Assembly (NCBI GenBank): GCA_016213445.1
Contig: JACRAJ010000001.1
Location: forward strand, 142,203-206,202
Length of the DNA: 64,000 nt
Direction of reading: 5' to 3'
DNA from: Candidatus Azambacteria bacterium
GTDB taxonomy: Bacteria; Patescibacteriota; Minisyncoccia; UBA10092
Program-made: the position numbers and the translations under genes
Shown: in pieces, positions 1 through 64,000 of the stretch
How positions within the stretch are numbered: the stretch's first letter is position 1
How the letters are laid out: each line of letters starts with the position of its first letter
The notes under the pieces: generated by a model
The model's input: only the letters and a program-made list of their open reading frames with translations
Databases searched by the model: none
Told to the model about the DNA's origin: nothing

Positions 1-552
1 CGGGTTGTTTTTACTTATTTGATTGCCTATAGCCTGAATCAAATGGGTTTTACCAAGCCCCACCCCCCCGTAAATAAACAAAGGGTTGTATTTTTTTCCG
101 ATATTTTCGCTTACGGCCAAAGCCGCCGCGTGAGCAAGTTCGTTTGACGATCCGACAATAAAATTTTCAAAGGTATATCGAGGATTAAGATTGGTCAATG
201 CGTTTACGTTCAGTTCTTGAAAATCCAGTTGTTGTTTTGTCGCATCCGCGCCTTTTAAGGATGGATTTTTACTTTTAAAATCGTCTTTGCTGAAATTTTG
301 GCCTTGCTGGATTTTATAATTAACTTCTTTGATCTCCGACTCAAGATTTCTCAATGATCTTAATATAAATTTATGATATTTGTTCTCCAACCATTCTTTG
401 GTAAAGGAATTTGGAACGGCAACGGTAATTATACCGCCCTTTTTATCGACGATGGCTGTGTTTTTCAACCAGGTTTTAAAATTTGCCTTTGAAACTTGCA
501 GTTCTATTTCTCCGAGAGCCGCTTGCCAAAGTTCGTTCAATTCCATTTCCAT
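1..552 (-). CDS. dnaA: Chromosomal replication initiator DnaA, N-terminal 184 codons (partial, open at window start)
   Basis: Reverse translation from the ATG at 552-550 gives [32 protein letters not shown]... and ends ...[33 protein letters not shown], which is the DnaA AAA+ Walker A. It is missing from the ORF track because it runs off the window edge. It lies divergent from rpmH-rnpA-yidC-jag. Confidence 0.9.
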
Positions 553-699
553 ATTTTATTTAGTATAACATCGCGCAAAATAATTTTAAGATGTTTTTAA
601 CCATACGGAAGTTTATAACTTGTGAATTATCTGTGGAAAAGTATAAATTATTAAAAATGTTTGACGCAATATTTATGTTTGTGTTAGAATATTTGCAAA
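553..699. promoter_or_regulatory. dnaA-rpmH intergenic region: divergent promoters, candidate DnaA-box/oriC-associated region
   Basis: A 147-bp AT-rich spacer. It holds imperfect DnaA-box-like 9-mers TGTGAATTA (621-629) and TGTGGAAAA (632-640). A sigma70-like promoter for rpmH reads TTGACG (661-666), 18 bp, TAGAAT (685-690). Confidence 0.4.
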
Positions 700-834
700 A
701 TGAGCAAAACTTATAAACCCAAAAAACTTAAGAGGATAAAAAAACATGGATTCTTAAAGAGAAAGAAGAGTTCCGGAGGGAGAAAAGTATTAAAAAGGCG
801 CCGACAAAAAGGCCGCCGGCGTTTGGCCGTTTGA
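700..834 (+). CDS. rpmH: 50S ribosomal protein L34
   Basis: ATG at 700 and TGA at 832-834. The 44-aa product MSKTYKPKKLKRIKKHGFLKRKKSSGGRKVLKRRRQKGRRRLAV is very basic in the L34 pattern. It is too short for the ORF track. Confidence 0.95.
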   Translation: MSKTYKPKKLKRIKKHGFLKRKKSSGGRKVLKRRRQKGRRRLAV

Positions 835-1187
835 TTTTTATGTTGCCCGCGGCAAACAGGCTGAAATCCACCGCTGATTTTGGAAAGATTTTCAAATATG
901 GAAAAGTTTCCGAAAATGAATTTCTAAGGATTAAATTTATAAAAAATCAAAAGGGCTGTTCTCGATTTGGGTTTATTGTAAGCAATAAATTCGCCAAAAA
1001 AGCCGCGGAGAGAAATTTAATAAAGCGGCGTTTAAGGGCGGCAGTCGGATTTTTATTAAAGAATGTAAAGCCGGGATTTGACGTAGCGGTTTGGCCGAAG
1101 GCGGCTTTAAAAAAATCCGAATATCGAATGTTGGTTGATAATTTAAAAAATATACTAATCAAAAATGATATCCTATTTGTTCAATGA
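831..1187 (+). CDS. rnpA: RNase P protein component
   Basis: 118 aa. Contains FGFIVSNKFAKKAAERNLIKRRLRAAV, the RnpA RNR-like motif. Follows rpmH in the canonical order. Confidence 0.9.
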   Translation: MIFMLPAANRLKSTADFGKIFKYGKVSENEFLRIKFIKNQKGCSRFGFIVSNKFAKKAAERNLIKRRLRAAVGFLLKNVKPGFDVAVWPKAALKKSEYRMLVDNLKNILIKNDILFVQ

Positions 1188-1899
1188 AATATTTTATCGG
1201 CCGCTTTTAAACGGCTTGATTTTTTTGTATAACATTATTCCGGGCCACGATTTCGGCGTCGCTATTATTATTTTAACCGCGATCATTCGGTTGATTCTTT
1301 GGCCGATGACGAATAAAAGTCTTAAAAACCAGAAAATTCTAGCTAAAATTCAACCGAAAGCCGCGGAAATAAAAAATAAGTTTAAAAACAACAAGGAAGC
1401 GCAAGCGAAGGCGCTCATGGCGCTTTATTCCGAAAATAAAATCAACCCTCTTTCCGGTTTTTTGCCCATTATCATTCAAATTCCCATTCTTTTGGCTCTT
1501 TGGCAGGTTTTTCTGCACAGTCTAAATTCGGATTTAGGCTCTCTTTATTCGTTTGTTTCGGCGCCGGGCAAGATACAGACGGTTTTTTTGGGAATTATTG
1601 ATTTGTCCCATAAAAATATGGTATTAGCCATATTATCAGGCGTTTTACAATATATTCAGACAAAAATGATTATGCCCGTTCCCGTTAAATCCGGCGGAAA
1701 TAATCGGGGACCTGCCGGAGCCCCCGATTTCGGCAGCATGATGTCAAAGCAGATGCTTTATTTTATGCCGGTTTTAAGCGTAATCATTTTTTGGTCGCTA
1801 CCCGCGGCTTTGCCGCTTTACTGGATTGTAACGACGCTTTTCGCTATACTTCAGCAATATCTCAACCAAAATGAACGAGGAGAAATTACTAAAAGTTAA
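1165..1899 (+). CDS. yidC: Membrane protein insertase YidC/Oxa1 (short form)
   Basis: 244 aa with multiple TM segments and the motif NPLSGFLPIIIQIPILLALWQVF. Sits in the rnpA-yidC-jag synteny. Confidence 0.9.
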   Translation: MISYLFNEIFYRPLLNGLIFLYNIIPGHDFGVAIIILTAIIRLILWPMTNKSLKNQKILAKIQPKAAEIKNKFKNNKEAQAKALMALYSENKINPLSGFLPIIIQIPILLALWQVFLHSLNSDLGSLYSFVSAPGKIQTVFLGIIDLSHKNMVLAILSGVLQYIQTKMIMPVPVKSGGNNRGPAGAPDFGSMMSKQMLYFMPVLSVIIFWSLPAALPLYWIVTTLFAILQQYLNQNERGEITKS

Positions 1900-2335
1900 A
1901 AATATTGTTTACGACTTTTTTGTTAAAAGCAGAATTGCCGATTTTGAAATCAAAACCGTTGAAGCGTCCGCCGACGGTTCAATAAATATTTCAATTTCGG
2001 CGAAAGAAACTGGTTTTTATATCGGTGAAAATGGCAAGCATATTCCCGCTTTTGAAATTCTTTTGCGCTTAATCATAAAAAAACAAATCGAGTCGGCGCC
2101 CTTAATTCATCTTGATATTAATAATTATAGAAATCTAAAAGACGATTCTTTGCGGGAGCTTGCCAAAAAAGCGGCGCGACGCGCCAGATTCTACAAACAG
2201 CCTGTGGCTTTGGAAGCGATGACGGCTTACGAAAGAAGAATCGTCCATACGGAACTTGCCGCTCATCCGGATATAAAAACCGAAAGCGCCGGCGAAGGCG
2301 CGCAAAGAAGGGTGGTCGTGAAATATATTGATTAA
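1871..2335 (+). CDS. jag: Jag/KhpB-like RNA-binding protein (KH + R3H)
   Basis: 154 aa. The C-terminal YERRIVHTELAAHPDIKTESAGEGAQRRVVV is an R3H motif. Located downstream of yidC. Confidence 0.8.
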   Translation: MNEEKLLKVKNIVYDFFVKSRIADFEIKTVEASADGSINISISAKETGFYIGENGKHIPAFEILLRLIIKKQIESAPLIHLDINNYRNLKDDSLRELAKKAARRARFYKQPVALEAMTAYERRIVHTELAAHPDIKTESAGEGAQRRVVVKYID

Positions 2336-2337
2336 AT

Positions 2338-3435
2338 TTATTTCAAATTCAATTGGTATAAAAGCCCGCTGTTTCGGGATAAAAATATTAAACTGCCGCC
2401 GTCCGAACTTATATTGAGATCCGAAATGTCCCCTATCGCTTGGTATATGATATTTTTTTCTCCGGTTTCAACGTTGATTTTTATAAGATCGTCGACGGTT
2501 GAAAACACTTTTTTATAATAATCATCGGGCAATAGCACCGCAGAATATGGCCAAGATTGGGGAACGGCACAGTATATGTTTATAGAATCTCCAGCCCAAG
2601 CGCATTTATCGATTAATGTCGAGGTGTTTTCAATAATTCTTGAAACGCCTTTTTTATAAACAGCCAATGACGGATTTCGGCCGCTTTCGTCCGCATAGGA
2701 ATATATAAAACTGTCGCCGTTTGGCGCCCAAAGGGTTTCCAGGCCGCGCAAATCGCCTATTATTTTTGCCAAAACGAGATTTACCGTGTTTAAAGTCCAT
2801 GCATTTCCCGTTATCAGGCCGCTGGGTTTTGAAGTTAAGCTTATAGTATTATTTTTAGGCCACGATAATTTAATGTCGCGCAATTTAAAAGATGTTATTA
2901 AAGATTTTTGTTTTTTGCCGTCGGGGTTGCTGGTGTATAGAGAATTTATATTTGAATTTCCGGAAATGTGATAAACCATTTTGGCGCCATCGGGAGAAAA
3001 AGCCGCGGATTTTATATTGGCGGTTAAATTGGCGGATATTTTTTTGGCAAAATCGTTGAACACATAACGGCTGTCAAATTGTTCCGATCCCGCTTTAACC
3101 ATATTTTTTCCGTTTAACGACCAAATTATTTCGGCCGGATTTTCAATGGCCGTTTGATCCGTTAAAATCGGCTTGGCGTCGCCGGTTTTAAATTGCCAAA
3201 GCTGGCCGGAAAAATCGTAGAACAAAATTTCATCGCCGCTCCAGCGCGCAGAAACAACCGGATCGTCGCTTATCGGTTTCCATCCGGCAGCCGCCTCTTG
3301 GCCGGGAGCGGCGAATCCCGCGCCGGGAGTGGTTACGGGTTTTGCGGATTTAAAAAATAAATACCAAACCACTCCCCCGATTATCGCGAGGCTGGCGAGT
3401 ATTACTAAAATTATGTATAAGGTTTTTTTGGACAT
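2338..3435 (-). CDS. N-terminally anchored TolB/PD40-like beta-propeller repeat protein
   Basis: 365 aa with one N-terminal TM. Repeated SPDG/APNGD/SSDGGS propeller-blade-like motifs are present. It is the last gene of the minus-strand T4SS-like gene string. Confidence 0.55.
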   Translation of the reverse strand: MSKKTLYIILVILASLAIIGGVVWYLFFKSAKPVTTPGAGFAAPGQEAAAGWKPISDDPVVSARWSGDEILFYDFSGQLWQFKTGDAKPILTDQTAIENPAEIIWSLNGKNMVKAGSEQFDSRYVFNDFAKKISANLTANIKSAAFSPDGAKMVYHISGNSNINSLYTSNPDGKKQKSLITSFKLRDIKLSWPKNNTISLTSKPSGLITGNAWTLNTVNLVLAKIIGDLRGLETLWAPNGDSFIYSYADESGRNPSLAVYKKGVSRIIENTSTLIDKCAWAGDSINIYCAVPQSWPYSAVLLPDDYYKKVFSTVDDLIKINVETGEKNIIYQAIGDISDLNISSDGGSLIFLSRNSGLLYQLNLK

Positions 3436-3450
3436 AGTTATTTTAAGATT

Positions 3451-3957
3451 TTACCAAGCGCCTCCCGCGCCTCCACCGCCGTATTTTCCACCTCCACCTC
3501 CTTTAAACTCTTCAGCCGGTTGGGGGAATGAGCCGCCCTTAAATTGAAGTAGATCAATTTTGGGATTTCTTAAATTTACCAAATCGGGATTAATTGTTCT
3601 TAGTAAAAGATAAGACACAAGCATTAGCCCGAGTCCGAGAAGGGCTTGTTTTATCATATCCTTGGCGTCTTCAACTTTAGCGATGTTGCCGGCGGCCAAA
3701 ATATACATAACGCCGCCGATTGTCATAAAACCCAAAGCAAAAAAAGTAATAAGCCCCAAGCCGAATATGAATAAATAATTTATATATGAAGGCAGTTCCT
3801 GGCCGGCCGGGATTACGGGAACGCCGGGCAGTCCGGTTTCAAGCCGGACTTGAGCTTGAACGGAAGCAACAAGCGGCATAAAACAAGCGATGAGTATAAA
3901 AACAATCAGTAAGATTTTTTTATTTTGATTTTTAATTTTCCATGTCGCCTGTCGCAT
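3451..3957 (-). CDS. T4SS pilin-like (VirB2/TrbC-like) small membrane protein with Gly-rich tail
   Basis: 168 aa with a signal/TM segment followed by two hydrophobic helices. These flank AAGNIAKVEDAKDMIKQALLGLGLMLVSYLLLRTINP, a pattern typical of CPR/Gram-positive T4SS pilin-like proteins. The C-terminus is GGGGGKYGGGGAGGAW. The gene sits in the VirB4 cluster. Confidence 0.55.
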   Translation of the reverse strand: MRQATWKIKNQNKKILLIVFILIACFMPLVASVQAQVRLETGLPGVPVIPAGQELPSYINYLFIFGLGLITFFALGFMTIGGVMYILAAGNIAKVEDAKDMIKQALLGLGLMLVSYLLLRTINPDLVNLRNPKIDLLQFKGGSFPQPAEEFKGGGGGKYGGGGAGGAW

Positions 3958-3961
3958 GTTG

Positions 3962-5008
3962 CTATTTTACTTGAAGATTAATTGTTGATTGGGCCGTTTC
4001 CGTTTCATTGGCCGGATTTTTAATTATTGTTTGAATTTGAACTGAAAAAAATTGGCTGAAATTTGAAAGATCAAGCGAGGCCAGCCACGGTTTATCGGTT
4101 TCCGCGGGAACTTCATTGCTATTTACAAACCATTGCCATTTTAAGTCCTTGTCCGGAGAATTGAAGAAGTAATTTTTGGCGATAAAATTAAAAACTGCCG
4201 GGATTGTGATCAAATTTTTCAAGGCGCCGCCATACGGACTGTTCGTTTCGAGATTATTGAAATAAATCAAAGTTTGCGGCCTGACTACGGGAATTGTAAT
4301 GTTTTTAATTGCGGAAACGGTGGCATCGGCAGTTTTAATTTCGAGGCGCAATGACTTTTCGCTTCCGGCGAAATCGTCGATTTTTAAAATAAAGTCCGAT
4401 TTGTTGAGTCCTGATTTGCTTTTGGATAATTTGTCATCGATAGTCCAGTTGAAAATTAAATCGTCGGCGCTAATCAACGTCTTGGATCCCGGCCGATAAA
4501 TGAAAGGCAGCGCCGAAACGACTATTGTTGAATTTTGAGTCGGCAATAATTTTCCTTTATATGAAGCCGGCGCTTCCGAAGACGCGCTCCATGTAATGTC
4601 GAAATCGCTCACCGTAAAAAATGTCGAGTCGGACAAATTGTCTCCCGCCGGCGTTGAAACGTTTACATTTACTCTATAAACGGCGCCTAAATTTCCGACT
4701 TGAAAAGCGTAAATATTTTTATTGACGCCGGACGCGTTATTTTGTTTGACGCCGTTTAAAAACCAGGTGTAATCGGAATTCTCGACATTAGCCGGCCCCG
4801 AAAGATTGGCAATGACGGTGATTACGGAATTCGGCAATGGCGTTGCGGGATCCAAGTTTAAAGAAAGCGTCGGTTTTATGTTTAGGCTCGGCAATTGGTT
4901 GGCGCCCAAGTTGAATTGGGCGTTTGTAATGGCGGGCAATAAAACGATAAGTAAAAAACCCGAGCGCGCGAGGAAAAATTTATTTTTGTTTGGGTTTGAT
5001 GCAGTCAT
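3962..5008 (-). CDS. Secreted hypothetical protein (beta-rich, repeat-like)
   Basis: 348 aa with an N-terminal signal-like segment. Composition is rich in N, S and T, with no recognisable catalytic motif. Spacing is operonic. Confidence 0.6.
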   Translation of the reverse strand: MTASNPNKNKFFLARSGFLLIVLLPAITNAQFNLGANQLPSLNIKPTLSLNLDPATPLPNSVITVIANLSGPANVENSDYTWFLNGVKQNNASGVNKNIYAFQVGNLGAVYRVNVNVSTPAGDNLSDSTFFTVSDFDITWSASSEAPASYKGKLLPTQNSTIVVSALPFIYRPGSKTLISADDLIFNWTIDDKLSKSKSGLNKSDFILKIDDFAGSEKSLRLEIKTADATVSAIKNITIPVVRPQTLIYFNNLETNSPYGGALKNLITIPAVFNFIAKNYFFNSPDKDLKWQWFVNSNEVPAETDKPWLASLDLSNFSQFFSVQIQTIIKNPANETETAQSTINLQVK

Positions 5009-5014
5009 TTTATT

Positions 5015-5464
5015 TTATTTTGGTGTTATTTTGGAAGCTTCTTTTATCGCTTCGCCGGCCATGGGAATTTTTTCCGCTTTTACCAAGAAGTAAAGAATTA
5101 AAACGGAAACAACCCAGCCGAACCAATTAACAACCGGAATCAGATTCGCCAATCCTCCTCCGAACGCCAGCCACCAATATTGCCCAAGGCCTTTATGTTG
5201 CAGATAAAACCAGAAAATTGCCGTTGCCGCCAAGTCTAAAATCGGCTCTGCGACCGCATAAATCACCAGGCCGACAATCGGAATCAGGGCAATAATCGTC
5301 AAAAGAATAAAAAGAATGTCTATGTAGCCGGCGCCCAAAAATAACAGCAGCCATTCCGCGAAATCAATCTCGGCGCCGCTTTCGGTTTCCGATTCCTGCG
5401 ACTTCGCGCTTATTTTTTCTTTAAAAGCGCCTCTTTTTTGTTGTAAATTTTCCGCTAAAGCCAT
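5015..5464 (-). CDS. Polytopic small membrane protein, hypothetical
   Basis: 149 aa with 3-4 predicted hydrophobic helices. Lies between VirB4 and the secreted protein. Confidence 0.6.
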   Translation of the reverse strand: MALAENLQQKRGAFKEKISAKSQESETESGAEIDFAEWLLLFLGAGYIDILFILLTIIALIPIVGLVIYAVAEPILDLAATAIFWFYLQHKGLGQYWWLAFGGGLANLIPVVNWFGWVVSVLILYFLVKAEKIPMAGEAIKEASKITPK

Positions 5465-5485
5465 TATATGTTTAATTATACAATA

Positions 5486-7273
5486 TTACGGCGCCAGTGT
5501 CTCGGCGCGCTCCAGTTCTTTTTTAGCCTGTTCTATTTGTAAAAGCTGGGCGGGATCGGAAGTGATTATTTGGTCTTCGGTGTAGGAAGCGATTACTTTG
5601 ATGGCGACGTGCTTGGAACCGGCGAAAAACAAGCCTTCGCCGACGTCCGATTCAAGAAGCAGGAATTTTTCCTCGTCGGTTAAATTAAAAGTTTTTTGGA
5701 TAACGTCTATGTTCGCCGGCGATTGTTTAAACAAAAATTGAAGCGACGAGTTGGTTAAAATCGGCTTGCCGTACGGAGAGTTTATAAAATCGCTTACGTC
5801 TTGAGTGATGGTCGTGACCCCCAAAAAATATTTTCTGGCGCGCTTGGCGATGCCGAACAAAAACGAGGCGCCGTCGTCGTGTTTCATCAGCCACCAAGCT
5901 TCGTCAACCATGAGGATTCTTTTTTTAAGTTCCGAACGAACCATGTTCCAGATAAAGTGAAGAATTATGTACATTGCCGCGGGCCGCAATTCTTCTTCCA
6001 TATCCCTGATGCTGAAAACCACCAGTTTGTTTTTTATTTCGAGATTTGTCCTATTGTTCAAAAATCCCGCGTAAGAACCGGTGACATATTTTTCAAGCCG
6101 GCGGCTTAGCGATTCGGCTCCGGCCATGCTGTCTAAAACAGTTTTTAAATCGGACATTGTCGGCATTACGGCTTTCGAAAAATCGGAATTCGGCGTTATG
6201 TCGCGGCTGGCGTAGGTTTGGGTGATGGCAGAATCGATAATAGCGTCTTCTTCAGGCGTGAGTCCCCCGAGCATTATGCGGATCAGTCCCACCAAACTAA
6301 TGACTCCCGATCTTAAAATGTCGGCCGGATTTTCACCCTCCTTGGGAATTGGCAAATCAAACGGATTAAGGTGGTTTTCCGAAGTGAGTGAAATTTTGAA
6401 AAAAGCGCCGCCTATTGTTTCGGCGAGATATTGATATTCATTTTCAGGGTCGATTACGATAACATCGGTTCCGAACATTAGCGAACGCAAAATTTCGAGT
6501 TTCGACGCATAAGATTTGCCGCCTCCGGATTTGCCGAAAACCACGGTATTGGCATTTTCCAAGGAAAAGCGGTCGAAAAGAACCAGTGAATTGTTGTGGC
6601 GGTTGATGCCGTAAAGAATGCCGTTGTCGGAAGTTAAATCCGATGAAACAAAAGGAAAGGTGGCGGCAATCGGCCCCGAATTCATCGGGGTGTTTATCTC
6701 CAATTCATCCGTCATCAGGGGAAGAGTTGATTTAAAGCCCTTGTCTTGCTGATAAATCGCCGACTTGCTGTACGCGAGCTTGGTATCCAAAATCGAACGC
6801 AGGGAAGTTTCCATTTTATTCAGTTCTTCAAGCGAATTGCCGTAAAGGGTGATATATAACCCGAATTTAAAAAATTTTTCTCTCGCTTGCTGAAGTTTGT
6901 CGCGCAAGTCTTCAAGGTCTTGATAGGCGGTTTCAAGCATCGGATCGCGCACCAAGCCCTTTTCCTCCCGCATGCTGATTTCCGACGCCACTTGCGCCAC
7001 TTTTTTCCTCAAGCTTTTCAAGGCCGCGCCGGTGTCGATGGGATGGATAAAAAAACTCACATCCAAAGTTTTGTCTAAATTTATAACTTCGGAAAACCAG
7101 TTGGTGTTTAAAAATCTGGGGTAGTTGAAAACAAAAAAAGTCCGCGCCAGTTTTTTATTGAGCCGCAAAAAAGACGGATCGATTTCCAAAGCCGCCGGCG
7201 CCAAAATACTGCGCAAATCCGCGGCCGCGGCGTTTGTTATTTGTTCTTTTTTATTTGAAAATATGGGTGTCAT
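5486..7273 (-). CDS. virB4: VirB4/TrbE/PrgJ-family T4SS ATPase (ATPase portion)
   Basis: 595 aa. Walker A is VVFGKSGGGKSYASK. Also present are VIDPENEY and the Walker B-like RILMVDEAWWLM. Confidence 0.9.
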   Translation of the reverse strand: MTPIFSNKKEQITNAAAADLRSILAPAALEIDPSFLRLNKKLARTFFVFNYPRFLNTNWFSEVINLDKTLDVSFFIHPIDTGAALKSLRKKVAQVASEISMREEKGLVRDPMLETAYQDLEDLRDKLQQAREKFFKFGLYITLYGNSLEELNKMETSLRSILDTKLAYSKSAIYQQDKGFKSTLPLMTDELEINTPMNSGPIAATFPFVSSDLTSDNGILYGINRHNNSLVLFDRFSLENANTVVFGKSGGGKSYASKLEILRSLMFGTDVIVIDPENEYQYLAETIGGAFFKISLTSENHLNPFDLPIPKEGENPADILRSGVISLVGLIRIMLGGLTPEEDAIIDSAITQTYASRDITPNSDFSKAVMPTMSDLKTVLDSMAGAESLSRRLEKYVTGSYAGFLNNRTNLEIKNKLVVFSIRDMEEELRPAAMYIILHFIWNMVRSELKKRILMVDEAWWLMKHDDGASFLFGIAKRARKYFLGVTTITQDVSDFINSPYGKPILTNSSLQFLFKQSPANIDVIQKTFNLTDEEKFLLLESDVGEGLFFAGSKHVAIKVIASYTEDQIITSDPAQLLQIEQAKKELERAETLAP

Positions 7274-7901
7274 ATTCTTCGGGATTGTAGAGATTATAAA
7301 ACAATTCCAGCAATTCTTCAGTGTTAAGCGCCGTCGCTTTAACGCCCACGTGGGCCAGAGTTAAAATAATATGTTCAACGCGCTGAAATAATTGATTTTT
7401 ATATTCCTGAAATTTTTCTTCGGAAAGTTCCGGAGTTTTCGGAGAAACTATTTTTAAAAGCGAACCGACTTTTTCAAGCGGGCTTTCCGCCTTGGATTCG
7501 ATCGGATCAAAGGGAATGATTGTGTAAAACCTTTTTACCATTATATCCGAAAGCGAAACGAAATTTCTTATGAAATCCGCATATTCGGCGGTTTGAATTT
7601 TCAAAAGCTCGTTTTCCTGCGTTTTTAATTTTTCTTCAAGCGACGCCAAATAGGGTTTGATATCCAATTTTCTCGAATGAATCACTATTTGCAATGGCCA
7701 GTCGAAAGAATTTAGGAAATCGGCATAGGCGCTGATGATGGCGTTTTGACTGTCGATTGATTCCAATTCCAAATTTCTCGAGCCGCACATCAAAACCGCG
7801 CGGAGCCCGCCGTTTTTTAAAATGATAACGCCATCGCGGATTTTTTCTATGTCGAGAAATTCCTGCGTGGCGGGTCCCTTTGTTGTTTTTTCTTCAGCCA
7901 T
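7251..7901 (-). CDS. VirB4 N-terminal-domain-like protein (separate ORF overlapping virB4 by 23 nt)
   Basis: 216 aa. Contains EFLDIEKIRDGVIILKNGGLRAVLMCGSRNLELES...QNAIISAYADFLNSFDWPLQIVIHSR, resembling the N-domain of Gram-positive VirB4 proteins. 216 + 595 aa is close to the usual full VirB4 length. Confidence 0.6.
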   Translation of the reverse strand: MAEEKTTKGPATQEFLDIEKIRDGVIILKNGGLRAVLMCGSRNLELESIDSQNAIISAYADFLNSFDWPLQIVIHSRKLDIKPYLASLEEKLKTQENELLKIQTAEYADFIRNFVSLSDIMVKRFYTIIPFDPIESKAESPLEKVGSLLKIVSPKTPELSEEKFQEYKNQLFQRVEHIILTLAHVGVKATALNTEELLELFYNLYNPEEYDTHIFK

Positions 7902-7911
7902 GGCTGGTTAA

Positions 7912-8319
7912 TTACTTGGTGCCGGTGTCTAATTTTAATGCCAGTTCTTTTAATTTGGAAGGGGTTATTTTTTCTTCTTGCGGCGCGGGTGCTTGCGGTT
8001 GAATTTTTTTTTCGATTTTTTCCGGCTCGGCCGCTTTTTCGGGGGCGCTGGAAAAAAGGTAAAGGCGGGGCTTGGTGAAATATCTCAAAAATGCCAGGAA
8101 AAAATAAACAAACGGCCGGTCATTTATTTTTAAAAATGCGAAAGCAACGGCTATGGCGATAACGGGAACGGCAACAATTATCCAAACATACAAATTAAAA
8201 ATAAACCAAAGAACAAAAAGGATCGCGCCGGCGAAAGCCAGATATAAGAATTGTTTGAGCGTTAAAGGCCCGATGATTCTGTCTTCCGCTTCAATAAATT
8301 GTGGCACTTGGTACTGCAT
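7912..8319 (-). CDS. PrgI/VirB3-like small T4SS membrane protein
   Basis: 135 aa. The N-terminus MQYQVPQFIEAEDRIIGPLTLKQFLYLAFAGAILFVLW matches the PrgI-family pattern with two TM segments. Lies immediately upstream of VirB4. Confidence 0.7.
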   Translation of the reverse strand: MQYQVPQFIEAEDRIIGPLTLKQFLYLAFAGAILFVLWFIFNLYVWIIVAVPVIAIAVAFAFLKINDRPFVYFFLAFLRYFTKPRLYLFSSAPEKAAEPEKIEKKIQPQAPAPQEEKITPSKLKELALKLDTGTK

Positions 8320-9288
8320 TTAAAACTCTCCTTTGTCTTGCCTTAAATCGAGGATATTTTTGGCGGAGTTTGTTGGGGGCGCGCCGGAAGGTTTCATTAT
8401 ATATTGAGGCGCCAGTTCGCGATTTTGCTGAACCGGAATGGGCGGCGCGGTTGGCGTTGGACTTGGAATTTCAACAGGTTCCCTGTATGTATCGACCGGC
8501 TTTTGCGCGGGCATTGAAATTTTATGAGGTTCAGCTTCAATAAGCGGCGGCATTGCGGGCTTTGGAGCCGGCGCGGCTGGCGCCAGGGGCATCGGCCTTA
8601 TCGAAAAAACCGGCTTGGGCGCCGCCGGAGCCGGAGTTTCCGCCAAGGGCGGACCAGCCTTGGGCTGGGGCGCGGCTGGCATCGGCGCCGGAGGCGCCGT
8701 TGGTTTGGGCGTGATTGGCATCTCCGCTAAAGGCGGACCAGCCTCGGGTTGGGGCGCCGGCGGCGTTGGCATCGGCGCAACCGGCACTTTTCTTAAATCG
8801 ACAACTTCCGGCGCCGGGGGCATTGCCGCCGGTTCGCGGTATTTATCGAAAATTGGTTTGGGAGCCGCTGGCGCCGCAGGCTGTGGCATCGGCGTCGGTT
8901 GAGGCGCGGGCGTCGGTTGAGGCGTTGGAATCGCGCCTGGCGGTGCGACGATGGGTTGGGGCGGAATCGGCACGGGCGCGGGCGCTAAAGGCGCCAATAA
9001 TGGCGCCAAAAGTTCAGCGTTTAATTCCTGCGCCAGACTCGTCGCGATTTGCGTGTCGGATGTGATTTGCGAGTTAATTTCTTGCGTCAAAGATGTTGGC
9101 GGGATTATTCCTAAAATAATGTCGCCGATTACTCTTGCCAAAAGCGAAACTTGATCATCGTCTAAACCGTATTTTTTTCCGATTCTATCAATAGTGTCGG
9201 CCGTGGCGTCGGAAAATAGCGCCTCTTGCAATTGAGGCGGCAATTTACCGAATAATTTTATTTTTTCTTCTCTGGTTATTTCGGGCAT
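8320..9288 (-). CDS. Proline-rich repeat protein, hypothetical
   Basis: 322 aa. A helical N-domain is followed by PxP-rich repeats (...PQPEAGPPLAEMP... / ...PQPKAGPPLAETP...). The plus-strand ORFs in this interval are antisense artefacts. Confidence 0.7.
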   Translation of the reverse strand: MPEITREEKIKLFGKLPPQLQEALFSDATADTIDRIGKKYGLDDDQVSLLARVIGDIILGIIPPTSLTQEINSQITSDTQIATSLAQELNAELLAPLLAPLAPAPVPIPPQPIVAPPGAIPTPQPTPAPQPTPMPQPAAPAAPKPIFDKYREPAAMPPAPEVVDLRKVPVAPMPTPPAPQPEAGPPLAEMPITPKPTAPPAPMPAAPQPKAGPPLAETPAPAAPKPVFSIRPMPLAPAAPAPKPAMPPLIEAEPHKISMPAQKPVDTYREPVEIPSPTPTAPPIPVQQNRELAPQYIMKPSGAPPTNSAKNILDLRQDKGEF

Positions 9289-9323
9289 TTTAATTGGTTA
9301 AAAATTTAAGTCGTGTAAATTGC

Positions 9324-11357
9324 CTATCCTTTTCTTTCTTCAAGGGGCGGAATTTTTGCGTACGGACCCACCACGGTTATTGCAGGCGCTTCTTTTTTAA
9401 GTCCTTCTTTCTTTTCTTCTTCTCCAAGACTTATTTTGAAGAATGTACTGCCCGGAGATTTTTGAATCCACTTTGCTAAACGGGGATTGTCAGTTTTAAA
9501 TTGTTCAATGCCGATTTCTTTAATTCCGTCTTCAATTGCGTCAATTATGTCGCTACGGTCATTTTTGGCGGCGTTCATAACGTGTTCGCCGGTGAATTTA
9601 TTCGCCATCACCGTTATAACTTCTTTATTTTTCAGCGACAGTTCGTTGATTTTGAAAGCGTCCGCCGATTTAATTTTTCCTATTATTTCATCCAAGGATT
9701 TTTCGAGAACTTTTGCCGATTCAACGGGAAGCGTCGCGTACAATTCTTTTTCTATTCCGTTATTTTTAGCCCTGCGGACAAGTTCTTCCCTTTGTTCGAT
9801 GTTATAACCGTTTTTATCGCTTAATTCGCCCGGCATTTTATCCGCGGCGATTTTAATGAAGTCGCCTTCTTTCCCGTACCGTTTCGCTTCATCAAGCATT
9901 GGCATTAATTGCTCCGCGGTTGGTTTGAATCTTTTCTTTTCCATCAGCGTTTGCCGTACGGCTAAGCGTTCTTGAGGCGCCAAAATTCCCTTTTGTGCCT
10001 GCTCAAGCACGGCCGGATCGACATTTTTGTATTTATCGTACGCCGTGGAATAAGCTTTTCGCTCCGCTTCGAGTTGTTTCAAGTAAGCGCCTCTTACGCC
10101 GGGAACGGCAACCGCCGCGCCGCCGATGGCGGCGCCAATTTTTCGCAAACCGCCTCGCAAACCGGTTGGCGGCGGCGCGCCTTCAGGCAATGGCCGGGTC
10201 CATTCAAGGCCTTTTCTGCGCGCGTATCTTCCCGCCCAGTTTCTAGTACCCGTTCCCCACTTCTTTAATATATCTTGAGAACCTTTTGCTCCGTATACTC
10301 CAAAATTCTGCGCCACGATGAGGGCGCCGAACATCAGCGCGATAACCAAAATCCACTGGAAAATCGCCGAAGGCAGTGAAACCTGGGTTAATCCGTCGGC
10401 CACCGTATTCCACCCCTGCGGCGACGTTCCGAAAAACACGTCGCCGCGGATTTTGCCGCTCTGGTCAAAAATCGACAGCGAAAGGTAAATCATAAAAACA
10501 TAAATAGGGGCGAAAAAAGCCCACTGGATAAATTTATTCCACCACTGGCTGAAATATTTGCTTGTCGCCGGCAAAATCCAAAGCATCCACACGATGGGCG
10601 CAAAAATCAGCAGCATCCAGATATATAGGATTCTCACGATTAAAAATATGGCCGTGGCGCCGAAAACGAACACGGTAATCACAAGGCCGATTAAGGTTAA
10701 AACCATACCCACAAGACCTGCGACGGCGCTTGCTCCGAATTGGGTTATGCCTTGCATCACGGTAGTTGGCAACGCCGGATTGTAAAAATTAGTGATTTTC
10801 ATGGCGTTCGCCAGTTTTACGGTGATAGTCGTAAAGCCTTGGCCCGTGGATTGTTTTATGAAATATGTCGTTAAAACTTGCGTGAAGTCGATGATAAATC
10901 CGGCTATTACCAGGCTGAAATTCACCAAAAGCGCCGCCACCAACACTTTCCACCAAAGCTGTTTTATGGCGTACGACTGAATTCTTAAAACCGTGGAAAA
11001 AGCGATGACCAAAAGAATTAAAATGAGAAACATATTGCCGAGGTCGCGGGTGATGCCCCATCCAAGCTTGACAACCATGGCATTGGTGAAAGAAAAATTG
11101 CTGGGAGAAAGAATGTAGTCGATTATTTGGGCTTCAAGATAGAGTATTACTCCAAAAATGGCGCCGAAAATCGTGCTGACGAAATCAGAGATGCCGAGCA
11201 AAGCCTTGGCGCTTATCCAACCCAGAAGTGTGTCTGCGATGCTACTATCGTCTTTTTCCGCCGCGACAGCGGAAAACGGGAAGATAAAATTAAAAACAAT
11301 TACCGCAATTACGATTAATCCGAGATATTTTTTATTTTTTGTCAAGAAGTTTTTCAT
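9324..11357 (-). CDS. VirB6/TrbL-like polytopic T4SS channel protein (by topology and context)
   Basis: 677 aa. At least 6 hydrophobic helices occupy the first roughly 370 aa, followed by a long hydrophilic tail. It is adjacent to the PrgI/VirB4 genes. Confidence 0.6.
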   Translation of the reverse strand: MKNFLTKNKKYLGLIVIAVIVFNFIFPFSAVAAEKDDSSIADTLLGWISAKALLGISDFVSTIFGAIFGVILYLEAQIIDYILSPSNFSFTNAMVVKLGWGITRDLGNMFLILILLVIAFSTVLRIQSYAIKQLWWKVLVAALLVNFSLVIAGFIIDFTQVLTTYFIKQSTGQGFTTITVKLANAMKITNFYNPALPTTVMQGITQFGASAVAGLVGMVLTLIGLVITVFVFGATAIFLIVRILYIWMLLIFAPIVWMLWILPATSKYFSQWWNKFIQWAFFAPIYVFMIYLSLSIFDQSGKIRGDVFFGTSPQGWNTVADGLTQVSLPSAIFQWILVIALMFGALIVAQNFGVYGAKGSQDILKKWGTGTRNWAGRYARRKGLEWTRPLPEGAPPPTGLRGGLRKIGAAIGGAAVAVPGVRGAYLKQLEAERKAYSTAYDKYKNVDPAVLEQAQKGILAPQERLAVRQTLMEKKRFKPTAEQLMPMLDEAKRYGKEGDFIKIAADKMPGELSDKNGYNIEQREELVRRAKNNGIEKELYATLPVESAKVLEKSLDEIIGKIKSADAFKINELSLKNKEVITVMANKFTGEHVMNAAKNDRSDIIDAIEDGIKEIGIEQFKTDNPRLAKWIQKSPGSTFFKISLGEEEKKEGLKKEAPAITVVGPYAKIPPLEERKG

Positions 11358-11366
11358 AAAAAAGAA

Positions 11367-12926
11367 TTACGGAGCGGGCGTTGCGCTTGAACAAAGAGTC
11401 AGTTGTTGTTGATAAGAACTCATGGCCTGTTGTTTTTGGCTGGCTTCGTTTTGCGCGGCCAAAACCAGGCTGTAAGTTGCCGCCGGGTTGATAACGCCGG
11501 CCACCTTGGCCCAAACGGAAGGAATTTGCGTTACATCGGTTATGGCTTTTATTTCCTGTTCTTTGGTTTGGAGGGCGATAATATCGGATTGGATTTTGGG
11601 AATTTGATCCGATATATTTGATACCGCGCTTTGAACGGAAAGTATGGTTGAAGCCGTGCCCGCGGCCAAAGCGGGCGACGTCGACGCCTGACAGTCTTTA
11701 AGTTGGTTTAAAATACCGATTGATTGATTTAAAATAAACAAAGTGCTTTGCTTTGCTCCCAAAAGCTGATTTTGATACGCCAAATCTTGCTCTATTGTGG
11801 CTATGAGGTTATTTTTTTGGAATTCTCTTATATCCGCTCCGCTTTGTATCGCGTTTATACAGTTGTTGTACGCCGCCGTGCCCAAAAGTTGGGCGCATTG
11901 ATATTGGGCGGAAGAGGCTCCCCCGCCTCCGCCGCCGCTTGTGCTTGCGCTGGTTGAGAATGCCGAATGCAAAAGCCCGACTCCTTCGGCGAACACTCTG
12001 TTTAACAACGCGTTAACGATCGCTCCGACATAAGCGGCGAAATCATTGGCATTGACAATGTAATCGATGTCCGAGCCGCCGGCTTTTGCCGCCATGTCGC
12101 CGACAAAGGCGCCCGGAGTTACAATGCCTCTTTTGTTGCAAGATGCCGCGTCGCATTCTTCCGCGCTCAATCCACTTGCCAAACATTGCTGGTATCCTTC
12201 GTAATTTCTTTCAAGACATCCGCCCTTGACGCTCAAAAACCCTCTTCCGGCTTGAGCTTCGGCGGCCGCGGCTTTGGCCGCCGCCGATTTTTCGATTTCA
12301 TACTGGTCCCAAGCCATAAGATACGCGCCGTAAACGTTGTTTTGCGGCCTTAACACCATTTCCTGCCAAGCAACCCAGCCGCCGCTTCGAAAATCTTTTA
12401 GAAACGCATCGAGATTCGCCCCAACCTTGCTTAAGGTGCAAGCGCTGCGCGTGGAAAATGTGGGGATCGGAATAAAACCGGCGCCCAATAGCGCCTTAAA
12501 AGGCGAACAAAGATTTACCCCGTATTTTGAATTAAAGTTGTCAAGAAAATGGCCGGCGGTCTGGTCAACCGCATCCCGGAAAAATCCGGGCCAGTCGGTT
12601 ATGAATTTAGGATCGCCTCCCCCTTGGATCCAGCGGACGATCTGATCGACTATCATATTTAAAAGTTGCCGTTTCAAAGCCTCCCCCGCCGCTTTGAACG
12701 ACCATTCGAAAAAACCTTGTGTCGTATTGGCTACAGTCGACGCAGATCCGATACCAGTAGCTGCGGCTATAATATTGGAATTAACGAGTATATCCGATGT
12801 CATTAATTGCATGCCAATATCTTGCACTTCCAATGTAGCATGCGTTGTTTTTGGAACGCTTGAAAATAAAATAGCGGCGAGTAAAAAAAGTATTGCGGTT
12901 TTTTTATTAAAAAATTTCGGCATCAA
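11367..12926 (-). CDS. Secreted hypothetical protein (Cys pairs, Gly run)
   Basis: 519 aa with a signal peptide (…SVPKTTHA). Several Cys residues and a GGGGGG run are present. Part of the T4SS-like operon. Confidence 0.65.
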   Translation of the reverse strand: MMPKFFNKKTAILFLLAAILFSSVPKTTHATLEVQDIGMQLMTSDILVNSNIIAAATGIGSASTVANTTQGFFEWSFKAAGEALKRQLLNMIVDQIVRWIQGGGDPKFITDWPGFFRDAVDQTAGHFLDNFNSKYGVNLCSPFKALLGAGFIPIPTFSTRSACTLSKVGANLDAFLKDFRSGGWVAWQEMVLRPQNNVYGAYLMAWDQYEIEKSAAAKAAAAEAQAGRGFLSVKGGCLERNYEGYQQCLASGLSAEECDAASCNKRGIVTPGAFVGDMAAKAGGSDIDYIVNANDFAAYVGAIVNALLNRVFAEGVGLLHSAFSTSASTSGGGGGGASSAQYQCAQLLGTAAYNNCINAIQSGADIREFQKNNLIATIEQDLAYQNQLLGAKQSTLFILNQSIGILNQLKDCQASTSPALAAGTASTILSVQSAVSNISDQIPKIQSDIIALQTKEQEIKAITDVTQIPSVWAKVAGVINPAATYSLVLAAQNEASQKQQAMSSYQQQLTLCSSATPAP

Positions 12927-12935
12927 AATATAAAA

Positions 12936-13745
12936 TCAAGATTGATTGAATTTTTTTACGAACGCATTGAATTTATTTTGCAGATCCAGCCAACTTTGCA
13001 AAACAACTTTAAATTGTTCCGTCGCCGCCATTGCGCCCATAGGGTCGTTTTCAATGTTGGCAAACGCCCTTAATACATTCGCGGTGATTCTTAACAGCCG
13101 GATTTCGTCTATCGTTAAATTTTTTAAACTTGATGGAACGGGTATTTGTTCGAGTTGGTCGGCAGCTGTTTCATAAGCGGTTATTATCGGCGAAAGTTTT
13201 TCCATTCCGGTGTCATTGTTTGCGACTATGCTGTTTAACGTATCAAAAAGGGAACCGAGGGGCTTTAAATTTTTATTCAATACCGCCTGCATTTCCAAAA
13301 TATATTTTTTTATCGCCGGCTTACTATTGTCGTTTGAAATTTTAAGGCTTGGCGGATTGATGTTTAAAATGTTTTCATTTGCTTTTTTCAGTCCGTCGGA
13401 AATAAAATTTTCCGCCATGGCGTTTACATCGGGCGCGTTAAGCCCCGGATTTGACGAATCGATTTTCGGGTTCGAATTTTTGGAGATTAGTTCCTCTGTT
13501 AATTTTGCCGCAAAATTGTCGGTTATGTTTTGCGTTCCCCTGATTGTCGGGATGATATTGTTTGAAAGATCGCCGATTTTATTATCCGTTAAGTTGTTTG
13601 TTTGATTTTCGTCGGCGGAAGCGAGGTAATTGGCGCCATTATTGTTCACATATACGGTTTTTGAAGCCGGCGCAAACGCAAAAACGCCGAAAGCGACTCC
13701 GGCCGATATCGCGAATGCGATTGCAAAGCGGTTTTTTATAATCAT
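12936..13745 (-). CDS. Secreted/anchored hypothetical protein, first gene of the T4SS-like operon
   Basis: 269 aa with an N-terminal TM. On the minus strand a TATAAT sits about 11 nt upstream of the ATG. Confidence 0.65.
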   Translation of the reverse strand: MIIKNRFAIAFAISAGVAFGVFAFAPASKTVYVNNNGANYLASADENQTNNLTDNKIGDLSNNIIPTIRGTQNITDNFAAKLTEELISKNSNPKIDSSNPGLNAPDVNAMAENFISDGLKKANENILNINPPSLKISNDNSKPAIKKYILEMQAVLNKNLKPLGSLFDTLNSIVANNDTGMEKLSPIITAYETAADQLEQIPVPSSLKNLTIDEIRLLRITANVLRAFANIENDPMGAMAATEQFKVVLQSWLDLQNKFNAFVKKFNQS

Positions 13746-13823
13746 TTCATTAAATTATACCGCAAAAAATTCTCTTGTTAAAGCGGAGTTTTTACGCAAT
13801 ATGTGGATAACTCGAATAGCGAT

Positions 13824-13971
13824 AAAAATAAAATCAAATATAATTTTTCTCGCGCGTTCGCCCCGCCGGCGCGGGGCTCTCTGTCCGTTCTCGCCCCGAC
13901 GCTCCCGCTACGCGGAGACCATGCCGTCGGGGCTGCGGAAGCTGCGAAAAATTATATTTGATTTTATTTTT
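13824..13971 (+). repeat. Palindromic structured intergenic element, copy 1 (148 bp)
   Basis: Perfect 25-bp AT-rich terminal inverted arms: 13824-13848 AAAAATAAAATCAAATATAATTTTT pairs with 13947-13971. The GC-rich core has hairpin CCCCGC-CGGC-GCGGGG, a long stem GCCCCGACG/CGTCGGGGC, and conserved TGTCCG, ACCATGC and AAGCTGCG blocks. Confidence 0.85.
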
Positions 13972-14806
13972 CTTTCTTAATTTTGTATGGAATTTCGGTT
14001 GTCAGAGAAAGCCATTGTTTCAAACTTAAATTTTCCGCTCTGGCGTTTTCCGGAATATCCAGTTTTTTGAATATTTTCGCGAGTTTTTCTTTTGGCGCGC
14101 CGAATTTTTTGGAAAGGTTTCCGATTAGTTTTTTTCTCGGCTGGGAAAAGCCGGCTTTAACAGTCGCAAAAAACGCGCCGCGCGTCTTTTGCGGCGGCTT
14201 TTTGCGGGGAATGATTTTTATTATAGCCGAATCAATTTTTGGCTTGGGCCAAAAAGCTTCCGCCGGAACATAATCGACAATTTTTGCGTCGGCGTAAAAT
14301 TGAACGCTTGCCGCCAAAAGATTCGCGCGAGGAGGTTTTGCGCATATTCTTTGCGCCACTTCTTTTTGAACCATTAAGACCATTAATTGCGGAGGTTTTT
14401 CGGCTTCCAGCCACTGCCGTATTAAAAAAACGGCGATGTTATATGGCAAATTCGCCGCAATTTTATATTTTTCGAGCGATAGGTTTCCGACACCTATCGA
14501 TCGGGCGTCGGCGTGGACAATTTTTATGTTTGAAAAATCGGCCAGCGTTTCTTTTAAAATTGAAATCATCAGCGGATCTTTTTCAATGGCGGTGATTTTA
14601 GCGCCGGCTTTCGCCAGTTCCCGGGTAAGCGCGCCAAGCCCCGGCCCGATTTCGACAATCGCATCGCTTTTCTTTATTTCCGCGGCGGCAGTCATTTGAT
14701 TAAGGGCTTTTTTTGACAAAATAAAATGCTGGCCAAGGTATTTTTCCGCCCTCGCCCCGTGTTTTTTCAGCAGTTCTTTTATTGTTGTCTTGTCGGTTAA
14801 GTCCAT
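13964..14806 (-). CDS. rsmA: 16S rRNA (adenine1518/1519-N6)-dimethyltransferase
   Basis: 280 aa. Contains the SAM motif VEIGPGLGALT and overall KsgA architecture. The stop codon lies inside the arm of repeat copy 1. Confidence 0.9.
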   Translation of the reverse strand: MDLTDKTTIKELLKKHGARAEKYLGQHFILSKKALNQMTAAAEIKKSDAIVEIGPGLGALTRELAKAGAKITAIEKDPLMISILKETLADFSNIKIVHADARSIGVGNLSLEKYKIAANLPYNIAVFLIRQWLEAEKPPQLMVLMVQKEVAQRICAKPPRANLLAASVQFYADAKIVDYVPAEAFWPKPKIDSAIIKIIPRKKPPQKTRGAFFATVKAGFSQPRKKLIGNLSKKFGAPKEKLAKIFKKLDIPENARAENLSLKQWLSLTTEIPYKIKKEK

Positions 14807-14818
14807 ATTATTCCAACC

Positions 14819-16687
14819 TTATTTCCGGCAGGTCGTCTGCGCCGAGCCGTATCCGTCGACCAAAGAACGGAAATTAACCAGATTCTGCGGCAATTCCATT
14901 ATAAACCGCGACGGCAATGTTTCTTTCTTTTCGCCCCACAACGCGCGTTGTTTTGCGAACAGCAGTTTTAAATATTTTTTCGCCCGCGTCATTCCAACGT
15001 AGCAAAGCCGCCTCTCTTCTTCCAAATCCTGAAAAGAATAGGCCGAACGGGAATGAGGCATTAAATTTTCTTCGGCTCCGGCGATAAAAACAGCGTCGAA
15101 TTCCAAGCCTTTCGCCGAATGGAGCGTCATTAAATTAAGCTGTTTGCCGGCGCCCGCATTTCTTTCCGTTTGCATTAAAGCGACCTCGGCGAGAAAATCT
15201 CCGATATTTTCATGCATCCCGGCCAAGCCGATAAGTTCTTTTATATTTTTAATTCTTGATTCAAATTCCGGTTCGCCGTCCGGCCCGAAATCGGGAAATT
15301 TTTTCTCCAAATAATCGTAATAGCCGGTTTGTTTGACGACGGCTTTTACGAATTCCGCCGGCGATAAAATTTCGGTTTGTTTTTTTAAATTTTCCCAATC
15401 GGCAACCGGCTGTCCGCCTTGGGCGGCAAACGCTCTTTTGCCGATAATTCCGACGATTCTTTTCAGGCTGATTTCATCTTTCGGGCTTTGCGCCAGCCGC
15501 AAATAAGCCAAAACGTCTTTTATTTCTTTTCTTTGGTAAAATTTTACGCCGCCGATTATGCGATACGGCAGGTTGGCGTAAAGGCAGGCTTCTTCAAGAA
15601 CCCGGGATTGCGCGTTGGTTCGGTATATCACGACAATTTCATCAAGATCGATGCCCGAATATTTGTTGAGATTTATCGCTTCGTTCACGATGAATTCGGC
15701 CTCTTTCCTTTCGTTGGCGGTTTCAATGACTTCTATCAGCGCTCCCGGAGAATTTTCGGTCCACAATTTTTTTTCTTTTCTTTCGGTGTTTTTTGTAATA
15801 ATTTCATTGCTGGCGTTTAAAATGTTTCCGGTGGAGCGGTAATTTTGTTCAAGTTTCACCAGTTTGGCATCGGGATAATCTTTTTCAAAATTCAAAATAT
15901 TTCTGAAATCGGCATGCCGCCAGCCGTAAATCGCCTGATCGGGGTCGCCGATGGCGAAAATATTTTTGTATTTTTGCGCCAGAAGGCTTATTAAAAGATA
16001 TTGGGCGCGGTTGGTGTCTTGATATTCATCAACTAAAATATGCCGGTATTGTTTCCGGTATTTTTCCAGAATTTCCGGCCGCGACTGCCAAATTTTTATC
16101 GGCAATATTATCAAATCGTCAAAATCGACTGCATTGGCGGCTTTGAGGCGGCTCTCATAGAGGTTATAAAAATCGGCGAATTGTTTTTTGTAAAAATCGT
16201 CGGCGCCGGCATTTTCGTAATCTTTCAATTCGCTTTTTATTTTGGAAACCAAATTTAAAAAAGAAGCGGGTTTGAATTTTTCCCGCGACAAGTTCATTTC
16301 GGCCATAATGTCTTTGGCCAAATTAAGCGCGTCGTCTTCGTCGTAAATAACGAAATTCTTTTTATATCCCAAACATTCTATTTCTTGCCTTAGAATTTTT
16401 ACGCCGAAGCTGTGGAACGTGCCTACAAATAAATTTTCAATTTTCAATTTTAAATTTTCAATTTCAAGGAGTTTTTTTATTCTGTTTCTCATTTCTTCCG
16501 CGGCCTTATTGGTAAACGTTACCGCGAGTATGTTTTCGGGATTTATTCCTTGCGACAACATATGGGCGATGCGGTGGGTCAAGGTTTTGGTTTTGCCGCT
16601 GCCGGCGCCGGCCAAAATCAAAACCGGACCGCCGATGGTTGTCGCGGCCTCCCTTTGTTTTTCATTTAGTCCGGCTAATATATTCAT
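14819..16687 (-). CDS. pcrA: UvrD/PcrA-family ATP-dependent DNA helicase
   Basis: 622 aa. Motifs seen: AGAGSGKT, VDEYQDTN, and TLHSAKGLEF...YVGMTRA. Confidence 0.9.
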   Translation of the reverse strand: MNILAGLNEKQREAATTIGGPVLILAGAGSGKTKTLTHRIAHMLSQGINPENILAVTFTNKAAEEMRNRIKKLLEIENLKLKIENLFVGTFHSFGVKILRQEIECLGYKKNFVIYDEDDALNLAKDIMAEMNLSREKFKPASFLNLVSKIKSELKDYENAGADDFYKKQFADFYNLYESRLKAANAVDFDDLIILPIKIWQSRPEILEKYRKQYRHILVDEYQDTNRAQYLLISLLAQKYKNIFAIGDPDQAIYGWRHADFRNILNFEKDYPDAKLVKLEQNYRSTGNILNASNEIITKNTERKEKKLWTENSPGALIEVIETANERKEAEFIVNEAINLNKYSGIDLDEIVVIYRTNAQSRVLEEACLYANLPYRIIGGVKFYQRKEIKDVLAYLRLAQSPKDEISLKRIVGIIGKRAFAAQGGQPVADWENLKKQTEILSPAEFVKAVVKQTGYYDYLEKKFPDFGPDGEPEFESRIKNIKELIGLAGMHENIGDFLAEVALMQTERNAGAGKQLNLMTLHSAKGLEFDAVFIAGAEENLMPHSRSAYSFQDLEEERRLCYVGMTRAKKYLKLLFAKQRALWGEKKETLPSRFIMELPQNLVNFRSLVDGYGSAQTTCRK

Positions 16688-16874
16688 GTCTGATGGGATT
16701 TAGTATAGCGGCAAATTCTTCAATCTCAAAATTTCAGCGTGCGCGGCAATAATGGCTGGGGATAACTACCTTGACCGGCGGAGTGGCCGCTTGGTAAAAT
16801 TAAAAATACCAGCTTGGCAGATTTGCTGTTATTACTCTTAATTTTGGCTTATTTATACCATTTTTAGACAAATT

Positions 16875-17690
16875 TTGCTGAAAGGCAAAAAACACCCCTT
16901 GGGGGCGTCTTTGTTTTTAATTTTGGCTTTGATTTTTGCCGCGCATTCCTTTAATTTTGGCGACTTGATCGGAAAAATCGGATTGGGAAAAGACTCGATT
17001 GTCGGCGGCGAGGTTACAGAAATCGTGTCGGCGCCTTCATTGACTGACGGATTGAGGGAAAATCCAATGTTTCAATCGGCTTTAGCCGCTTCCGCGGAAA
17101 TAAGCGGCGGCAATGACATTGATCTTGAAAGCGCTCCTTATGACGCGAGAGATCTTTTAATAACCGGAGAGGATTCGATTCTTCAAAACCAAAATCCGAT
17201 GACCGAGCCGCCGGTTGTTGAGCCAAAGTCTTCGCCGGCGCCGGCTAGGCCCAAAAAAGCGCCTTTGCCGCGCTATACCGCCGGTCCTTATCTCGACGGC
17301 TATTTTATTTTTCCAACCAACGGTTTCAATCGCGGGAAGCTTCACGCTTATAATGCCATTGACATATCGCGCGGCGACAGCTGCCTTTCCGAAAATATTC
17401 CGGTTTACGCGGCGGCTTCGGGGGCGGTATCGGCGGTTTATCCCACCGACAGCGCCAGTCGTTATGCCAACGGCGGCTACGGCAACAATATTTTAATTCT
17501 TCATCCTAACGGAGTTTCAACTCGCTATGCCCACCTGAAATCAATTTTAGTTTCAACCGGCCAATACGTTAATCAAGGAAGCATTATCGCTTTTATGGGC
17601 GGCTATCCGGGCAATGTCGGTTCGGGCAATTCAACGGGCTGCCACCTTCACTTTGAAGTCCGCGGCGCCAAAAACCCGTTTGTGAGGTAA
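16875..17690 (+). CDS. M23/LytM-family peptidoglycan endopeptidase
   Basis: 271 aa with a TTG start and an N-terminal TM. Contains the HxxxD-type motif (HAYNAIDI) and a C-terminal GCHLHFEV. Confidence 0.85.
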   Translation: MLKGKKHPLGASLFLILALIFAAHSFNFGDLIGKIGLGKDSIVGGEVTEIVSAPSLTDGLRENPMFQSALAASAEISGGNDIDLESAPYDARDLLITGEDSILQNQNPMTEPPVVEPKSSPAPARPKKAPLPRYTAGPYLDGYFIFPTNGFNRGKLHAYNAIDISRGDSCLSENIPVYAAASGAVSAVYPTDSASRYANGGYGNNILILHPNGVSTRYAHLKSILVSTGQYVNQGSIIAFMGGYPGNVGSGNSTGCHLHFEVRGAKNPFVR

Positions 17691-17702
17691 ATTGCTTGAT
17701 TC

Positions 17703-17857
17703 TAAATAAAAACCAAATATAATTTTCCTCGCGCATTCGCCTCGCCAGCGCGAGGCTCATTGTCCGATGAAAGCATTTTATTTTTCCGCCTAAAGCGGAA
17801 AAAACCATGCTAAAATGTTTTCATAAGCTTCGGAAAATTATATTTGGTTTTTATTTA
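17703..17857 (+). repeat. Palindromic structured intergenic element, copy 2 (155 bp)
   Basis: Arms at 17704-17726 and 17834-17856 are perfectly complementary over 23 bp. The core has hairpin CCTCGC-CAGC-GCGAGG, stem ATGAAAGCATTTTA/TAAAATGTTTTCAT, and an inner hairpin TTTTTCCGC...GCGGAAAAA. ACCATGC and AAGCTTCG are conserved. Confidence 0.85.
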
Positions 17858-17867
17858 CTTATCAATA

Positions 17868-19406
17868 TTAAACATCCTCTCTCGGCCTGTATTGAAGCGC
17901 TTCGGCCAGGTGCCGGGGTTTTATATTTTCGCAATTATCCATGTCGGCGATGGTGCGGGAAATTTTCAGCAGGCGGTGATATGTCCTGGCCGAAAGTCCC
18001 ATCGAGCTGACCGCATTTTTCATCATTTTTTCCGCTGTTTCGTCCAAAGCGCAATATTTTTTGATGTGGCGGACCGACATTTCGCGGTTGGTTAAAATAT
18101 CTTCGTTTTCAAACCGCCTCGCCTGGATTTCTCTTGTTCGGGCCACTCTTTTTCTCACTGTTTCGCTGGTTTCGCCGAAACTTTCTTTGGCCATTTCCTC
18201 GTATTTCAAACGCGGCACCTCAACATGGAGGTCTATTCTATCCAAAAGCGGGCCCGACAGTTTTCTTTTATAACGTATTATCTGGCTTGCGGCGCAAACG
18301 CATTCTTTCATGTCGTCGTTCAAATATCCGCAGGGGCAGGGATTCATCGCCGCGACCATCAAGAATTGGGCGGGGAAAGTTAAACTGCCTTGGGCGCGGG
18401 AAACCGTTACCCGGTTTTCTTCCAGCGGCTGCCTTAAATTTTCCAAAACGTCGCGGGAAAATTCGGGAAATTCATCCAGAAAAAGAACGCCGCGGTGGGC
18501 CAAAGAAATTTCTCCGGGTCTTGGCCACGCGCCGCCGCCAACCAATGACACGCCCGAAGCCGTGTGATGCGGCGCGCGAAACGGACGTTGCGACAAAAAC
18601 AGCCGATCTTCTTTTAAAAGTCCGGCAACGCTCCAGATTCTTGTCACTTCAATCGCCTCTTCAAGACTTAACTTGGGCAAAATCGAAGCCAAAGCTTTTG
18701 CCAAAAGGGTTTTTCCGGAACCCGGCGGACCGGAAAAAATAATATTGTGGTTGCCGCCGGCGGCGATTTCCAAAACTCTTTTCGCTTTTTCCTGCCCGCG
18801 GATCAAAGCCAAATCAACGTCGGGTTTTTCTATGAAGTTTTTTTCAAGTTCTTTGTTCAAATCGGAATTTTTATATGCGGTTAACAATTTTTTGTTTTCA
18901 AGATGTTCCAAAATTTCATTCAAATTGGCGGCGCCGACGATTTCTATGTCGGAAACAAGCGTCGTTTCGGCGATGTTTTCTTTCGGAACGAACAAGGTTT
19001 TGAAACCGCGATTTTTTGCCTCGATTGCGATTGACAGCGCGCCGTTGACGGGCCTCAAGGCGCCGTTTAAAGCCAGTTCGCCGACAAAAAGTTTCTTTTC
19101 CGGATCGAATTTCGTCTGGCCGGAAATAAGCAAATATCCCAGCGCTATCGGCAAATCGTACGCCGGCCCTTCTTTTTTCAAATCGGCCGGCGCCAGATTG
19201 ATGGTGACTCTTTTGTTGCGGCGGCTTGGCGGGGAAGCGCCGGAATTTTTCAACGCCGCGGAAACGCGGTCTTTTGATTCTTTAATGGCGATATCGGGCA
19301 GTCCGACAATGTTGAAACTAAAAAGGCCGGGCGACAAATCGCACTCGACCTCCACAATTTTCGCGTTTATTCCGCACAACGCGGCCGAATAAAGTTTAGA
19401 CGACAT
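17868..19406 (-). CDS. comM: YifB/ComM Mg-chelatase-like AAA+ protein
   Basis: 512 aa. Contains GPPGSGKT, VLFLDEFPEF, and the C-terminal Mg-chelatase ChlI-like region. Confidence 0.9.
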   Translation of the reverse strand: MSSKLYSAALCGINAKIVEVECDLSPGLFSFNIVGLPDIAIKESKDRVSAALKNSGASPPSRRNKRVTINLAPADLKKEGPAYDLPIALGYLLISGQTKFDPEKKLFVGELALNGALRPVNGALSIAIEAKNRGFKTLFVPKENIAETTLVSDIEIVGAANLNEILEHLENKKLLTAYKNSDLNKELEKNFIEKPDVDLALIRGQEKAKRVLEIAAGGNHNIIFSGPPGSGKTLLAKALASILPKLSLEEAIEVTRIWSVAGLLKEDRLFLSQRPFRAPHHTASGVSLVGGGAWPRPGEISLAHRGVLFLDEFPEFSRDVLENLRQPLEENRVTVSRAQGSLTFPAQFLMVAAMNPCPCGYLNDDMKECVCAASQIIRYKRKLSGPLLDRIDLHVEVPRLKYEEMAKESFGETSETVRKRVARTREIQARRFENEDILTNREMSVRHIKKYCALDETAEKMMKNAVSSMGLSARTYHRLLKISRTIADMDNCENIKPRHLAEALQYRPREDV

Positions 19407-19779
19407 GTTCCATATCGGTTTTTGCGGCGGGATTGGCTTTCAGCCTGTCTTCGGGAATTTCCGCGCCGCAAGTTTCGCAAGTTCCGTATGTTCCTTTTTC
19501 GATTTTTTCCAGAGCGCCATTAACGTCTCTAAGCCGCAATTCCAACCGGTCGGAAAGCGCTTTATTTGTCATATCCTCGTCGGATTCGTTGACGCTTATT
19601 CCCCCTTCCAATTCTTCTTCGCTGGTGATTTCATTTTCTTCCCATTCGGAATGTTTAATATCCCAATCGCCTTTTAAATTCGGATCGGGCGTTGCGATGG
19701 TTTCCAGTTCGCTTATCAAAAGATCGCGTTCTTTTTCCAGCGCGGTTTTTAATTCATTTGTCGTTTTTTGGTCTAACAT
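19396..19779 (-). CDS. DksA/TraR-family C4 zinc-finger protein
   Basis: 127 aa with a coiled-coil N-part followed by GTYGTCETCGAEIPEDRLKANPAAKTDMEH. Confidence 0.8.
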   Translation of the reverse strand: MLDQKTTNELKTALEKERDLLISELETIATPDPNLKGDWDIKHSEWEENEITSEEELEGGISVNESDEDMTNKALSDRLELRLRDVNGALEKIEKGTYGTCETCGAEIPEDRLKANPAAKTDMEHVV

Positions 19780-19799
19780 ATTTTTAGAATATCAAAGTT

Positions 19800-20160
19800 A
19801 AATTTTAAAAGCAATAAAAGCAGCTTTATTCACGGTCAACTTTCCGAATCCCCGAACAAATCAATAGGTGTCGGAAACCTATCGGTTTAAACCGATAGGT
19901 TTAAAGATTTTTAACGGCAAACGAAAAAGGGCCCCGTTGAACCCCTAAAAAATATATTTATATGGGTTGGTGCCCTTTGGACCCGCGTCTGCCTTCGCGG
20001 TAAAAAACGTGAGCCTCGTTTCCATTTTACGGTCGAGACCATAATTAAATTCTTTTAAAAAGAACAAAATCGCGCGATGAGCAGATCATCGCATTCGAGT
20101 ACGAATACTCGAAAATCCTAAAACAGAAACAAGGATCTATATATATTTTCTAATATCTTT
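19800..20160. ncRNA. Candidate structured non-coding RNA, class unassigned
   Basis: A 450-bp gene-free gap between two minus-strand genes. It holds a perfect 28-bp palindrome at 19875-19902 and hairpins at 20074-20092 (GCGATGA/TCATCGC) and 20096-20111 (CGAGTA-CGAA-TACTCG, which is a UUCG loop on the minus strand). A possible minus-strand promoter is at TTGACG around 20171-20176. Confidence 0.25.
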
Positions 20161-20199
20161 AAAACCCCGTCAACGCCAAGTTATCCACAACCCGCAAGG

Positions 20200-20224
20200 A
20201 AAATTATTTATATTGTTTTTAAAA
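20200..20224 (+). repeat. Solo arm of the palindromic element family
   Basis: AAAATTATTTATATTGTTTTTAAA is identical over 24 nt to the right arm of copy 3 (24689-24712). No convincing partner arm was found. Confidence 0.6.
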
Positions 20225-20232
20225 GATAACTG

Positions 20233-21363
20233 CTATTTAACAAAACTGTTTATCGACGCTTCGAGAGATTTTATATAGTCGTAAGATACCGTTTGGCCGG
20301 TTAAATCTTGCAAAATAACAAACATTCCCGCGCTTGAAGTTGTAAAAATAAGATAATCGTTGTAAATGGCGTAATTTAGCGAAGCGAAAGGAACGCCAAC
20401 ATTTAAATATCGCACCGGCTGGCCGATAAAAAGATACGGTTTAAATGTTTGGGAAATTTTCGGCAATGCGGAATCGCTTAAAAATAAAGGAAAAATATCG
20501 TTTGCCAGCGTAGTTTTTTCCCAATCAGCCGTTTGCTTTTGCGCCAACCCCCGATCTTTTGTTTTGAGGATTAAAATCGGCCGCACTCCTTCTTTTTGAG
20601 CGAAATAAGCGAAAGCGAATTCATTTTCGCAGTTTGACAGGAAATCTTTGGGAGCGGATATTTGCATTAAATTCAAAAATTCTTCGGCGGTTATCGATTC
20701 TCCTTTGTATGTTATTTTCAGTTGTTTAACCGAGGCGCGAGGTTCTTCGATTTCAGCTTCGGATTTCAATGTCTGAATCAAGGTTGCCGATGTTTTCGAC
20801 GGCAGGTCGATTGTTATGGATTTGTTGGGCAGTTTGGTAAAAAATTTTATGGGCGCGGTTGTGGTTGCCGTTGGAATTGCCGGCAATGTCGGGGTTATGG
20901 CCGCAGGCGGTGTTATTTGAGGCGCCGCCGCCGGTTTGCTTTGGACAAAAATTTTCCAGTAGCCGTAAAGACCTGAAAGTGCCAAAACAATTATTGCCAA
21001 GCCGATTATTCCGAGTTTTATCCAAACCGGCGCTATTTTATACGCGGGTTTTGGAATTTCGGCTTCTTTCGGTAAAACCGGTTTTGGCGGCACGATTAAA
21101 ACCGGCGGCCGGCCGATTGGCGGAGGAATGGAAGGTTTTTCTACCGGGGCGAAAGGTTTTTCCGCCGGAGGCAGAGGCTGGGGCGCGGGCATTTGCGCTT
21201 GCGGCGCTTTATATTGAGATTCTTGAAAAATAGGTGAAACTGGCGCCGGCGCTTGCGCCGGTTTTACTTCTTCTTTTTTTGGGGCGATTCCGGACAATTT
21301 TTCCAGATCGCTTTTCATTGTTCTTATAACAATGTCTTCCGGTTTTTGCATTGGGTCGGCCAT
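20233..21363 (-). CDS. Membrane-anchored proline-rich hypothetical protein
   Basis: 376 aa. A Pro-rich N-region and one TM (WIKLGIIGLAIIVLALSGLYGYW) are followed by a C-terminal globular domain. Confidence 0.65.
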   Translation of the reverse strand: MADPMQKPEDIVIRTMKSDLEKLSGIAPKKEEVKPAQAPAPVSPIFQESQYKAPQAQMPAPQPLPPAEKPFAPVEKPSIPPPIGRPPVLIVPPKPVLPKEAEIPKPAYKIAPVWIKLGIIGLAIIVLALSGLYGYWKIFVQSKPAAAPQITPPAAITPTLPAIPTATTTAPIKFFTKLPNKSITIDLPSKTSATLIQTLKSEAEIEEPRASVKQLKITYKGESITAEEFLNLMQISAPKDFLSNCENEFAFAYFAQKEGVRPILILKTKDRGLAQKQTADWEKTTLANDIFPLFLSDSALPKISQTFKPYLFIGQPVRYLNVGVPFASLNYAIYNDYLIFTTSSAGMFVILQDLTGQTVSYDYIKSLEASINSFVK

Positions 21364-21439
21364 TGAAATTATTTTAACATAAAAATATCCCCGCTTACAG
21401 CGGGGGTATTTTTATCAACTTATCCACATGATTGCATTT

Positions 21440-23536
21440 TTATTTTTCAACGTCTTTCAGCGATAAACTGATTTTACCGCCTTCGACTCTTTTTATTTTT
21501 ACTTTCACTTCGTCGCCGACATTCACGATGTCGGTAACTTTATTGACGCGATAAGACGCCAGTTCGGAAATATGGATCATTCCGTCTCTATTTCTTCCGA
21601 ATTCCACAATGGCCCCGAAATCAAGAATTTGAACCACTTTGCCGACAACAATATCGCCGACTTTATATTCTTTAACGATACCTTCCACCATTTCTTTGGC
21701 TTTAGCGCCGCTTTCTTCATTTTCGGCGGTTATAAAGACAATCCCCGATTCTTCAATGTCGATTTTAGCGCCGGTTTGGTCGATAATTTCATTTATAACC
21801 TTGCCGCCCGGGCCGATAACTTCTCTTATTTTATCAACCGGGATTTTAACGGTGATAATTCTCGGCGCCAAAGGCGACAACTCCGATTTCGGCGCGCCAA
21901 TGGCTTTTAACATATTTTCCAAAATTTCCAACCGCGCTTTTTTGGCTTGATATAAGACTTCTTTCAAAATTTTCGTGTCAATGCCATTTATTTTAACGTC
22001 CATTTGCATTGCGGTGATGCCGTCTTTGGTGCCGGCCACTTTAAAATCCATATCGCCGTGGTGGTCTTCCGGCCCCTGGATGTCGGTGAGAATTTTATAA
22101 TCTCCTTTTCCGTCGCTCATAAGGCCCATGGCTATGCCGGCCACCGGTTTGGAAATCGGGACCCCGGCGTCCATTAAAGCTAAAACAGAGCCGCAAACCG
22201 ATGCCATCGACGAAGAGCCGTTTGAAGATAAAACCTCGGAAACAACTCTGATGGCATAGGGGAAGTCTTCTTTTGGGGGCACGACAGGCAAAAGCGCTCT
22301 TTCCGCCAAAGCGCCGTGGCCTATTTCTCTTCTTCCCGGAGCGCCCATTCTGCCCGTTTCCCCAACCGAAAACGGCGGGAAATTATACATATGCATAAAA
22401 TGCTTTTTTGTGGAAATAACCATCCCTTCGATAATCAACACATCGGAAGGAGAACCTAAAGTGAGGGCCGATAAAACTTGCGTTTCCCCTCTTTGAAATA
22501 GGCCGCTGCCGTGAGTGCGCGGCAAAACTTCTATTTCCGAAGTCAACGCTCTCAATTCGTCGAGTTTTCTTCCGTCCGGCCGCCTGCCTTTTTCAAGCAC
22601 GTTTTCATGCACCATTTTGTCAATCGCTTCTTCGAAGAAAATCTCCGCTTCCTGTATTTTTTCTTCGCCGAGTTCGGCAAAGAATTCTTTCATTCGGCTT
22701 TTAAGCGTTTCCAAATTGGAAACGCGTTTTGATTTGTCTTTTTCGTAAATCGCGTTTTCCAAAGCGTTGCCGGCGCTTAAAAACTTCATCACTTCGTTTT
22801 TTAATTCCATGTCGGCGGTTTTTACGGTTAGCGCCGCTTTGGCGGTTTTAAAATCGCCGGCGATTTTTTTGTTGAAATTCGCCAAGTCTTTAAACGATTG
22901 TTCGGCGAAATCTATGCCTTTTGCCAATTCATCTTCCCCGATTTCATTTAAGGGGCCGGCTTCAACCATGTTTATTTTCAAATCCGAAGAAACCGAGACC
23001 ACTAAATCGGCCAACCCATTTTCGCGCTCCTCAAAAGACGGATTGACAATCCATTTATCGCCCGTTAGGCCGATTCTCACGGCCGCAACGGGGCCATTCC
23101 AGGGGATATCGGAAATCATCAATGCGATAGAGGCGGCGTTTATCGCCAAAACGTCGGGATCGTTTTTTTCGTCAACCGAAAGAACCGTGGTAATGATTTG
23201 AATTTCATTTCTTATGTTTTGGTCGAAAAGCGGCCTTATGGAGCGGTCGATTAACCGGGCGTTTAAAATCGCTTCTTCCGAAGGGCGGCCTTCGCGCCGC
23301 ATGAACCGCGAGCCCAATATTTTTCCGCGGGCGTAATATTTTTCTTCGTAATCAACGGTTAGAGGAAAAAAATCTCTTCCGCTTTTTCTTTCTCCCGCCA
23401 TAACGGCGGTTGCCAAAACCACTGTTTCGCCCAATTGGGCGAGAACGGCGCCATTGGCTTGGTTGGCCATTTTGCCGATTTCTATTTTCAGCGTTTGGCC
23501 GGCAAGTTCCAATTCATATTTTTTAATTTCAGACAT
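21440..23536 (-). CDS. pnp: Polyribonucleotide nucleotidyltransferase (PNPase)
   Basis: 698 aa with two RNase PH domains, a KH domain and an S1 domain (…GDIVVGKVVQILDFGAIVEF…). Confidence 0.95.
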   Translation of the reverse strand: MSEIKKYELELAGQTLKIEIGKMANQANGAVLAQLGETVVLATAVMAGERKSGRDFFPLTVDYEEKYYARGKILGSRFMRREGRPSEEAILNARLIDRSIRPLFDQNIRNEIQIITTVLSVDEKNDPDVLAINAASIALMISDIPWNGPVAAVRIGLTGDKWIVNPSFEERENGLADLVVSVSSDLKINMVEAGPLNEIGEDELAKGIDFAEQSFKDLANFNKKIAGDFKTAKAALTVKTADMELKNEVMKFLSAGNALENAIYEKDKSKRVSNLETLKSRMKEFFAELGEEKIQEAEIFFEEAIDKMVHENVLEKGRRPDGRKLDELRALTSEIEVLPRTHGSGLFQRGETQVLSALTLGSPSDVLIIEGMVISTKKHFMHMYNFPPFSVGETGRMGAPGRREIGHGALAERALLPVVPPKEDFPYAIRVVSEVLSSNGSSSMASVCGSVLALMDAGVPISKPVAGIAMGLMSDGKGDYKILTDIQGPEDHHGDMDFKVAGTKDGITAMQMDVKINGIDTKILKEVLYQAKKARLEILENMLKAIGAPKSELSPLAPRIITVKIPVDKIREVIGPGGKVINEIIDQTGAKIDIEESGIVFITAENEESGAKAKEMVEGIVKEYKVGDIVVGKVVQILDFGAIVEFGRNRDGMIHISELASYRVNKVTDIVNVGDEVKVKIKRVEGGKISLSLKDVEK

Positions 23537-24110
23537 TGATTTTTATTTTTTTATTAGAGGTTTTTCCGCCGGAAGCAGATCTGCCCTTTGTGGATAATTT
23601 TTTGCTTGGGATGGTAAATTTTTTGGGATCGGCCGACATATCGATAAAATCATCCGCCGCTTCTTTCAATTTTGCCGAAGTGGAGCGGCCGAAAGCGATA
23701 ACCTCAACCTGCCGTCCCCTTCCTCTGATATATTCCACAAGCGGAACGAAATCGCCGTCGCCGGTGCCAAGCACCAAGGCGTCGATTGTTGATTCGCTAA
23801 GCCGAATGGCGTCTATGGCCATTCCGACGTCCCAGTCGCCCTTTTTCACTCCGCCGGGGAAAATTTGAAGGTCTTTCACCTTAGTTTCAATGCCCATTTT
23901 AGTGAGGGCTTCGAAAAAAGCCGCTTCTTCCCCGGTTTCGGTTTTTATAACGTAAGCGAGGGCGCGAATTAATCTGCGGCCCGCTAAAGCCGCTTTTAAA
24001 ATTTCATTGAAATTGACCCGGGCGTTGTATAAATTTTTGGCGGAATGATAAAGATTCTGAACGTCTATTAAAATGGCGACTCGCTGGTCTTTATGCTTTA
24101 TTATGGGCAT
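23529..24110 (-). CDS. NYN/LabA-like PIN-fold domain protein
   Basis: 193 aa. Contains VAILIDVQNLYHSAKNL and ...LGTGDGDFVPLVEYIRGRGRQVEVIAF. Confidence 0.8.
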   Translation of the reverse strand: MPIIKHKDQRVAILIDVQNLYHSAKNLYNARVNFNEILKAALAGRRLIRALAYVIKTETGEEAAFFEALTKMGIETKVKDLQIFPGGVKKGDWDVGMAIDAIRLSESTIDALVLGTGDGDFVPLVEYIRGRGRQVEVIAFGRSTSAKLKEAADDFIDMSADPKKFTIPSKKLSTKGRSASGGKTSNKKIKINV

Positions 24111-24183
24111 GTAAATTTAAAACTCAAAAGTCAAAATTGAAATAAAAAGTTTAAGATTTATAATTTTATTTTTAACTTTTGTC

Positions 24184-24450
24184 TTACTTCTTTAATCCTA
24201 ATTTTTTAATCAAAGCTTTATACCTTTTTTCGTTTTCTTTCGCCAGATAATTCAAAAGGCGCTTTCTTTTTGAAACCATGCCTAAAAGGCCGCGCCGCGA
24301 ATGATTGTCTTTGGGGTGTTTTTTCAAATGTTTGGCAAGCTGATCTATCTCCTCGCTTAAAATGGCAACTTGAACTTCAGTCGACCCTGTGTCGGTTGGA
24401 TGAACCTTGTGCTTTTCGATTACTTTTGATTTTGCTTTAGTTTTTAGCAT
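24184..24450 (-). CDS. rpsO: 30S ribosomal protein S15
   Basis: 88 aa. Contains [49 protein letters not shown]. Confidence 0.95.
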
Positions 24451-24565
24451 TGTTTAAGCATAATATCACAGGATTTATTTTTCGTAAATAGCGCGTGGTA
24501 AAATATTTTGCGACATTGCGGTTTTTTGGGTATAATTAAGATTATTTAAGTTCAATCCCGTTGTT

Positions 24566-24712
24566 TTTAAAACCAATATAAATAATTTTTCTCGCGCATT
24601 CACCTCGCCAGCGCGAGGCTCATTGTCCGATGAAAGCGTTTTGTCCCCCTGCGGGGGAACCATGCCAAAACGCTTTCATAAGCTTCGTAAAATTATTTAT
24701 ATTGTTTTTAAA
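24566..24712 (+). repeat. Palindromic structured intergenic element, copy 3 (147 bp)
   Basis: Arms at 24566-24589 and 24689-24712 match at 23 of 24 positions. The core has hairpin CCTCGC-CAGC-GCGAGG, stem ATGAAAGCGTTTT/AAAACGCTTTCAT, and an inner hairpin CCCCC-TGC-GGGGG. ACCATGC and AAGCTTCG are conserved. Confidence 0.85.
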
Positions 24713-24737
24713 GAAGGAAAAAAATTATTTTATTCAA

Positions 24738-25667
24738 ATGAATATCAACGATTTATTAAAGGACTATCTTGATTATTTAGAGATAGAAAAAAACCGCTCG
24801 GTGAAGACGCGGGCTAATTACGAGCGTTATTTGAAAAAATTTTTAAGTTTTTCAAAAATTTCCAAACCGGAGCAAATTTCCCAAGACTTGACAAGGCAAT
24901 ACCGTTTGTGGCTTAATAGGCAATTTTCTAGCCAAGGTTCGGATAAAACCATAAAGAAAAACACTCAAAATTATCACTTAATCGCTTTAAGAAGTTTTTT
25001 AAAGTATCTTTCCAGGCGCGACATAAAAGTTTTGCCGGCGGACAAGATTGAATTGGCGAAACAATCGGAGCGGCAGGTTGTTTTTCTGGAAAACAACGAG
25101 CTTGAGCGCCTGTTAAAAGCGCCAAGCGGCGATTCTTTCAAGGATTTGCGCGACAAAGCGATTTTAGAACTTTTGTTTTCAACCGGATTGCGCGTTTCGG
25201 AACTCTGCGGACTTAATCGCGATTCGATAAATTTAACCGCGATAGCCGGCAAATCCGGCGAATTTGCCGTGCGCGGCAAGGGCGACAAAATTCGCCTTGT
25301 TTTTATTTCCGATACCGCCAAAGCAACTTTAAACAAATATCTTGCCAAGCGCAGGGATGTTGACGAGGCGCTATTTACAAGAAACATAAAAAATCCCGCC
25401 AAGTCAGATAATTTACGGCTAACGCCAAGAAGTGTTGAGCGCTTGGTAAAGTATTATGCCGCTAAGGCGGGATTGTCGAAAAAAGTGACTCCGCACGCCT
25501 TGCGCCATAGTTTTGCCACTGATTTGCTTATAAACGGCGCCGATATTCGCTCCGTTCAATCGCTTTTAGGCCACTCAAATATTACGACAACCCAAATTTA
25601 CACTCACATAACAGATAAGCAGCTTCGCGAAGTTCATCAGCAGTTTCACGGGAAACGAAGGAAATAA
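24738..25667 (+). CDS. xerC: Tyrosine site-specific recombinase XerC/XerD family
   Basis: The start is taken at MNINDLLKDYLDYLEIEKN; the track's upstream extension reads through repeat copy 3. The C-terminus is HALRHSFATDLL...LLGHSNITTTQIYTH. Confidence 0.85.
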   Translation: MNINDLLKDYLDYLEIEKNRSVKTRANYERYLKKFLSFSKISKPEQISQDLTRQYRLWLNRQFSSQGSDKTIKKNTQNYHLIALRSFLKYLSRRDIKVLPADKIELAKQSERQVVFLENNELERLLKAPSGDSFKDLRDKAILELLFSTGLRVSELCGLNRDSINLTAIAGKSGEFAVRGKGDKIRLVFISDTAKATLNKYLAKRRDVDEALFTRNIKNPAKSDNLRLTPRSVERLVKYYAAKAGLSKKVTPHALRHSFATDLLINGADIRSVQSLLGHSNITTTQIYTHITDKQLREVHQQFHGKRRK

Positions 25668-25680
25668 ATTGATTATTATG

Positions 25681-25752
25681 TGGGCAGTGTAGGAATCGGA
25701 CCTACAACCTTCTGTGTGTAAAACAGACGTTCTACCATTGAACTAACTGCCC
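25681..25752 (-). tRNA. tRNA-Val (anticodon TAC)
   Basis: A manual cloverleaf fold works. Acceptor GGGCAGT/ACTGCCC, anticodon arm TCTGT-TTTACAC-ACAGA, T arm GTAGG-TCCGATT-CCTAC. Confidence 0.9.
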
Positions 25753-25800
25753 TTGTTTTGGCCTTTTGTCCATTATAACGGCAATAAGATTAAAATGACA

Positions 25801-25977
25801 ATGGCCATGTCCGCATTTGTCCGGGACATGTCCGGACACATTGCGTCCACAATGCGGCCATGGCCGATATGACATGCGGCCACATTGCGGCCATGACTAT
25901 CGGCCACATTGCGTCCATGGACGCATTCGGCCCTATTGGTGGCCGCATTGGCCGCGGCATAATGCCGCGGTTTTTTT
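25801..25977 (+). ncRNA. Candidate small RNA / protein-binding array: GC-rich CCATGG-palindrome and ACATTGCGKCC repeat cluster ending in an intrinsic terminator
   Basis: Repeated ACATTGCG(G/T)CC-like units are present. Perfect palindromes are CGGCCATGGCCG and GCGTCCATGGACGC. The terminator is CCGCGGC-ATAAT-GCCGCGG followed by T7, at 25952-25977. Confidence 0.3.
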
Positions 25978-26069
25978 ATTTGATTTTAATTAATTTAGTC
26001 AAAGCAGTTTAAATAAGTTTTATCAAATTTTCGGCAAAAGAGGATAAGTTGTTGATAAATTTTAATAAG

Positions 26070-26453
26070 TTAAATCAAGTTTACATTTTCGATATGTTTA
26101 ATCCGGGCATTTTTTGCTTCGAAATCCAAATTTATCGCCACAATATCAATTCGCCAATCTTGGTTTTCGGAAATTTTATTCTCGCTTAAATAAGTTGCAA
26201 TTATTCTCGATAATTGGCGCTTCTTGTGTCGCGTTATATTTTCTTCCGGCCGCCACTCGAATTTTGCGTTTTGAGCTTTTACTTCGATGAACGCTATTTC
26301 CCGGATTTTTGAAGCCGCGTCCAAGGCGATTATATCAATTTCGCCCCATGGCTTGCGATAGTTTCTCGTTAAAATTTTATAACCGTGTTTTTTCAAATAT
26401 TTAGCGGCAATGTCTTCTCCCAATTTCCCGATGTTTTGTTTTTCCGTTGTCAC
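26070..26453 (-). CDS. yraN: YraN-family (UPF0102) endonuclease-like protein
   Basis: 127 aa with a GTG start. Contains GEDIAAKYLKKHGYKILTRNYRKPWGEIDIIA. Confidence 0.85.
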   Translation of the reverse strand: MTTEKQNIGKLGEDIAAKYLKKHGYKILTRNYRKPWGEIDIIALDAASKIREIAFIEVKAQNAKFEWRPEENITRHKKRQLSRIIATYLSENKISENQDWRIDIVAINLDFEAKNARIKHIENVNLI

Positions 26454-26476
26454 GGTTTTATGTGGAACGTTAATTG

Positions 26477-26548
26477 TGTCCCCATGAGGAGTCGGACCTC
26501 AATCTACTCCTTAGAAGGGAGTCGTTCTATCCGTTGAACTATGGGGAC
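26477..26548 (-). tRNA. tRNA-Arg (anticodon TCT)
   Basis: Acceptor GTCCCCA/TGGGGAC, anticodon arm ACTCC-CTTCTAA-GGAGT, T arm TGAGG-TCCGACT-CCTCA. Confidence 0.9.
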
Positions 26549-26657
26549 ATTTTAAAACTATTGCGTGAAATTATCGCAATTAATTTTAAAATACCATAAA
26601 ATAAGTTGAAATTCAACCGATTTTCGGATATGATTTATAAGTATTAAGGCGGGTAAA

Positions 26658-26731
26658 CGGGGAGTCGTATAGTGGTAGTACGTATGCTTTGGGAGCATAT
26701 AGCCCGAGTTCGATTCTCGGCTCCCCGACCA
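26658..26731 (+). tRNA. tRNA-Pro (anticodon TGG), CCA encoded
   Basis: Acceptor CGGGGAG/CTCCCCG, anticodon arm TATGC-TTTGGGA-GCATA, T arm CCGAG-TTCGATT-CTCGG, 3' end ACCA. Confidence 0.9.
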
Positions 26732-26825
26732 AATGCAACTTTGTAAATTTTTTGAATAGGCCTTGAATTATTGGGTTTGCGGATTTTGTTTTCCGATAAA
26801 TTAAAATTTTGGAAGAAAAAATAAC

Positions 26826-27866
26826 ATGAATCATCAAAAATCGGAGCTTTATTTTTTACTCACTCTCCTTGCGGTAATTTTTGTCCTCGCCTTTTTCATT
26901 TTTAAACCCTTTCTATACGCTCTCATCTTGGCGGCAGTTTTTGCGACTGTTTTTGAGCCGGTTTACAAAATGGCGCTTGCCATTACTCGTGAAAAAAAAG
27001 GTTTGGCGGCATTTCTCTCCACCGTCTTCGTTTTTATTGTTGTCGTGGTTCCTCTCGCGCTTTTAGGCGCGCAGATTTTTCAAGAAGCAACGGGTCTTTA
27101 TTCTTCAATCATAAGCAACGGCGGCGCAACCGATTTTTCTCGCAGACTGGAAGATGCGGTAAACAACTTCAAAAAAATTTTTCCCGCGCCGGTGGAAATC
27201 TCTTTTGATGTCGGCCAGTATGTAAGGCAAGGGCTGGATTGGCTGCTTAGGCATCTCGGTTCTTTTTTCGCGAATGTCGCGCAAGCAACGGTGAGTGTTT
27301 TTATATTCCTTACAGCTTTATATTACTTGTTCAAGGATGGCCGCAAACTCAAAAGCGCCATTATCGCGCTAAGTCCTCTCGCAGACACCCATGATGAAGC
27401 AATTTTCAATAAACTTGCTTTAACGGTTAATTCGGTTATCAGGGGGACTCTTATGGTGGCGATTGTCCAAGGTGTATTAACCGCGGTTGGTTTTACGCTT
27501 TTTGGGGTCCCCAACGCGGCGCTGTGGGGAAGCGTTGCGGCAATTGCCGCATTAATCCCCGGCATCGGGACGGCTTTGGTGCTTCTTCCGGCAATTTTTT
27601 ATCTTTTCTTTGGCGGAGAATCTATTTCCGCGGCCGGTCTTCTTGTTTGGGGGATAACGGCCGTGGGGCTTATTGATAACTTTTTGGGACCGAAACTTGT
27701 TGAGCGGAGAATACGGCTTCATCCGTTTCTCATACTTCTTTCTACTTTGGGCGGAATCGTCTTTTTCGGGCCTTTCGGATTCTTGTTGGGGCCGCTCGTC
27801 TTAAGTTTACTCTTCGCTCTCCTTGAAATTTATGTCGATGTCAGCAGAGAGCGCGACAACCGCTAA
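26826..27866 (+). CDS. AI-2E/PerM (UPF0118) family transporter
   Basis: 346 aa with about 8 TM segments and the typical family layout (…GTLMVAIVQGVLTAVGFTLFGVPNAALWG…). Confidence 0.85.
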   Translation: MNHQKSELYFLLTLLAVIFVLAFFIFKPFLYALILAAVFATVFEPVYKMALAITREKKGLAAFLSTVFVFIVVVVPLALLGAQIFQEATGLYSSIISNGGATDFSRRLEDAVNNFKKIFPAPVEISFDVGQYVRQGLDWLLRHLGSFFANVAQATVSVFIFLTALYYLFKDGRKLKSAIIALSPLADTHDEAIFNKLALTVNSVIRGTLMVAIVQGVLTAVGFTLFGVPNAALWGSVAAIAALIPGIGTALVLLPAIFYLFFGGESISAAGLLVWGITAVGLIDNFLGPKLVERRIRLHPFLILLSTLGGIVFFGPFGFLLGPLVLSLLFALLEIYVDVSRERDNR

Positions 27867-27977
27867 TCGAGAAAAATGGTTGGCTGTGTTTTGACCCATC
27901 GATGGAATATTGCTATCATCATTTAAATATTTTGCTTTGCGCCGCGCTTGATAATTGCGGCAGGAGTTTAAAATTTC

Positions 27978-28048
27978 GGGCCCATAGTAAAGTGGCATTA
28001 CGCTACATTCGCATTGTAGAGGCGGGAGTTCGATTCTCCCTGGGTCCA
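27978..28048 (+). tRNA. tRNA-Ala (anticodon CGC); integration target
   Basis: Acceptor GGGCCCA/TGGGTCC carries the G3:U70 identity pair. Anticodon arm CTACA-TTCGCAT-TGTAG. The discriminator A is followed by CAA rather than CCA because of the insertion. Confidence 0.9.
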
Positions 28049-29563
28049 CAATTCAAAACTTTTCAACTTTTTCGCTGGGGACAAGTCGGAATGCTCGCCG
28101 CACCCAGTGGCGCGGCTCGCAAGGAATTGAGCCCAAAAATCCCACGGCGCAGAAAACGAAAAGGAAACGGATTTGTCCAAAAGTTGATGGTTCGTTCCAA
28201 CTTTTTGGACAAATGCCTTTATTTCTCCGAAACTGTCGCTCCGCGACAGTTTTTCGGCTTTCTGTATGTCTAAAATCCAACTCCGCAATGGTTCAATCCA
28301 ATTCTTTCCCATGCGTCCAAAATCGCTCTTTTGGGACGCAAGAGAAACTTTTTGTTTCAAAAGTTCTTCCTTTTTGACGAGATAACTTTCCTTTGGTATG
28401 TCGCCGTCAATATAAGAAGAAACGAGCTTGTCCAGTTTCTCTTGCGTCTCTTTCTGATTTCCCCGCAGATTTTGGACGAATGTTTGCGATGAGTCTACTT
28501 GCTCCTTTTCCCACGCTTCAACTTGCTTCAACATTTTTCCCGTCCACTCATCGCAAAGCGCAACGCTTTGAAGCCGTGATTTTAGTTGCGAAACAAGCAA
28601 ATCTTCTCGTAAATATTTTTGAGCACAATTTCCCTTTTTCCGCGTACACCGATAGTAGCGATATGTTCCGCCGTTGCCGTGCGCGTATTGAGCGGTGATT
28701 GCGCTTCCACATTGTCCACAGGTGAGTAGTCCGGTAAAAGGGAAATTGTGCCTCTGTTTGGATTTGCGAGGTTTTGCTTTTCGCTTCAAAATCTCCTGCA
28801 CGGCTTCAAAGGTTGCGAGGGAAAGAATTGGCTCAAAGCGTCCGTCAAAGTATTCGCCTTTGTGCGCCACAAAACCGAGATATGCCCGATTGGTGAGCAT
28901 CCGATGGACGGATGCTTTGGCAAGTGGCGTTCGGTGCCGAGTTTCAATACCAAGTTCCGCCAAAAACTCCGAAAGAGATTTAAGCGTATGCGTGCCTTTG
29001 GCGAATTCCTCAAACGCTCGCACTACAATTTTTGATTTCGCGGGGTGCGGTTCAATCGTGCGAGTTTTGGGATTGTTCACATAGCCAAAGGGTGCGAGCG
29101 TCAGCCATTCTCCACGGCGGAGTTTTTGGCGGATACCGCGATTGATGTTCTCTACCAAATTATCCGAGTAATATTTGGATTGACCGAACGCCACTTGCAA
29201 CATAAATTTCCCTTGCGGAGTTGGCTCAAACCAAAATGTCGGAAAACGCAAAGAAACGATTTTTTCGATATCCACGAGATAGATGACGCGTCCGCCGTCA
29301 ACGCTATTGCGAGCAAGGCGATCCGGATGCCAGGCGAGTATTCCCACGCCTTGCGATTGCTCAATAAGCGTCATCATCTCGTTGAATTTCTCTCGTCCGG
29401 GTTTCTTTGCGCTTTCCGCCTCGGTAAATTCTTGGAGAATTTCCGCATTTTCTCTACGCGCATATTCTCGTAGCTCAAAGAGTTGAGCTTCAATACTCAT
29501 AATTTGGTGGTCGTCATCTTCGGTGGACTTGCGAGCGTAGAGAAAATATTTTGGTTTGAGCAT
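27998..29563 (-). CDS. Large serine recombinase (resolvase domain + recombinase domain + zinc ribbon)
   Basis: 521 aa. The N-terminus is YARKSTEDDDHQIMSIEAQ (catalytic Ser region). A Cys cluster CGQCGS...YYRC follows. The last 15 codons read antisense through the tRNA-Ala gene. Confidence 0.9.
   Translation of the reverse strand: MLKPKYFLYARKSTEDDDHQIMSIEAQLFELREYARRENAEILQEFTEAESAKKPGREKFNEMMTLIEQSQGVGILAWHPDRLARNSVDGGRVIYLVDIEKIVSLRFPTFWFEPTPQGKFMLQVAFGQSKYYSDNLVENINRGIRQKLRRGEWLTLAPFGYVNNPKTRTIEPHPAKSKIVVRAFEEFAKGTHTLKSLSEFLAELGIETRHRTPLAKASVHRMLTNRAYLGFVAHKGEYFDGRFEPILSLATFEAVQEILKRKAKPRKSKQRHNFPFTGLLTCGQCGSAITAQYAHGNGGTYRYYRCTRKKGNCAQKYLREDLLVSQLKSRLQSVALCDEWTGKMLKQVEAWEKEQVDSSQTFVQNLRGNQKETQEKLDKLVSSYIDGDIPKESYLVKKEELLKQKVSLASQKSDFGRMGKNWIEPLRSWILDIQKAEKLSRSDSFGEIKAFVQKVGTNHQLLDKSVSFSFSAPWDFWAQFLASRATGCGEHSDLSPAKKLKSFELWTQGESNSRLYNANVA
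28050..28151 (+). repeat. Repeat Y (left end of element)
   Basis: Its 102 bp differ at 5 positions from the reverse complement of 29614-29715. Confidence 0.9.
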
Positions 29564-29613
29564 AATTTTTGAATTAGGATTTTAGATATACAGTCTGTTT
29601 CCGTTTCGTTCAA

Positions 29614-29715
29614 TGCGCCGTGGGATTTTTTGGCTCAATTCCTTGCGAGCCGCGCCTCTCGGCGCGGCGAGCATTCCGAATTGTCCCCAGCGAAAAAGTT
29701 GAAAAGTTTTGAATT
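29614..29715 (-). repeat. Repeat Y, inverted internal copy
   Basis: Reverse complement of 28050-28151 with 5 substitutions. On the plus strand it encodes an alternative recombinase-tail cassette, APWDFLAQFLASRASRRGEHSELSPAKKLKSFELWDILKIARTHFEER*. Confidence 0.9.
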
Positions 29716-29719
29716 GTGG

Positions 29720-29858
29720 GATATTCTAAAAATAGCGCGAACCCATTTTGAAGAAAGATAACGCCTCGCTTCGCTCGGCGAATCCGCTCGGGCGGCGCGG
29801 GAAGGAGGGGTGGGGGGAGGAATGCCCGCGCCGCCCTCGCTTTCGGAAAGTCGCGCGC
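29720..29858 (-). repeat. Repeat X, inverted internal copy
   Basis: Reverse complement of 31076-31213 with one substitution and one C-run indel. It is contiguous with inverted Y across a GTGG core at 29716-29719. Confidence 0.9.
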
Positions 29859-29935
29859 TAAAATTTCCAAAAATCACAATAAAATAGTAAAATGAGAATG
29901 GGTCGATTATCTTAAATTTTCTAAAAAATATTTCT

Positions 29936-30154
29936 ATGGATAGAAAACATTTCAAATGTCTGTTATGGAAAACCTTGTGGGGTTTGAGCGTCTTGTCTCT
30001 TGTCGCCGCATGGTTTTCGATAAAATCAAGTGCGGTACTTGGGCTTGATGCGGCGACTTGGTTTTGGAACGCTCTAATTTTTGTTGCGCTATCAATTCCG
30101 ATTAAGCTAGATTGCCATTCCTGCGATGTGTGTGGAATAAGTCCGCGAGCTTGA
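29936..30154 (+). CDS. Small two-TM membrane protein with C-terminal CHSCDVC motif, hypothetical
   Basis: 72 aa with two hydrophobic helices. Located in the cargo module of the element. Confidence 0.45.
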   Translation: MDRKHFKCLLWKTLWGLSVLSLVAAWFSIKSSAVLGLDAATWFWNALIFVALSIPIKLDCHSCDVCGISPRA

Positions 30155-30249
30155 CGAGAAACTTTTTTCATGCTATCATAGCGGCAGAATGAAAAGTGGT
30201 GTGTAGCCACTTTTCCAGTTGAAAACAAACCGAAAAATGGAGGTGTCAA

Positions 30250-30990
30250 ATGTTCGGACAGCTGACAGAGTTCGTTCTGCCGCGTATAATTGGAGTTATG
30301 CTTCACAAGCGCGAAAAACTCACCAAGAAAGAACAGGTGGCGCAAGATGCGTTCATGGCGAAGCTCGACATCAAGAAGCGCAAGACCGATAAGCCGGTCG
30401 TCGTGGCCGTCATCGGCCTCGTTGGTTCCGGCAAGAGTTCGGTGGCGCACGAGCTTGCCAAGCACATCGGTGCGACGGTTATCGAGGGAGACGACATTCG
30501 TATCGAGCTTCGCAAACAGAATGAACGCTACGAGAAATCGCGCGCCATCGCCGAGAACGCCGCTATCGAAGTCGTGAAGCAGGGTGGCAATGTCATTCTC
30601 GATTCCGACTTCGTGGACGAGAAGAAGCGCGCGAGCGTTCGCGAGAAAGCACGCAAGGCAGGCGTGCGCCTCGTCTTCGTTCGTACTCACTGCGACCTCG
30701 ACGTCATGGTGGGCCGCGTCCTTACCGCAACCTATCACAATCGCGTTGACGATTTCTTCGGCGGCGCGAAGTCCAAGTGGCAAGGAAGCGAGCAATCGAA
30801 AGGCGCGGCGGTGAAGGTTCGCGAGATGTGGCGGCGCACGCCTCACCATTATCGCTGGGTCAATCAAGGCGGCGGGCAGTGGAAACTCAAAAAGTTTCCG
30901 TTCGCAATCTTCGCCGAGATTGACACCACGGATTCCGATTCGTGGAAACGCGAAGTGGAGAAGTGCGCGAAGCAACTCCTCACGCGGTAA
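30250..30990 (+). CDS. P-loop kinase/NTPase (AAA_33 / zeta-toxin-like fold class)
   Basis: 246 aa preceded by GGAGG 8 nt upstream. Walker A is VIGLVGSGKSSVAHEL and a Walker B-like motif is NVILDSDF. The gene is GC-rich. The 516-aa antisense ORF over it is judged an artefact. Confidence 0.7.
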   Translation: MFGQLTEFVLPRIIGVMLHKREKLTKKEQVAQDAFMAKLDIKKRKTDKPVVVAVIGLVGSGKSSVAHELAKHIGATVIEGDDIRIELRKQNERYEKSRAIAENAAIEVVKQGGNVILDSDFVDEKKRASVREKARKAGVRLVFVRTHCDLDVMVGRVLTATYHNRVDDFFGGAKSKWQGSEQSKGAAVKVREMWRRTPHHYRWVNQGGGQWKLKKFPFAIFAEIDTTDSDSWKREVEKCAKQLLTR

Positions 30991-31075
30991 ATCGCAATCA
31001 AGGGCGACCGAGGCAAAAGCCAAGGTCGCCCTTTCTCTTTCTTTGATTTTTTGGTAAATTAAATTCATAATAGTT

Positions 31076-31213
31076 GCGCGCGACTTTCCGAAAGCGAGGG
31101 CGGCGCGGGCATTCCTCCCCCCACCCTCCTTCCCGCGCCGCCCGAGCGGTTTCGCCGAGCGAAGCGAGGCGTTATCTTTCTTCAAAATGGGTTCGCGCTA
31201 TTTTTAGAATATC
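31076..31213 (+). repeat. Repeat X (right end of element)
   Basis: Contains a 12-bp GC stem, GGGCGGCGCGGG...CCCGCGCCGCCC. It ends ...TTTTTAGAATATC followed by the CCAC core at 31214-31217. Confidence 0.9.
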
Positions 31214-31329
31214 CCACCATAAGGAACTTTCAGAATTTTTTGAGCCAGGCGACAGGCGCCGCCAGTTAGGAAATGAAGCAGTTGGCTCGCCAGCCGATTT
31301 TAATTTTGATTAGTTGGCTGGTTAATTAG

Positions 31330-32100
31330 CTATTTAAGGACAATTAGCCAGAAAAAAAGAGTTAGAAGTATGCGATAGACGCCAAATGGCGCAAAATTAT
31401 GCTTTTTAATAAAACTAAGCAGGAATTTGATGCTCGCCATTGCGGTGATAAAAGAAACTATGAATCCGATAGTCAAGACCCCAAATTGGTCTTTTGAAAA
31501 ATAATCCGCATTTTTGATGAGATCCAGCCCGCTTGCGGCAAGCATTGTTGGAACAGCCAGTAAAAAAGAGAATTCTACAATAGTTTTTCTCTTTAACCCC
31601 ACTAATAAACCCCCGACAATAGTGGCCGCTGAACGCGATATGCCGGGAATTATCGCAATAGATTGGCAAAGCCCCACCCAAAACGATTGTTTGTATGAAA
31701 TTTGCTCTATTCCATCTCCGGCGCCTTCAGATTCTTTGTGCCAAAACTCAAAAATTATTAATGCCGCGCCTCCAAGAATCAGTGCCCACAAAACCACGTT
31801 TTGATTGCCGATGAGATGGGTTTTTACGACTTTATATAACGCGAGACCAATAATGCCGGTTGGTATGAACCCGATAATTATTTTTTTCAGGTTTATAATA
31901 TTGAGGAATGATTTCCAGTATAGAACTACTACGGAAAAGATTGCCCCGAATTGGATAATTATTTCAAAACTTTTTACGAAATTTGATTGGCTTATTTTTA
32001 GAAGCTCGCTAGTCAGTATGAGGTGGCCGGTGGATGATATCGGTAAAAATTCCGTAACACCTTCCACAACTCCCATAATTAAACTGTGTAATATAGTCAT
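31330..32100 (-). CDS. uppP: Undecaprenyl-diphosphatase
   Basis: 256 aa. The N-terminus is MGVVEGVTEFLPISSTGHL and an internal motif is PGISRSAATI. Confidence 0.9.
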   Translation of the reverse strand: MTILHSLIMGVVEGVTEFLPISSTGHLILTSELLKISQSNFVKSFEIIIQFGAIFSVVVLYWKSFLNIINLKKIIIGFIPTGIIGLALYKVVKTHLIGNQNVVLWALILGGAALIIFEFWHKESEGAGDGIEQISYKQSFWVGLCQSIAIIPGISRSAATIVGGLLVGLKRKTIVEFSFLLAVPTMLAASGLDLIKNADYFSKDQFGVLTIGFIVSFITAMASIKFLLSFIKKHNFAPFGVYRILLTLFFWLIVLK

Positions 32101-32223
32101 ATTTGATATTATATCATGCGGATTTTTTCAAATACACGCCACGCCTCATTCTGATTGTAGTTTCGATAGTTTTTATGGTATAATATAAATCAGAAAGGTC
32201 TATAATAAACCATTAAAATTATT

Positions 32224-32469
32224 ATGAAAAAAATAGGAAAAGTGTCTCATTATTATGGCAATCTCGGAGTGGCCATTGTCGAGCTTAGCGGCAAATTGTC
32301 GGTGGGCGACAAGGTTAAATTCGAGAGCGGTAAAAATGAATTCGAGCAGACGGTCAAGTCGATGCAGATTGAACACAAGGAAATCGAGTCGGCGAAAAAG
32401 GGCGATGTGGTCGGCATCAAGGTTGACGAGAAAGTCAATGACAGCGCGGAAATGTTTTTGGCGGAGTAA
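32224..32469 (+). CDS. Small beta-barrel protein resembling translation-factor domain II
   Basis: 81 aa. Contains GKVSHYYGNLGVAIVELSGKLSVGDKVKF...KKGDVVGIKV. Confidence 0.55.
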   Translation: MKKIGKVSHYYGNLGVAIVELSGKLSVGDKVKFESGKNEFEQTVKSMQIEHKEIESAKKGDVVGIKVDEKVNDSAEMFLAE

Positions 32470-32538
32470 ATTATTTTTAGTAATTTAGCCGTTTTACACT
32501 GGCCGGATTTTCTTTTGTTTTGGTTAAATAAATTTTAC

Positions 32539-32615
32539 GGTGGGCGTAGCTCAACTGGCAGAGCTCCCGGTTGTGGTCCGGGCGGTTGCGGGTTCAAATC
32601 CCGTCGCTCACCCCA
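32539..32615 (+). tRNA. tRNA-His (anticodon GTG) with G-1 and encoded CCA
   Basis: An extra 5' G pairs with C73. Anticodon arm CCCGG-TTGTGGT-CCGGG, T arm GCGGG-TTCAAAT-CCCGT. Confidence 0.9.
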
Positions 32616-32889
32616 GACGGTATCTAATATAATCGAGTCCGGTTGATTGGATACCATCACAACCACTTCATTTCGTCCGGGACTTTGGTATATGCCTCGT
32701 AGGCATTGCGGACAAACAGCAGAACGTCTTGGGGTTCAGCAATTCTCATATTTAGTAAATCACTCAAAAAGTCTTTATTTTAAAGCATATTATTGTCCTC
32801 TTGAGCTTCTATATCACTAGATTGATATAGTAAAACAGATCAGTATATTCAGTGAATAAGCCTATTTTGTTAGTTTAATTCACAGTGTT

Positions 32890-33849
32890 TTAACCACACA
32901 CATTTGTCGGTTTTCCGTTTAATAATAATTCTAACATTTCATTTGGCGTTTTACCGTTTAATCCGCAGTGTTCCAAGTTGTTGTATTCATCATTCCATAT
33001 CCTAATCTTTGTTTTCAATTCTTTCAGATTTTTGGATTTGTTTCTATCGTAGAACATCTCTTGGTCAGTCCTATGGCTTCTTTCTACCTTGCCATTCTGC
33101 GCCGGCTTGCCCGGATCAATCAGATAATGCATCATATTGTATTTTTGGCATAAGACATCAAATTCATGCAGTCTGGAATTTAAAGGATCAATACTTTTCT
33201 GATATCCGACATATCTGTTTGTGAAATTGCTTCCGTTGTCCGTCTTAATAGCCCGTATCCAGAATGGAGCGATGCCAAGTATTTCTTTCAAAAATTTCAT
33301 TGAACTGAAATTTGAATAATCCGGATATATTTTTAAATATCTCCATCTGGAAGCGCAATCTATGGCCGTGAATTGGTAATACCGCCTGTTTTCAATCAAA
33401 TCCGGCACATATTTAACATCTATCTCCACCAAATCTCCCTGCATTAAAGGAACTTTGATATATTTGTATTTTAATTTTCTAACCCTGTATTTTCTTACCA
33501 ACCCTTCTTTTTTTATTATCTTCTGTATCGTATTTCTGTGAATCATAATCCCTTCTTTCTCCAATTGCCATTTCAGCTTCAAAGCGCAGAGTTTCCTTTC
33601 TCTCCTCATTTCAACCACTCTTTCCTTTATCCTTATCGGAGTTTCTTTCGGATTTGTCTTAGGCCTTGTTGATTTCGACTCCAATCCGATTTCTCCGTTC
33701 TTCCGGTATTCAGCCAGCCATCTTTCCAAACTTCGTTTCGAATGCGGACATATCTTAACCGCATCAACCATTCTTATCTCTTTATTATATATCGGCAGTA
33801 TCCATCTAAGCCTTTCTTCTTTGATTGTTTTAGGCATATTTATACTCAT
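32890..33849 (-). mobile_element. IS481-family-like DDE transposase gene (HTH + rve integrase core); IS ends not resolved
   Basis: 319 aa. Contains N-terminal HTH, then DLVEIDVKYV, IKTDNGSNFT and PAQNGKVERSHRT, which together give a D, D, E core. Only weak terminal-repeat similarity was seen around 32860-32885 and 33900-33925. Confidence 0.8.
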
Positions 33850-34088
33850 ATCCCAGCTTAAAAGCTGGGGACAGAAACCGCCATATGTGTATGGACATTA
33901 CCACAATTGATTGACAAATATGGCGTTTAGATGTATGACGGTAGGCATAGTTCTTTGATAAGACTTGCGATTGGTCATAGCGAAAAGTGGCTTAAAACTA
34001 GGCCATTCCTCGCTATGACCACACAGGCCATGGCTCCTCTTCGGATTAGAGGAAAACGAAACGGGCAAATTAGCCCGAGGAGGTACAC

Positions 34089-34604
34089 ATGAGCACAGAG
34101 TGGCGCGAGGAAGACGGCGTCATCTACTTTGGCGTCACCTCGGACGGCACGACCGGCGAAGCCTGGATCAAGCGTCTGGAAGGCAACGGTTTCAGCGTCG
34201 AAGACTACGCCAAGCAGGTGCTCCGTTCGCCGGACTTCAAACCGACGAGCGGCGTGACGACCGAAGTCGCCGTTCTCAAGGGCATGCTCTTCGAGGACAA
34301 CGACCGGATCACGAAAAAAGTTCGTACCGAGGCCAACAAGCGCAGGCTTTCGAAGCCGAACGCCGAACTGGCTTGCCTCATCCGTGAGAAGTTCACGGAC
34401 AAGGAGATCGAAGCGATGGGTCTGTGGTATGTCATTGCCATGCACGAACCCATCAACGACTCCGACGGCGGTTCGAACTTGCTGCACGCGGGCCGTAGCG
34501 GCGTTGGTCGCTGGCTCGACGCGTACTTCGACAGGCCTGGCAGCAGGTGGAGTCGTGACAACGGGTTCGCGTTCGCCGTGTCGCAAGTCAGCTCTAAACA
34601 CTAA
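34089..34604 (+). CDS. DGR variable (target) protein, 171 aa, C-terminal CLec-like variable region
   Basis: GAGGAGG lies 7 nt upstream of the ATG. The gene is GC-rich and has no signal peptide. The C-terminus ...GRWLDAYFDRPGSRWSRDNGFAFAVSQVSSKH contains the VR. Confidence 0.85.
   Translation: MSTEWREEDGVIYFGVTSDGTTGEAWIKRLEGNGFSVEDYAKQVLRSPDFKPTSGVTTEVAVLKGMLFEDNDRITKKVRTEANKRRLSKPNAELACLIREKFTDKEIEAMGLWYVIAMHEPINDSDGGSNLLHAGRSGVGRWLDAYFDRPGSRWSRDNGFAFAVSQVSSKH
34459..34589 (+). repeat. DGR variable region (VR)
   Basis: Gap-free 131-nt alignment to the TR. All 15 mismatches fall at TR adenines. Confidence 0.9.
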
Positions 34605-34611
34605 ATTCCTT

Positions 34612-34625
34612 GGGACTTCAGTCCC
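34612..34625 (+). other. GC hairpin GGGAC-TTCA-GTCCC 22 nt downstream of VR
   Basis: A perfect 5-bp stem with a 4-nt loop. Its position is analogous to the target-recognition hairpin reported for the Bordetella phage DGR. Confidence 0.5.
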
Positions 34626-34639
34626 TTTGAATTTAGCCC

Positions 34640-34680
34640 TTAGCCCTGTTCCGATCCGTCGGAGCAGGGCTAAATTTTTT
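34640..34680 (+). terminator. Intrinsic terminator of the DGR target gene
   Basis: TTAGCCCTG...CAGGGCTAA stem with an inner TCCGA/TCGGA helix, followed by a T-run. Confidence 0.6.
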
Positions 34681-35011
34681 TCATAAAATATATAACTGGG
34701 TACAATGTTTCTCCGTCGCTCAGACGTCGTGTACGAGAGTACTCGTCCACGCGATCTTCGCTAGGAGAAATAAAATCGGCTATAATATTCGTGGCAGTAG
34801 GTGAATATGCGGACGGTCAAGGCTTTCCGCTACCGAACCCAGTATCCATGCGTCGAGAGTATCCGCGGCCACGGTTTCGGATAGAGTGGTGCATGCAGAA
34901 ACTTCAATAAAAAAGAAGATACTTGGCGCGAGACATTAAGGCATTGCGATGCCGGATTCGATTCAGTCCTGAGAGTATTCGAGGGGCGGTGATATGGAAG
35001 ATGTTTCGCGC

Positions 35012-35142
35012 AATCCGACGGCGATTCGAACTTGCTGAACGCGAACCGTAACGACGATGGTCGCTGGCTCAACGCGTACAACGACAGGCCTGACAACAGG
35101 TGGAATCGTGACAACGGGTTCGCGTTCGCCGTGTCGCAAATC
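35012..35142 (+). repeat. DGR template repeat (TR)
   Basis: Reads ...NLLNANRNDDGRWLNAYNDRPDNRWNRDNGFAFAVSQ and is rich in AAC codons. Same orientation as the VR. It ends 3 nt from the avd stop codon, which lies on the other strand. Confidence 0.9.
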
Positions 35143-35145
35143 TCT

Positions 35146-35547
35146 TCATTTCTCTCCGGCTTTTGCTGGAGAGTTTTGTTTTGCGAGCTGACCGTTCCAA
35201 CCGCCGAGCATCTTGCCGGCTTCATCCAGTTTTACGGAAAGAGCGATGTATTTTTTATCGTCGAGGGATTTCGTTTCCCAGAGCACCAAAAGAAGTACGC
35301 GGAGAGTGTCCGCTTTCTTGATTGCGAGACGAACATACGGATGTTTCTCCGCCGGTGAAAGGAAACTGGCGGCCGATATCGCTTCTATCACTTCGACAAA
35401 TAAAGTGTCGATGCGCTGGCCGAGAGAATGACGATGCACCTTGGGCAAGTCCTGATAAAATTTGTACCACAAAAGGTACGACTCCTTGACTTTATTTAAA
35501 ACCGGTAAAATTCTTAATGGTTGGTTGGTTGCCACCGTTATGCCCAA
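35146..35547 (-). CDS. avd: DGR accessory variability determinant (Avd, four-helix-bundle protein)
   Basis: 133 aa. Contains ESYLLWYKFYQDLPKVHRHSLGQRIDTLFVEVIEAI, matching the pattern of the Avd / 23S-rRNA-IVS four-helix-bundle family. Confidence 0.85.
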   Translation of the reverse strand: MGITVATNQPLRILPVLNKVKESYLLWYKFYQDLPKVHRHSLGQRIDTLFVEVIEAISAASFLSPAEKHPYVRLAIKKADTLRVLLLVLWETKSLDDKKYIALSVKLDEAGKMLGGWNGQLAKQNSPAKAGEK

Positions 35548-36553
35548 AATTAGATTTCAACATACATATAATAATATCATTTTCCTCGAAAATATCCTCG
35601 AGGCGTGGAAAGAATTTGTCCGCGGCAAGCGAGCGCGTAAAGACGTGCAGGAATTCGAGCGAGATTTGATGACGAATCTTATCGCGCTCCACCGTGAGCT
35701 TGCCGCCAAAAAATATTCTCACTCGGCATATCAGCATTTCAAAATTGCCGATCCGAAACCGCGCGATATACATAAAGCCAGCGTTCGGGACCGGCTTTTG
35801 CATCACGCGTTGCACAGGCAGCTGTCGCCATTTTTCGCAAAGACGTTTATTTCCGACTCGAATTCATGCCAAGACGGTAAAGGGACGCACCGCGCGCTCC
35901 GCAGATTCAGAAAATTCATCGGCATCGTTTCGGAAAACAATATCCGGACGGTATGGGTGCTTAAGTGCGACATTAGAAAGTTTTTCGCAAACATAGATCA
36001 TTCGATCCTATTGGATATAGCCGCAAAATATATTCCCGATCAAGACATTCTCGATCTCGTGTCGATCATCGTCCGGAGCTTTCATTCAAACGTCGTCGGC
36101 GTAGGACTTCCGCTCGGCAATCTGACGTCCCAGCTTTTGGTGAACATTTACATGAATGAATTCGACCAATTTATGAAGCATCGCATCAAGGCGAAATACT
36201 ATCTACGCTACGCCGACGACTTTGCCGTTCTTTCTACAGACAAGACGTACCTTGAGGCCATTCTGCCGGCGATGCAGGAATTTTTAGGAAGCAAGCTCAA
36301 GCTCTCCATGCATCCGGATAAGATTTTTATTCAGACCGTCGCTTCGGGCGTCGACTTTCTCGGCTGGGTGCATTTTCCGGATCATCAGGTCTTGAGGACG
36401 ACGACCAAAAAGAGGATGTTCAGAAATATAAAAGCGAAGGATGGAAAGGAAGAAACGGTGCAGTCATATCTTGGACTCATCGGCCACGGTAACAGCTGGA
36501 AATTGCGACATAAAATTCTCGATAAAGCATCCAAGCTCAAGCCTTCCAATTAA
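35540..36553 (+). CDS. DGR reverse transcriptase
   Basis: The start is taken at MPKIRFQ. Motifs seen: PKPRDIHKASVRDRLLHHAL, LPLGNLTSQLLVNIYM (the DGR-type SQ motif) and YLRYADDFAVLS. Confidence 0.9.
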   Translation: MPKIRFQHTYNNIIFLENILEAWKEFVRGKRARKDVQEFERDLMTNLIALHRELAAKKYSHSAYQHFKIADPKPRDIHKASVRDRLLHHALHRQLSPFFAKTFISDSNSCQDGKGTHRALRRFRKFIGIVSENNIRTVWVLKCDIRKFFANIDHSILLDIAAKYIPDQDILDLVSIIVRSFHSNVVGVGLPLGNLTSQLLVNIYMNEFDQFMKHRIKAKYYLRYADDFAVLSTDKTYLEAILPAMQEFLGSKLKLSMHPDKIFIQTVASGVDFLGWVHFPDHQVLRTTTKKRMFRNIKAKDGKEETVQSYLGLIGHGNSWKLRHKILDKASKLKPSN

Positions 36554-36832
36554 GTCGGTCATATTTACTTACTTAAGCAAATCGTCCCAAGGGTTTAAAT
36601 TTGGTCAAACCTGTGATCGAGGGTGCAAGATGGATCAAACGTCGATCCTCGGCACAAAGCTCGCCACTGGGGCAAATAATTGGGCAAAAAAGGTTACTTA
36701 CCGGCATTCAGGAAGTCGTAGTTATAGAACTTGGCAACTTTCTTGATATTGTTCATTTTTTCGCGTACCGTGATCATATACTGCTTGTCTTCAAGCACGG
36801 TTATGAGACCGGACAAGTCGCGACCCAAAAAC

Positions 36833-36865
36833 AAAAACCAGCCGCTTCAAGCGGCTGGTTTTTGT
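36833..36865. terminator. Bidirectional intrinsic terminator
   Basis: An A-run, then CCAGCCGC-TTCAA-GCGGCTGG, then a T-run. Lies between the DGR island and htrA. Confidence 0.65.
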
Positions 36866-36866
36866 T

Positions 36867-37925
36867 TTACTTCATTTCTTCGAGGACTACCGTGGCGGAA
36901 ATTTCTTCGCCGCCGCGCCTCAAAATTTTTAAATGGATTTTGTCGCCGACTTCGTGTTTTTGTATCAAATCGGAGAGCGGAAGGTCTTTGGTTATTTTTT
37001 GCTTATCAATTTCAAGAACAATGTCGTGTTCCAAAATTCCCGCTTTGTCAGCCGGGCTGTTTGGCAAAACGCCGTAATCGCCGGGTGTCGCTTCCGGAAC
37101 GACAAAAGCGCCGTAATCCACGGGCAAGTTGTGCCTCATTTTTAAGACAGGGTCTATTAAAATGTATCGCAATCCCAAAAACGGAGCCCGAATGCGCCCG
37201 TATTTTTTTATGTCGACAAGGGCTTTTTTGGCGGAGTTGATGGGAATGGCGAATCCGATATTCTGGGCGCCGAAAACCACGGCCGAGTTGATGCCGATGG
37301 CTTTGCCGTCTATGTCAACCAATGGGCCTCCGGAATTTCCCGGATTGATGGCCGCGTCAGTTTGGATAACGCCGCGAAGTTCTTGTTGCTGGCCGTCAAT
37401 CCCGGCTTGAGCGGTGATGTGGCGCGAAAGGCCCGAAACAATGCCGGTTGAAACCGTGTTTTGGAATTGTCCCAAAGCGTTGCCGATGGCGACAACGGTT
37501 TGTCCCAGTTCCAGATTTGAAGATTCGCCGAGTTCGATATAAGGCAGATTATTGCCTTCGATTTTAAGAATGGCCACATCGTTGATGGGGTCGCGGGCAA
37601 CCACTTTGGCGTGGAATTTTTTTCCTTCGTTGGTTACCACGGTGTAGTCGGCCTTAGGGTCGATTACCACGTGTTTGTTGGTTAAAACAAAACCGTCTTT
37701 TGAAACAATAAATCCCGAACCGCCGCCGATTTTGATGCGGCCGTGCTCGTCAAACATTTCCGGCGGAATTTGTTTGTATAGTTCTTTCGGGTCGAATCCA
37801 AACGGCAAAAACGGAAAAAAGTCCGGAAAATTTTCCAGCTTGGGAAGATTTTTGGCGATAACGATGGAAACAACCGCCGGCGCGCATTTTTTAACCACTT
37901 TAATGATTGGAGATTTTTCAGCCAT
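36867..37925 (-). CDS. htrA: HtrA/DegP-family serine protease with PDZ domain
   Basis: 352 aa. Contains TNKHVV, DVAILKI, and GNSGGPL around the catalytic Ser. A C-terminal PDZ domain is present. Confidence 0.9.
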   Translation of the reverse strand: MAEKSPIIKVVKKCAPAVVSIVIAKNLPKLENFPDFFPFLPFGFDPKELYKQIPPEMFDEHGRIKIGGGSGFIVSKDGFVLTNKHVVIDPKADYTVVTNEGKKFHAKVVARDPINDVAILKIEGNNLPYIELGESSNLELGQTVVAIGNALGQFQNTVSTGIVSGLSRHITAQAGIDGQQQELRGVIQTDAAINPGNSGGPLVDIDGKAIGINSAVVFGAQNIGFAIPINSAKKALVDIKKYGRIRAPFLGLRYILIDPVLKMRHNLPVDYGAFVVPEATPGDYGVLPNSPADKAGILEHDIVLEIDKQKITKDLPLSDLIQKHEVGDKIHLKILRRGGEEISATVVLEEMK

Positions 37926-38031
37926 GATTTTGGTATTTTAATTTGAATTTTAATACTATTTAGTATATTGTATAACATATAAATTGTAAACAAATTTTAA
38001 TTAATAATATTTATAATTCTTAAAAAGTTCA

Positions 38032-38103
38032 GCCCTTGTAGTTCAACGGATAGAACAGCACACTCCTAGCGTGCGGATCGAGGTCCGACTCCTCGCGAGG
38101 GCA
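38032..38103 (+). tRNA. tRNA-Arg (anticodon CCT)
   Basis: Acceptor GCCCTTG/CGAGGGC. Anticodon loop CTCCTAG, with an A31-C39 mismatch in the stem. T arm CGAGG-TCCGACT-CCTCG. Confidence 0.8.
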
Positions 38104-38106
38104 TAG

Positions 38107-38177
38107 GGGCCTATAGTAAAATGGTATTACACATCCATGGCATGGATGAGGTTGGGGTCCGATTCCCCATAGGTCCA
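38107..38177 (+). tRNA. tRNA-Ala (anticodon GGC)
   Basis: Acceptor GGGCCTA/TAGGTCC carries G3:U70. Anticodon arm CATCC-ATGGCAT-GGATG. It begins 3 nt after tRNA-Arg. Confidence 0.85.
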
Positions 38178-38231
38178 CCGGGAAAAAATTTTGCAAATTT
38201 TTGATCTTTAAAACTGCAAAGGAGGAGTGTT

Positions 38232-38489
38232 ATGAAAACGAAAATATGTATTTTCGCGTTTGTTTTTGCGGCGGTTGCGGTCTTTTTTAGTTCCGTCGCG
38301 CAGGCTCTAGATTGCAGGTTTGTGTTTGTAAATAATGAAGGGCGTATTATTTATGATGAGTGGCAATCAAGGCGAGAATCCGAGATAAAAATGATCGAAA
38401 GCATTAAAAATAACAATCCTCCGTTGTATAAATGGATTGAATGCGAACCGGAGGAAGAAGATAACGAAATCGAAATAAGGTTTTCTTAA
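38232..38489 (+). CDS. Small secreted hypothetical protein
   Basis: 85 aa with AAAGGAGGAG upstream and a signal peptide (…FSSVAQA). Confidence 0.6.
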   Translation: MKTKICIFAFVFAAVAVFFSSVAQALDCRFVFVNNEGRIIYDEWQSRRESEIKMIESIKNNNPPLYKWIECEPEEEDNEIEIRFS

Positions 38490-38619
38490 AATTCGAAAGC
38501 CGTTAAAAGGCTCAACGCACTGAGCCTTTTATATTTTCCGCTATTGATTTATTCGCGGCATTTATTATAATTCCAATTATGTTTTTATTTACAGATAAAA
38601 ATAAAAACACAATAAAACA

Positions 38620-38982
38620 TTGAGTAATAAATTTAAAGGCAAGCTTCTTGCCATTGACGCTTTCGGCGTAGAAAACAAAAAACTGACAAATAAAAAATAT
38701 TTGGCATCAATGCTTGAGGAAATCCCTCGCAAGCTTGGCATGCATATACTGAAAAAACCGGCGATTGAAGAAATCAAATCCGACAGGTATCCAAACACGG
38801 GCTTGTCGGGTTTTGTGATTCTCTACGAAAGCCATGTGTCTTTTCACACCTGGCCCGAAGAAAATTATATAGCCGTCGACATTTTTTCCTGCAACGACTT
38901 CAAAGAAAAAACGGCCGTGAAATGTTTTAAAGAGTTGTTAAATCCCAAAAAACTGAAGTCAAAATCAATAATCCGCGGATAA
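38620..38982 (+). CDS. speH: S-adenosylmethionine decarboxylase proenzyme (SpeH type)
   Basis: 120 aa. Contains the self-cleavage and pyruvoyl motif VILYESHVSFHTWPEENYIAVDIFSC. Confidence 0.85.
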   Translation: MSNKFKGKLLAIDAFGVENKKLTNKKYLASMLEEIPRKLGMHILKKPAIEEIKSDRYPNTGLSGFVILYESHVSFHTWPEENYIAVDIFSCNDFKEKTAVKCFKELLNPKKLKSKSIIRG

Positions 38983-39127
38983 TTTTTGGATTGATGGCGT
39001 TATTGAAAAATATAGAAAATTTGTGTAAGCTTGTAAGATATAAGCAAGCCGCGGTAGCGAAGCGGGTGAAAGCGAGCGAGGGAGCTTTCACGGGCGTTCA
39101 TTAAATAGAAGATATAATTCCCAAAGT

Positions 39128-39199
39128 GCCGCGGTAGCTCAGTGGTAGAGCGCATCCCTGAAGAGGATGGCGTCGACAGTTCGATTCTGTCCCGCGGCA
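39128..39199 (+). tRNA. tRNA-Phe (anticodon GAA)
   Basis: Acceptor GCCGCGG/CCGCGGC, anticodon arm CATCC-CTGAAGA-GGATG, T arm GACAG-TTCGATT-CTGTC. It is flanked by a 14-nt inverted repeat. Confidence 0.9.
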
Positions 39200-39212
39200 C
39201 TTTGGGAATTAT

Positions 39213-39244
39213 AAAAACGACCCCGCAGCTGCGGGGTCGTTTTT
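39213..39244. terminator. Bidirectional intrinsic terminator
   Basis: An A-run, then CGACCCCGC-AGCT-GCGGGGTCG, then a T-run. Confidence 0.65.
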
Positions 39245-39268
39245 GAAATATGCACGATTTTATATCCG

Positions 39269-40015
39269 TTATAATCCGAAAATTTTGAGGAAATTTTTAA
39301 ATAAAGATGACGGTTTAACGGGAGGGGTCGAGGGGGTCTCGGGCGTTTCCGCCGGTTTTTCCTGAAGCGTTATTACAGGCTTTACGAGAATCGAAAGCGC
39401 GTTGCTTATTATATTATTAGTTTTATCAAATACGCCCTTTACCGTAACTTGAACGCCTTCCGCAATCGGAGTTTTTACGAATACTTCATCGCCGTTAGCC
39501 AAAACCAATGTAAAGCCGTCTATTGCCGTATTTTTAACGGTGCCGGAAACCGATTGGTGATAATCTTTGGTCTCCAAATTTCTCATCGTTGCCGCCCTGA
39601 TGGTTTTTGAATCGGCGGAAAGCCACCCTAAAACATTAATTTTGTCGCCGGCCTGAAAATCGGTTAACAGCGTCGGCTCCTGGTTATTGCCCAGAAGAGT
39701 AGTCCTTTCATCTATCTGAACTATATAGTTATTGTCTTTACCTTCGTTGAAAATACAGGGCAATGGTTTGTCGGTCTTGCCGTTTTCATAAACAGAGCAG
39801 GAACCGCTGTTTTTTTGGACAACCTCAAGAGAAACCGGCGGCTCGTCCGCCGCGGGGCTTTTAAAAATTTCCAGAGCGTTGAATTGATAAAAACCGGCCG
39901 CCGCCACATTTGGGTTTTGAGCGGCGAAACTGTAAGAAGAAACCAATAAAATTACTGCGAAAAAAAGGCTTGATACAGCCAATAACTTGCTTATCTTATG
40001 ATTTTTTATAAACAT
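39269..40015 (-). CDS. Secreted hypothetical protein
   Basis: 248 aa with a signal peptide (…SSYSFAA) and a Pro/Thr-rich C-terminal segment. Confidence 0.65.
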   Translation of the reverse strand: MFIKNHKISKLLAVSSLFFAVILLVSSYSFAAQNPNVAAAGFYQFNALEIFKSPAADEPPVSLEVVQKNSGSCSVYENGKTDKPLPCIFNEGKDNNYIVQIDERTTLLGNNQEPTLLTDFQAGDKINVLGWLSADSKTIRAATMRNLETKDYHQSVSGTVKNTAIDGFTLVLANGDEVFVKTPIAEGVQVTVKGVFDKTNNIISNALSILVKPVITLQEKPAETPETPSTPPVKPSSLFKNFLKIFGL

Positions 40016-40207
40016 GATTTATGGTTTTATGAATAATTAAACAATTTGGTTTCTACACCGGTTTTAATGGTAGCGCAAAAACGCTATTTTCGCAAGTCTT
40101 CCGGGCAGTGAAAGTTCGACACCCCGCTTTGCGTAGTTTTTCATCGAGTCGAATTTCTACCATCCGGTCTTGCCAAAGCGCGAAATTTTGGTAGAATAAT
40201 GAAAATC

Positions 40208-40279
40208 GCGGGTGTCGTATAGTGGCTATTATACTTCCTTGCCAAGGAAGAGACGGCAGTTCGATTCTGCTCACCCGCT
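40208..40279 (+). tRNA. tRNA-Gly (anticodon GCC)
   Basis: Acceptor GCGGGTG/CACCCGC, anticodon arm CTTCC-TTGCCAA-GGAAG. Confidence 0.9.
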
Positions 40280-40387
40280 CAAGACAGGAAATTGTTTTTT
40301 TGACAAAACAAGATTTATTTGTTAAAATTGCTTCATCACTTAATTAATCGATTTAGATGATGTCTAAATTTTTAGGAAATTACCAAT

Positions 40388-41908
40388 ATGATTCTATATT
40401 TAACAGGCGCCTTGGCTTTGGCGGCAGGGGCGTTTTTAGGCTATTTAATCCGCCAATCAATTGGGGCGCGCAGCGCGAACTCGATAGAAGCTAAAATAAA
40501 GCGCCAGCTTGAAGAATCGAAAACTCAAGCAAAAGAGGTTTTAATCGAGGCTAAAGACAAAGCCGTAAAAATTCTTGAAGACGCCAAACACCAGGAACAC
40601 GAACGTTTGGCTATTTTGGCGCGCCAGGAAGATCGCCTCAATCTTCAGCTGAAAAAAATTGAACAAAAAGAAGGAGATTTGGAAGGTGCTAAAAAAGATT
40701 TGGAGCGGCAGACCGATCAGATAAAAGCCATTCATCAGGAAGCGGATGTTTTAAAGAAAAAAGGCGAAGAAACGCTTGAACAAATTTCCGGTTTAAGCCG
40801 CGAAGAAGCAAAAGCTAAATTAATCGTCCAGATTGAGGAAGAATCGAAAGCCGATCTTGCGGCGGCGATTCAAAAAATGGAAAGAAACCGGATTGAGGAA
40901 CTTGAAAAGAAAGCGCGGGGGATAATGACCGTGGCAATCCAGCGATGCGCCAGGTCTCACGTTAGCGAAATTACCACCTCAACGGTTAATCTTCCTTCCG
41001 ACGAGTTAAAGGGCCGAATTATCGGCAAGGAGGGCAGAAATATCCGCACACTCGAACGGCTTACGGGCGTTGAAGTGATAGTCGATGAAACGCCGGAAGC
41101 CATTACTCTTTCTTCATTCGATCCTTTGCGGCGGGAAATCGCCAAAACGGCTCTTTTAAGATTAATGTCCGACGGCCGCATCCAGCCGGCAAAAATTGAG
41201 GAGAAAGTTGAAGAAGCTAAAAAAGAAGTTTCAAAGAAAGTCATGGAAGCCGGCGAAGCGGCTTTATACGAGGTTGGAATTTTGGATTTGCCTAAAGAGG
41301 TTGTGATGCTTTTAGGGCGGCTCGCGTTTCGCACCAGTTATGGACAGAACGTGCTTTTGCATTCCATTGAAATGGCGCATGTCGCCAATATGCTGGCCAA
41401 GGAACTCGGCGCCAATGCCGAAGTCGCCAAAAAAGCGGCTTTGCTTCACGATATCGGAAAAGCCGTGGATCATGAAATAGAGGGCACGCATTTGGAACTC
41501 GGAAGGAAAATTCTCCAAAAATATGGCATCGAACAGCCGATTATCGCGGCTATGGAATCTCATCATGAAGATTATCCGTTTTCAACGCCGGAATCGTTTA
41601 TCGTGGCGGCGGCCGATATTATTTCCGGCGCCCGGCCCGGTGCTCGCCGCGACTCGGTTGAAAACTATATCAAGCGATTAACCGAGCTTGAAAATATAGC
41701 CAATTCTTTTGCCGGCGTTGAAAAATCGTACGCTATTTCGGCCGGCAGGGAAATAAGAATTTTTGTCCATCCGGAAAAGATCGACGATTTGAAAGCGCTT
41801 CAGCTCGCCAAAGAATTGGCGAAAAAAATAGAAAGCGAATTAAGATACCCGGGCGAAATCAAAGTGAATGTGATTCGGGAAACTCGCGCGGTTGAATATG
41901 CGAGATAA
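40388..41908 (+). CDS. rny: Ribonuclease Y
   Basis: 506 aa. Has an N-terminal TM, a coiled coil, a KH domain (GRIIGKEGRNIRTLE) and an HD domain (LLHDIGKA). Confidence 0.95.
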   Translation: MILYLTGALALAAGAFLGYLIRQSIGARSANSIEAKIKRQLEESKTQAKEVLIEAKDKAVKILEDAKHQEHERLAILARQEDRLNLQLKKIEQKEGDLEGAKKDLERQTDQIKAIHQEADVLKKKGEETLEQISGLSREEAKAKLIVQIEEESKADLAAAIQKMERNRIEELEKKARGIMTVAIQRCARSHVSEITTSTVNLPSDELKGRIIGKEGRNIRTLERLTGVEVIVDETPEAITLSSFDPLRREIAKTALLRLMSDGRIQPAKIEEKVEEAKKEVSKKVMEAGEAALYEVGILDLPKEVVMLLGRLAFRTSYGQNVLLHSIEMAHVANMLAKELGANAEVAKKAALLHDIGKAVDHEIEGTHLELGRKILQKYGIEQPIIAAMESHHEDYPFSTPESFIVAAADIISGARPGARRDSVENYIKRLTELENIANSFAGVEKSYAISAGREIRIFVHPEKIDDLKALQLAKELAKKIESELRYPGEIKVNVIRETRAVEYAR

Positions 41909-42000
41909 ACGCTTGTCAAAAACAGTTGCCTACGGCAACTGTTTTTGTTAAAATTTGATATTATAATTCGATTTTAATTTAAAATTAAGCATATAAAATT

Positions 42001-42273
42001 ATGAATAAAGACAAACTTGTCGATTCGGTTGCGGCGAAGCTCGGTTCAACCAAGGCCGAAGCCGAAAGGGCCGTTAACGCCATTGTTGACGAAATTACAG
42101 GCGCTCTTTCACGGGGCGAAGAAGTTTCTTTAACCGGCTTTGGAACTTTCGAGGTGTCGTCGAGGCAGGCGCGAGCCGGCGTTAATCCGCGAACCGGCGA
42201 AAAAATCCAAATCGCCGCCGTCAAAGTGCCGAAATTCCGCGCCGGCAAAAACCTTAAAGAAGCGGTGAGATAA
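42001..42273 (+). CDS. hup: HU-family DNA-binding protein
   Basis: 90 aa. Contains GFGTFEVSSRQARAGVNPRTGEKIQIAAVKVPKFRAGK. Confidence 0.95.
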   Translation: MNKDKLVDSVAAKLGSTKAEAERAVNAIVDEITGALSRGEEVSLTGFGTFEVSSRQARAGVNPRTGEKIQIAAVKVPKFRAGKNLKEAVR

Positions 42274-42287
42274 AATTTTACTTTTTA

Positions 42288-42320
42288 CAAAAAACACCCC
42301 CGCGGCCGCGGGGGTGTTTT
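42288..42320 (+). terminator. Intrinsic terminator after hup
   Basis: ACACCCCCGC-GGCC-GCGGGGGTGT followed by TTTT. Confidence 0.7.
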
Positions 42321-42439
42321 AGTGAGTATCTTTACGATTCCGCTCGAACTTACTTTATCAAAAATTCCTGAACACTAAGGAAGCCGCCCCGCCGCCTGCT
42401 CGCTCAGAGCAGGGCCAAGCAAAATACTCTTTTCCTTTG

Positions 42440-42510
42440 AGCGGGATGCGAGAATCGGACTCGCGCCCATACCTTGGAAGGGTATTGTACTGCCACTATA
42501 CGAATCCCGC
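42440..42510 (-). tRNA. tRNA-Gly (anticodon TCC)
   Basis: Acceptor GCGGGAT/ATCCCGC, anticodon arm ATACC-CTTCCAA-GGTAT, T arm GCGAG-TCCGATT-CTCGC. Confidence 0.9.
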
Positions 42511-42638
42511 TTTTGTTTGATTTTACTTGTTTTTTCCGGATTTTTCAACATTTTTCAACAAAACCCCTCGCCATCCGGCGAGGGGTTTTGCGTCTAAAAA
42601 TTTTTTGTAATGCGACCTTTCCTGTTATATATAACGAT

Positions 42639-43007
42639 TCAACCGGCCGTTTTGGTTTCCTCTTTCGCCAAAGTTAATTGCGCCAAAGACAATATGAAAT
42701 TCTTAAACATTAAAATAATCATCGCCAAGGAACCTAAAATCGACAATTGAACGACAAACCGAGTTTTGAAAAAAGTGTTGAAAGCGAACGCGCCCCATAT
42801 TTCCGGATTAAGCGAATTATTGGCTAAAATTTGTCCGGCGTATTGCATTACTTTGGAGACGAAAACATAGTGGCCGATAAGAAAAACAAAACCGGCAAAC
42901 AGCGCCGATTCGATTAAAATATACGGAGCGATTTTTTTGGCAAACCAAATGAAATAAACGCGCCTCATTATCCGTTCGCGAATTGAATTGTTATTGTTTA
43001 TATTCAT
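42639..43007 (-). CDS. Membrane protein, putative anti-sigma factor (by position only)
   Basis: 122 aa with 3 hydrophobic helices. It lies immediately downstream of the ECF sigma gene. Confidence 0.45.
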   Translation of the reverse strand: MNINNNNSIRERIMRRVYFIWFAKKIAPYILIESALFAGFVFLIGHYVFVSKVMQYAGQILANNSLNPEIWGAFAFNTFFKTRFVVQLSILGSLAMIILMFKNFILSLAQLTLAKEETKTAG

Positions 43008-43023
43008 TTTTTATTGTTTATAT

Positions 43024-43602
43024 TCATTTTTTATTGTTTTGATTTTGAGACAAGTTTTTTAAAAGTTTTTTTGCCCGGAAAAGCTTCATTTTCAGCGCCG
43101 GAACGGTAATAGATTCTTGCGCGGCTATTTCTTTATAGGATTTGTCTTCAATGTAATATAACGAAACCAATCGAGCCAAAGGTTTCGGCAGACGGGACAC
43201 GAGATTATTTACCGTGGATTTTGTTTCCATTGTCAGAGCCAAATTTTCGGTTAAATTGCCGTGTTCGGAAGCCAGCTCAAGGTCAAGCGGGTCGTTTGAT
43301 TCCATTTGTCGTTTTCTGTTTGTTTTCCTGTACCGGCTGATGGCGGCGTTCATTAAAATTTTATAAGCCCAGCTTTTAAATTCGACGCCTTCCATTTTTT
43401 TAAATTTTGCGCCGTGCAAATATATTTTGACGAAAGCTTCCTGAACGATGTCTTCGGCTTCTTCCCGCTGTTTCAAAATGCCGAGCGCTTTTCTTGTAAA
43501 CGCTTCTTGGTAGCGATCGACTAAAATCTTGAAATAAACCGGCTTTTCCAACGACGCGGCCAGTATTTCCTCGTCTTTTAAATTTTCCGCCGCAAAGTTC
43601 AT
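43024..43602 (-). CDS. ECF-type RNA polymerase sigma-70 family factor
   Basis: 192 aa. Region 2 reads EAEDIVQEAFVKIY... and region 4 reads SYKEIAAQESITVPALKMKLFRAKK. Confidence 0.85.
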   Translation of the reverse strand: MNFAAENLKDEEILAASLEKPVYFKILVDRYQEAFTRKALGILKQREEAEDIVQEAFVKIYLHGAKFKKMEGVEFKSWAYKILMNAAISRYRKTNRKRQMESNDPLDLELASEHGNLTENLALTMETKSTVNNLVSRLPKPLARLVSLYYIEDKSYKEIAAQESITVPALKMKLFRAKKLLKNLSQNQNNKK

Positions 43603-43719
43603 AAAATATATCCCGGCTTAATTTACATCGTTATATACTAAAACTCAATAAAATCAAAAATGTTTCAAATATTTCGCGCTCCCAGTTTAACACGGGCGCG
43701 ATTAAAAATAAATTTACCG

Positions 43720-43772
43720 TTGACAAGTATTTTTTATTTGATATAATCAACCCATACCCACGGTCGGGGTGT
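43720..43772 (+). promoter_or_regulatory. Copper-operon promoter with CsoR-type operator
   Basis: TTGACA (43720-43725) is followed by an extended -10 TGATATAAT (ending 43747). Next is ATACCCACGGTCGGGGTGT (43754-43772), a GC-rich pseudo-palindrome of the TACCC...GGGGTA type bound by CsoR repressors. Confidence 0.55.
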
Positions 43773-43804
43773 TGATAAATAACCAACCATTAATTTTTAA
43801 AAAT

Positions 43805-44077
43805 ATGACTACCCAAAAAGAAAACGCTTTAATCAATTTTAAAAAAGCCCAGAGCTTAACGTTGAAAATCATCAAAATGGTCGAAGCCGATGAATATTGC
43901 ATTGATATTATGCAGCAAAATTTGGCGGTGATCGGCCTTTTAAAATCCGCCCATCAGATGCTCATGGAAAATCACCTTAATACTTGCTTCAAAACGGCGA
44001 TGGAAACAAAAAATGAAAAAAGAAAACAAGAGATGACGCAAGAAATTTTAAAGGTTACAAAACTGCTTAATAAATAA
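43805..44077 (+). CDS. csoR: CsoR/RcnR-family metal-sensing repressor
   Basis: The start is taken at MTTQKENAL. Contains EYCIDIMQQNLAVIGLLKSAHQMLMENHLNTC, which supplies the C-H-C ligand pattern. Confidence 0.8.
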   Translation: MTTQKENALINFKKAQSLTLKIIKMVEADEYCIDIMQQNLAVIGLLKSAHQMLMENHLNTCFKTAMETKNEKRKQEMTQEILKVTKLLNK

Positions 44078-44083
44078 AATTAT

Positions 44084-45607
44084 ATGACCAAAAACGCAAA
44101 AGAACATATTTATTATGTAAAAGGAATGCATTGCGCTTCCTGTGAAATTTTAATCGAGAAGAAATTATTGGAATTGGAAAACATAAAATCCGTTGAAGCG
44201 AAAACGGCCAAAGGCGAAGCGCTGATTGAATACGCCGGCGAGAGGCCGGCCATTGAAAGATTGAATGAAATTTTTAAAAGAGACGGCTATGTTTTTTCTG
44301 ACCGGCCAAAAGAGGCGGCGAATGGTTTTAGGCCGAAGGAATTTTTTATAACTCTCGGCATCGGATTATTGATTGTTGCCGGTTTTATCGGATTAAGCAA
44401 TTCGGGATTATCGGGATTAATAAATGTTAGCTCGAAATCGTCTTTACCGGCGTTTTTTGCGCTCGGGCTTATGGCCGGAATTTCCAGTTGTGCGGCCTTG
44501 GTCGGCGGCATAATTCTCTCGATGTCAAAACAATGGGGCGAATTATATTCGGATGCCGATTCTGTGCGCAAGAAAATTCAGCCCCACTTAATTTTTAACG
44601 CCGGCAGGATTCTTTCTTACGGCATTTTCGGGGCGGCATTGGGAGCCATTGGCGGCAAACTTAATCTTTCCTTAAAATTTAGCTCGGTTTTAGTCATCGC
44701 CGTTTCCGTAATGATGATTTTTTTGGCTTTACAGATGTTCGGTTTCAAAGCTTTTAGAAAATTTCAATTTACAATGCCAAAATTCATTACGAGATTTATT
44801 GCCGATGAATCTAATTTCAAGGGCCGTTATATGCCATTTTTAATGGGCGCGTTTACTTTTTTCCTACCTTGCGGTTTTACCATAACAGCCCAAGGGCTCG
44901 CTTTAATATCCGGCAACGCGATTCAGGGGGGTTTGATCATGATTTTGTTTGCGCTGGGAACCCTGCCGATGCTTTTATTTATTGGTTTGTCCAGCGTTAA
45001 ATTTTTACAAAAACCGCATTTATCCAATAGATTTTTGAAAGTAGCCGGCATTTTGGTTTTATTTTTTGCTCTTTACAGCATAAATTCCCAGTTAAATGTT
45101 TTAGGAATTGCCAGCTTTAGCGATTTAGGCATCAATTCTGGCAGATTGCCAAGCGCTGCAAAAAATAATTCGACTCAAAGCGAAGAAAAATTGCCGCCAA
45201 TCGTTAACGGCAAGCAAATATTAAAAATGGACGCTTCCTCTTCCGGATATTCACCGAACTATTTTAAAGTAAAAGTCGGGGTGCCGGTAAGATGGGAAAT
45301 CGCCGATAAAGGAACAAGCGGCTGTACCAATGCCGTGATTTCAAGAGGATTATTTGATGGCGAAATTAAGCTGACTCCGGGCCAGACCAGCATTAAAGAA
45401 TTTACTCCCGAAAAACCCGGAAAATACAAGTTTAGTTGCTGGATGGGGATGATTTCGGGGATTATAGAAGTTATCGACGAAAACGGCGCGACGCTCCAAA
45501 GCGATTCTTTAAATAGCGGCGGAAATTTATTTAACTTGTCCGGCGCGGAGGGAGCGGGCGGAAGTTGCGGAATAAACGGGCAATGCGGCTGCGGCGGAAG
45601 ACGATGA
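44084..45607 (+). CDS. Fusion protein: HMA metal-binding domain + TauE/SafE-like permease + cupredoxin-like domain + Cys/Gly tail
   Basis: 507 aa. The N-terminus has GMHCASCE, followed by about 6 TM segments. The C-terminal part reads YFKVKVGVPVRWEI...SGCTNAV...KFSCWMGMISG, and the tail is SCGINGQCGCGG. Confidence 0.7.
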   Translation: MTKNAKEHIYYVKGMHCASCEILIEKKLLELENIKSVEAKTAKGEALIEYAGERPAIERLNEIFKRDGYVFSDRPKEAANGFRPKEFFITLGIGLLIVAGFIGLSNSGLSGLINVSSKSSLPAFFALGLMAGISSCAALVGGIILSMSKQWGELYSDADSVRKKIQPHLIFNAGRILSYGIFGAALGAIGGKLNLSLKFSSVLVIAVSVMMIFLALQMFGFKAFRKFQFTMPKFITRFIADESNFKGRYMPFLMGAFTFFLPCGFTITAQGLALISGNAIQGGLIMILFALGTLPMLLFIGLSSVKFLQKPHLSNRFLKVAGILVLFFALYSINSQLNVLGIASFSDLGINSGRLPSAAKNNSTQSEEKLPPIVNGKQILKMDASSSGYSPNYFKVKVGVPVRWEIADKGTSGCTNAVISRGLFDGEIKLTPGQTSIKEFTPEKPGKYKFSCWMGMISGIIEVIDENGATLQSDSLNSGGNLFNLSGAEGAGGSCGINGQCGCGGRR

Positions 45608-45632
45608 TATGTAAATTTTAATTTCACAAAAT

Positions 45633-47885
45633 ATGAATCAAAAAACAATCTTAAATATTTCCGGCATGCACTGTGCTTCCTGCGCGGCCAATATCGAAAA
45701 CGCCCTCAAAAAAAAGGAGGGAATTAAATCCGCCAATGTTAATTTTGCTTCCGAAAAACTTTATTTAGAATTTGATTCTGTTGAAATAAGCATCGCCAGA
45801 ATAAAAAAAATTATTGAGAAATTAGGATATGGGGCGGCGGAAGAAACCTTTGAGGAGGAAATGCGCGATCACCGTAAAGAGGCAAGAGCGCAAGAAATAA
45901 AAAAATTAAAAAAGCGGTTTATTTTTGCTCTAATTTTCAGTTTGCCCGTTATTTATATGGTAATGGGCGAGATGGCCGGCTTGCCGATGCCGATAATTTT
46001 TGAAAATTACGGAACCGTTATTCAGTTTGCGCTGGCGTCGGCCGTCATCGTTTCTTGTTTTAATATTTGGACTTCCGGTTTTAAAAACTTGTTGCGTTTG
46101 GCGCCCGATATGGATTCCCTTATCTTTATTGGCACGGCCGTCGCTTATTTTTACAGCCTAACCGTGTCCATTTTAACATTTTCGGGCGCAAAGATTGAAG
46201 CGCATCTTTATTATGAAAGCGCGGCTTTGATTTTGGTCTTTATTTCTTTGGGAAAGTATCTGGAAGCGATAACCAAGGGAAGGACAAGCGAAGCAATTAA
46301 AAAATTGATCGGGCTCCAGCCCAAAGAAGCAACGATTATAAAAAACAACGAAGAAATAAAAATTCTTATTTCCGAAGTAAAAGTCGGGGATATTATTTTG
46401 GTTAGGCCCGGCGAGAAAATTCCGGTAGACGGCATTGTTATCGACGGCTATTCCGGCGTTGATGAAAAAGCGATCACCGGCGAAAGCATCCCGGTGGAAA
46501 AGAAAAAAAACGATGAGGTAATCGGCGCGACCATTAATAAGACCGGCGTTTTAAAATTTACAGCGACTCGGGTCGGCAAGGATACAATGCTCGCGCAGAT
46601 TATAAAAATAGTTGAAGAGGCGATGGGCTCCAAGGCGCCGATTCAGCTTTTGGCCGATAAAGTTTCTTTTTATTTTGTTCCTTTCGTGATCGGCATTGCT
46701 ATTTTTGTTTTTATTATCTGGCTTTTATTGGGGCAGCCTTTGGCTTTCGCCTTAACGGTTTTTGTGGCAGTCTTGATTATTGCTTGTCCTTGCGCGTTGG
46801 GATTGGCGACGCCGACAGCCGTGATGATGGGCGCGGGATTGGCGGCAAAAAACGGCATTTTAATCAAAAACGGCAAGGCTCTGGAAATAGCCCGCGATTT
46901 GGATATCGTCATTTTTGATAAAACCGGAACTTTAACCAAAGGCGAACCGAATGTCACCGATGTGGTTAAGATTAAAAACGATATCGGCGAAAATTTGGTT
47001 TTGCAAATCGCGGCATCGGCGGAAAAAAATTCCGAACATCCTTTGGCTCAAGCGATTGTCAATAAGGCGAAAGAAGAAAAGACCGATTTGTCGGAAGTAA
47101 AAAATTTTCAAGCCATACCAGGCTACGGCATCGCGGCCGATTTGGAAAATAAAAAAATACTTTTCGGAACAAGAAAATTAATGGCTGACAATCAAATTGA
47201 TCCGAACGCAATAGAAGAAAAAATGATTGCTCTCGAAGATCAGGGTAAAACGGCAATGATTTTGGCCGTGGAAAAAGAAATTGTCGGCATTATCGCGGTG
47301 GCTGACATGCTCAAGGATTATTCAAAAGAAGCGGTTGAAATGCTTCACAAAATGGGAAAAAAAGTCGCGATAATCACCGGGGACAATAAAAGGGTTGGGC
47401 AGGCCATCGCCCGGCAAGTCGGCATAGACAAGGTTTTAGCCGAAGTGTTGCCCCAAGAAAAATCAGCCGAGATTAAAAAATTGCAGAGCGAGGGAAATAC
47501 TGTGGCGATGGTGGGAGACGGCATAAATGACGCTCCGGCCTTGGCTCAGGCAGATTTGGGCATCGCGCTTGGTTCGGGCACCGATATAGCAATGGAAACA
47601 GGAGAGATAGTCTTAATTAAAGATGATTTGCGAGATGTTGTTGCCGCTATTGATTTAAGCAAATACACTTTAAATAAAATCAAGCAAAATCTTTTTTGGG
47701 CTTTCTTTTACAATATTATCGGCATTCCCGTCGCGGCGGGCATTTTATATCCCTTTACCGGTTGGCTTTTAAATCCGGCGCTTGCCGCCGCCGCCATGGC
47801 ATTTTCGTCGGTTAGCGTTGTTTCAAATTCTCTTTTAATGAAAAGCTATAAGCCGCAAATTACCATTCGGGCTGCTGGGAATTGA
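45633..47885 (+). CDS. copA: Copper-translocating P1B-type ATPase
   Basis: 750 aa. Motifs seen: [21 protein letters not shown] and GDGINDAP. The last codons overlap the antisense tRNA-Pro. Confidence 0.95.
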
Positions 47886-47937
47886 ACCCAGATTACACGC
47901 ACCCGAAGCGTGCGTAATGCCGTTATACCACAGCCCG
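47867..47937 (-). tRNA. tRNA-Pro (anticodon CGG)
   Basis: Acceptor CGGGCTG/CAGCCCG, anticodon arm CACGC-TTCGGGT-GCGTG, T arm CTGGG-TTCAATT-CCCAG. Confidence 0.85.
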
Positions 47938-47938
47938 T

Positions 47939-49441
47939 TTAGCTGACGCGATATTTGCTTTTGATGCCGCGAAATTCTTCTTCGGCGGCTTCCTGCGTTT
48001 TAGTTTGCGCGATTTTGCGCATTTTTTCAAGTTTTTCAAGCGGCTCTTCGTTTAATTCAGCCGCTCTTTTCAGCAAATAATCTTTTTTATTGTTTTTCGG
48101 ATTTTCGATAATTTCATCGAGAAGGATGTTTAAAATATGGCCGATTTTCGGGCCGGGTTTGAGTTTCAATTCTTTCATTAAAATATCGCCGTTGATTTTT
48201 AACATTTTTACCGAAATCGGGTCGCGCGACACTTTTTCAATAATCGCCCGAAGATGGCGGAGTTTGTACGGCTCGGCCTTGGGCACGCCCGAGCCCTTGC
48301 GGTCGGCGATGCGCACTTCAAGCAAGTCGTCGATATTTTCCGGACCGACATTTTTTACCAGTCGGCGCACCGAGCTTTCGCTTACTTCTTCAACATTGTA
48401 GTAAAACAAATGATAACGAACCAATAATACAACTTTTTCGATGAATTTTTTGGAAAATTTAAGCCGTTCCAAAATTTTGGCGGTCATTTTGGCGCCGACA
48501 ACTTCATGATTGTAGAAAGTGGAATCCGGCCCTTCGCCCCGTTTAGTGCGGGGCTTGCCGATGTCATGCAGAAGCGCGGCGACGCGGTTTTCCAGTTTAT
48601 AATTATTTTTCACCGCCCAATCCAAAGCTAAAAGATTATGTTCCCAAACGGTGTAAATGTGGTGCTTGTTCTGGCCGACTTGCCATCCCTCGTCGAGTTC
48701 CGGAAGGACATGTTTTAACAAACCGTATTCGCGCAGCATTTCGATTCCGGTTTTGGCGTTTTCAGCCATTATTATTTTGGCGAATTCATCGCGGATTCTT
48801 TCTTTGGAAATGGCGACAAGGTCGTTGGAATTTTTCTTTATCGCTTCGGCGGTTTTTTCTTCGATTGAAAAATTCAATTGCGCGGCGAAGCGAACGGCCC
48901 GCATCAAGCGCAGAGCATCCTCGTTGAATCTTTCATCCGCGTTGCCCACGGTTCGGATTATTTTATCGGCGATGTCTTTCTGCCCGCCGAAGGGATCAAT
49001 CAACGACATGTGATTTGCGACATGCGACATGTTGTTAATTCTTGCCGCTTGCCGCTTGCCGCTTGTTACTCCAAGCGCCATCGCGTTGATTGTAAAATCG
49101 CGGCGCGCCAAATCGTCTTCAAGTTTTGAAGCGAATTTAACGGCGTCGGGGTGGCGTTTGTCGGTGTATTTTTCTTCAACCCGGAAAGTGGTGATTTCAA
49201 CGATTTTCAGTGTCTCGTTTTCACTTTCGGTGTTCACCGCCACGGTGCCGAAATTGTTTTCATAAACGCTTTTTCGGAAAATTTTCTGGATTTCTTCCGG
49301 CTTGGCGTTGGTGGCGACGTCCCAATCGTACGGTTCGCGGTTTAAAATGAAATCGCGGACGCATCCGCCAACGGCGTATGCCTCAAATCCGGATTCGTTC
49401 AAATCGGCTATTATTTTTTTTACTTCTTTCGGGAGAATCAT
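47939..49441 (-). CDS. cca: CCA-adding enzyme / poly(A) polymerase-family tRNA nucleotidyltransferase with HD domain
   Basis: 500 aa. Contains AYAVGGCVRDFIL, ...RDFTINA..., and HD LLHDIGKP. Confidence 0.85.
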   Translation of the reverse strand: MILPKEVKKIIADLNESGFEAYAVGGCVRDFILNREPYDWDVATNAKPEEIQKIFRKSVYENNFGTVAVNTESENETLKIVEITTFRVEEKYTDKRHPDAVKFASKLEDDLARRDFTINAMALGVTSGKRQAARINNMSHVANHMSLIDPFGGQKDIADKIIRTVGNADERFNEDALRLMRAVRFAAQLNFSIEEKTAEAIKKNSNDLVAISKERIRDEFAKIIMAENAKTGIEMLREYGLLKHVLPELDEGWQVGQNKHHIYTVWEHNLLALDWAVKNNYKLENRVAALLHDIGKPRTKRGEGPDSTFYNHEVVGAKMTAKILERLKFSKKFIEKVVLLVRYHLFYYNVEEVSESSVRRLVKNVGPENIDDLLEVRIADRKGSGVPKAEPYKLRHLRAIIEKVSRDPISVKMLKINGDILMKELKLKPGPKIGHILNILLDEIIENPKNNKKDYLLKRAAELNEEPLEKLEKMRKIAQTKTQEAAEEEFRGIKSKYRVS

Positions 49442-49443
49442 AG

Positions 49444-51897
49444 CTAAAGCAATGTGGCGGAAACGACTTTGTCTCCGGGTTCGACGCGCATGATGCGGAC
49501 GCCTTGGGTGACGCGCGAAACGGTGGAAATCGAAGCAAGGTCGGTGCGAATCACCACGCCTTTTTTGGAAATGGCGATTATTTCCGTCGCTTCCGGCGGA
49601 ATCGCGAAAGCCGAAACTATTTTTCCCGTTTTCGGAGTGATTTTGGCGGTTTTGACACCCGATCCGGCGCGATTTTGTTTTTTGTAAAATTTAAGGAATG
49701 TTTTCTTTCCGTATCCGTTTTCCATAATCACCAAAAATTTGGCGTTTTGATCTTTTGCCATCGCCGCGGGAATGACATCCATCCCCATCACTTCATCGCC
49801 GGCGCGCAGGCGGATGCCGTGCATTCCGGCCGTCGCCCTGCCGAGCGGCCGCGCGTCTTTTTCTGAAAATCTTATCGCCTGTCCCTGCGAGGTGACAAAA
49901 ATTATCTGGTCTTCTCCCGATGATTCTTTCACCCATTTGAGCGCGTCGCCTTTTTTGAGTTTTATGGCGATAAGGCCGGAGCGGCGCACCGATTCAAAAT
50001 CGGCGATGGGCGTTTTCTTCACCAAACCGTTTTTGGTCGCCATCACGAAATATTTTTCGGAGTTCTTTTCTTTAAGCTGTTTTTCGTTGTAGGTAAGAAT
50101 CGCGGCGATTTTTTCATCGGCTCCGAGCGCCAAAAAATTCACGGCGGCTTTGCCGCGCGATTGGCGCGACGCTTCGGGGATTTCCCAAACTTTGGTTTGA
50201 AAAACTCGGCCGGCATCGGTGAAAAACAGCGCGTTGTCGTGGGTTTCGCAGGAAATAAAGTGAGTGACGGCGTCTTCTTCCTTGGTGCTTATGCCGGTTG
50301 CGCCCTTGCCGCCCCTGTGCTGGGCCCTGACGACCGCGGGATTCATTCTTTTTATGTATCCGGAATCGGTTAACACGATTACGGCTTCTTCAAGCGGCAC
50401 CAGGTCTTCTTCTTTAAATTCCCCCAAAGCGCCGGCGACCAATTTGGTGCGCCTTTCGTCGCCGTATCTGGTTTTAGCGTCTTGAAGTTCTTTGTGGATT
50501 ATTTCCAACACCCGGTCGCGGCTCTTCAAAATCAAGGTCAATTCTTTGATGAGTTTTTTCTTTTCTTCCAATTCATTTTCTATTTTTTTCCTTTCAAGAT
50601 TCGCCAGAGTGGCGAGCTTCATTTCCAAAATGGCATTGGCCTGAATTTCGGTGAATTTGAATTTGGCGACCAGGTTTTTGCGGGCGGCGTCGCGGTCTTC
50701 CGATTTTTTGATGGTTTTTATTATTTCATCTATGTGGTCGAGCGCTTTTTTGAGGCCTTCCAAAATATGGGCGCGCTCTTCGGCTCTCGCCAGATCATAT
50801 TTGGTGCGGCGCACCACCACTTCTTCGCGGTGTTTCAAGTAATATTCCAAAACGGCTTTAAGCGAAAGCACCTGCGGCTGGATGCCGTCAACCAAAGCCA
50901 GCATATTCAAATGGAAAGTGCGCTGGAGTTCGGTGTATTTATAAAGGTTGTTGAGGATTTTTTGGGGTGCGGCGTCGCTTTTGAGTTCAATAACAATTCT
51001 CATTCCGTCTTTATCGGATTCGTCTCGCAAATCCCTAATACCCTCGATTTTCTTTATGGAAACCAGCTCGGCGATTTTTTCGAGAAGCGTCGATTTATTT
51101 ACCTGATAAGGAATTTCCGTGATGATTATCTGGAACCGCCCCTTTTTATCTTCAACGATTTCGGCTTTGCCCCTGATGACAATCGGTCCGCGGCCGGTGG
51201 CGTAAGCCGCGGCGATGTCTTTTTTATTGTAGATTATTCCGCCGGTCGGAAAATCGGGCCCCTTAATGAATTCCAGTAAATCTTCGGTGGCGGCGCGAGG
51301 GTGCTTTACCAAATGGGAGGCGGCGTCGATTATCTCGTTCAAATTATGCGGCGGAATGTTGGTCGCCATGCCGACGGCAATGCCCATCGTGCCGTTTAAG
51401 ATAAGCTGGGGAACGGCGGAGGGCAAAACCTTCGGCTCTTTGCGAGTGGCATCGTAGTTGTCGATAAAATCAACGGTGTCCTTTTCTATATCTTTTAAAT
51501 TTTCTTCGGCCAAAGCGGTCAGCTTGGCTTCCGTGTATCTCATAGCCGCCGGGGAATCGCCGTCGACACTGCCAAAATTGCCCTGGCCTTTAATCAGGGG
51601 ATATCTCAAGGAAAAGTCCTGCGCCATGCGCGCCAGGGCGTCGTAAACCGAAATGTCGCCGTGCGGGTGGTATTTGCCGAGCACTTCGCCGACCACCAGC
51701 GCCGATTTTCGAAATTTTGCCGTGTGGCCCAATCCCAGATCGTGCATGGCGTAAAGAATCCGGCGGTGAACCGGCTTCAAGCCGTCGCGAACATCGGGCA
51801 AGGCGCGCTGAACAATCACCGACATCGCGTAATCCAAATACGACTCTTCCATTTCCCGGCTTATTTCTCTTTGTTTTATGTATCCTATTTCCGCCAT
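49444..51897 (-). CDS. gyrA: DNA gyrase subunit A
   Basis: 817 aa. Contains [16 protein letters not shown] and AAMRYTE around the catalytic Tyr, plus a C-terminal beta-pinwheel repeat region. Confidence 0.95.
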
Positions 51898-52124
51898 AAA
51901 TTTTTAAGTTCGCCGACTTGCGATTTGAGCGCTTGCCACACGCCGGGCAATTCCTGTTTTAAATTCGCCGCGGCTTCATCATTTTGATTTTGGGGAATTT
52001 GCGACGGGAAATTCAAAAGCCAAAAACTGAAAATCACGGTTATTATAACAGCAATGCCGGCCCACATTATCATTTTTTTTACCGGCTCGGGCTTGTTTTG
52101 AAGATTTTTTAAGAAATTATTCAT
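51885..52124 (-). CDS. Small single-TM hypothetical protein
   Basis: 79 aa with one TM ([19 protein letters not shown]). It overlaps the gyrA start by 13 nt. Confidence 0.5.
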
Positions 52125-52148
52125 TTTAAGAAATAAAAATGGCTGAAA

Positions 52149-52295
52149 AAATAAAAGCGGAAAACATTATTTTCGAAGCTTCCGCAGCCCCGACGGCATG
52201 GTCTCGCCGCAGGCGAGCGTCGGGGCGAGGACGGACAGAGAGGTCGCCGCTGGGCGACCGAACACGCAAGAAAATAATTTTTTCCGCTTTTATTT
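52149..52295 (-). repeat. Palindromic structured intergenic element, copy 4 (147 bp, opposite orientation)
   Basis: Arms at 52149-52173 and 52271-52295 match at 24 of 25 positions. Read in reverse complement, the core shows hairpin GGTCGCC-CAGC-GGCGACC, stem GCCCCGACG/CGTCGGGGC, and inner hairpin CTCGCC-TGC-GGCGAG. ACCATGC and AAGCTTCG are conserved. Confidence 0.85.
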
Positions 52296-52344
52296 GTCAT
52301 AACTTTATTTTTTCACTTTTATTTTCATAAGCCGCTTTTATTTA

Positions 52345-52932
52345 TTATACCTTTTCCAAAATCACGATTTTCGTCTCATTTTCATTTATATCTTTCTTTT
52401 TTATGGCGAGTTTTGGTTGCGAAGTTCCGTCGGCTTCGCTTTCTTTGAGAAAAGCCGAAAGCGGCGCCCGTTTTATTTTCAATCCTTTAATGTCGTAAAG
52501 CATCGGAATAACTATCGACGGCCCGATTTTGTTTATTACTGTCATTGCCGTTTCCGCGTCTAAAACGCCACTGCCGCCAACCGGAACCAAAACAATGTCC
52601 GGATCGCCGATTAACGCTGTTTTTTCGCTGTCCAAATCCTCGCTTAAAAAACCAAGATGAGAAATTTTAATATCGTCGATTTCCATATTATATATGGTGT
52701 TTTTCCCGTCGGCGACGCCTAAAACGCTTACCCCTTTTATTTCATATTCTCCCGGACCGTCTATGACAAAAGCTTCGGTGTCCGCCGTTTGGCCGGATTT
52801 TGAATAAATTAAAACATCGCTTTTCAGGCGAGGAGGATTGATTCCCGATTCTTTTTGAGGCGGTTCGATTAAAATCCGTATTCCGCCGCTTTCCAAAAGA
52901 AAGCATGCTTCTCCGTACCAGCTGATTGTCAT
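52345..52932 (-). CDS. MBL-fold metal-dependent hydrolase (UPF0173-like)
   Basis: The start is taken at MTISWYGEACFLLES, since the track extends further upstream. Overall length and pattern fit the family. Confidence 0.75.
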   Translation of the reverse strand: MTISWYGEACFLLESGGIRILIEPPQKESGINPPRLKSDVLIYSKSGQTADTEAFVIDGPGEYEIKGVSVLGVADGKNTIYNMEIDDIKISHLGFLSEDLDSEKTALIGDPDIVLVPVGGSGVLDAETAMTVINKIGPSIVIPMLYDIKGLKIKRAPLSAFLKESEADGTSQPKLAIKKKDINENETKIVILEKV

Positions 52933-53024
52933 AATTTGTATATTGTTAAAATAACAAGTTTCCGCGAATTGTTCAAGAATTGGCATTTGACAAGGGCGCA
53001 TTTTGCGGATATTATCGTCAAAGT

Positions 53025-54158
53025 ATGGAAGCGCAAATGAAAATAAACAACAGCATGCAAAATTTGGCGGTCAAATTGCCCGAGGCTTTCGGCATGCCTA
53101 AATCGGGCGACGTGATCGAAGGCCGGATTGTGAAAAAAAGCGCCCGTTCTTTGTATTTTGATTTGGGATTGTGGGGCGTCGGCGTTGTTTATGGCATAGA
53201 ATTTTCCAACGCGCAGTCTATGATTAAAAATTTGAAAGCCGGCGATGTCGCTTTTGTGAAAATTTTGGAAATTGAAAATGAAGACGGCTTTCGGGAGCTT
53301 TCACTGGCCGAAGCGCAAAGCCAAAGGTCTTGGGATTTGATACGGGAATTAAAAAAAACCAATAAAACAATCAGCGCGAAAATTTTGAGCGTCAATCGCG
53401 GAGGCTTGATGGTTGAAATCAGCGGCGTTACCGGTTTTTTGCCGGTTTCCCAGTTGTCCGGCGAGCACTATCCGCGGGTTGAGGGCGGCGACAAGAACAA
53501 AATTCTGGAAGAGCTTTCCAAGTTTGTTAACCGTGAGTTCAATGTGAGAGTTTTGGATTTTGATCCGAGGGAAAACAAATTGATAGTTTCGGAAAAAGCG
53601 GCCGAGGAAGAGCACTTGAAAAAAGCCATCGGCCGGCATCAGGTCGGCGATGTTGTCGCCGGCGAAATTTCCGGCATAGTCGATTGGGGCGCTTTCGTTA
53701 AGTGGCCCGCCGACGAAGAAATGCTCGAAGGCTTGGTTCATATTTCCGAGCTTGATTGGCAATTGATAGAAAACCCCGCCGATTTTGTGAAAGTCGGCGA
53801 CAAAGTGTCGGCGCAAATTATCGATATTGCCAACGACCGGATTTCTCTGTCTTTAAAACGGCTCAAAATTGATCCGTGGAAAACAGCCTCGGCTTTCCTT
53901 GAAAAAGGAATGATTGTCGACGGTTTTGTTAAAAAATACAATTCTTTCGGCGCTTTCGTTGAAGTGGCTTGTCCCGTTTCAGCCGATTTGCCGGCGCAAC
54001 CAGGCGCTAAAAACGAAACACTGCAAGGGCTTTGCCACATTTCTGAATTCGGTTCGGATGAAAAAATGGCGACAGCTTTGGAAGTCGGAAAAAAATATCA
54101 ATTTAAAATCCTGGCTTTCGTTCCGGAAGAGCATCGAATGAGTCTGTCGAAGATTTGA
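53025..54158 (+). CDS. rpsA: 30S ribosomal protein S1 (four S1 domains)
   Basis: The start is taken at MEAQMK. S1 motifs recur (GDVIEGRIV..., GGLMVEISGVTGFLP, GDVVAGEISGIVDWGAFV, GMIVDGFVKKYNSFGAFV). Confidence 0.85.
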   Translation: MEAQMKINNSMQNLAVKLPEAFGMPKSGDVIEGRIVKKSARSLYFDLGLWGVGVVYGIEFSNAQSMIKNLKAGDVAFVKILEIENEDGFRELSLAEAQSQRSWDLIRELKKTNKTISAKILSVNRGGLMVEISGVTGFLPVSQLSGEHYPRVEGGDKNKILEELSKFVNREFNVRVLDFDPRENKLIVSEKAAEEEHLKKAIGRHQVGDVVAGEISGIVDWGAFVKWPADEEMLEGLVHISELDWQLIENPADFVKVGDKVSAQIIDIANDRISLSLKRLKIDPWKTASAFLEKGMIVDGFVKKYNSFGAFVEVACPVSADLPAQPGAKNETLQGLCHISEFGSDEKMATALEVGKKYQFKILAFVPEEHRMSLSKI

Positions 54159-54244
54159 CAAAATCTGAATTTTATATTACATAAAGAACAACCTTTTGGG
54201 TTGTTCTTTAATTTTTTGAATAAGGAGGCGAATGAAGTGAGTAA

Positions 54245-54271
54245 AACTATCGATTCTAAGAATCGATAGTT
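54245..54271. promoter_or_regulatory. Perfect 27-bp palindrome (12-bp arms) upstream of orphan cassette
   Basis: AACTATCGATTC-TAA-GAATCGATAGTT, located 20 nt upstream of the 54291 start codon and its GGGAGGAGG RBS. Confidence 0.5.
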
Positions 54272-54290
54272 AAATTCGGGAGGAGGAAGT

Positions 54291-54872
54291 ATGGAAAAAA
54301 TCTGGAATAAATTCCACCCGTTGTTTGGATCCGACCTGAAGGTCGGGCTGGAGTTCACGTATCCGAGGGACGCGGTTTTGGATCTAAATCCGCTTTATAA
54401 AAAAAGCGGCTTGATCCACAAATCGCCGAAAGAGTCGGTTGCGCGGGTGTGCGAACCGGCGATAAAGACTGTCGGCTGTTGTAAAACCGGCAGGGCGGCC
54501 AAAGTTTTTTTTGAGTCCCCGTTGCATGACAAGGAGTCATTGTTTCGAAGGTTGGTTTTTTCAAGGAAAAGCGATTCCGATAATAAACCAAGGCTTTGGA
54601 TGGTGTTTGCCAGGCATGGGGAAGCGTGCCACTTTGGCTTCGATTCATGGAATAGCCGGAGCGACCGCTACTTGACGCTGGCGTTTCCCGGCACCGGTTT
54701 AGACGATCAGTTTATTCCGGCTTATGTAAAAATTCAAGCAGGAAAGGAGGAGGAGTTTGTTTATCTGGAATTATGGGCGTGGAGCGATAGTTCCAGAATA
54801 GTAATTCAGGGGCGGCGAGTCTCCATATGCGAGGCTCCGCAAATGCTGATTGGCGCCCGGCCGGGGTGCTGA
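54291..54872 (+). CDS. Hypothetical protein (orphan cassette gene 1)
   Basis: 193 aa with a strong RBS. GC-richer than the neighbouring genes, with no motif I recognise. Confidence 0.6.
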   Translation: MEKIWNKFHPLFGSDLKVGLEFTYPRDAVLDLNPLYKKSGLIHKSPKESVARVCEPAIKTVGCCKTGRAAKVFFESPLHDKESLFRRLVFSRKSDSDNKPRLWMVFARHGEACHFGFDSWNSRSDRYLTLAFPGTGLDDQFIPAYVKIQAGKEEEFVYLELWAWSDSSRIVIQGRRVSICEAPQMLIGARPGC

Positions 54873-54903
54873 AAGTTAAATTTGCCTGATTGAGGAGGTT
54901 GTC

Positions 54904-55839
54904 ATGACGAATTTTAAGGAAGCTTTTGAGAAGGCGGAAAAAATAAGCGTCGTTGAGAAATCGACGGCGAAGCAGAAGGAGAAAGATGGCAGCAACGGCA
55001 ATGGAGACTTGGTTCTCCGCGTGCCGCCGATGAAAAAAGTTCCAACCACGGCAGGGAAACGCGAGGCTATCGACAAGGCCGTGGAGGCAACGAGAGAATA
55101 CGTTGCCAATATAACGGAACACATGATTGATCTCGTTTCCCGCATCAGCGAGATTAAAACAGCGTCGATCGAGGAGCGGGATATTCGCGGCGGCGAACTC
55201 GCGGCTTTGGAAGACGAGGTGCTCGCGCACATCCTCTCCGAGGAGAAGGCGCTGGCATCCGTCGCCCGGCAAGCTTATGCCATGGCGTTGGTCCTCACAT
55301 TGCCCGCCGATAAGCGGGCGGTGATCGCGGCTATTAATGGCGGGGGAAAAAATTCGCGTTTGCCCGGGCTTCTTCAGCTTGGCATCCTGTCTCAAACGGA
55401 TGCCGACGCAAAAGGAACGACGGTTGCCGTATATGGCGATCGTTACAAGGTAAACGGGAAAAGAGAATTTGCCGCGGAAGTGGCAAAAATTCTCGCCAAT
55501 AAATCTCTTAAAGCCAAAGCAAACATCTCGATAATCGAGATGTTTGACGGCAAATCCGGAAAAATTTTTGTGGATGTTCCGGACGCGGTAGATGGCCAGA
55601 AGTTTTTAGCCGGCGGCGCTCTGCTTGCGGAGAGCGACGGCAGAATTGTCAGGGTTGCGGCCGCAACCGGCCACTTTTCAAAAATTGTGGCTGAAATTAT
55701 GGCCGCCAAAACATTTATTTATTTAAAATCGCTCAAGAAAGAAAGATTTTGGGCGGGGGAGCGGTTGTCTGACGACGCATTCCGGCTGTGCCGGATTTTG
55801 CACTCGGTATTGCGTCGCGGAATAGCCGAGGTGCGATAA
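54904..55839 (+). CDS. Hypothetical protein (orphan cassette gene 2)
   Basis: 311 aa preceded by the RBS GAGGAGG. It is Ala/Lys-rich and predicted helical, with no motif I recognise. The antisense ORFs over it are rejected. Confidence 0.6.
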   Translation: MTNFKEAFEKAEKISVVEKSTAKQKEKDGSNGNGDLVLRVPPMKKVPTTAGKREAIDKAVEATREYVANITEHMIDLVSRISEIKTASIEERDIRGGELAALEDEVLAHILSEEKALASVARQAYAMALVLTLPADKRAVIAAINGGGKNSRLPGLLQLGILSQTDADAKGTTVAVYGDRYKVNGKREFAAEVAKILANKSLKAKANISIIEMFDGKSGKIFVDVPDAVDGQKFLAGGALLAESDGRIVRVAAATGHFSKIVAEIMAAKTFIYLKSLKKERFWAGERLSDDAFRLCRILHSVLRRGIAEVR

Positions 55840-55951
55840 CCTGATTGGGTTTTTGGCTCGCGGCGGCGGTTTTTTTAAAACCGTTGCCGTGGGCTATTTT
55901 TTATGATAGAATTCTAAATCGGATTAAGATTATTGAAAAAAATAAAACACT

Positions 55952-57793
55952 ATGAAAATAGGAAAATTTAATTACAAAAAATTTATAAACCAGATTTTTA
56001 TCGCCCTCGGCGCCTTGCTTTTGGTCGCTCTTGTTTTCGCTTATTTCAATTCGGCTTTTGACAAGCAAAAAACCATCGCTCTTTCCGAATTGGTTTCCAA
56101 AATAAACAACGGCGAAGTTTCGAAAATAATCGTCAAAGACAGCGATTTGGAAATAACTTTGAAAGACAACAGCGTTTATTCGGCGAAAAAAGAAGTTGAA
56201 AGTTCGCTTACCGAAACATTAAAAAACTATGGGGTGGATGAAGCCAAATTGGGCGCCGTTAATCTTCAGGTGGAAAAAAATGTCGGAGCCGGTTTTTGGA
56301 TTGGTGCGGTTCTTCCCGTCATTTTGCCTTTTCTCCTGGTGGGTTTTCTGATTTGGTATATGACGCGGCAAGCAAATCGCGCCAACGGCTCGATGTTCGG
56401 CTTTGGCAAGTCCCAGGCGCGTCTTTTCGGCCCGTTTAACGGCAAGAAAAAAATAATGCTTTCCGATGTCGCCGGCGCGAATGAAGCCAAGGAAGAGCTT
56501 GTTGAAGTCGTTGATTTTTTGCGAAATCCCAAAAAGTTTTTAAATATAGGCGCCCGGATTCCGCGCGGCGTGCTTCTCGTCGGTTCTCCCGGCACGGGCA
56601 AAACGCTTCTGGCGCGGGCGATTGCCGGCGAAGCCAATGTGCCTTTCTTTTATATTTCCGGTTCGGAATTCGTTGAAATGTTCGTCGGCGTCGGCGCTTC
56701 CCGCGTTCGCGATTTGTTTAATTTGGCTAAAAAATTCGCGCCTTCGATTATTTTTATTGACGAAATCGACGCGGTTGGCCGCCAGCGCGGCGCCGGGCTC
56801 GGCGGCGGCCATGACGAACGCGAGCAGACGCTCAACCAGATTTTGGTTGAAATGGACGGTTTTGATCGCGATACCAACATTATTTTAGTTGCCGCAACCA
56901 ACCGGCCCGACATTTTGGATCCGGCTCTTTTAAGGCCCGGCCGTTTCGACCGGCAGATTGTGGTTGACATTCCCGACATCAACGATCGCGAGGCGATTTT
57001 GAAAATCCATTCTCTCGACAAGCCGCTCGCGCCGGAGGTTGATTTGAGAAGAATTGCCGAAAGAACTCCGGGATTTTCCGGCGCCGATTTGGCCAATGTT
57101 ATAAATGAAGCGGCGATTTTGACCGCCCGCCAAAACAAGAAAATCATCGATCAAGAGACTATTTATCATTCAATCGAAAAAGTTTTGCTCGGACCGGAAA
57201 GAAGAAGCCACATTTTGTCCAAAAAAGAAAAAGAAATCGCGTCTTACCACGAGGCTGGGCACGCTTTAATTGCCGGAGTGTTGCCTCATTCGGATCCGGT
57301 CCATAAAATTTCCGTTGTTTCCCGCGGCCGGGCGGCGGGCTATACGATGAAACTTCCCATCGAGGACAAACATCTTCATTCCAAGAGTGAATTTTTGGCC
57401 GAGCTCGCGGTTTTAATGGGCGGTTACGCGGCGGAAAAACTTGTTTTCAAGGAAATCACCACCGGCGCTTCCGATGATTTGAGAAAAGCCACGGATTTGG
57501 CAAGGCGGCTTGTTACGGAATATGGAATGTCCGAAAAAATCGGCCCGGTATCTTTTGGGGATAAAGATGAGATGGTGTTTTTGGGCCGCGAACTCGGCGT
57601 TGAAAAAAATTATTCCGAATCCGTCGCCCAGATTATTGATAAAGAAATTGCGAATTTTCTTGCCGTCGCTTACGACACGGCGAAAAAAATCATCACCCAG
57701 CGCCGCAAAAAACTCAAAGAAATCGCCGAGCTTTTGATTGAAAAAGAAACAATCGAGCGCGACGAATTCGAGGCGATAATGGTCGCCGCGTAA
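55952..57793 (+). CDS. ftsH: ATP-dependent zinc metalloprotease FtsH
   Basis: 613 aa. Has two TM segments, Walker A GSPGTGKT, the SRH, and HEAGHA as the zinc site. Confidence 0.95.
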
Positions 57794-57913
57794 GCGAAAG
57801 TATTATTATAAAAACAAAACACAAGCGGTATCGTTGGTGTTTTGTTTTTATTTCAGATAAAATAGAACCATTAAACAGTAATCTTTTGATTTATAATTCA
57901 AAATGATAAACAA

Positions 57914-58579
57914 ATGGTTAAATTGGCAGAAAAAAATAAAGCACTATCTTTGCGCAAAGAAGGTAAAAGTTACAGCCAGATAAAAAGCGCTGTAAGCGTC
58001 AGTAAAAGCACCCTTAGTAATTGGCTTAAAGATTATCCATTGTCGAAAGAAAGAATCAGGTCTTTACAGGCGTTGAGCGAGCAAAGAATAGAGAATTTTC
58101 GGAAAACAATGATGAGAAAACGGCAATCAAGACTGGATAAAATTTATCGCGAAGAAAAGAAAAAATAGTTGCCGCTTTCAAATAGAGAATTATTTTTAAC
58201 GGGCATTTTTCTTTATTGGGGAGAAGGCACAAAAGCTACCAAAGGCGAATTAACCATATCCAATACCGATCCGAAAGTTATTAAGTTTTCATTGTATTGG
58301 TTTGTTAAGATATTAAAAGTTCCTAAAAACAAAATAAAAATTCTGGCGCATCTTTATAATGATATGGATATTGATAAAGAATTGCTATTTTGGTCCGAAT
58401 TGACTAAAATTCCTCTAAGTCAATTTAGGAAGCCTTATATCAAAAAAACTAGCCTGAAGTCCATAAATTATAAGGGAACGTTTGGCCATGGGACATGCAA
58501 TGTCAAAGTTATTGATACTAAGTTGACGGAAAAAATCATGATGGTGCTTAAAGCCGTGAGCGATTATTACGGCCGATAG
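57914..58579 (+). pseudogene. HTH + LAGLIDADG-like endonuclease gene interrupted by a single in-frame TAG (58166-58168)
   Basis: ORFs 57914-58168 and 58169-58579 share one reading frame and are separated only by a TAG. The N-part has an HTH (GKSYSQIKSAVSVSKSTLSNWLK) and the C-part has FLTGIFLYWGEGTK. The stop codon overlaps the tRNA-Ile 5' end. Confidence 0.5.
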
Positions 58580-58642
58580 CTCAGCGGTTAGAGCACGCGA
58601 CTTATAATCGCGGAGTCGATGGTTCGAATCCATCTCGGCCGA
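58570..58642 (+). tRNA. tRNA-Ile (anticodon TAT)
   Basis: Acceptor CGGCCGA/TCGGCCG, D arm GCTC-AGCGGTTA-GAGC, anticodon arm CGCGA-CTTATAA-TCGCG, T arm GATGG-TTCGAAT-CCATC. Confidence 0.8.
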
Positions 58643-58700
58643 TCATTATGGAACATTTTGGCTGAAATGTTTTTAATAAAGTGTTGGAAAACAATTATAT

Positions 58701-58772
58701 GCGCCCATAGCTCAGTGGTAGAGCGTTCGCTTGACATGCGAAAGGCCTGAAGTTCGATCCTTCATGGGCGCA
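58701..58772 (+). tRNA. tRNA-Val (anticodon GAC)
   Basis: Acceptor GCGCCCA/TGGGCGC, anticodon arm TTCGC-TTGACAT-GCGAA. Confidence 0.9.
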
Positions 58773-58777
58773 CAAAT

Positions 58778-59515
58778 ATGAACGAACTTAAATTAGAACC
58801 GGATTTCAATATTCCGCTCAATGTTGTTTATGAAGACGAAAATGTTGTCGTTTTAAACAAGCAGGCGGGGATTTCGGTTCATCCGTCCGCCAATGAGCCG
58901 CAAGGGACTTTGGTTAACGCATTGATAGCGAAATATCCGGAAATAAAAAATGTCGGCGAAGATCCGATTCGCCCGGGCATTGTTCACCGCCTCGATAAAG
59001 ACACTTCGGGAATTATGGTTGTTGCCAGAAACCAGAAAACTTTCGAATTTTTAAAAAGAGAATGGCAGGAAAAGCTTGTCGTTAAAAAATATTTAGCTTT
59101 GGTTTGGGGCCATCTCAAAAAGGAAGAGGGAGAAATAATTTCCGAAATTATAAGGTCGCCGAAGGATTTCAGAAAAAGAATAGTGGCGCGGCCGGAAAAG
59201 CAAAAAAGCGGGAAAATAAAAGGCAAGTTGGCGATTACGGAATATAAAGTCGTTGAAAAATTCAAGGATTATTCTTTGGTCGAGGTTTACCCGAAAACGG
59301 GCAGAATGCACCAGATAAGGGTGCATATGGCGTCGCTCGGCCACCCCGTGGCGGGGGATAAAGTTTACGGCAAAGGCAAAAAAAGCCCGGAAGGCTTAGT
59401 TCGCCAGTTTCTCCATGCGTTTTATTTGCGATTTTTTTTGGCCGGGCGCTCGCTTGCTTTCGAGGCGGATTTGCCGGAAGATTTAAAGCGAGTGTTGACG
59501 AAATTGGAAAAATAG
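58778..59515 (+). CDS. rluD: RluA/RluD-family pseudouridine synthase
   Basis: 245 aa. The catalytic motif is GIVHRLDKDTSGIMVVA and a second motif is GRMHQIRVHM. Confidence 0.9.
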   Translation: MNELKLEPDFNIPLNVVYEDENVVVLNKQAGISVHPSANEPQGTLVNALIAKYPEIKNVGEDPIRPGIVHRLDKDTSGIMVVARNQKTFEFLKREWQEKLVVKKYLALVWGHLKKEEGEIISEIIRSPKDFRKRIVARPEKQKSGKIKGKLAITEYKVVEKFKDYSLVEVYPKTGRMHQIRVHMASLGHPVAGDKVYGKGKKSPEGLVRQFLHAFYLRFFLAGRSLAFEADLPEDLKRVLTKLEK

Positions 59516-59539
59516 TGGCATAATGGGCGAGTTAAATTT

Positions 59540-59992
59540 ATGACCGATAAAATAAAAACATTTGATAAAAATAATTTGAGAAACGACATTCCGGAAATAA
59601 GATCCGGAATGAAGGCGCGTGTTTGGCAAAAGGTAAAAGAAGGCGATAAAGAGCGGCTTCAGGCGTTTGAAGGAGTGGTTATTGCCGCAAAGCATGGCCG
59701 CGGAAAAACCGGCGATTTTACCGTTCGGAAAATTTCAAGCGGCGTGGGCGTTGAAAGAATTTTTCCCTTTCATGCTCCGACCATCGAAAAAATCGAAATT
59801 TTATCGCAAGCGAAAGTGCGCCGTGCCAAGCTTTACTATTTGCGCGGCCGCATCGGCAAAAAAGCGAGAATGAAGCAAGTGGAGCTCGCCGAAATCGCGG
59901 CGCCGGTTGTTGAAACAAAACAGAAGGAAGCGGCATCCGAAGTTATTGAACAAGAACAAGAAGCAACCCCGGAAGTTCCGGCAACAGAGTAA
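59540..59992 (+). CDS. rplS: 50S ribosomal protein L19 with acidic C-terminal extension
   Basis: 150 aa. Contains [33 protein letters not shown]...[17 protein letters not shown]. Confidence 0.95.
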
Positions 59993-60068
59993 TAAAAATC
60001 GGCTTTAAAGCCGATTTTTGTTTCGCAGTATTTGGCATACGCTATTAACTTGAGATATAATATAATTA

Positions 60069-60719
60069 ATGAGGTCGCTAAGTAAAGTAAAAATTAAATG
60101 GTCTCCAGAATTCGCGTATGCTTTAGGACTTTTGGCTACAGACGGTAATCTGTCTATCGATGGCAGACATTTTGATTTTACATCTAAAGATATGGAGCAA
60201 TTGGAGAATTTTATGAAGTGTCTCGATATTTGTGTAAAAATTGGTTACAAAACATCGGGATTTACTGGAAAAAAATTGCCACATATTCAATTTGGAGATG
60301 TTAATTTTTATAAATTCTTATTAGATATTGGTTTTATGCCAAAAAAATCAAAGATTATAACAAGTATTAAAATTCCAAATAAATATTTCTTTGATTTTTT
60401 GAGAGGGCATTTTGATGGCGATGGTAGTTTTTATTCGTATTGGGATCCACGTTGGAAATCAAGCTACATGTTTTATACTACATTTGTTTCTGCCAGCAAG
60501 AAACATATAGAGTGGCTTAGAAATGAAATACAGAAACTCTTAAATATCGGAGGGCATATCGCTAAGGGTGGCGCCAGTTCCGTTTATCAATTAAGATATG
60601 CGAAGGCAGAATCGTTGAAATTATTGCCAAGGATGTATTACAATAATAAAGTTATTTGTTTATTTCGAAAGCGCTTGAAAATAGAAAAAGCTTTTAAAAT
60701 AGAGGATAAAAAATTATAG
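60069..60719 (+). CDS. Free-standing LAGLIDADG homing endonuclease (two-motif, monomeric type)
   Basis: 216 aa. The two motifs are YALGLLATDGNL and FLRGHFDGDGSF. Confidence 0.85.
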   Translation: MRSLSKVKIKWSPEFAYALGLLATDGNLSIDGRHFDFTSKDMEQLENFMKCLDICVKIGYKTSGFTGKKLPHIQFGDVNFYKFLLDIGFMPKKSKIITSIKIPNKYFFDFLRGHFDGDGSFYSYWDPRWKSSYMFYTTFVSASKKHIEWLRNEIQKLLNIGGHIAKGGASSVYQLRYAKAESLKLLPRMYYNNKVICLFRKRLKIEKAFKIEDKKL

Positions 60720-60728
60720 AAAATTTAT

Positions 60729-60815
60729 GCGCGGGTGCTGTAATTGGTAGCCAGGCCAGCTTGAGGTGCTGGTGCCCGTAAGGGCGTGGAGGTTCGAGTC
60801 CTCTCCCGCGCACCA
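60729..60815 (+). tRNA. tRNA-Leu (anticodon GAG), long variable arm, CCA encoded
   Basis: Acceptor GCGCGGG/CCCGCGC, anticodon arm CCAGC-TTGAGGT-GCTGG, variable arm GTGCCCGTAAGGGCGT. Confidence 0.9.
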
Positions 60816-60886
60816 GAAGGGGTCCAGCGTTCGCGTTGGCCCCTTTTCATTTGTAATAACATTGAAATTGTGATAATATTTTTCAT

Positions 60887-61183
60887 ATGGAGCCTCCTAA
60901 GGAAAAATTTGAAATTTCGGAAATGGAAAAGTTTTTGGAAAAGCATGAGCTTCGTCATATTCATTCCGATGTTTTTGAAAGAATCATAACTTTGGTAATT
61001 GCCGCTTTAGGTTTAATCGCCGCTCTCGCGTGGGACGAAGCACTAAGGCATATTTTTGAAAACCTATTCGGTGGCAAAGGAACTTTGTTGGAAGAAATTT
61101 CATATGCAGTAGTGATAACAACTCTTGCGGCTTTTATTTCAGTGCGTTTGGGAAAACTTTTTTCCAAACGCAAGAGGGAATAA
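60887..61183 (+). CDS. Small two-TM hypothetical membrane protein
   Basis: 98 aa with two hydrophobic helices (ITLVIAALGLIAALAW and YAVVITTLAAFISVRL). Confidence 0.55.
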   Translation: MEPPKEKFEISEMEKFLEKHELRHIHSDVFERIITLVIAALGLIAALAWDEALRHIFENLFGGKGTLLEEISYAVVITTLAAFISVRLGKLFSKRKRE

Positions 61184-61455
61184 TCCAAATTTCTTAAATG
61201 CCGCCAAAGAAAAATTGGAAATTGTTATCGGTGCGGCGGAGCCGCCTTTCTGTATTTTCGCGGGGGGACTTCCTCGCCGCCTGCGGCGGCGAAATGCGTT
61301 CGGACTAATTCAAGAATACTGCACCAAAACTTACTTTGTCGGAAATGACTGCTCCGCGCGGCGAGTACGCCGCGCTCCGCAAGGCAAAATCCGCTTTTGT
61401 TTTCGCCGTGAAATCCCATAATCTTCCCCGATAGGGGAACTGTTTAAAAATAATT

Positions 61456-63546
61456 ATGGAATTTTTAAATCATTTTTTGCAAACAATCCAACACCTGGGA
61501 GTATTTGGATATTTGCTAATTTTATTTATTTCTTTAGCGGAGTCATTTCCGTTTTTAGGTTTAATCGTCCCCGGCGCTATTATTGTCGGGCTTTTTGGAT
61601 TTTTCTCGGCGCAAGGGTATCTCGACATCGGGGATTTGATTTGGTTTTCCGCCATCGGCGCGATACTCGGGGACGGCATAAGTTATTACTTGGGAACAAA
61701 AGGAACAAAACTTTTTCGCCAAGAAAACAAAATACTTAAATTGAGCCATTTGGAAAAAGGCGAGAATTTTTTCAGGAAGCACGGCAACAAAAGCATATTT
61801 CTGGGCAGATTTATAGGTCCGCTTAGATCCATTATTCCGTTTGTCGCGGGACTCTTCCGAATGGACAAAAAGGTCTTCTTGTTTTGGAACGTCGCGAGCG
61901 GAATTCTTTGGGCTGTTTCTTTTCTGCTCCTTGGCTATTTCTTCGGCGGCGCATTAAAAACAATTGAAATCTGGTCGAGCCGAGCAGGAATTTTTATCTT
62001 AGCAATTGTTGCGTCTCTCATCATCATCCGCATTCTTACAAAATACATACCGCCATTTTTCGCTTTTCTAAAATCGATATCTTTATCCATTAAGGAAGCT
62101 GTTGTTGCCAATCCTGACGTAAAACATTTTGTTGAAAAACACCCGGTATTTTTCAAGTTCACCAGCCAGAGATTAAATAGGGGTAGATTCTCCGGTCTGC
62201 CGCTCACGTTTCTTAGCGTAGCTTTTGTATACGTGTTGTTTCTTTTTCTCGGCGTTATTGAAGATATCCTTACCTCTGATGTTATTATCGCGGTGGATAT
62301 GCGAGTGGCAAATCTTTTATTTACCTTTCGCGACGCCGAGCTTGTAAAAATTTTCACTTGGATAACATTGCTTGCGAAATGGCAGATAGTCGTAAGTTCG
62401 GCAATTGTTCTTTCTGTCATTCTTTGGTTATGGAAGAAAAGAATATATCTGCTTCCGCTTTGGGTGACGCTTGCCGGAAGCGAGCTTTTTAATTCTCTCG
62501 GAAAACTGGCATTTCACCGTCCGCGACCCGATGCCTCGTTGTATATTGAAGACACTTTCTCTTTTCCGTCAGGACATTCAACGATAGCCGTCGCGTTTTA
62601 CGGTTTTCTCATATACATCTTGTTCCGGCACATTAAAAAATGGAAGTATAAAGTCAATGTTCTATTTTTCGGCATCATATTGATTTTGGCAATCGGCTTG
62701 AGCCGTATATATCTCGGCGTTCATTTTTTGAGCGATGTGTGGGGCGGCTATCTTTTGGGCGCGCTTTGGCTTCTCATAGGAATTACTGTTTCGGAATGGT
62801 TGCGGCATCGCAAACCATTACTATTATTCACTTCGACACAAAAAACCAAGATTGCCGTTTTAATTTTTATTCTTGCGGAGCTCGCTTTTTATGTGAATTT
62901 TGCCCTCCGTTACAATCCGCCTGTCGCGCGCCAAGAAAAGCCGGGTGTGATTGTAGCCGCCGATGCGTTGGATATATTCGGAGATAAAGAAATTTCTCGC
63001 TTTACTGAAACGTTGTTTGGTGAACGACAAGAGCCTTTAAGTTTTATTGTCATTGCCAAAAATGACCAACTGCTTATAGACGCCATGCGAAAAGCCGGTT
63101 GGTATCGGGCCGACACGGCAACTTTTATTTCCGTGGCGAAGCTTGCAAAGTCCGCAATATCAAACGAAAATTATCCGACTGCGCCGATGACGCCTTCATT
63201 TTGGGATGCCAGGGTTCACGATTTCGGTTTTGAAAAACCGACCGAAGCGCAAAGCGCGCGCGAGCGGCATCATGCGAGATTTTGGCGCGCGCAATTTGAA
63301 ACCAAAAACGGCAATCGTGTTTATGTCGGAACGGCGAGCCAAGACATTGGCGTAAAGTGGCTCATTACGCACACTATAAAACCCGATATCGATACGGAAA
63401 GAGAAATTTTGTTTTCCGATTTAGAAAACGCCGGCGCCATATCGAGTTTTACGAAAGAAAAATTTGTAGAGCCGACGCTTGGCACAAATTTTTCCGGAGA
63501 TCAATTTTTCACTGACGGGAAGGCGTATGTAATTATTTTAAAATAA
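61456..63546 (+). CDS. Fusion membrane protein: DedA/SNARE-associated domain + PAP2 phosphatase + LssY-like C-terminal domain
   Basis: 696 aa. The DedA part reads GDGISYYLG...FLGRFIGPLRSIIPFVAG. The PAP2 part reads KLAFHRPRP...SFPSGHST...SRIYLGVHFLSDV. The C-terminal part reads ...RERHHARFW.... Confidence 0.8.
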   Translation: MEFLNHFLQTIQHLGVFGYLLILFISLAESFPFLGLIVPGAIIVGLFGFFSAQGYLDIGDLIWFSAIGAILGDGISYYLGTKGTKLFRQENKILKLSHLEKGENFFRKHGNKSIFLGRFIGPLRSIIPFVAGLFRMDKKVFLFWNVASGILWAVSFLLLGYFFGGALKTIEIWSSRAGIFILAIVASLIIIRILTKYIPPFFAFLKSISLSIKEAVVANPDVKHFVEKHPVFFKFTSQRLNRGRFSGLPLTFLSVAFVYVLFLFLGVIEDILTSDVIIAVDMRVANLLFTFRDAELVKIFTWITLLAKWQIVVSSAIVLSVILWLWKKRIYLLPLWVTLAGSELFNSLGKLAFHRPRPDASLYIEDTFSFPSGHSTIAVAFYGFLIYILFRHIKKWKYKVNVLFFGIILILAIGLSRIYLGVHFLSDVWGGYLLGALWLLIGITVSEWLRHRKPLLLFTSTQKTKIAVLIFILAELAFYVNFALRYNPPVARQEKPGVIVAADALDIFGDKEISRFTETLFGERQEPLSFIVIAKNDQLLIDAMRKAGWYRADTATFISVAKLAKSAISNENYPTAPMTPSFWDARVHDFGFEKPTEAQSARERHHARFWRAQFETKNGNRVYVGTASQDIGVKWLITHTIKPDIDTEREILFSDLENAGAISSFTKEKFVEPTLGTNFSGDQFFTDGKAYVIILK

Positions 63547-63605
63547 TGGGATAGCATGAAATATAGTCGTGTTTATGTTATCATGTGAACATGATTATTA
63601 TTTCA

Positions 63606-64000
63606 ATGAACAATTTTATGAAAAAAACATTTATTGCGGTAGCGATGGGTTTGTTTGTGTTAACGGGCAGCGTGGCGTTTGCCCAGAGCGGACAAGCCGC
63701 GCTTCCTTCGGCCGGTTTGACTCCAGAAAGCTCTTTCTATTTCCTTGAAGATTGTGAGTGAAGAAAAAACATCCGGCAAAGATGTTGCCGCCCTTGCCAA
63801 GACACTCAATGATGAATTTGACGCAAGGGACAAACTTTTGGAACAAACTTTCAAAGACGCCAAAGCGCAACTCAAAGCCCAGCGCAAAGAAATCAAAACC
63901 AATCTTCTTAAAGAGGCGCGCCGCGTCGGAGACACCGCGCAGATAGCAGTATTGGAAGCGCAACTCAATGACATTGACGGGCAGATTGACGCGCTTGGAC
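63606..64000 (+). pseudogene. Secreted coiled-coil protein, apparent +1 frame break near 63745-63760; partial at window end
   Basis: ATG at 63606 gives MNNFMKKTFIAVAMGLFVLTGSVAFAQ...LTPESSFYFLEDCE*, with the stop at 63759-63761. The coding-like sequence continues in the next frame as ...SLKIVSEEKTSGKDVAALAKTLNDEFDARDKLLEQ... to the window end. Confidence 0.35.

Follow-up and report, generated by a model that had tools for sequence, protein, structure and literature searches.

Elements in the window

The window, by which we mean the whole 64-kb stretch of DNA that was analyzed, belongs to a metagenome-assembled genome (MAG) of Candidatus Azambacteria, a bacterium of the candidate phyla radiation (CPR), as the earlier note on this DNA had supposed; proteins of the window match MBI49198xx exactly, on a 280-kb contig. 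It contains four full copies of an intergenic hairpin-forming element and one 3' fragment (Table 1). The genes near these copies are housekeeping genes: rsmA, uvrD, an M23 peptidase gene, comM, rpsO-pnp, an xerC/D-like recombinase gene, and gyrA. A covariance model run with filters off matched only these four copies in the window, at 131 to 148 bits on the forward strand, which bears out the four intervals first described, including the inverted one. On the reverse strand the same copies scored 25 to 33 bits, and this large difference defines the polarity of the element.

The four copies share one architecture, as the earlier note had described, and the blocks CTCNNTGTCCG, ACCATGC, and AAGCTNCG, as well as the hairpin variants listed there, were found in all four. 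The AT-rich terminal arms are indeed nearly perfect inverted repeats (24 to 26 nt, 96 to 100% complementary), and in copy 1 one arm contains the rsmA stop codon. The loop of hairpin 1 is CGGC in copy 1 and CAGC in nearly all other members of the family.

Table 1. Coordinates of the elements, of their parts, and of plain A/T-armed hairpins in the window
Feature	Position	Strand	Details
Copy 1, full element	13824..13971	+	Subfamily A core; 134.4 bits; flanked by a 269-aa gene and rsmA, both on the minus strand
Copy 1, 5' AT-rich arm (P1)	13824..13849	+	26 nt; complementarity to 13946-13971 is 100%
Copy 1, conserved junction TCGCGCGTTC	13850..13859	+	
Copy 1, hairpin 1	13860..13877	+	GCCCCGC / CGGC loop / GCGGGGC
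Copy 1, conserved block CTCTCTGTCCG	13877..13887	+	
Copy 1, long stem (P3) 5' strand GCCCCGACG	13893..13901	+	
Copy 1, hairpin 2	13902..13917	+	CTCCCGC / TAC / GCGGAG, one C bulged
Copy 1, conserved 7-nt bulge ACCATGC	13918..13924	+	3' side of long stem
Copy 1, long stem (P3) 3' strand CGTCGGGGC	13925..13933	+	
Copy 1, conserved junction AAGCTGCG	13939..13946	+	
Copy 1, 3' AT-rich arm	13946..13971	+	Holds rsmA stop codon (13964-13966, minus strand)
Copy 2, full element	17703..17857	+	Subfamily B core; 145.9 bits; between convergent M23 peptidase (plus) and comM/yifB (minus) genes
Copy 2, arms	17703-17728 / 17832-17857		26 nt, 100% complementary
Solo 3'-terminal fragment CGCAAGGAAAATTATTTATATTGTTTTTAAAAG	~20186..20222	+	Arm almost identical to that of copy 3; without core or 5' arm
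Copy 3, full element	24566..24712	+	Subfamily B core; 148 bits; between divergent rpsO (minus) and xerC/D-like recombinase (plus) genes
Copy 3, arms	24566-24589 / 24689-24712		24 nt, 96% complementary
Copy 4, full element, inverted	52149..52295	-	Subfamily A core; 131.7 bits; between an MBL-fold gene (minus) and gyrA (minus)
Copy 4, arms	52149-52174 / 52270-52295		26 nt, one mismatch
Plain A/T-armed hairpins	57808-57851, 36827-36869, 21379-21415, 39214-39243, 42291-42320		

The mechanically called ORF 24630-25667 begins within copy 3, so that the element may be mistaken for coding sequence. In addition, the window's tRNA-Phe is flanked by a perfect 22-nt inverted repeat that lengthens its acceptor stem by 15 bp. 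A possible ATG...TAA coding frame in subfamily B was rejected, because hairpin-2 lengths of 15 to 23 nt disrupt the frame.

Fold and covariation

Each unit is approximately 145 bp long and consists of paired AT-rich arms around an asymmetric three-way-junction core with two GC-rich hairpins, the second of which is enclosed by a long stem with a 7-nt bulge. The short conserved unpaired motifs are TCGCGC, the CAGC loop, TGTCCG, the ACCATGC bulge, and AAGCTTCGG. Arms measure 21 to 29 nt in most family copies. When we folded each copy in the window and compared it with shuffled sequences, z-scores ranged from -8 to -10, and none of 200 shuffles folded as well. RNAalifold detected compensatory double changes in 31 of 53 pairs among the four copies.

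We then measured covariation in an alignment of 53 distinct family copies with a structure that we specified, using column shuffles and slid registers as controls. Paired cells accounted for 93.8% of the total, compared to 76.7% in the column shuffles. Double changes occurred in 46 of 59 pairs, while one-sided changes were almost absent. The covariation score was 0.371, compared to 0.108 in the shuffles (0 of 500 reached the observed value) and 0.04 to 0.08 in the slid registers. The claim that the helices, outer arms included, covary between copies therefore holds in the window and in the wider family, and the pairings are maintained by compensated changes. Abundant double changes include A-U to U-A flips and mirrored shifts. 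Two further base pairs beneath hairpin 1 covary (G-C and A-U), and the two bases next to TCGCGC covary with the two bases preceding TGTCCG (columns 36-61 and 37-60).

Not all conserved positions in this alignment are equally informative. TGTCCG, ACCATGC, and AAGCTNCG are invariant because the search pattern demanded them, whereas near-invariance is also seen at TCGCGC, at the CAGC loop, and at a UC/UC internal loop, none of which the pattern demanded. One arm column is non-Watson-Crick in 33 of the 53 copies, mostly as C·A. The inner ~14 bp of the arms are alike across copies, but the outermost 10 to 12 bp differ, even within one genome. We looked for a correlation between hairpin-1 and hairpin-2 sequence types as a sign of one dimeric protein that reads both; there was none, and the two hairpins vary independently. 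Additional palindromy of the hairpin-2 loops, considered as a DNA signature, gave a mixed picture: the pair flanking the central dinucleotide was complementary in 9 of 11 even-length hairpins, and the pair flanking the center was complementary in 9 of 31 odd-length hairpins.

Family size and spread

We scanned metagenome sequences with the strict pattern TGTCCG-N25-45-ACCATGC-N14-AAGCTNCGNAAA and recovered 87 stretches, all but two of which have the full architecture (approximately 85 further copies). These stretches come from Parcubacteria in groundwater (Hainich and Rifle-type samples). A looser pattern applied to genome contigs returned 118 stretches, including one true homolog in a Parcubacteria MAG (L027); the others were judged by their titles to belong to unrelated phyla and were taken as chance matches. 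Viral contigs scanned with the pattern gave no match. Copy number is uneven, with four copies in the 64-kb window and one strict match in a 585-kb contig.

The covariance model of the 53 copies also detected diverged sister families with the same architecture: AT-rich arms, a CCAGCG loop-region hairpin, and a second hairpin set within a long stem, the bulge being ACCATGC, ACCGTGC, or ACCAATC. Some of their members are inverted and 10 nt away from a canonical copy, and L182 and L122 have adjacent copies in inverted orientation. Building a covariance model and checking covariation, as first suggested for these repeats, gave a signal that none of the 500 shuffles reached and brought in the sister families.

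The earlier note could not match the repeats to a named RNA family, and our searches agree. Rfam 15 gave no match at gathering threshold across the whole window, and none at E<=10 with permissive filters for positions 13500-25000; the L027 homolog likewise had no match at E<=10. The literature that we searched on CPR and Parcubacteria repeats, structured RNAs, CPR MITEs, and REPINs/RAYTs contained no description of this family. We conclude that the elements are members of a large undescribed family, or superfamily, of non-autonomous hairpin-forming interspersed repeats in Parcubacteria.

Position relative to genes

The elements fit closely between genes: the 5' end is within ~15 nt of the stop codon of the preceding gene, and ~5 to 25 nt separate the 3' end from the next start codon. 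After grouping copies by homologous neighbors, we distinguished 37 locus types. The element is sense between co-directional genes in 15 of these, antisense in 7, and between convergent genes in 6, with almost no divergent contexts. Antisense placements therefore make up 7 of the 22 co-directional locus types, or about one third. Copy 3 occupies one of the rare divergent contexts. Same-locus counterparts in other species were found for copy 1 (L145), copy 2 (L174), and copy 4 (L136, L160, L183). Adjacency to xerC or gyrA, as seen in the window, was not repeated at other loci.

Several placements are within conserved operons, namely groES-groEL (in four species), tsaE-polA, secY-adk, and nusB-rnc. 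Because the element is inside conserved operons, it must be co-transcribed with them and cannot be a strong terminator. A terminator scan did not call the elements terminators, and we rejected an intrinsic or bidirectional terminator given that scan and the many copies whose two neighbors are essential and share a transcript (groES-groEL and secY-adk, for example). Inward-facing TATAAT boxes (10 to 11 of 12 matches) are present in the arms of copies 1 and 2 only; as TATAAT is not conserved in the family, an element-borne promoter was also rejected. The DnaA-box-like sequence TGTGGATAAC occurs 9 to 13 nt upstream of some copies and elsewhere in the window ~55 to 60 nt upstream of start codons, and we assigned it to neighboring promoter regions.

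Conservation, insertion, and turnover

At shared loci, elements from different species are 0.74 to 0.93 identical, compared to 0.33 to 0.59 (near saturation) at 4-fold sites in the genes on either side. Between L125 and L134, the 29-nt arms and the long stems are identical, whereas most stem positions of hairpins 1 and 2 differ, with every difference compensated. The same-locus pair L166 and L198 differs by mirrored changes in both arms. Conversely, copies within one genome may share a core and differ in their outer arms (L148a/b, L132a/b). This mixture of same-locus conservation and exchange between cores and arms indicates that the elements evolve as a recombining population in which modules are exchanged and pairing is restored, rather than decaying as dead insertions would. 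Because conservation at shared loci far exceeds that of 4-fold sites, the elements are unlike inert selfish insertions, which implies either a function for the host or re-insertion of extreme specificity.

The element is inserted DNA, located in AT-rich spacers directly behind stop codons, in either orientation, and in conserved operons as well, and it has been gained or lost at orthologous sites. We compared groES-groEL spacers among the loci of GroES homologs. In L125, L134, L166, and L198, the spacer is filled by the element directly past the stop codon. In related Azambacteria, the spacer is empty, with a length of 4 nt (L208/L209, L219, L221), 19 nt (L212/L213), or 31 nt (L214), and in L211, L216/L217, and L218 it holds different small palindromic inserts. 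Together, the filled, empty, and otherwise occupied spacers mark this site as an insertion hot spot with turnover. For polymorphism between strains, which the earlier note had proposed to look for, exact-protein look-ups gave only short contigs from the same organism as the window, assembled from short reads and broken off at the element.

The earlier note took covariation to argue for selection on structure rather than simple MITE copying. The first part is supported by the fully compensated changes and the high identity at shared loci. The contrast between the two is too sharp, however, because filled and empty groES-groEL spacers, adjacent copies, assembly breaks, and sister families are the marks of inserted, dispersed DNA.

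Signs of a particular insertion mechanism were sought in several ways. No direct repeats were present in the 12-nt flanks of ~85 copies, where a 1- to 3-nt A/T duplication would be hidden by the A/T-run boundaries, and no target-site duplication was visible between filled and empty groESL sites, whose boundaries are blurred by the same A/T runs. Within 658 kb of loci, we found no split 5' and 3' halves around a gene. The rve transposase (32890-33849) and serine recombinase (27998-29563) genes in the window are not flanked by element arms. Using tblastn with IS200 TnpA and a RAYT-like consensus, we detected one RAYT-like Y1 transposase in the clade (L190:3204-3884, PF01797, E 1e-6). This gene was rejected as the autonomous partner of the element because the repeat around it, present three times, is another, simple REP, ATAGGTGTCCGACACCTAT. 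Sequences related to that REP occur in the window at 14479 and 19864. The ATAGGTGTCCGACACCTAT REP and the conserved block of the element share a 7-nt identity, TGTCCGA, which we record as a lead only.

Constraint on the two strands

Whether RNA or single-stranded or cruciform DNA is the folded molecule was left open in the earlier note. Selection on an RNA strand should enrich G·U pairs on that strand. Among arm cells, we counted 1,208 Watson-Crick, 10 G·U, and 46 A·C pairs, 28 of the latter in one column; G·U pairs account for ~1% of cells. At '++' loci, where the element is sense, there were 13 G·U versus 27 A·C pairs plus 16 at that column, and at '--' loci there were 9 of each. When both strands are folded as RNA, the antisense one does better in 49 of 53 copies. 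Such a pattern is unusual for an RNA. Given that G·U is not enriched, the constraint looks alike on both strands. This fits a folded single-stranded or cruciform DNA, or a mere compact hairpin in whichever strand is transcribed. Taken with the antisense placements, the results lean toward a DNA-level or orientation-independent constraint and away from a classical strand-specific RNA. A generic strand-specific structured noncoding RNA is not supported by these counts, as G·U is not enriched and 15 sense locus types stand against 7 antisense ones.

Mutational processes could also contribute to the perfect complementarity. Quasipalindrome correction by template switching is established (PMC7202029; see also the references given in PMC5941160). 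The persistent mismatch at a specific arm position and the conserved unpaired motifs are not explicable by palindrome correction.

Interpretation

The pattern as a whole is a better fit to a REPIN/MITE-like DNA element than to a classical strand-specific RNA gene. Of the specific readings, the one we favor, at slightly less than even chances, is a REPIN-like, long-lived, non-autonomous hairpin element in which a fold available in either strand is selected and the unpaired motifs are read by a structure-specific enzyme. The fold that matters would be one that both strands can adopt, whether as single-stranded or cruciform DNA or as an orientation-independent mRNA hairpin. The conserved unpaired motifs would form the recognition surface for a putative enzyme that acts on the folded strand; by analogy, it might resemble the Y1/HUH transposases of IS200/IS605 and RAYT or the recombinases that act on folded attC or CTX-phi attP. 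Complementarity would be kept up partly by selection, if only compactly folding copies are tolerated between tight genes or can still be mobilized, and perhaps partly by palindrome-correcting template switching. An additional role in RNA processing or stability may exist alongside the REPIN-like reading; Correia elements are both MITEs and RNase III substrates.

Several observations support the REPIN-like reading: the spread of the family, its sister families, and the adjacent inverted copies; the filled and empty groES-groEL spacers, the assembly breaks, the solo arm fragment, and ends at which no flanking direct repeats were seen; the placement behind stop codons and the Watson-Crick pairing with double changes; and the existence of a RAYT-like Y1 transposase (PF01797) in the clade. 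Against it, no mobilizing enzyme was linked to the element in the loci searched, and the outermost 10 to 12 bp of the arms vary, unlike the terminal repeats to which transposases bind. The same-locus identity of 0.74 to 0.93 and the identical L125/L134 arms also count against it, as do the near-invariant TCGCGC and CAGC loop, which recall functional RNAs. Rampant palindrome correction would have erased the arm mismatch that persists in 33 of 53 copies, and sense placements are somewhat commoner than antisense ones (15:7).

The strongest alternative, though in our judgment an unlikely one, is a functional RNA within operon transcripts, either a module that acts in cis on processing or stability, or a ~100-nt three-way-junction RNA that is excised and acts in trans with a protein partner. 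In the cis version, the arm helix of 21 to 29 bp would serve RNase III as a substrate, so as to punctuate polycistronic mRNAs or to bring the upstream stop codon and the downstream start codon together. The arms are about as long as a minimal RNase III substrate, and mostly sense placement in conserved operons (groES-groEL, tsaE-polA, secY-adk, nusB-rnc), where a strong terminator is impossible because the downstream genes are essential, is what such a module would call for. Conserved unpaired nucleotides occur together with covarying stems, and conservation at shared loci is well above that of synonymous sites. Some hairpin-2 loops have a forward-strand C(UUCG)G (L128, L132, L151), and the tRNA-Phe with its 22-nt inverted repeat hints at stem-guided RNA processing in this organism. 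However, the element is antisense in 7 of 22 co-directional locus types, wobble pairs (~1%) show no enrichment on the strand that is transcribed, '++' loci have more A·C than G·U, and in 49 of 53 copies the better RNA fold is that of the non-sense strand. There is no conserved promoter or terminator belonging to the element, TATAAT being confined to the arms of copies 1 and 2, and no Rfam match; moreover, presence or absence at the same operon junction differs between close relatives. We give only a slim chance to a bolder form of this idea, in which the core represents a functional structured RNA of a new class, either a ribozyme or the scaffold of an RNA-protein complex, and spreads as a self-contained cassette with arms that serve as an RNase III excision signal. 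If so, any operon transcript could deliver the ~100-nt three-way-junction RNA, and conservation across Parcubacteria would reflect a cellular role in reduced genomes.

Less probable still is a host DNA site, that is, a folded or cruciform-prone sequence bound by a nucleoid protein, gyrase, or Xer-type recombinase and used in chromosome organization or supercoiling relief, somewhat as BIME/REP sites bind IHF and gyrase. Pairing that is strictly Watson-Crick and symmetric on both strands, tolerance of either orientation, and conserved sequence at shared loci would suit such a site, and AT-rich arms favor cruciform extrusion. The positions of copy 3 next to an xerC/D-like gene and copy 4 next to gyrA are anecdotal, and the absence of such adjacency elsewhere weighs against this proposal. 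No binding protein is indicated, copy number differs greatly (4 in 64 kb versus 1 strict match in a 585-kb contig), and the element is dispensable at orthologous sites.

It is improbable, and slightly more so than a host site, that only the core is a small mobile unit, which inserts at the dyad of existing A/T-armed terminator hairpins so that the outer arms would derive from the target and would not have co-evolved. Plain hairpins with perfect stems of 13 to 20 bp (A-tract, short G/C block, loop, T-tract) are abundant in the window (Table 1), and many outer arms resemble the halves of such hairpins, for example AAATAAAAGCGG...CCGCTTTTATTT in copy 4 and AGCGGTCA...TGACCGCT in L167. Same-genome pairs with a common core and unlike outer arms (L148a/b, L132a/b) are in keeping with this, and element-free spacers contain small AT palindromes (ATTTTT-AG-AAAAAT in L212 and CTAAAATTTAT-AA-ATAAATTTTAG in L216). 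Against this, arms also move along with the element: copy 3 shares its arm with the fragment at 20186-20222, and the arm of copy 1 resembles that of L148a, which is at a different locus in another genome. The mirrored arm changes between L166 and L198 also oppose it, and a full-length fused palindrome was not seen at any empty site.

We therefore rank the four readings as REPIN-like element, RNA module, host DNA site, and core insertion, in that order; they are not mutually exclusive. Parcubacteria genomes are tiny and tightly packed, yet they hold ~145 bp of structured sequence between essential co-transcribed genes (groES|groEL, secY|adk, nusB|rnc). Should the element prove to be mobile DNA, the candidate phyla radiation would have its first described REPIN-like system, given that we found none in the literature searched, and the branched asymmetric fold of the element would point to a structure-specific mobilizing enzyme. 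If it is RNA, it would represent a widespread unannotated RNA class in an uncultivated lineage. As a practical matter, the element breaks short-read assemblies of these genomes.

Comparison with known systems

Classical DDE-type MITEs differ from the element, whose terminal arm sequence is not conserved between copies; no autonomous transposase element with the same ends was found in 658 kb of loci. Imperfect palindromes of ~100 to 155 bp are also found in enterobacteria (ERIC/IRU elements) and in Neisseria (Correia/NEMIS elements). They may point either way, lie at gene 3' ends and in intergenic regions that are transcribed, and share transcripts with their neighbors; RNase III cleaves the Correia hairpins. 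The Correia type carries a TA duplication, an IHF site, and terminal inverted repeats of 26 bp that are conserved, whereas the arm ends of the element vary and no duplication was seen. The element also has no known sequence similarity to ERIC or Correia elements, which belong to a different phylum, and neither family is known to possess a branched core with unpaired motifs that are conserved.

Miniature derivatives of IS200/IS605 (PATEs) are recognized by their hairpins rather than by terminal repeats, cause no target-site duplication, and have a folded single strand as substrate. IS200/IS605-derived elements have a subterminal hairpin at each end and no long helix between the arms; the element has such an arm-to-arm helix, and no TnpA or TnpB was linked to it in the loci searched. 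Integron attC sites and the forked hairpin of CTX-phi attP are imperfect palindromes of 57 to 150 nt that sit directly after ORFs, conserve structure over sequence, have position-specific unpaired bases, and are recognized as folded single strands by tyrosine recombinases. We rejected an attC site because the arms lack RYYYAAC/GTTRRRY end motifs and there is no cassette array or intI, and also because of the housekeeping-operon neighbors and the two orientations. The recombinase adjacent to copy 3 is Xer-like, with a score far below the integron-integrase cut-off.

Intercistronic RNase III processing hairpins, such as those of phage T7 early mRNA, and the REP sequences that stabilize mRNAs are simple hairpins that function in one orientation only. 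The element likewise places a stable helix of about two turns between cistrons, but it forms a dispersed family with a conserved branched core.

REPINs, the best-described precedent, form hairpins in single-stranded DNA or mRNA in which compensatory changes on both sides are common, and they are non-autonomous sequences that persist vertically in lineages for long periods (PMC3116915). Like REPINs, the element is ~100 to 150 bp long, non-autonomous, extragenic, multi-copy, and clustered, and is predicted to fold into a long hairpin (PMC3116915), and it shows no target-site duplication beyond the 1 to 3 nt that its A/T-run boundaries could hide; a hairpin fold with compensatory changes in extragenic, multi-copy sequences is a hallmark of REPINs that it displays. 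A REPIN, however, combines two inverted copies of a single conserved 16-mer or REP, with a spacer between them, into a symmetric doublet, whereas the element is asymmetric (131 to 148 versus 25 to 33 bits) and has two different internal hairpins, a 7-nt bulge, a three-way junction, and termini that are its least conserved part. In addition, no RAYT is linked to it, and the L190 RAYT has its own, different REP. Judged by the features that define them, the element does not fit classical MITEs, REPINs, attC sites, or terminators, and it matches no Rfam family; in the way it works, it is most like a REPIN.

Hairpins and small inserts in intergenic regions

Many intergenic hairpins in the window are near-perfect and unusually long (13 to 22 bp), with an A-tract followed by a short G/C block, then a loop, and finally a T-tract. 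Such long perfect A/T arms characterize the intergenic hairpins of this genome in general and are not exclusive to the element, the hairpin-forming repeat of approximately 145 bp. At tRNA-Phe, the flanking inverted repeat (TATAATTCCCAAAGTGCCGCGG/CCGCGGCACTTTGGGAATTATA) adds 15 bp to the acceptor stem; the extended stem may be a processing stem.

The groES-groEL spacer, filled by the element in some relatives, carries other inserts in the related genomes L211, L216, and L218. Those of L211 and L216 share a common form, a hairpin plus TGCTCAT, and the L218 spacer contains palindromes of the ATTATCCGAATAATCCGAATA type; several unrelated miniature elements thus target this spacer.

The 450-nt non-coding stretch contains several hairpins, REP-like palindromes, a DnaA-box-like motif, and a solo element arm (a 3'-terminal fragment). 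It had no match in Rfam and could contain an unannotated RNA.

Features outside the full element copies
Feature	Location	Remarks
269-aa gene	window 12936-13745	minus strand
TATAAT box region	window 13745-13765	
Perfect TTATCCACA motifs	window 13802-13810, 20181-20189, 21420-21428, 23589-23597	4 within 10 kb
DnaA-box-like motif in relatives	L139/L169, L159/L190, L172/L204, L199	
ATAGGTGTCCGACACCTAT-type palindromes	window 14479-14497, 19864-19905	
ATAGGTGTCCGACACCTAT-type palindromes	L190 3129, 3180, 3889, 8351	
RAYT-like gene	L190 3204-3884	Y1 transposase
Non-coding stretch	window 19780-20232	450 nt; between dksA-like and 376-aa genes
Long A/T-armed hairpins	window 21379-21415, 36827-36869, 42291-42320, 54182-54210, 57808-57851, 63557-63605	
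tRNA-Ala	window 27978-28049	overlapped or abutted by serine recombinase gene
Large serine recombinase gene	window 27998-29563	minus strand
Long inverted repeat	window 28046-28171/29594-29719	126 nt, 92%
Long inverted repeat	window 29693-29816/31117-31240	124 nt, 90%
Long inverted repeat	window 29808-29865/31069-31126	58 nt, 95%
ORF	window 29635-31185	516 aa
rve-type (IS481/IS3-like) integrase/transposase gene	window 32890-33849	adjoins tRNA-His 32540-32615
ORF	window 33975-34601	minus strand
Direct repeat pair	window 34461-34589, 35014-35142	129 nt, 89% identical
Reverse transcriptase gene	window 35462-36553	RVT_1
tRNA-Phe	window 39128-39200	perfect 22-nt inverted repeat on both sides (39113-39213)
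Terminator hairpin	window 39214-39243	directly after tRNA-Phe region
Spacer inserts (groES-groEL)	L211 1498-1592; L216 1010-1084; L218 629-754	small, structured

DnaA-box-like motifs and a possible origin

The DnaA-box-like motif TTATCCACA is over-represented (21 matches at ≤1 mismatch versus 10.2 expected), and start codons lie approximately 55 to 60 nt downstream of three of the four perfect motifs. In related genomes, two TGTGGATAACT boxes spaced by 57 nt lie ahead of an element copy that sits upstream of a large surface-protein gene. Because the minimum of cumulative GC skew falls at approximately 22 to 24 kb and gene orientation switches at approximately 24.5 kb, a replication origin is possible close to 22 to 24.5 kb. 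The 269-aa gene has a TATAAT box just 4 nt upstream of its ATG, a spacing that suggests a leaderless mRNA.

Candidate mobile elements

The region 27978-31240, spanning tRNA-Ala, the serine recombinase gene, and the long inverted repeats, is probably a mobile element, integrated or invertible; a family search with the 516-aa ORF returned no match.

A probable diversity-generating retroelement occupies 33975-36553, where G+C is locally elevated (0.51). Its reverse transcriptase, whose top NCBIfam match is a group-II-type enzyme at a score well under the cut-off, lies downstream of both direct repeats. The first repeat falls within the 3' portion of the 33975-34601 ORF, and the two resemble a template/variable-repeat pair.

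We also observed a separate family of simple palindromes, ATAGGTGTCCGACACCTAT and its variants, distinct from the element; rsmA contains the window copy at 14479. In L190, a related contig, such palindromes flank the RAYT-like gene and with it form a REP/RAYT system in Parcubacteria.

Follow-up and report, generated by a model that had tools for sequence, protein, structure and literature searches.

In the yeast 2-micron plasmid, the FLP/FRT system, whose recombinase FLP belongs to the tyrosine family, lies within inverted repeats of 599 bp. Tyrosine recombinases also act in SSV1-type integrase partition and in the integration-dependent immunity of mycobacteriophages, where attP lies within a coding sequence. 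Genomic islands that target tRNA genes and tycheposons use tyrosine integrases almost exclusively, and in tycheposons tyrosine recombinases account for 910 of 937 elements. Serine integrases, whose well-documented targets do not include tRNA genes, are prized genome-engineering tools; a 2020 survey gave t(m)RNA genes as the target of 4.9% of serine-integrase elements and called this use previously unreported (PMC7192596). For the A118 integrase, a large serine recombinase (LSR), the zinc-ribbon motif is shifted by 5 bp, lying closer to the center in attB than in attP (PMC3783163).

Here, we analyze a stretch of 64,000 nucleotides (the window) of a Patescibacteria genome, in which a real mobile-type LSR island at the end of a tRNA-Ala gene is confirmed. 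Our main reading, to which we assign a probability of roughly 75%, is that this copy belongs to a very large Patescibacteria family of small LSR cargo islands and that it is integrated, probably old and probably composite.

An LSR island at the 3′ end of tRNA-Ala(CGC)

A ~3.2-kb element spans positions 28050 to 31217 and directly adjoins the very 3′ end of tRNA-Ala(CGC), located at 27978–28049 on the plus strand (ARAGORN; Rfam tRNA, 64.8 bits; sequence). A preliminary description of this DNA had placed an LSR element here, with its attL, its joined ends (attP) and its boundaries, and all of these are borne out by the sequence and its inverted repeats. The crossover core is CCAC on the plus strand at both ends: at 28046–28049 on the left, in the junction ...TGGGTCCAC/AATTCAAAAC (28046–28049/28050), and at 31214–31217 on the right, in the junction ...GAATATCCCAC/CATAAGG (31214–31217/31218). 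The 4-bp core alone is at chance level; both boundaries are fixed to the base by the repeat arms, which are beyond chance. Most family loci have a core of 4–6 bp, from which, as from the CCAC here, the exact crossover dinucleotide is unreadable. The 3′ acceptor and T-arm of the tRNA form the B arm of the attachment site, and the gene after integration reads ...TCCA-CAA, with CCA not encoded. The interior had been called GC-rich, and the element does exceed its surroundings (0.49 versus 0.41–0.43 in the flanks and 0.44 in the window, with 0.56–0.60 in the kinase gene), but the difference is modest.

The recombinase is a 521-aa ORF on the minus strand (27998–29563), assigned from Pfam, invariant columns, and PDB and PHROG matches. 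It carries the domains PF00239 (Resolvase; residues 7–153, E = 1e-22), PF07508 (Recombinase) and PF13408 (Zn_ribbon_recom), matches the integrase family PHROG 95 and aligns up to residue ~416 with the A118 integrase C-terminal domain and SPbeta SprA in the PDB, while its identity to any characterized enzyme is below 30%. Two alignments show the nucleophilic serine (S13 in YARKST) as invariant or almost so, the zinc-ribbon cysteines C282, C285, C306 and C313 are invariant in the family, and every family-invariant residue is present in the window recombinase. A coiled coil may follow the zinc ribbon, as weakly suggested by long helices at residues 339–417 in a low-confidence AF2 model of a homologue. 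A serine transposon of the IS607 family was considered and rejected on the N-terminal catalytic domain, the 521-aa length with LSR domains and the tRNA 3′-end target.

As previously described, the ORF crosses attL, its 15 C-terminal codons (TQGESNSRLYNANVA) being antisense to tRNA-Ala, and the excised form would end in a changed tail, the joined-end copy encoding DILKIARTHFEER. The ~35 residues before the crossover are hypervariable and represent translated att-site DNA, a correction to the earlier account. The native tail of 13 residues is under coding constraint, with entropies of 0.87, 0.57 and 1.16 at codon positions 1, 2 and 3, respectively.

Two cargo ORFs lie on the plus strand: a 72-aa hydrophobic, membrane-like protein with a CxxC motif (29936–30154), which has no family match in Pfam or PHROGs, and a 246-aa P-loop kinase (30250–30990; AAA_33 or zeta-toxin-like by Pfam, PHROGs and composition). 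On the same strand, the kinase gene is followed by a terminator-like hairpin and T-rich run (31000–31033; inverted repeat I21 and sequence). No candidate recombination directionality factor was recognizable.

A complete inverted attP between recombinase and cargo

Two sets of inverted repeats organize the element. Repeat I1 pairs 28046–28171 with 29594–29719 (126 nt, 92%) and repeats I2/I3 pair 29720–29865 with 31069–31213 (90–95%), so that 29594–29865 is the reverse complement of the right end, core and left end joined together. The preliminary description had recognized that the joined ends are present once, inverted, inside the element, and in frame this copy reads ...SFELW-DILKIARTHFEER*. 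All arms are given on the plus strand. The X′ arm (28050–28171; I1, 89% identity to the arm of another family locus, L001) is the attP P′ arm at attL, and its minus strand encodes recombinase residues ~466–506. Its inverted copy, the X arm (29594–29715; I1 and tblastn), lies 31–152 nt upstream of the recombinase start codon, and a tblastn search with residues 460–506 matches 29576–29719. The internal core GTGG, the reverse complement of CCAC, follows at 29716–29719 (sequence and repeats), and then the Y′ arm (29720–29865; I2/I3), an inverted copy of the Y arm, which is the attP P arm at the right end (31069–31213; repeats and promoter-like site). The native-tail codons and a CGAAC motif lie in the Y′ arm, as do a promoter-like site and a GC hairpin whose loop is C-rich; an Rfam scan of the arms gave no match besides tRNAs.

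Because a complete inverted attP thus separates recombinase and cargo, each module is bracketed by inverted repeats. This layout could be taken for a transposon or insertion sequence with terminal inverted repeats, for two such elements side by side or for an assembly artifact, all of which we consider very improbable. The cores at the module ends are inverted and non-palindromic (CCAC...GTGG), so a serine recombinase cannot excise a single module; there are no target-site duplications, the domain order is that of an LSR and not IS607-like, and insertion in our family survey is always at a tRNA 3′ end. An artifact is excluded because the repeat copies differ by 8–10% and dozens of independent assemblies show this arrangement. 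Recombinase-only and cargo-only circles were rejected on the same inverted, non-palindromic cores.

Offset motifs and a promoter-like site in the attP arms

The CGAAC motif of the attP arm resembles the tRNA T-loop but is located 5–6 bp further from the crossover: across about 45 loci, GAAC lies at +15 in the B (tRNA) arms versus +20/21 in the P arms. This offset matches the known LSR rule (PMC3783163) and fits LSR biochemistry.

The P arm also contains a promoter-like site, TTCAAA-18-TAGAAT (29723–29752, minus strand; family register test), which points across the core toward the recombinase gene, and an outward-facing copy is located in the Y arm at 31181–31210. Promoter-like scores average 8.0 of 12 in P arms, compared with 5.9 for shuffled sequences and 4.4 for B arms, with the reservation that Patescibacteria promoters are poorly known, and in 29 of 45 cases the –10 element stops 4 nt short of the junction. 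Because the motif shares positions with predicted protein-binding motifs and with the tail codons, the three constraints are inseparable. We hypothesize that the internal attP most likely serves as the recombinase's own promoter/operator and 5′ leader, which would stay attached to the recombinase gene because integration uses the 3′-end copy. It would also remain a live attP.

A large family of small cargo islands

We compared 80 related loci and counted arm repeats where the flanking sequence was long enough. Of 52 such loci, 49 have the recombinase enclosed by an inverted repeat, with medians of 131 nt and 99.2% identity and with 28 perfect cases; a second repeat encloses the cargo in 25 of 37, and arms measure 90–435 nt across the family. 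The internal inverted attP is therefore a conserved family-wide feature, a point missed in the preliminary description, and, as far as could be found, an undescribed element design. Antisense tRNA sequence occurs at the recombinase 3′ end in 56 loci, covering 23 anticodon species. Recombinases at least 90% identical differ in their tRNA-derived tails and in arm type; the presence of one lineage at different targets points to recent mobility of the family. A single tRNA can also hold tandem arrays and relics. The family is rarely found on viral contigs, and searches of viral contigs and plasmids gave distant relatives only. With more than 6,400 database matches and thousands of members, and with no description of it found in literature searches, it is apparently both very large and undescribed.

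Family cargo comprises defense and accessory genes, including restriction-modification, toxin-antitoxin and regulatory genes, and a small XRE regulator is present in many relatives. In a survey of 101 cargo proteins from 27 elements, which matched 94 Pfam families in all, no replication or relaxase family was among the top 25 families listed. Amplification as in the 2-micron plasmid, or a plasmid lifestyle, was rejected for the lack of replication genes in the cargo.

The tRNA is located on the recombinase 5′ side in only 3 of about 68 loci. In two of these, L086 and L020, the recombinase module is flipped: L086 has tRNA-Ala(tgc) on the plus strand, then X′, then a plus-strand recombinase with the native tail, and L020 is similar. 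In the third, L061, a cargo-less recombinase module lies in inverted orientation between tRNA-Leu(caa) and tRNA-Leu(gag), which suggests that the internal attP can recombine with a second tRNA gene. Equivalent attP copies predict that both orientations should be common, contrary to the bias seen here (~3 of 68).

These loci bear on whether the arms form a built-in inversion switch, in which the recombinase, or RecA, would flip the recombinase module (X′/X) and the cargo module (Y′/Y). A flip would swap the tRNA-antisense junk C-terminus for the native tail and alter the sequence upstream of the gene, toggling activity or directionality with no need for a dedicated excision factor. On sequence grounds the design is self-consistent, since a flip between the cores recreates junctions of the types already present, and it could account for the flipped modules of L086 and L020, for a cargo module inverted relative to its neighbor in L088 and for the coding periodicity of the native tail. 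While 41 of 80 contigs break at the arms, such breaks are expected anyway at repeats longer than the assembler k-mer. About 96% of loci share one orientation, unlike typical phase-variable loci, and the first cargo gene is almost always divergent from the recombinase; canonical LSRs are reported not to recombine attP with attL (PMC3783163); and an AF2 model of a native-tail homologue (mean pLDDT 61, below 50 over the C-terminal 100 residues) is uninformative on the tail. We therefore regard an inversion switch as somewhat unlikely. A broader self-switching scheme, in which the recombinase 3′ end would move between the tRNA junction and the internal attP by inversion or excision, exchanging the junk tail for the selected 13-residue one and so altering activity or directionality without a separate excision factor, and in which the live internal attP would capture a second tRNA gene as in L061, we regard as unlikely.

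A relic arm in the right flank

The preliminary description had also reconstructed attR and attB. The right core and boundary are real, but the flank beyond is a relic arm, and attB is not secure. By blastn and alignment, 31218–31290 (plus strand) is a relic X″ arm of a different family member (P0025 type) and not host flank: 31214–31256 shares 91–94% identity (E = 2e-10, blastn) with the recombinase-3′ arms of the P0025-type loci L088 and L089. The reverse complement of this flank (CATAAGGAAC...) translates as ..SPGSKNSESSLWW, and the UppP stop codon at 31330 adjoins the arm. Since the flank is a relic, the right junction is attP-like (Y/X″) and not an attR against pristine host DNA, and what was reconstructed as attB (GGGTCCA-CCA-TAAGG) may be no more than an older attL.

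A single clean insertion into a pristine attB (tRNA-Ala...TCCA-CCA-TAAGG), with excision restoring an encoded CCA, would account for CCAC at both junctions and for the CCA formed by the joined flanks, and three of the 14 window tRNAs do encode CCA. We nevertheless consider it improbable given the homology of the right flank to another member's recombinase-3′ arms, and because the flank continues X′-like for 8–22 nt in 7 of 25 complete loci. The other 11 window tRNAs lack CCA, so a CCA-less tRNA-Ala is normal here, and the CCA said to be restored on excision may instead derive from the relic arm. The empty site on this reading would be tRNA-Ala(CGC)-CCATAAGGAACTTTCAG adjoining uppP with the element absent; an exact scan for the tRNA 3′ end followed by CCATAAGG gave 0 matches. 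A scan for the tRNA 3′ half plus CCA yielded 40 loci, none syntenic, and tracing of the UppP and AI-2E neighbors, in which synteny was lost at 74–82% amino-acid identity, revealed no empty site. The element is likewise present on the only same-strain contig, from another run, which ends within the Y arm, and no circular contig was seen among those examined. These negative results reflect limited data and do not show that such forms are lacking; the window copy is accordingly presumed to be mobile.

That mobility may lie in the past. The window arms are only 90–92% identical compared with a family median of ~99%, which suggests age or a hybrid origin, and the window contains further relic arms close to tRNA-Leu(gag) and tRNA-Gly(tcc). 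Together with the relic at the right end and the presence of the element in the same strain from another run, this would fit a stranded fossil with an intact ORF, whose mobility is lost and whose structure records past events. However, the recombinase has kept all of its family-invariant residues, and both arms match variants current in other elements, so that their divergence may reflect arm exchange and not decay. We view a fossil as a tentative possibility, at less than even odds.

Discussion

In our main reading, that of an integrated and probably old, composite family member, integration would proceed by conservative attP × attB recombination at a short core in the tRNA acceptor end. The attP P arm would imitate the tRNA T-arm through CGAAC placed 5–6 bp further out, and the zinc-ribbon domains would tell attP from attB by this offset, which could enable one family to use 23 tRNA species. 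The window copy would have landed beside the relic arm of an earlier element. Excision by attL × attR would release a circle of ~3.2 kb that contains two attP sites in inverted orientation and in which the recombinase would regain its conserved 13-residue tail. We rejected a CTX-phi-like single-stranded 'dumbbell' intermediate on topological grounds, as double-strand cleavage by a serine recombinase would leave hairpin-capped chromosome ends and replication would yield both orientations.

Apparent recognition of the universal tRNA T-arm by offset imitation offers a compact account of targeting that is broad yet precise, and the family may supply integrases whose natural landing sites can be predicted. 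Through the conserved inverted attP, the expression or form of the recombinase may depend on integration state; if the self-switching scheme were true, the family would drive tRNA-to-tRNA inversions and deletions in tiny Patescibacteria genomes. The means of gene exchange in Patescibacteria are poorly known and these islands carry restriction-modification, toxin-antitoxin and regulatory genes; given the relics at several window tRNAs, much of the accessory-gene flux and rearrangement probably passes through them.

Compared with phage-type large serine integrases (A118/LI, phiC31, Bxb1 and SPbeta SprA), the family shares the Resolvase–Recombinase–zinc ribbon architecture with a possible coiled coil, a short core and a motif 5–6 bp further out in attP than in attB. 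In contrast to them, it targets the 3′ ends of many tRNA genes, its attP overlaps the recombinase ORF 3′ end and a second, inverted attP lies inside the element. Like tRNA-targeting genomic islands and tycheposons, it forms small cargo islands at tRNA 3′ ends with tandem arrays, relics and defense or accessory cargo, but neither of those has an internal inverted attP. Hin, Gin and Cin likewise associate a serine recombinase gene with segments bounded by inverted repeats; these are small invertases with short sites (26–34 bp) and an enhancer, whereas here a large integrase-type enzyme is paired with arms of 90–435 nt and one dominant orientation. The predicted excised circle resembles the 2-micron plasmid in its two inverted sites and two unique segments, one encoding the recombinase, but no replication family is among the cargo families listed, no free circle was observed and a role in amplification is unsupported. 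Finally, as in the SSV1-type and mycobacteriophage systems, attP lies within a coding sequence, so that integration into a tRNA gene changes the encoded protein; unlike in those systems, the enzyme is a serine recombinase, only its last 13 residues are replaced and a spare, inverted native 3′ end is kept.

Inverted repeats set the boundaries of the element

The features that the preliminary description had placed at 27978-31230 were all present when the window was examined by sequence, ARAGORN, Rfam, Pfam and repeat search. A tRNA-Ala(CGC) gene (27978-28049, + strand; ARAGORN and Rfam) adjoins the element (28050-31217), whose large serine recombinase (LSR) of 521 aa is encoded at 27998-29563 on the - strand and carries the Pfam domains Resolvase, Recombinase and Zn_ribbon_recom. 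The repeat search paired 28046-28171 with 29594-29719 (126 nt, 92%) and 29720-29865 with 31069-31213 (90–95%), both as inverted repeats. The layout is tRNA, CCAC, X', recombinase (-), X GTGG Y', cargo (+), Y, CCAC, flank, with the X arms bracketing the recombinase and the Y arms the cargo. Because these repeats pair with the element ends, 29594-29865 reproduces, intact and inverted, the sequence that excision would create (attP), namely the reverse complement of the right end, CCAC and the left end, as had been proposed. It is the inverted repeats, not the 4-bp core, that set the element boundaries to the base.

Two ORFs make up the cargo, one of 72 aa with a hydrophobic product and one of 246 aa for a P-loop kinase (AAA_33/zeta-toxin type). 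The interior is indeed richer in GC (0.49 for the element versus 0.41–0.43 for the flanks), with the kinase gene reaching 0.56–0.60. The distal Y arm contains a GC-rich hairpin (29790-29835 and 31095-31140), also seen in the Y arms of six other family loci (L001, L025, L053, L054, L059 and L067); its loop (ATTCCTCCCC..CCCCTCC) is kept across loci and resembles an anti-Shine-Dalgarno sequence, its stems covary, changing in sequence with pairing kept, and it had no match in Rfam. Upstream of the tRNA gene lies a promoter-like TTGACC-17-TATCAT (27891-27919), and two relatives (L135 and L136, ~7190-7240) keep the block around it (..CATCGATGGAATATTGCTATCAT..) downstream of their AI-2E gene, where it precedes protein-coding genes and no tRNA.

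A family of tRNA-associated elements

The recombinase has >6,400 database relatives, the best 120 of which are 61–94% identical and come nearly all from Patescibacteria. We took 80 loci from species-representative genomes and analyzed them by self-BLAST and ARAGORN. An inverted repeat brackets the recombinase in 49 of the 52 loci in which the gene has ≥300 nt of upstream and 60 nt of downstream sequence, one arm forming the gene's 3' end and the other lying just upstream of its start (median arm 131 nt, median identity 99.2%; 28 of 65 perfect). A second repeat, beginning exactly where the first ends, was found in 25 of 37 loci with >3 kb upstream and encloses 1.1–6.5 kb of cargo, with arms of median length 219 nt and median identity 99.1%. 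An antisense tRNA 3' end abuts the recombinase 3' end in 56 loci, which together represent 23 anticodon species. Contigs end within an arm in 41 of the 80 loci, as expected for repeats that exceed an assembler's k-mer.

Small XRE regulators, usually the first gene and divergent from the recombinase, dominate the cargo of 27 elements, which also includes DNA methyltransferases, LexA-like repressors, antitoxins and membrane proteins. Of the 25 commonest among the 94 matched Pfam families, none is for replication or transfer. Relatives are few on viral contigs, and those on plasmids reach no more than ~29% identity. Recombinases clustered at 90% identity have differing tRNA-derived tails and at least four arm types within a single cluster, indicating recent movement of the elements; the arms act like cassettes of DNA that can be exchanged. 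Relatives at 51–54% identity were also found in two Bacteroidota genomes, Chitinophagaceae bacterium PMP191F (L070) and a Bacteroidetes MAG (L071). These two loci outside Patescibacteria have the same tRNA junction and an inverted arm of 157–193 nt, the upstream arm lying 600–750 nt from the recombinase start.

Predicted replacement of the recombinase C-terminus on integration

All positions invariant among 31 aligned relatives, S13 and the four zinc-ribbon cysteines included, are unchanged in the recombinase, whose closest solved relatives are A118 integrase and SPbeta SprA. As first described, its ORF crosses the 28049/28050 junction, so that the last 15 codons are antisense to the tRNA. The accompanying claim that integration rewrites the C-terminus holds at the sequence level and has to be divided between an X-arm part and a native tail, the C-terminus encoded in the attP configuration. 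Among close relatives, the stretch of ~35 residues specified by the X arm is hypervariable and looks like translated att-site DNA. The native tail, ending ...ELWDILKIARTHFEER in the window recombinase, extends 13–17 residues past the core in the attP configuration with the consensus x(I/L)Lxx(A/V)RTxFE, and both its frame and its length are conserved. Across 44 internal copies it displays coding periodicity (entropy 0.87, 0.57 and 1.16 at codon positions 1, 2 and 3, respectively). Based on this conservation and periodicity, the native tail is probably functional and lost upon integration. Its CGA arginine codon shows no synonymous change, and a DNA-level constraint is thus superimposed on that of the protein. 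An AF2 model was too poor in quality to inform on the native tail.

An offset T-loop motif in attP

We aligned the junctions at the point where tRNA-side and internal copies diverge. GAAC falls at +15 in the tRNA arm (..GGAATCGAACC..) and at +20 or +21 in the internal arm (..TTTGC(G/T/A)CGAAC..). Under the zinc-ribbon rule of A118 integrase, a shared distal motif lies 5 bp further from the center in attP than in attB (PMC3783163). The offset is evidence that the joined ends form a genuine attP and that the tRNA provides a genuine attB. The element thus appears to mimic the universal T-loop at a shifted position in attP, which would explain the breadth of tRNA species served by one family.

Possible roles of the internal attP

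The two cores of each module are inverted relative to each other and are not palindromes, which prevents either module from excising by itself. Release of the element would be possible only through attL x attR recombination and would yield a circle bearing attP twice, in opposite orientations. An inversion at the cores re-creates junctions of the same types. The Y-side arm of attP contains a sigma-70-like site, TTCAAA-18-TAGAAT (29752-29723, -; 31181-31210, +), which in fixed register over 45 loci scored 8.0 of 12, compared to 5.9 for shuffles and 4.4 for tRNA arms; in 29 of the 45, the -10 stops 4 nt short of the junction. In the internal copy the site faces the recombinase gene across the X arm, and its overlap with predicted protein-binding motifs suggests possible autoregulation. 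Given this orientation and overlap, we favor a reading of the internal attP as a putative promoter/operator and leader of the recombinase. It would stay with the gene, since integration would use the 3'-end copy.

The internal attP may also be a live site. In one locus (L061, 6780-8604), a recombinase module without cargo lies in inverted orientation between tRNA-Leu(caa) and tRNA-Leu(gag), as would be expected had the internal attP recombined with a further tRNA gene; events of this kind would delete or rearrange the chromosomal segments that separate tRNA genes. Two further loci (L086 and L020) have the recombinase module flipped and the tRNA upstream, with the native tail restored in L086. 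These three are the only such cases among ~68 loci, and the strong bias toward the state with the tRNA at the 3' end gives the chief reason to think that the two attP copies behave differently in practice or, alternatively, that the remaining arrangements are short-lived.

The right flank is a relic arm

The sequence beyond the right core had been taken as host flank. Instead, the 43 nt at 31214-31256 match the recombinase-3' arms of another family member type (P0025) at 91–94% (E = 2e-10), and their reverse complement translates to ..SPGSKNSESSLWW, a typical end of such a recombinase. The right flank is thus a remnant arm from a different member of the family, and this makes the right junction attP-like; before insertion, the site was probably an old attL. 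The CCA of the reconstructed attB is accordingly insecure, as it may derive from the relic arm, and only 3 of the 14 tRNA genes of the window encode CCA. A search for the empty site, using exact scans and following neighboring genes on both sides, yielded none. The right flank is X'-like for 8–22 nt in 7 of 25 complete loci, and tandem chains occur in four loci (L028, L040, L087 and L088). Chains of three recombinase-plus-cargo modules were seen in L040 (900-14400), L028 and L088; the L040 units are ~180 nt apart with a spacer including a 15-nt tRNA 3' fragment, and one cargo module of L088 is inverted relative to the usual arrangement.

Other traces are present in the window. On the downstream side of tRNA-Leu(gag), ~450 nt away, lies a solo attP-like relic (Y|X') at 61260-61440, closely followed by a gene for a 696-aa VTT/PAP2/LssY_C membrane protein (61456-63546). 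Its identity to the L051 arm is 95.6% over 45 nt, and two frames of its reverse complement translate to ..WDFTAKTKADFALRSAAYSPRGAVISDKVSFG and CSILELVRTHF, respectively. Short arm matches adjoin two other tRNAs (42378-42404 and 38180-38205): a Y-arm match (27 nt, 96%) lies 35 nt downstream of tRNA-Gly(tcc), and the tRNA-Ala(ggc) flank (GGGAAAAAATTTTGCAAATTTTTGA) shares AATTTTGCAAATTTT with the L086 X arm. These matches suggest that such elements may have visited repeatedly in the past. Between uppP/tRNA-His and an unusually GC-rich stretch (33975-35200, 0.51–0.59), at a distance of 1.6 kb from the element, is an IS481-like DDE transposase gene (32890-33849; rve, rve_3, HTH_32). Adjoining that stretch, a 363-aa ORF with a reverse-transcriptase domain (35462-36553; RVT_1, E 4e-23) could be a retron, diversity-generating element or group II intron.

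Comparison with known systems

The finding is real and its initial interpretation partly supported, and the family-wide pattern is of more interest than the single insertion. We found no description of this LSR family in the literature searched. A 2020 survey (PMC7192596) described the use of tRNA genes by serine integrases as rare (4.9%) and previously unreported. Tycheposons are overwhelmingly tyrosine-recombinase elements, whereas the element described here uses a serine recombinase. The enzyme is a bona fide LSR and its integration logic is that of phage serine integrases, from which the element differs in its target, the location of attP within the recombinase ORF, the conserved inverted attP, the lack of a recognizable directionality factor and its non-viral, small-island context.

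Follow-up and report, generated by a model that had tools for sequence, protein, structure and literature searches.

SCCmec islands sit at the 3' end of rlmH and are driven by the CcrAB large serine recombinases (LSRs), usually encoded by two ccr genes, and the tnpX promoter of Tn4451 arises at the circle junction. Invertible segments and shufflons, including the H segment with hin inside it, the C-terminal swapping of tail fibres by Gin and Cin, and the R64 pilV and hsdS shufflons, are served by small serine or tyrosine invertases acting on sites of 26-31 bp, some with an enhancer. In the SSV1-type integrases of archaeal viruses attP lies inside the int gene, and it reportedly lies inside the repressor gene in the 'integration-dependent immunity' of mycobacteriophages that Broussard et al. 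are said to have described in 2013. The SSV-type integrases have been reviewed (PMC8371274). For LSRs it is established that attP x attB recombination proceeds without an accessory factor (PMC3783163; PMC11722253), and that DBD2 motifs follow a 5-bp rule, lying approximately 5 bp closer to the centre in attB than in attP half-sites (PMC11722253).

The 64,000-nucleotide stretch of DNA analysed here (the window) holds a real integrated mobile element of 3.17 kb (28050-31217) at the end of a tRNA gene. LSR elements of this kind form a very large family in CPR/Patescibacteria genomes; no description of this design was found in the literature, in keeping with the initial annotation, which knew of no LSR element organized in this way. 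The features of the locus are listed below.

27978-28049, plus strand: tRNA-Ala(cgc), predicted by ARAGORN (Rfam RF00005, 64.8 bits)
27998-29563, minus strand: large serine recombinase, 521 aa, with Pfam domains, in the orientation termed state A
28046-28049, plus strand: core CCAC of junction S1, the left crossover region (tRNA positions 71-74)
28046-28171, plus strand: outer Y arm, forming with Y' the inverted repeat I1 (126 nt, 92%)
29585-29613, minus strand: possible LSR promoter TTGAAC-17 nt-TATATC at the inner edge of the Y' arm, read from the sequence
29594-29719, plus strand: inner Y' arm, a short way upstream of the LSR start codon
29716-29719, plus strand: core GTGG of junction S2, midpoint of the inverted attP inside the element, which is the reverse complement of X-CCAC-Y
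29716-29865, plus strand: inner X' arm, forming with the outer X the inverted pair I2+I3
29720-29761, plus strand: spare 'tail exon' DILKIARTHFEER and stop, in frame with the Y' copy of the LSR 3' end
29936-30154, plus strand: cargo ORF 1, 72 aa with a hydrophobic stretch
30250-30990, plus strand: cargo ORF 2, 246 aa, P-loop kinase-like (AAA_33 / APS_kinase / Zeta_toxin-like; Pfam AAA_33, 1.8e-14)
31069-31217, plus strand: outer X arm, forming with X' the inverted pair I2+I3
31214-31217, plus strand: core CCAC of junction S3, the right crossover region
31218-31267, minus strand: Y* scar, what is left of the Y arm (with the recombinase 3' end) of an L004/L003-type element that earlier occupied this tRNA-Ala

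The core CCAC/GTGG is common to all three junctions, S1 joining the tRNA to Y, S2 being an inverted, complete X-Y site (attP) and S3 joining X to the right host half. The host (B) half-site of S1 is formed by the T-arm and 3' acceptor strand of tRNA-Ala(cgc), in which GTTCG begins 18 nt ahead of CCAC. Exactly five mismatches were found between the inverted Y copies (28050-28151 and 29614-29715), as the initial annotation had counted, and the one substitution and one single-G indel that it had described between the X copies were reproduced for 29716-29865 and 31069-31217. The central Y'-X' block, which it had taken for the reverse complement of attP, is a second attP (Y'-core-X') in inverted orientation; the arms had been placed correctly but are somewhat longer than it gave, at 126 nt for Y and over the spans just cited for X. 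The longest identical run shared by the Y arms is 39 nt. Probes of 29-38 nt from X and Y matched only their own two copies in the 64 kb (shuffled sequences predict none), which disposes of the suggestion that X and Y might be ordinary dispersed repeats.

The element is also distinct from an IS or transposon with terminal inverted repeats, as Y at one end and X at the other do not form an inverted pair, and each module is bracketed by inverted copies of the core rather than by the direct copies of a transposon target duplication. Its junctions share a short core and its host site is restorable, as in LSR integrative elements, yet in place of a single attP there is a second complete, inverted one inside it. 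In the relatives L081 and L001, joining of the ends restores the tRNA or tmRNA gene with its native terminator; in the window the restored site would be tRNA-Ala followed by the Y* scar. The predicted circle junction is the S2 sequence for approximately 270 bp, and neither an excised circle nor an empty site of the window's own strain was recovered. Cargo ORF 1 had no Pfam or PADLOC match, and cargo ORF 2 has a GC content of approximately 0.58 in the composition profile, compared with approximately 0.40 nearby.

The recombinase carries a catalytic resolvase domain with its serine, followed by a Recombinase domain (DBD1) and a zinc ribbon (DBD2), matching the Pfam families Resolvase (PF00239, 1.3e-22, residues 7-153), Recombinase (PF07508, 4.7e-14) and Zn_ribbon_recom (PF13408, 6.1e-12), the same set as in the large serine integrases of phages and mobile elements (phiC31, Bxb1, A118/LI, SPbeta). 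The YARKST motif is invariant, the nucleophile S13 was retained in all 19 aligned homologues, and the protein has more than 6400 homologues. An AlphaFold2 model (P0015), in which the DBD2 coiled-coil was sought, has long helices at residues 339-414, though it is a low-confidence model (mean pLDDT 61) with C-terminal residues below 50. At 521 aa with LSR domains, and with arms of 126-150 nt, the system does not conform to the small serine invertases (Hin/Gin/Cin/Pin), which are proteins of approximately 190 aa ending in an HTH and act on 26-bp hix/gix sites with a Fis-dependent enhancer. The possible promoter at 29585-29613 is absent from the consensus-scan listing and is therefore offered as an inference only. 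No gene resembling a recombination directionality factor (RDF) was evident in the ORFs or Pfam matches of these 3-kb elements, and this, together with the second inverted attP, sets them apart from the large serine integrases.

Insertion in this family takes place at positions 71-74 of tRNA and tmRNA genes, with at least nine tRNA specificities serving as targets, and a convergent tRNA or tmRNA gene has its 3' end where the outer arm stops in 31 of the 39 loci scanned. The family targets the T-arm and 3' end of many tRNAs and of tmRNA, unlike the large serine integrases, which target one protein-coding gene, and unlike SCC-type (Ccr) elements, whose target is the rlmH 3' end. On sequence grounds, X is a mimic of the tRNA T-arm (GGTTCG) lying 5-6 bp farther from the crossover; in the window, the X' arm has the mimic GGGTTCGCGC, in which GTTCG lies at 23 nt from the core, as well as a GC-rich hairpin. 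On the B side GTTCGA lies 18 nt from the arm boundary (42 of 47 loci), on the X side a GTTCG-like motif lies at 22-24 nt, and the X-minus-B distance is +5 or +6 in 46 of 47 loci for the left half-sites. This offset agrees with the P-type versus B-type geometry established for LSR sites; the large serine integrases likewise have their distal DBD2-type motif set outward by 5-6 bp in the element site relative to the host site, and a short crossover core common to all junctions. A conserved distal motif was sought in the right half-sites and not found, the P/B offset therefore being tested on the left side only; here the P/B contrast occurs only in the left half-sites, the right halves (Y and host side) looking alike, which is another departure from the large serine integrases.

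The reading frame of the LSR crosses the attachment site, so that X encodes the final 13-19 residues, which are conserved; in the large serine integrases the frame does not cross attP, nor does the site split the recombinase frame in SCCmec/CcrAB. On the minus strand the outer Y arm supplies the last 40 or so LSR codons ahead of the core, and the ORF passes through Y into tRNA antisense, which makes up the last 15 codons in the window (TQGESNSRLYNANVA and stop). Integration in state A, as in the window, has swapped the genuine tail for tRNA-antisense junk, and the genuine tail exon is retained in S2, in frame with the copy of the LSR 3' end, the plus-strand translation of this internal copy ending in APWDFLAQFLASRASRRGEHSELSPAKKLKSFELWDILKIARTHFEER and stop. 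An in-frame continuation into X with the motif [IL]L.[FV]ART[HYF]FE followed by a stop was found in 47 of the 56 loci examined. Mean column entropy of the tail was 0.73, 0.56 and 1.14 at codon positions 1, 2 and 3, the third being the most variable, and single-nucleotide codon differences in the ARTxFE block were synonymous in 1925 cases and nonsynonymous in 776. This substitution pattern is of the coding type and marks the tail as a conserved, selected peptide, although its conservation can be explained by use in the free circle alone, without in-situ inversion. Many 'X-tail' proteins (21 of 120) derive from short contigs with identical arms, in which an assembler cannot phase orientation. 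The 49 alternative codons that inversion had been expected to provide proved right in kind, in that an X-encoded, conserved ending is gained, but not in number, which depends on the exchange point, a crossover at the core changing the last 13.

As in the SSV1-type integrases and mycobacteriophage immunity, the attachment site lies in coding sequence and integration alters a fate-controlling protein. Those systems, however, use tyrosine recombinases and split or truncate the gene with no spare copy, whereas here only a tail of 13-19 aa is exchanged, and a spare tail exon and inverted repeats allow its re-attachment by inversion.

All of the evidence derives from assemblies rather than reads. 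An inverted repeat flanking a homologous LSR was found in 68 of 85 related loci, many with diverged arms, and an abutting second inverted pair, enclosing 1.1-5 kb of varied cargo, in 13 loci with enough upstream DNA; the closed chromosome record CP060229.1 contains two copies with the abutting second pair. The Y arms of the family measure 100-180 bp and are 98-100% identical in most relatives, and contigs often end within them (for instance, with arm lengths of 55 or 99 nt). State A dominates: at least 25 loci with non-identical arms are without exception in this state, as are 13 window-type elements against two in state B; inversion could therefore be a rare, neutral consequence of inverted repeats.

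In two lineages the LSR module occurs in either orientation at one and the same tRNA, which bears out the proposal of the initial annotation that the module is invertible. At the tRNA-Pro of a tRNA-Ala/Phe/Pro cluster, the LSR 5' end faces the tRNA in L138 and the 3' end lies there in L139, L140 and L141, with the unique part of the module identical at 1550 of 1550 positions, host flanks 99.94-99.98% identical and the cargo collinear between orientations. When L140 and L141 are compared with L138, arm SNP 86 keeps to its flank (C with the tRNA, T with X), which places the exchange inside the arms; L139 has C at this position in both arms, and the arm haplotypes of L138 are absent from the state-A contigs. 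In the second lineage, L082/L094 and L137 (96.4% identity over 1638 nt) have modules opposite in orientation relative to the same tRNA-Ala 3' half and Y, with the breakpoint within the GC hairpin of the arm. The arms here share no more than 15 or 26 nt of exact identity, making k-mer mis-phasing implausible. In both traced inversions the exchange fell within the arms, at least 47 nt from the core. These comparisons indicate that the LSR gene is an invertible cassette by virtue of its Y arms of 100-180 bp. The window Y arms, at 92% identity, are a poorer substrate for homologous recombination than the 98-100% identical arms of most relatives.

The recombinase gene thus lies inside an invertible segment, as in Hin, and inversion swaps the C-terminal coding end of a gene, as in Gin and the shufflons. 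In contrast to these systems, the enzyme is a mobile-element LSR, the arms are 100-180 bp long, the two traced exchanges fell within the arms, and the recoded gene is that of the recombinase itself. There was no evidence that the cargo flips, as had been suggested for a second, cargo-bearing module. Nothing in the window itself shows flipping.

The interpretation that we consider probable is an invertible LSR cassette toggling between a tail-less and a full-length recombinase, with a regulatory consequence that we infer. Before inversion, the tail-less LSR, convergent with the tRNA, would be locked and quiescent; homologous recombination between the arms would then invert the module, giving an active, full-length LSR on the plus strand, co-directional with and just downstream of the tRNA gene or genes. 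This active form could excise the element via S1 x S3, and the resulting circle would carry two equivalent attP sites and make full-length LSR. The TnpX elements Tn4451/Tn4453 are likewise small, LSR-driven and tie recombinase expression to topological state, but exert control through a promoter rather than the coding end and have neither a tRNA target nor an internal inverted site. It is possible, and no more than tentatively proposed, that these elements represent a class in which directionality or activity is set by DNA arrangement rather than by a directionality-factor protein: the conserved C-terminal peptide being encoded across attP, integration would therefore remove it, and host homologous recombination, given the internal inverted attP and arms of 100-180 bp, would flip the gene and re-attach the peptide, re-arming excision, with the T-arm as the host half-site. 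Were this so, any tRNA or tmRNA gene could serve as a landing site, since the T-arm is universal.

Inversion of the gene by the LSR itself, through S1 x S2 at the core with the tRNA-Y junction as attB and X-Y as attP, appears unlikely, even though S1 and S2 form an inverted pair of B-type and P-type sites 1.5 kb apart, attP x attB needs no accessory factor (PMC3783163, PMC11722253), and the tRNA-Y junction has apparently been used as a target by incoming elements (window Y*, L125, L116 and L083). Both documented inversions exchanged within the arms, at least 47 nt from the core; free inversion by the LSR predicts similar numbers of the two states, which are unequal; and attL x attP pairs are inert in canonical LSR systems. 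The self-inverting switch of the initial annotation therefore holds as regards an invertible module, but recombinase-driven inversion is not supported, the exchanges lying in the Y arms and off the core. Quite unlikely, too, is that S2 serves as a second integration site rather than a switch, the two inverted attP of the circle giving state A or B with no flip in situ and selection favouring A. This would accommodate the sequence equivalence of the two attP copies in the circle, a tail needed only there and the predominance of state A, but re-integration via the other attP would turn the cargo round with respect to the host, and the arms would travel whole with the module, whereas the cargo is collinear between L138 and L139-141, and SNP 86 stays with the flanks, the exchange lying within the arms there and likewise between L082 and L137.

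The position of S2 approximately 150 bp upstream of the LSR start in all state-A loci, the promoter-like hexamers TTCAAA-18 nt-TAGAAT overlapping X and the lack of an evident directionality-factor-like gene in these 3-kb elements would fit a cis role for the inverted duplication with no inversion, S2 acting as operator or decoy for the LSR promoter or as an architectural substitute for a directionality factor, and the arms as insulators or terminators. We regard this as very improbable: the arm hairpins showed no folding advantage over shuffled sequence (z = -0.14 and -0.53), no conservation of the -10-like hexamer was seen in the DNA, and a duplication of 100-180 bp with a full in-frame gene 3' end and tail is left unexplained. 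Short-read assemblies do break, and now and then mis-join, at inverted repeats longer than a k-mer; contigs here do end in the arms, and L134, which resembles a palindromic chimera, is a likely example. Nevertheless, the artefact and composite readings that the initial annotation had allowed can hardly be credited for the locus as a whole, whether as a hairpin or inverted chimera of assembly or as two unrelated elements with terminal inverted repeats joined head to head. The layout recurs in 68 of 85 loci, many with diverged arms, which come from independent assemblies made by many projects with various assemblers and include the complete-chromosome record CP060229.1; this excludes an artefact. 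Moreover, the 5-6 differences between the window copies could not have come from a collapsed graph node, and a simple element would have no edge from the recombinase 5' region into Y'. Against a composite, X, which specifies the tail of the recombinase itself, adjoins the recombinase module in every case, neither X nor Y has a copy elsewhere in the window, and the modules share one core with flanking cores inverted rather than direct.

As tRNA-Y sites would remain usable targets after integration, new elements would stack at the tRNA-proximal junction, and decayed ones would leave Y scars. The DNA to the right of X, which had been annotated as plain flank, is, as read from its sequence, the scar of an earlier related element from 31218 onward: positions 31205-31256 are 90% identical over 52 nt to the X-end/core/Y junction of L004 (L004 5832-5883), and the minus strand of 31214-31267 encodes LSPGSKNSESSLWW, like the L004 recombinase tail PSGSKNSESILWW. 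In L125 and L116, an X of another type adjoins a window-type Y, and L083 is a further case of stacking or scarring. On the anatomy of these junctions (window X-Y*, L083, L125 and L116), elements accrete in tandem at a functional target as in SCC, and the tRNA-Y junction is suggested to be a competent target for incoming elements; such apparent re-use, with no RDF-like gene evident, departs from the inert attL and attR of canonical systems. SCCmec/CcrAB resembles the family in being a small LSR-driven island at the 3' end of a conserved gene, in keeping its target usable after insertion so that elements accumulate in tandem, and in excising and integrating without a separate directionality factor, but has a protein-coding target and neither an internal inverted att copy nor recombinase inversion. 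Scars consisting of a tRNA joined to Y were found in L090, L101, L129 and L133, and scars are also present at two other tRNAs of the window.

Both inverted-repeat pairs and a common core were present in the sequence of the element at 28050-31217, bearing out the layout proposed in the initial annotation, with Y arms flanking a recombinase module and X arms flanking cargo. The features and the three junctions were as follows:

27978-28049, plus strand: tRNA-Ala(cgc)
27998-29563, minus strand: large serine recombinase (LSR) ORF of 521 aa, between the Y arms, with Resolvase, Recombinase and Zn_ribbon_recom domains
28046-28171 and 29594-29719: Y inverted-repeat pair, 126 nt, 92% complementary
29716-29865 and 31069-31217: X inverted-repeat pair, one substitution and one G indel apart
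S1: tRNA/Y junction
S2: inverted X/Y junction
S3: X/right flank junction

CCAC was common to all three junctions, in direct orientation at 28046 and 31214 and inverted (GTGG) at 29716, and five mismatches separated the Y pair within the 102-nt limits of the initial annotation. By its domain content, the 521-aa ORF at 27998-29563 is a large serine recombinase; an exact look-up found its sequence not on record. The cargo between the X arms, of higher GC content than the surrounding DNA, encoded two proteins, one of 72 aa that includes a hydrophobic stretch and one of 246 aa of the AAA_33/zeta-like P-loop type, and PADLOC returned weak P-loop matches only. No further copies of X or Y were found within the 64-kb window, and Rfam gave no match to either arm at gathering score or E <= 1. 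All of the evidence derives from assemblies, mostly of short-read metagenomes, among which no excised circle or empty site of the window's strain was recovered. A GC-rich hairpin was conserved in the X arms (29790-29836 and 31098-31144) and also in the related loci L082 and L083; its conserved loop is G-rich (AAGGAGGGGTGGGGGGAGGAAT), with Shine-Dalgarno-like GGAGG repeats, and is present in distant family members, and its fold is statistically not unusual. The notion that the arms form unusually stable DNA hairpins was rejected, since shuffled sequence folds just as well (z = -0.14 and -0.53).

Homologues of the LSR numbered more than 6400 proteins, nearly all from CPR/Patescibacteria metagenomes, which makes these elements a very abundant mobile-element family in this group; a peptide-pattern scan of viral contigs found no relatives. 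A total of 80 genome loci were fetched and compared together with the contexts of close homologues, and 85 sequences entered a self-comparison, in which 68 were found to have an inverted repeat flanking the LSR, its arms lying immediately upstream of the LSR start and across the LSR 3' end (45-180 nt long, mostly 92-100% identity). A second repeat pair abutted the first in 13 loci with enough upstream DNA, including two element copies in the complete-chromosome record CP060229.1, each carrying both pairs. The two pairs overlapped by 4-12 nt, forming the common core, and the second enclosed 1.1-5 kb of unrelated cargo, including restriction-modification systems, transporters, glycosyltransferases and membrane proteins. 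This recurrence effectively rules out an assembly artefact, which the initial annotation had entertained, as do the two Y copies of the window, where several spaced differences (longest identical run 39 nt) demonstrate that the contig is phased and that the copies cannot be a collapsed graph node. Many other contigs ended within the upstream arm, for instance at arm lengths of 55 or 99 nt, consistent with assemblers breaking at the repeats. In most of the MAG contigs among loci L002-L076 the recombinase started 50-600 bp from the contig end, and the elements appear to cause systematic contig breaks beside tRNA genes in CPR genomes.

In 31 of the 39 loci scanned, the outer Y arm terminated precisely where a tRNA or tmRNA gene convergent with the LSR has its 3' end. 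The tRNA targets were Ala, Pro, Glu, Val, Gly, Leu, Lys, Arg and Ser, and the common core corresponded to tRNA positions 71-74. When S1 and S2 of all loci were aligned at the arm boundary, the left half of S1 was found to be the T-arm (GGTTCGA...), its GTTCGA beginning at a distance of 18 nt in 42 of 47 loci, and the left half of S2, in X, to hold a T-arm-like GGTTCG(C/A)GC 22-24 nt from the boundary. The resulting offset between the X and tRNA motifs (+5 or +6 bp in 46 of the 47 loci) agrees with the established rule for the second DNA-binding domain (DBD2), whose motif lies ~5 bp closer to the centre in attB (host) than in attP (element) half-sites (PMC11722253). The left half-sites follow LSR attP/attB geometry, and the enzyme is a bona fide LSR; it would read the universal T-arm as its host half-site, with X as a shifted mimic, which would account for the wide range of tRNAs used by a single family. 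A host half-site in the tRNA T-arm, and an element half-site that mimics it half a helical turn away, would bear on recombinase engineering, where enzymes that recognise a sequence common to every tRNA could in principle make prior installation of a landing pad unnecessary for integration. The right half, in Y, was conserved only at AC (+3/+4), an A-run (AAA) and AAACTT (+11 to +16), and native right flanks resembled it by eye. Y was tentatively typed as B-like, the caution being due to the lack of a conserved distal (DBD2) motif at a fixed offset in Y.

In the window, where the LSR 3' end points towards the tRNA (the orientation termed state A), the ORF ended in ...KSFELW followed by TQGESNSRLYNANVA and a stop, which is tRNA antisense, and the actual tails of relatives were junk of roughly 1-50 residues. 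Each LSR frame was also extended through the core into X as present in S2, where it was open in nearly all loci examined, and 47 of 56 loci encoded a conserved tail, [DEQN][IL]L.[FV]ART[HYF]FE.. and then a stop, which in the window reads DILKIARTHFEER and a stop. Column entropy in the tail was 0.73, 0.56 and 1.14 at codon positions 1, 2 and 3, the ARTxFE block had 1925 synonymous versus 776 nonsynonymous single-nucleotide codon differences, and the Arg was retained through CGA-to-AGA changes that alter the GTTCG motif itself. Such a pattern is a coding signature, and the full-length protein includes the X-encoded tail, which is lost in state A; full-length LSR would be made from the free circle or the flipped orientation. 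An outward promoter in X (TTCAAA-18 nt-TAGAAT) was rejected as the main constraint, as its hexamers are unconserved in DNA whilst the encoded residues are conserved. AlphaFold2 modelling of a natural full-length homologue, P0015, with 19 tail-bearing sequences gave a mean pLDDT of 61, with the C-terminal residues below 50, too low to inform on the tail.

Two sets of related contigs carried the recombinase module in opposite orientations:

Pair 1, L139 (873-kb NCBI contig), L140 and L141: LSR 3' end faces the tRNA-Pro of a tRNA-Ala/Phe/Pro cluster
Pair 1, L138: LSR 5' end at that tRNA-Pro; the LSR frame continues into X', with the conserved tail at its end
Pair 2, L082 and L094 (two samples): tRNA-Ala(tgc)/Y, then LSR 5' end
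Pair 2, L137: module 96.4% identical to that of L082 and L094 over 1638 nt, turned so that its 3' end faces this same tRNA 3' half and Y

The pair 1 protein was read by look-up on 12 contigs, the state-A contigs examined being L139, L140 (sample ERZ27249272) and L141; L138 came from ERZ27249281. The unique 1550 nt of the module were 100% identical in all four contigs, host flanks were 99.94-99.98% identical and the cargo was collinear. Within the 158-nt arms, SNP 86 stayed with the flank (C at the tRNA, T at X) between L140/L141 and L138, L139 had C in both arms, and inner arm SNPs in L138 departed from the L140/L141 combinations. None of the state-A contigs has the arm haplotypes of L138, so mis-phasing of one of these contigs does not account for it. 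The exchange in pair 1 lies within the arms, inner to position 86, and a crossover at the core does not fit; arm SNPs and cargo collinearity also ruled out that L138 arose by re-integration through the other attP. In pair 2, the breakpoint was 47-60 nt away from the core, at the conserved GC hairpin that the arm contains, and stretches of exact identity between the arms reach no more than 15 or 26 nt, which makes k-mer mis-phasing implausible. Within lineages the LSR cassette is found in both orientations, and to this extent the invertible switch of the initial annotation holds for relatives of the window's element; the exchange, however, appears to have been homologous recombination (or template switching) between the arms, not self-inversion by the LSR at the core.

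Module orientation cannot be called reliably when identical arms exceed the k-mer length, as in L134, and diverged-arm loci alone were relied on; a count of X-tail proteins as flipped modules was rejected on the same ground. In L134 (Ga0209204_1017148), a recombinase gene lies between the halves of an 866-nt inverted repeat of 97% identity (1-861 and 2366-3226), and one HTH gene is present in both halves; this locus, left out of the evidence, represents either a chimeric palindrome assembled from two strains or a tandem array in which one cargo copy has flipped. Cargo orientation was uninformative as a test of cargo flipping, as the cargo differs between elements. In a comparison of cargo between L138 (10923-11482) and L139 (reverse complement, 9176-9735), host DNA and recombinase module were 99.8-100% identical but identity was 94.5% across 10462-11482 of L138. 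The first 307 nt of the L138 X' were 100% identical to the L139 X arms (themselves identical), placing the drop beyond the arm, and cargo cassettes may be exchanged between strains through long X arms. The recombinase of L082 (10001-11566, P0015) and its cluster members P0122 and P0123 was found to be mosaic, with ~215 N-terminal residues of the window type and the remainder of the type of locus L003, and, depending on the assembly, one and the same body was followed by any of three C-terminal arm types. This suggests that co-resident elements often recombine by homology, with the arm GC hairpin as a junction.

The window's element, with its tail-less LSR convergent with the tRNA, is in state A, overwhelmingly the commonest. 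Were the Y arms to recombine, the LSR gene would flip and acquire the tail exon at 29720-29761; it would then lie immediately downstream of the tRNA and be read in the same direction. This flipped state would be the active one, from which full-length enzyme would excise the element by S1 x S3 as a circle carrying two equivalent attP sites. An invertible LSR cassette that restores its own tail is, in our estimate, the best explanation overall, held with rather better than even confidence; the restraint is mainly because inversion may be neutral, with the tail used solely in the circle. The flip arrangement would resolve the catch-22 whereby integration truncates the element's own recombinase, and would explain both a duplication far longer than a 50-bp site and the near-identity of the arms, for which concerted evolution was seen at position 129 (G in both L138 arms, T in both L139 arms). 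It would also offer a testable, protein-free answer to LSR directionality, in which the enzyme's own conserved end is switched by integration and gene inversion.

Inversion catalysed by the LSR itself would be mechanistically attractive, but the two traced events show something else, and we consider it unlikely. Slightly less likely again is that the two attPs serve integration only, a proposal that fails on the arm SNPs and cargo collinearity, whilst a purely cis-regulatory role of the duplication, which would leave the duplicated coding end unexplained, is the most improbable of these three.

The DNA to the right of the element, initially taken as plain flank, is instead the scar of a related element: 31205-31256 had 90% identity to the X-end/core/Y junction of element L004 (at a tRNA-Ala), and 31214-31267 on the minus strand reads ..LSPGSKNSESSLWW, resembling the L004 LSR tail ..PSGSKNSESILWW. 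The window's element would so have entered a tRNA-Ala/Y site left by an earlier, different family member, or a resident since deleted. If tRNA/Y junctions remain usable as targets, as it would appear, elements would stack on the tRNA-proximal side and decay. In L125 and L116 another X type was joined to window-type Y, in L083 the LSR module was flanked on either side by an X-type half, and in L090, L101, L129 and L133 just 23-40 nt of Y remained beside the tRNA, with the same Y scar in two different tRNA-Ile(GAT) hosts among these four. Short Y-type scars of this kind may mark past occupancy. At 26726-26760 of the window, tRNA-Pro(tgg) (26728) is followed by CGACCAAATGCAACTTT, the first 17 nt of the Y arm of locus L044, and at 38175-38205, tRNA-Ala(ggc) (38177) is followed by ..ATTTTGCAAATTTTTGA, an L003-type Y; both suggest past occupancy by other family members. 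An X-distal-like similarity downstream of tRNA-Gly at 42440 was judged a generic GC hairpin after an HU gene. At ~1756-1900 of L131 (Ga0209824_10035021) lies an LSR-less miniature of the recombinase module, in which X-core-Ya (36 nt) is directly joined to Yb' (65 nt)-core-tRNA antisense, with a further X' after this; the miniature is possibly a non-autonomous derivative mobilisable in trans by a recombinase.

Unlike a canonical integrase module, the elements target tRNA or tmRNA genes, have an LSR frame that crosses attP, carry an internal inverted attP, leave product sites that are re-usable (from junction anatomy) and have no apparent directionality factor. They share accretion with SCCmec, in that SCC elements stack and decay at rlmH, an att site inside a gene with SSV1 and integration-dependent immunity, and gene-in-segment inversion and C-terminal swapping with Hin and the shufflons, but fit the definition of none of these systems. 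No description of the family was found in the searchable literature, and a large LSR survey (PMC10083194) mentions neither tRNA targets nor inverted repeats; the family should be of high interest to specialists in mobile DNA and recombinase engineering.

The window also holds four copies of a repeated intergenic element of ~150 nt:

13825-13985, plus strand
17705-17870, plus strand
24568-24725, plus strand
52150-52320, minus strand

Its consensus fold has 51 pairs, 29 of which keep pairing through changes on both sides. It is built of a long inner stem, a GC hairpin and a long AT-rich outer stem whose sequence varies from copy to copy with complementarity preserved. Among the conserved blocks are TTCTCGCGCRTTC, TGTCCG, ACCATGC and AAGCTTCG, and chance hairpin matches aside, Rfam gave none at gathering score or E <= 10; the repeat may represent a structured RNA not described so far, or else a palindromic element between genes. 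A 129-nt direct repeat of 89% identity in a GC-rich stretch (34461-34589 and 35014-35142) and a cluster of 53-nt GC-rich direct repeats at 8639-8982 are probably repeated protein-coding segments.
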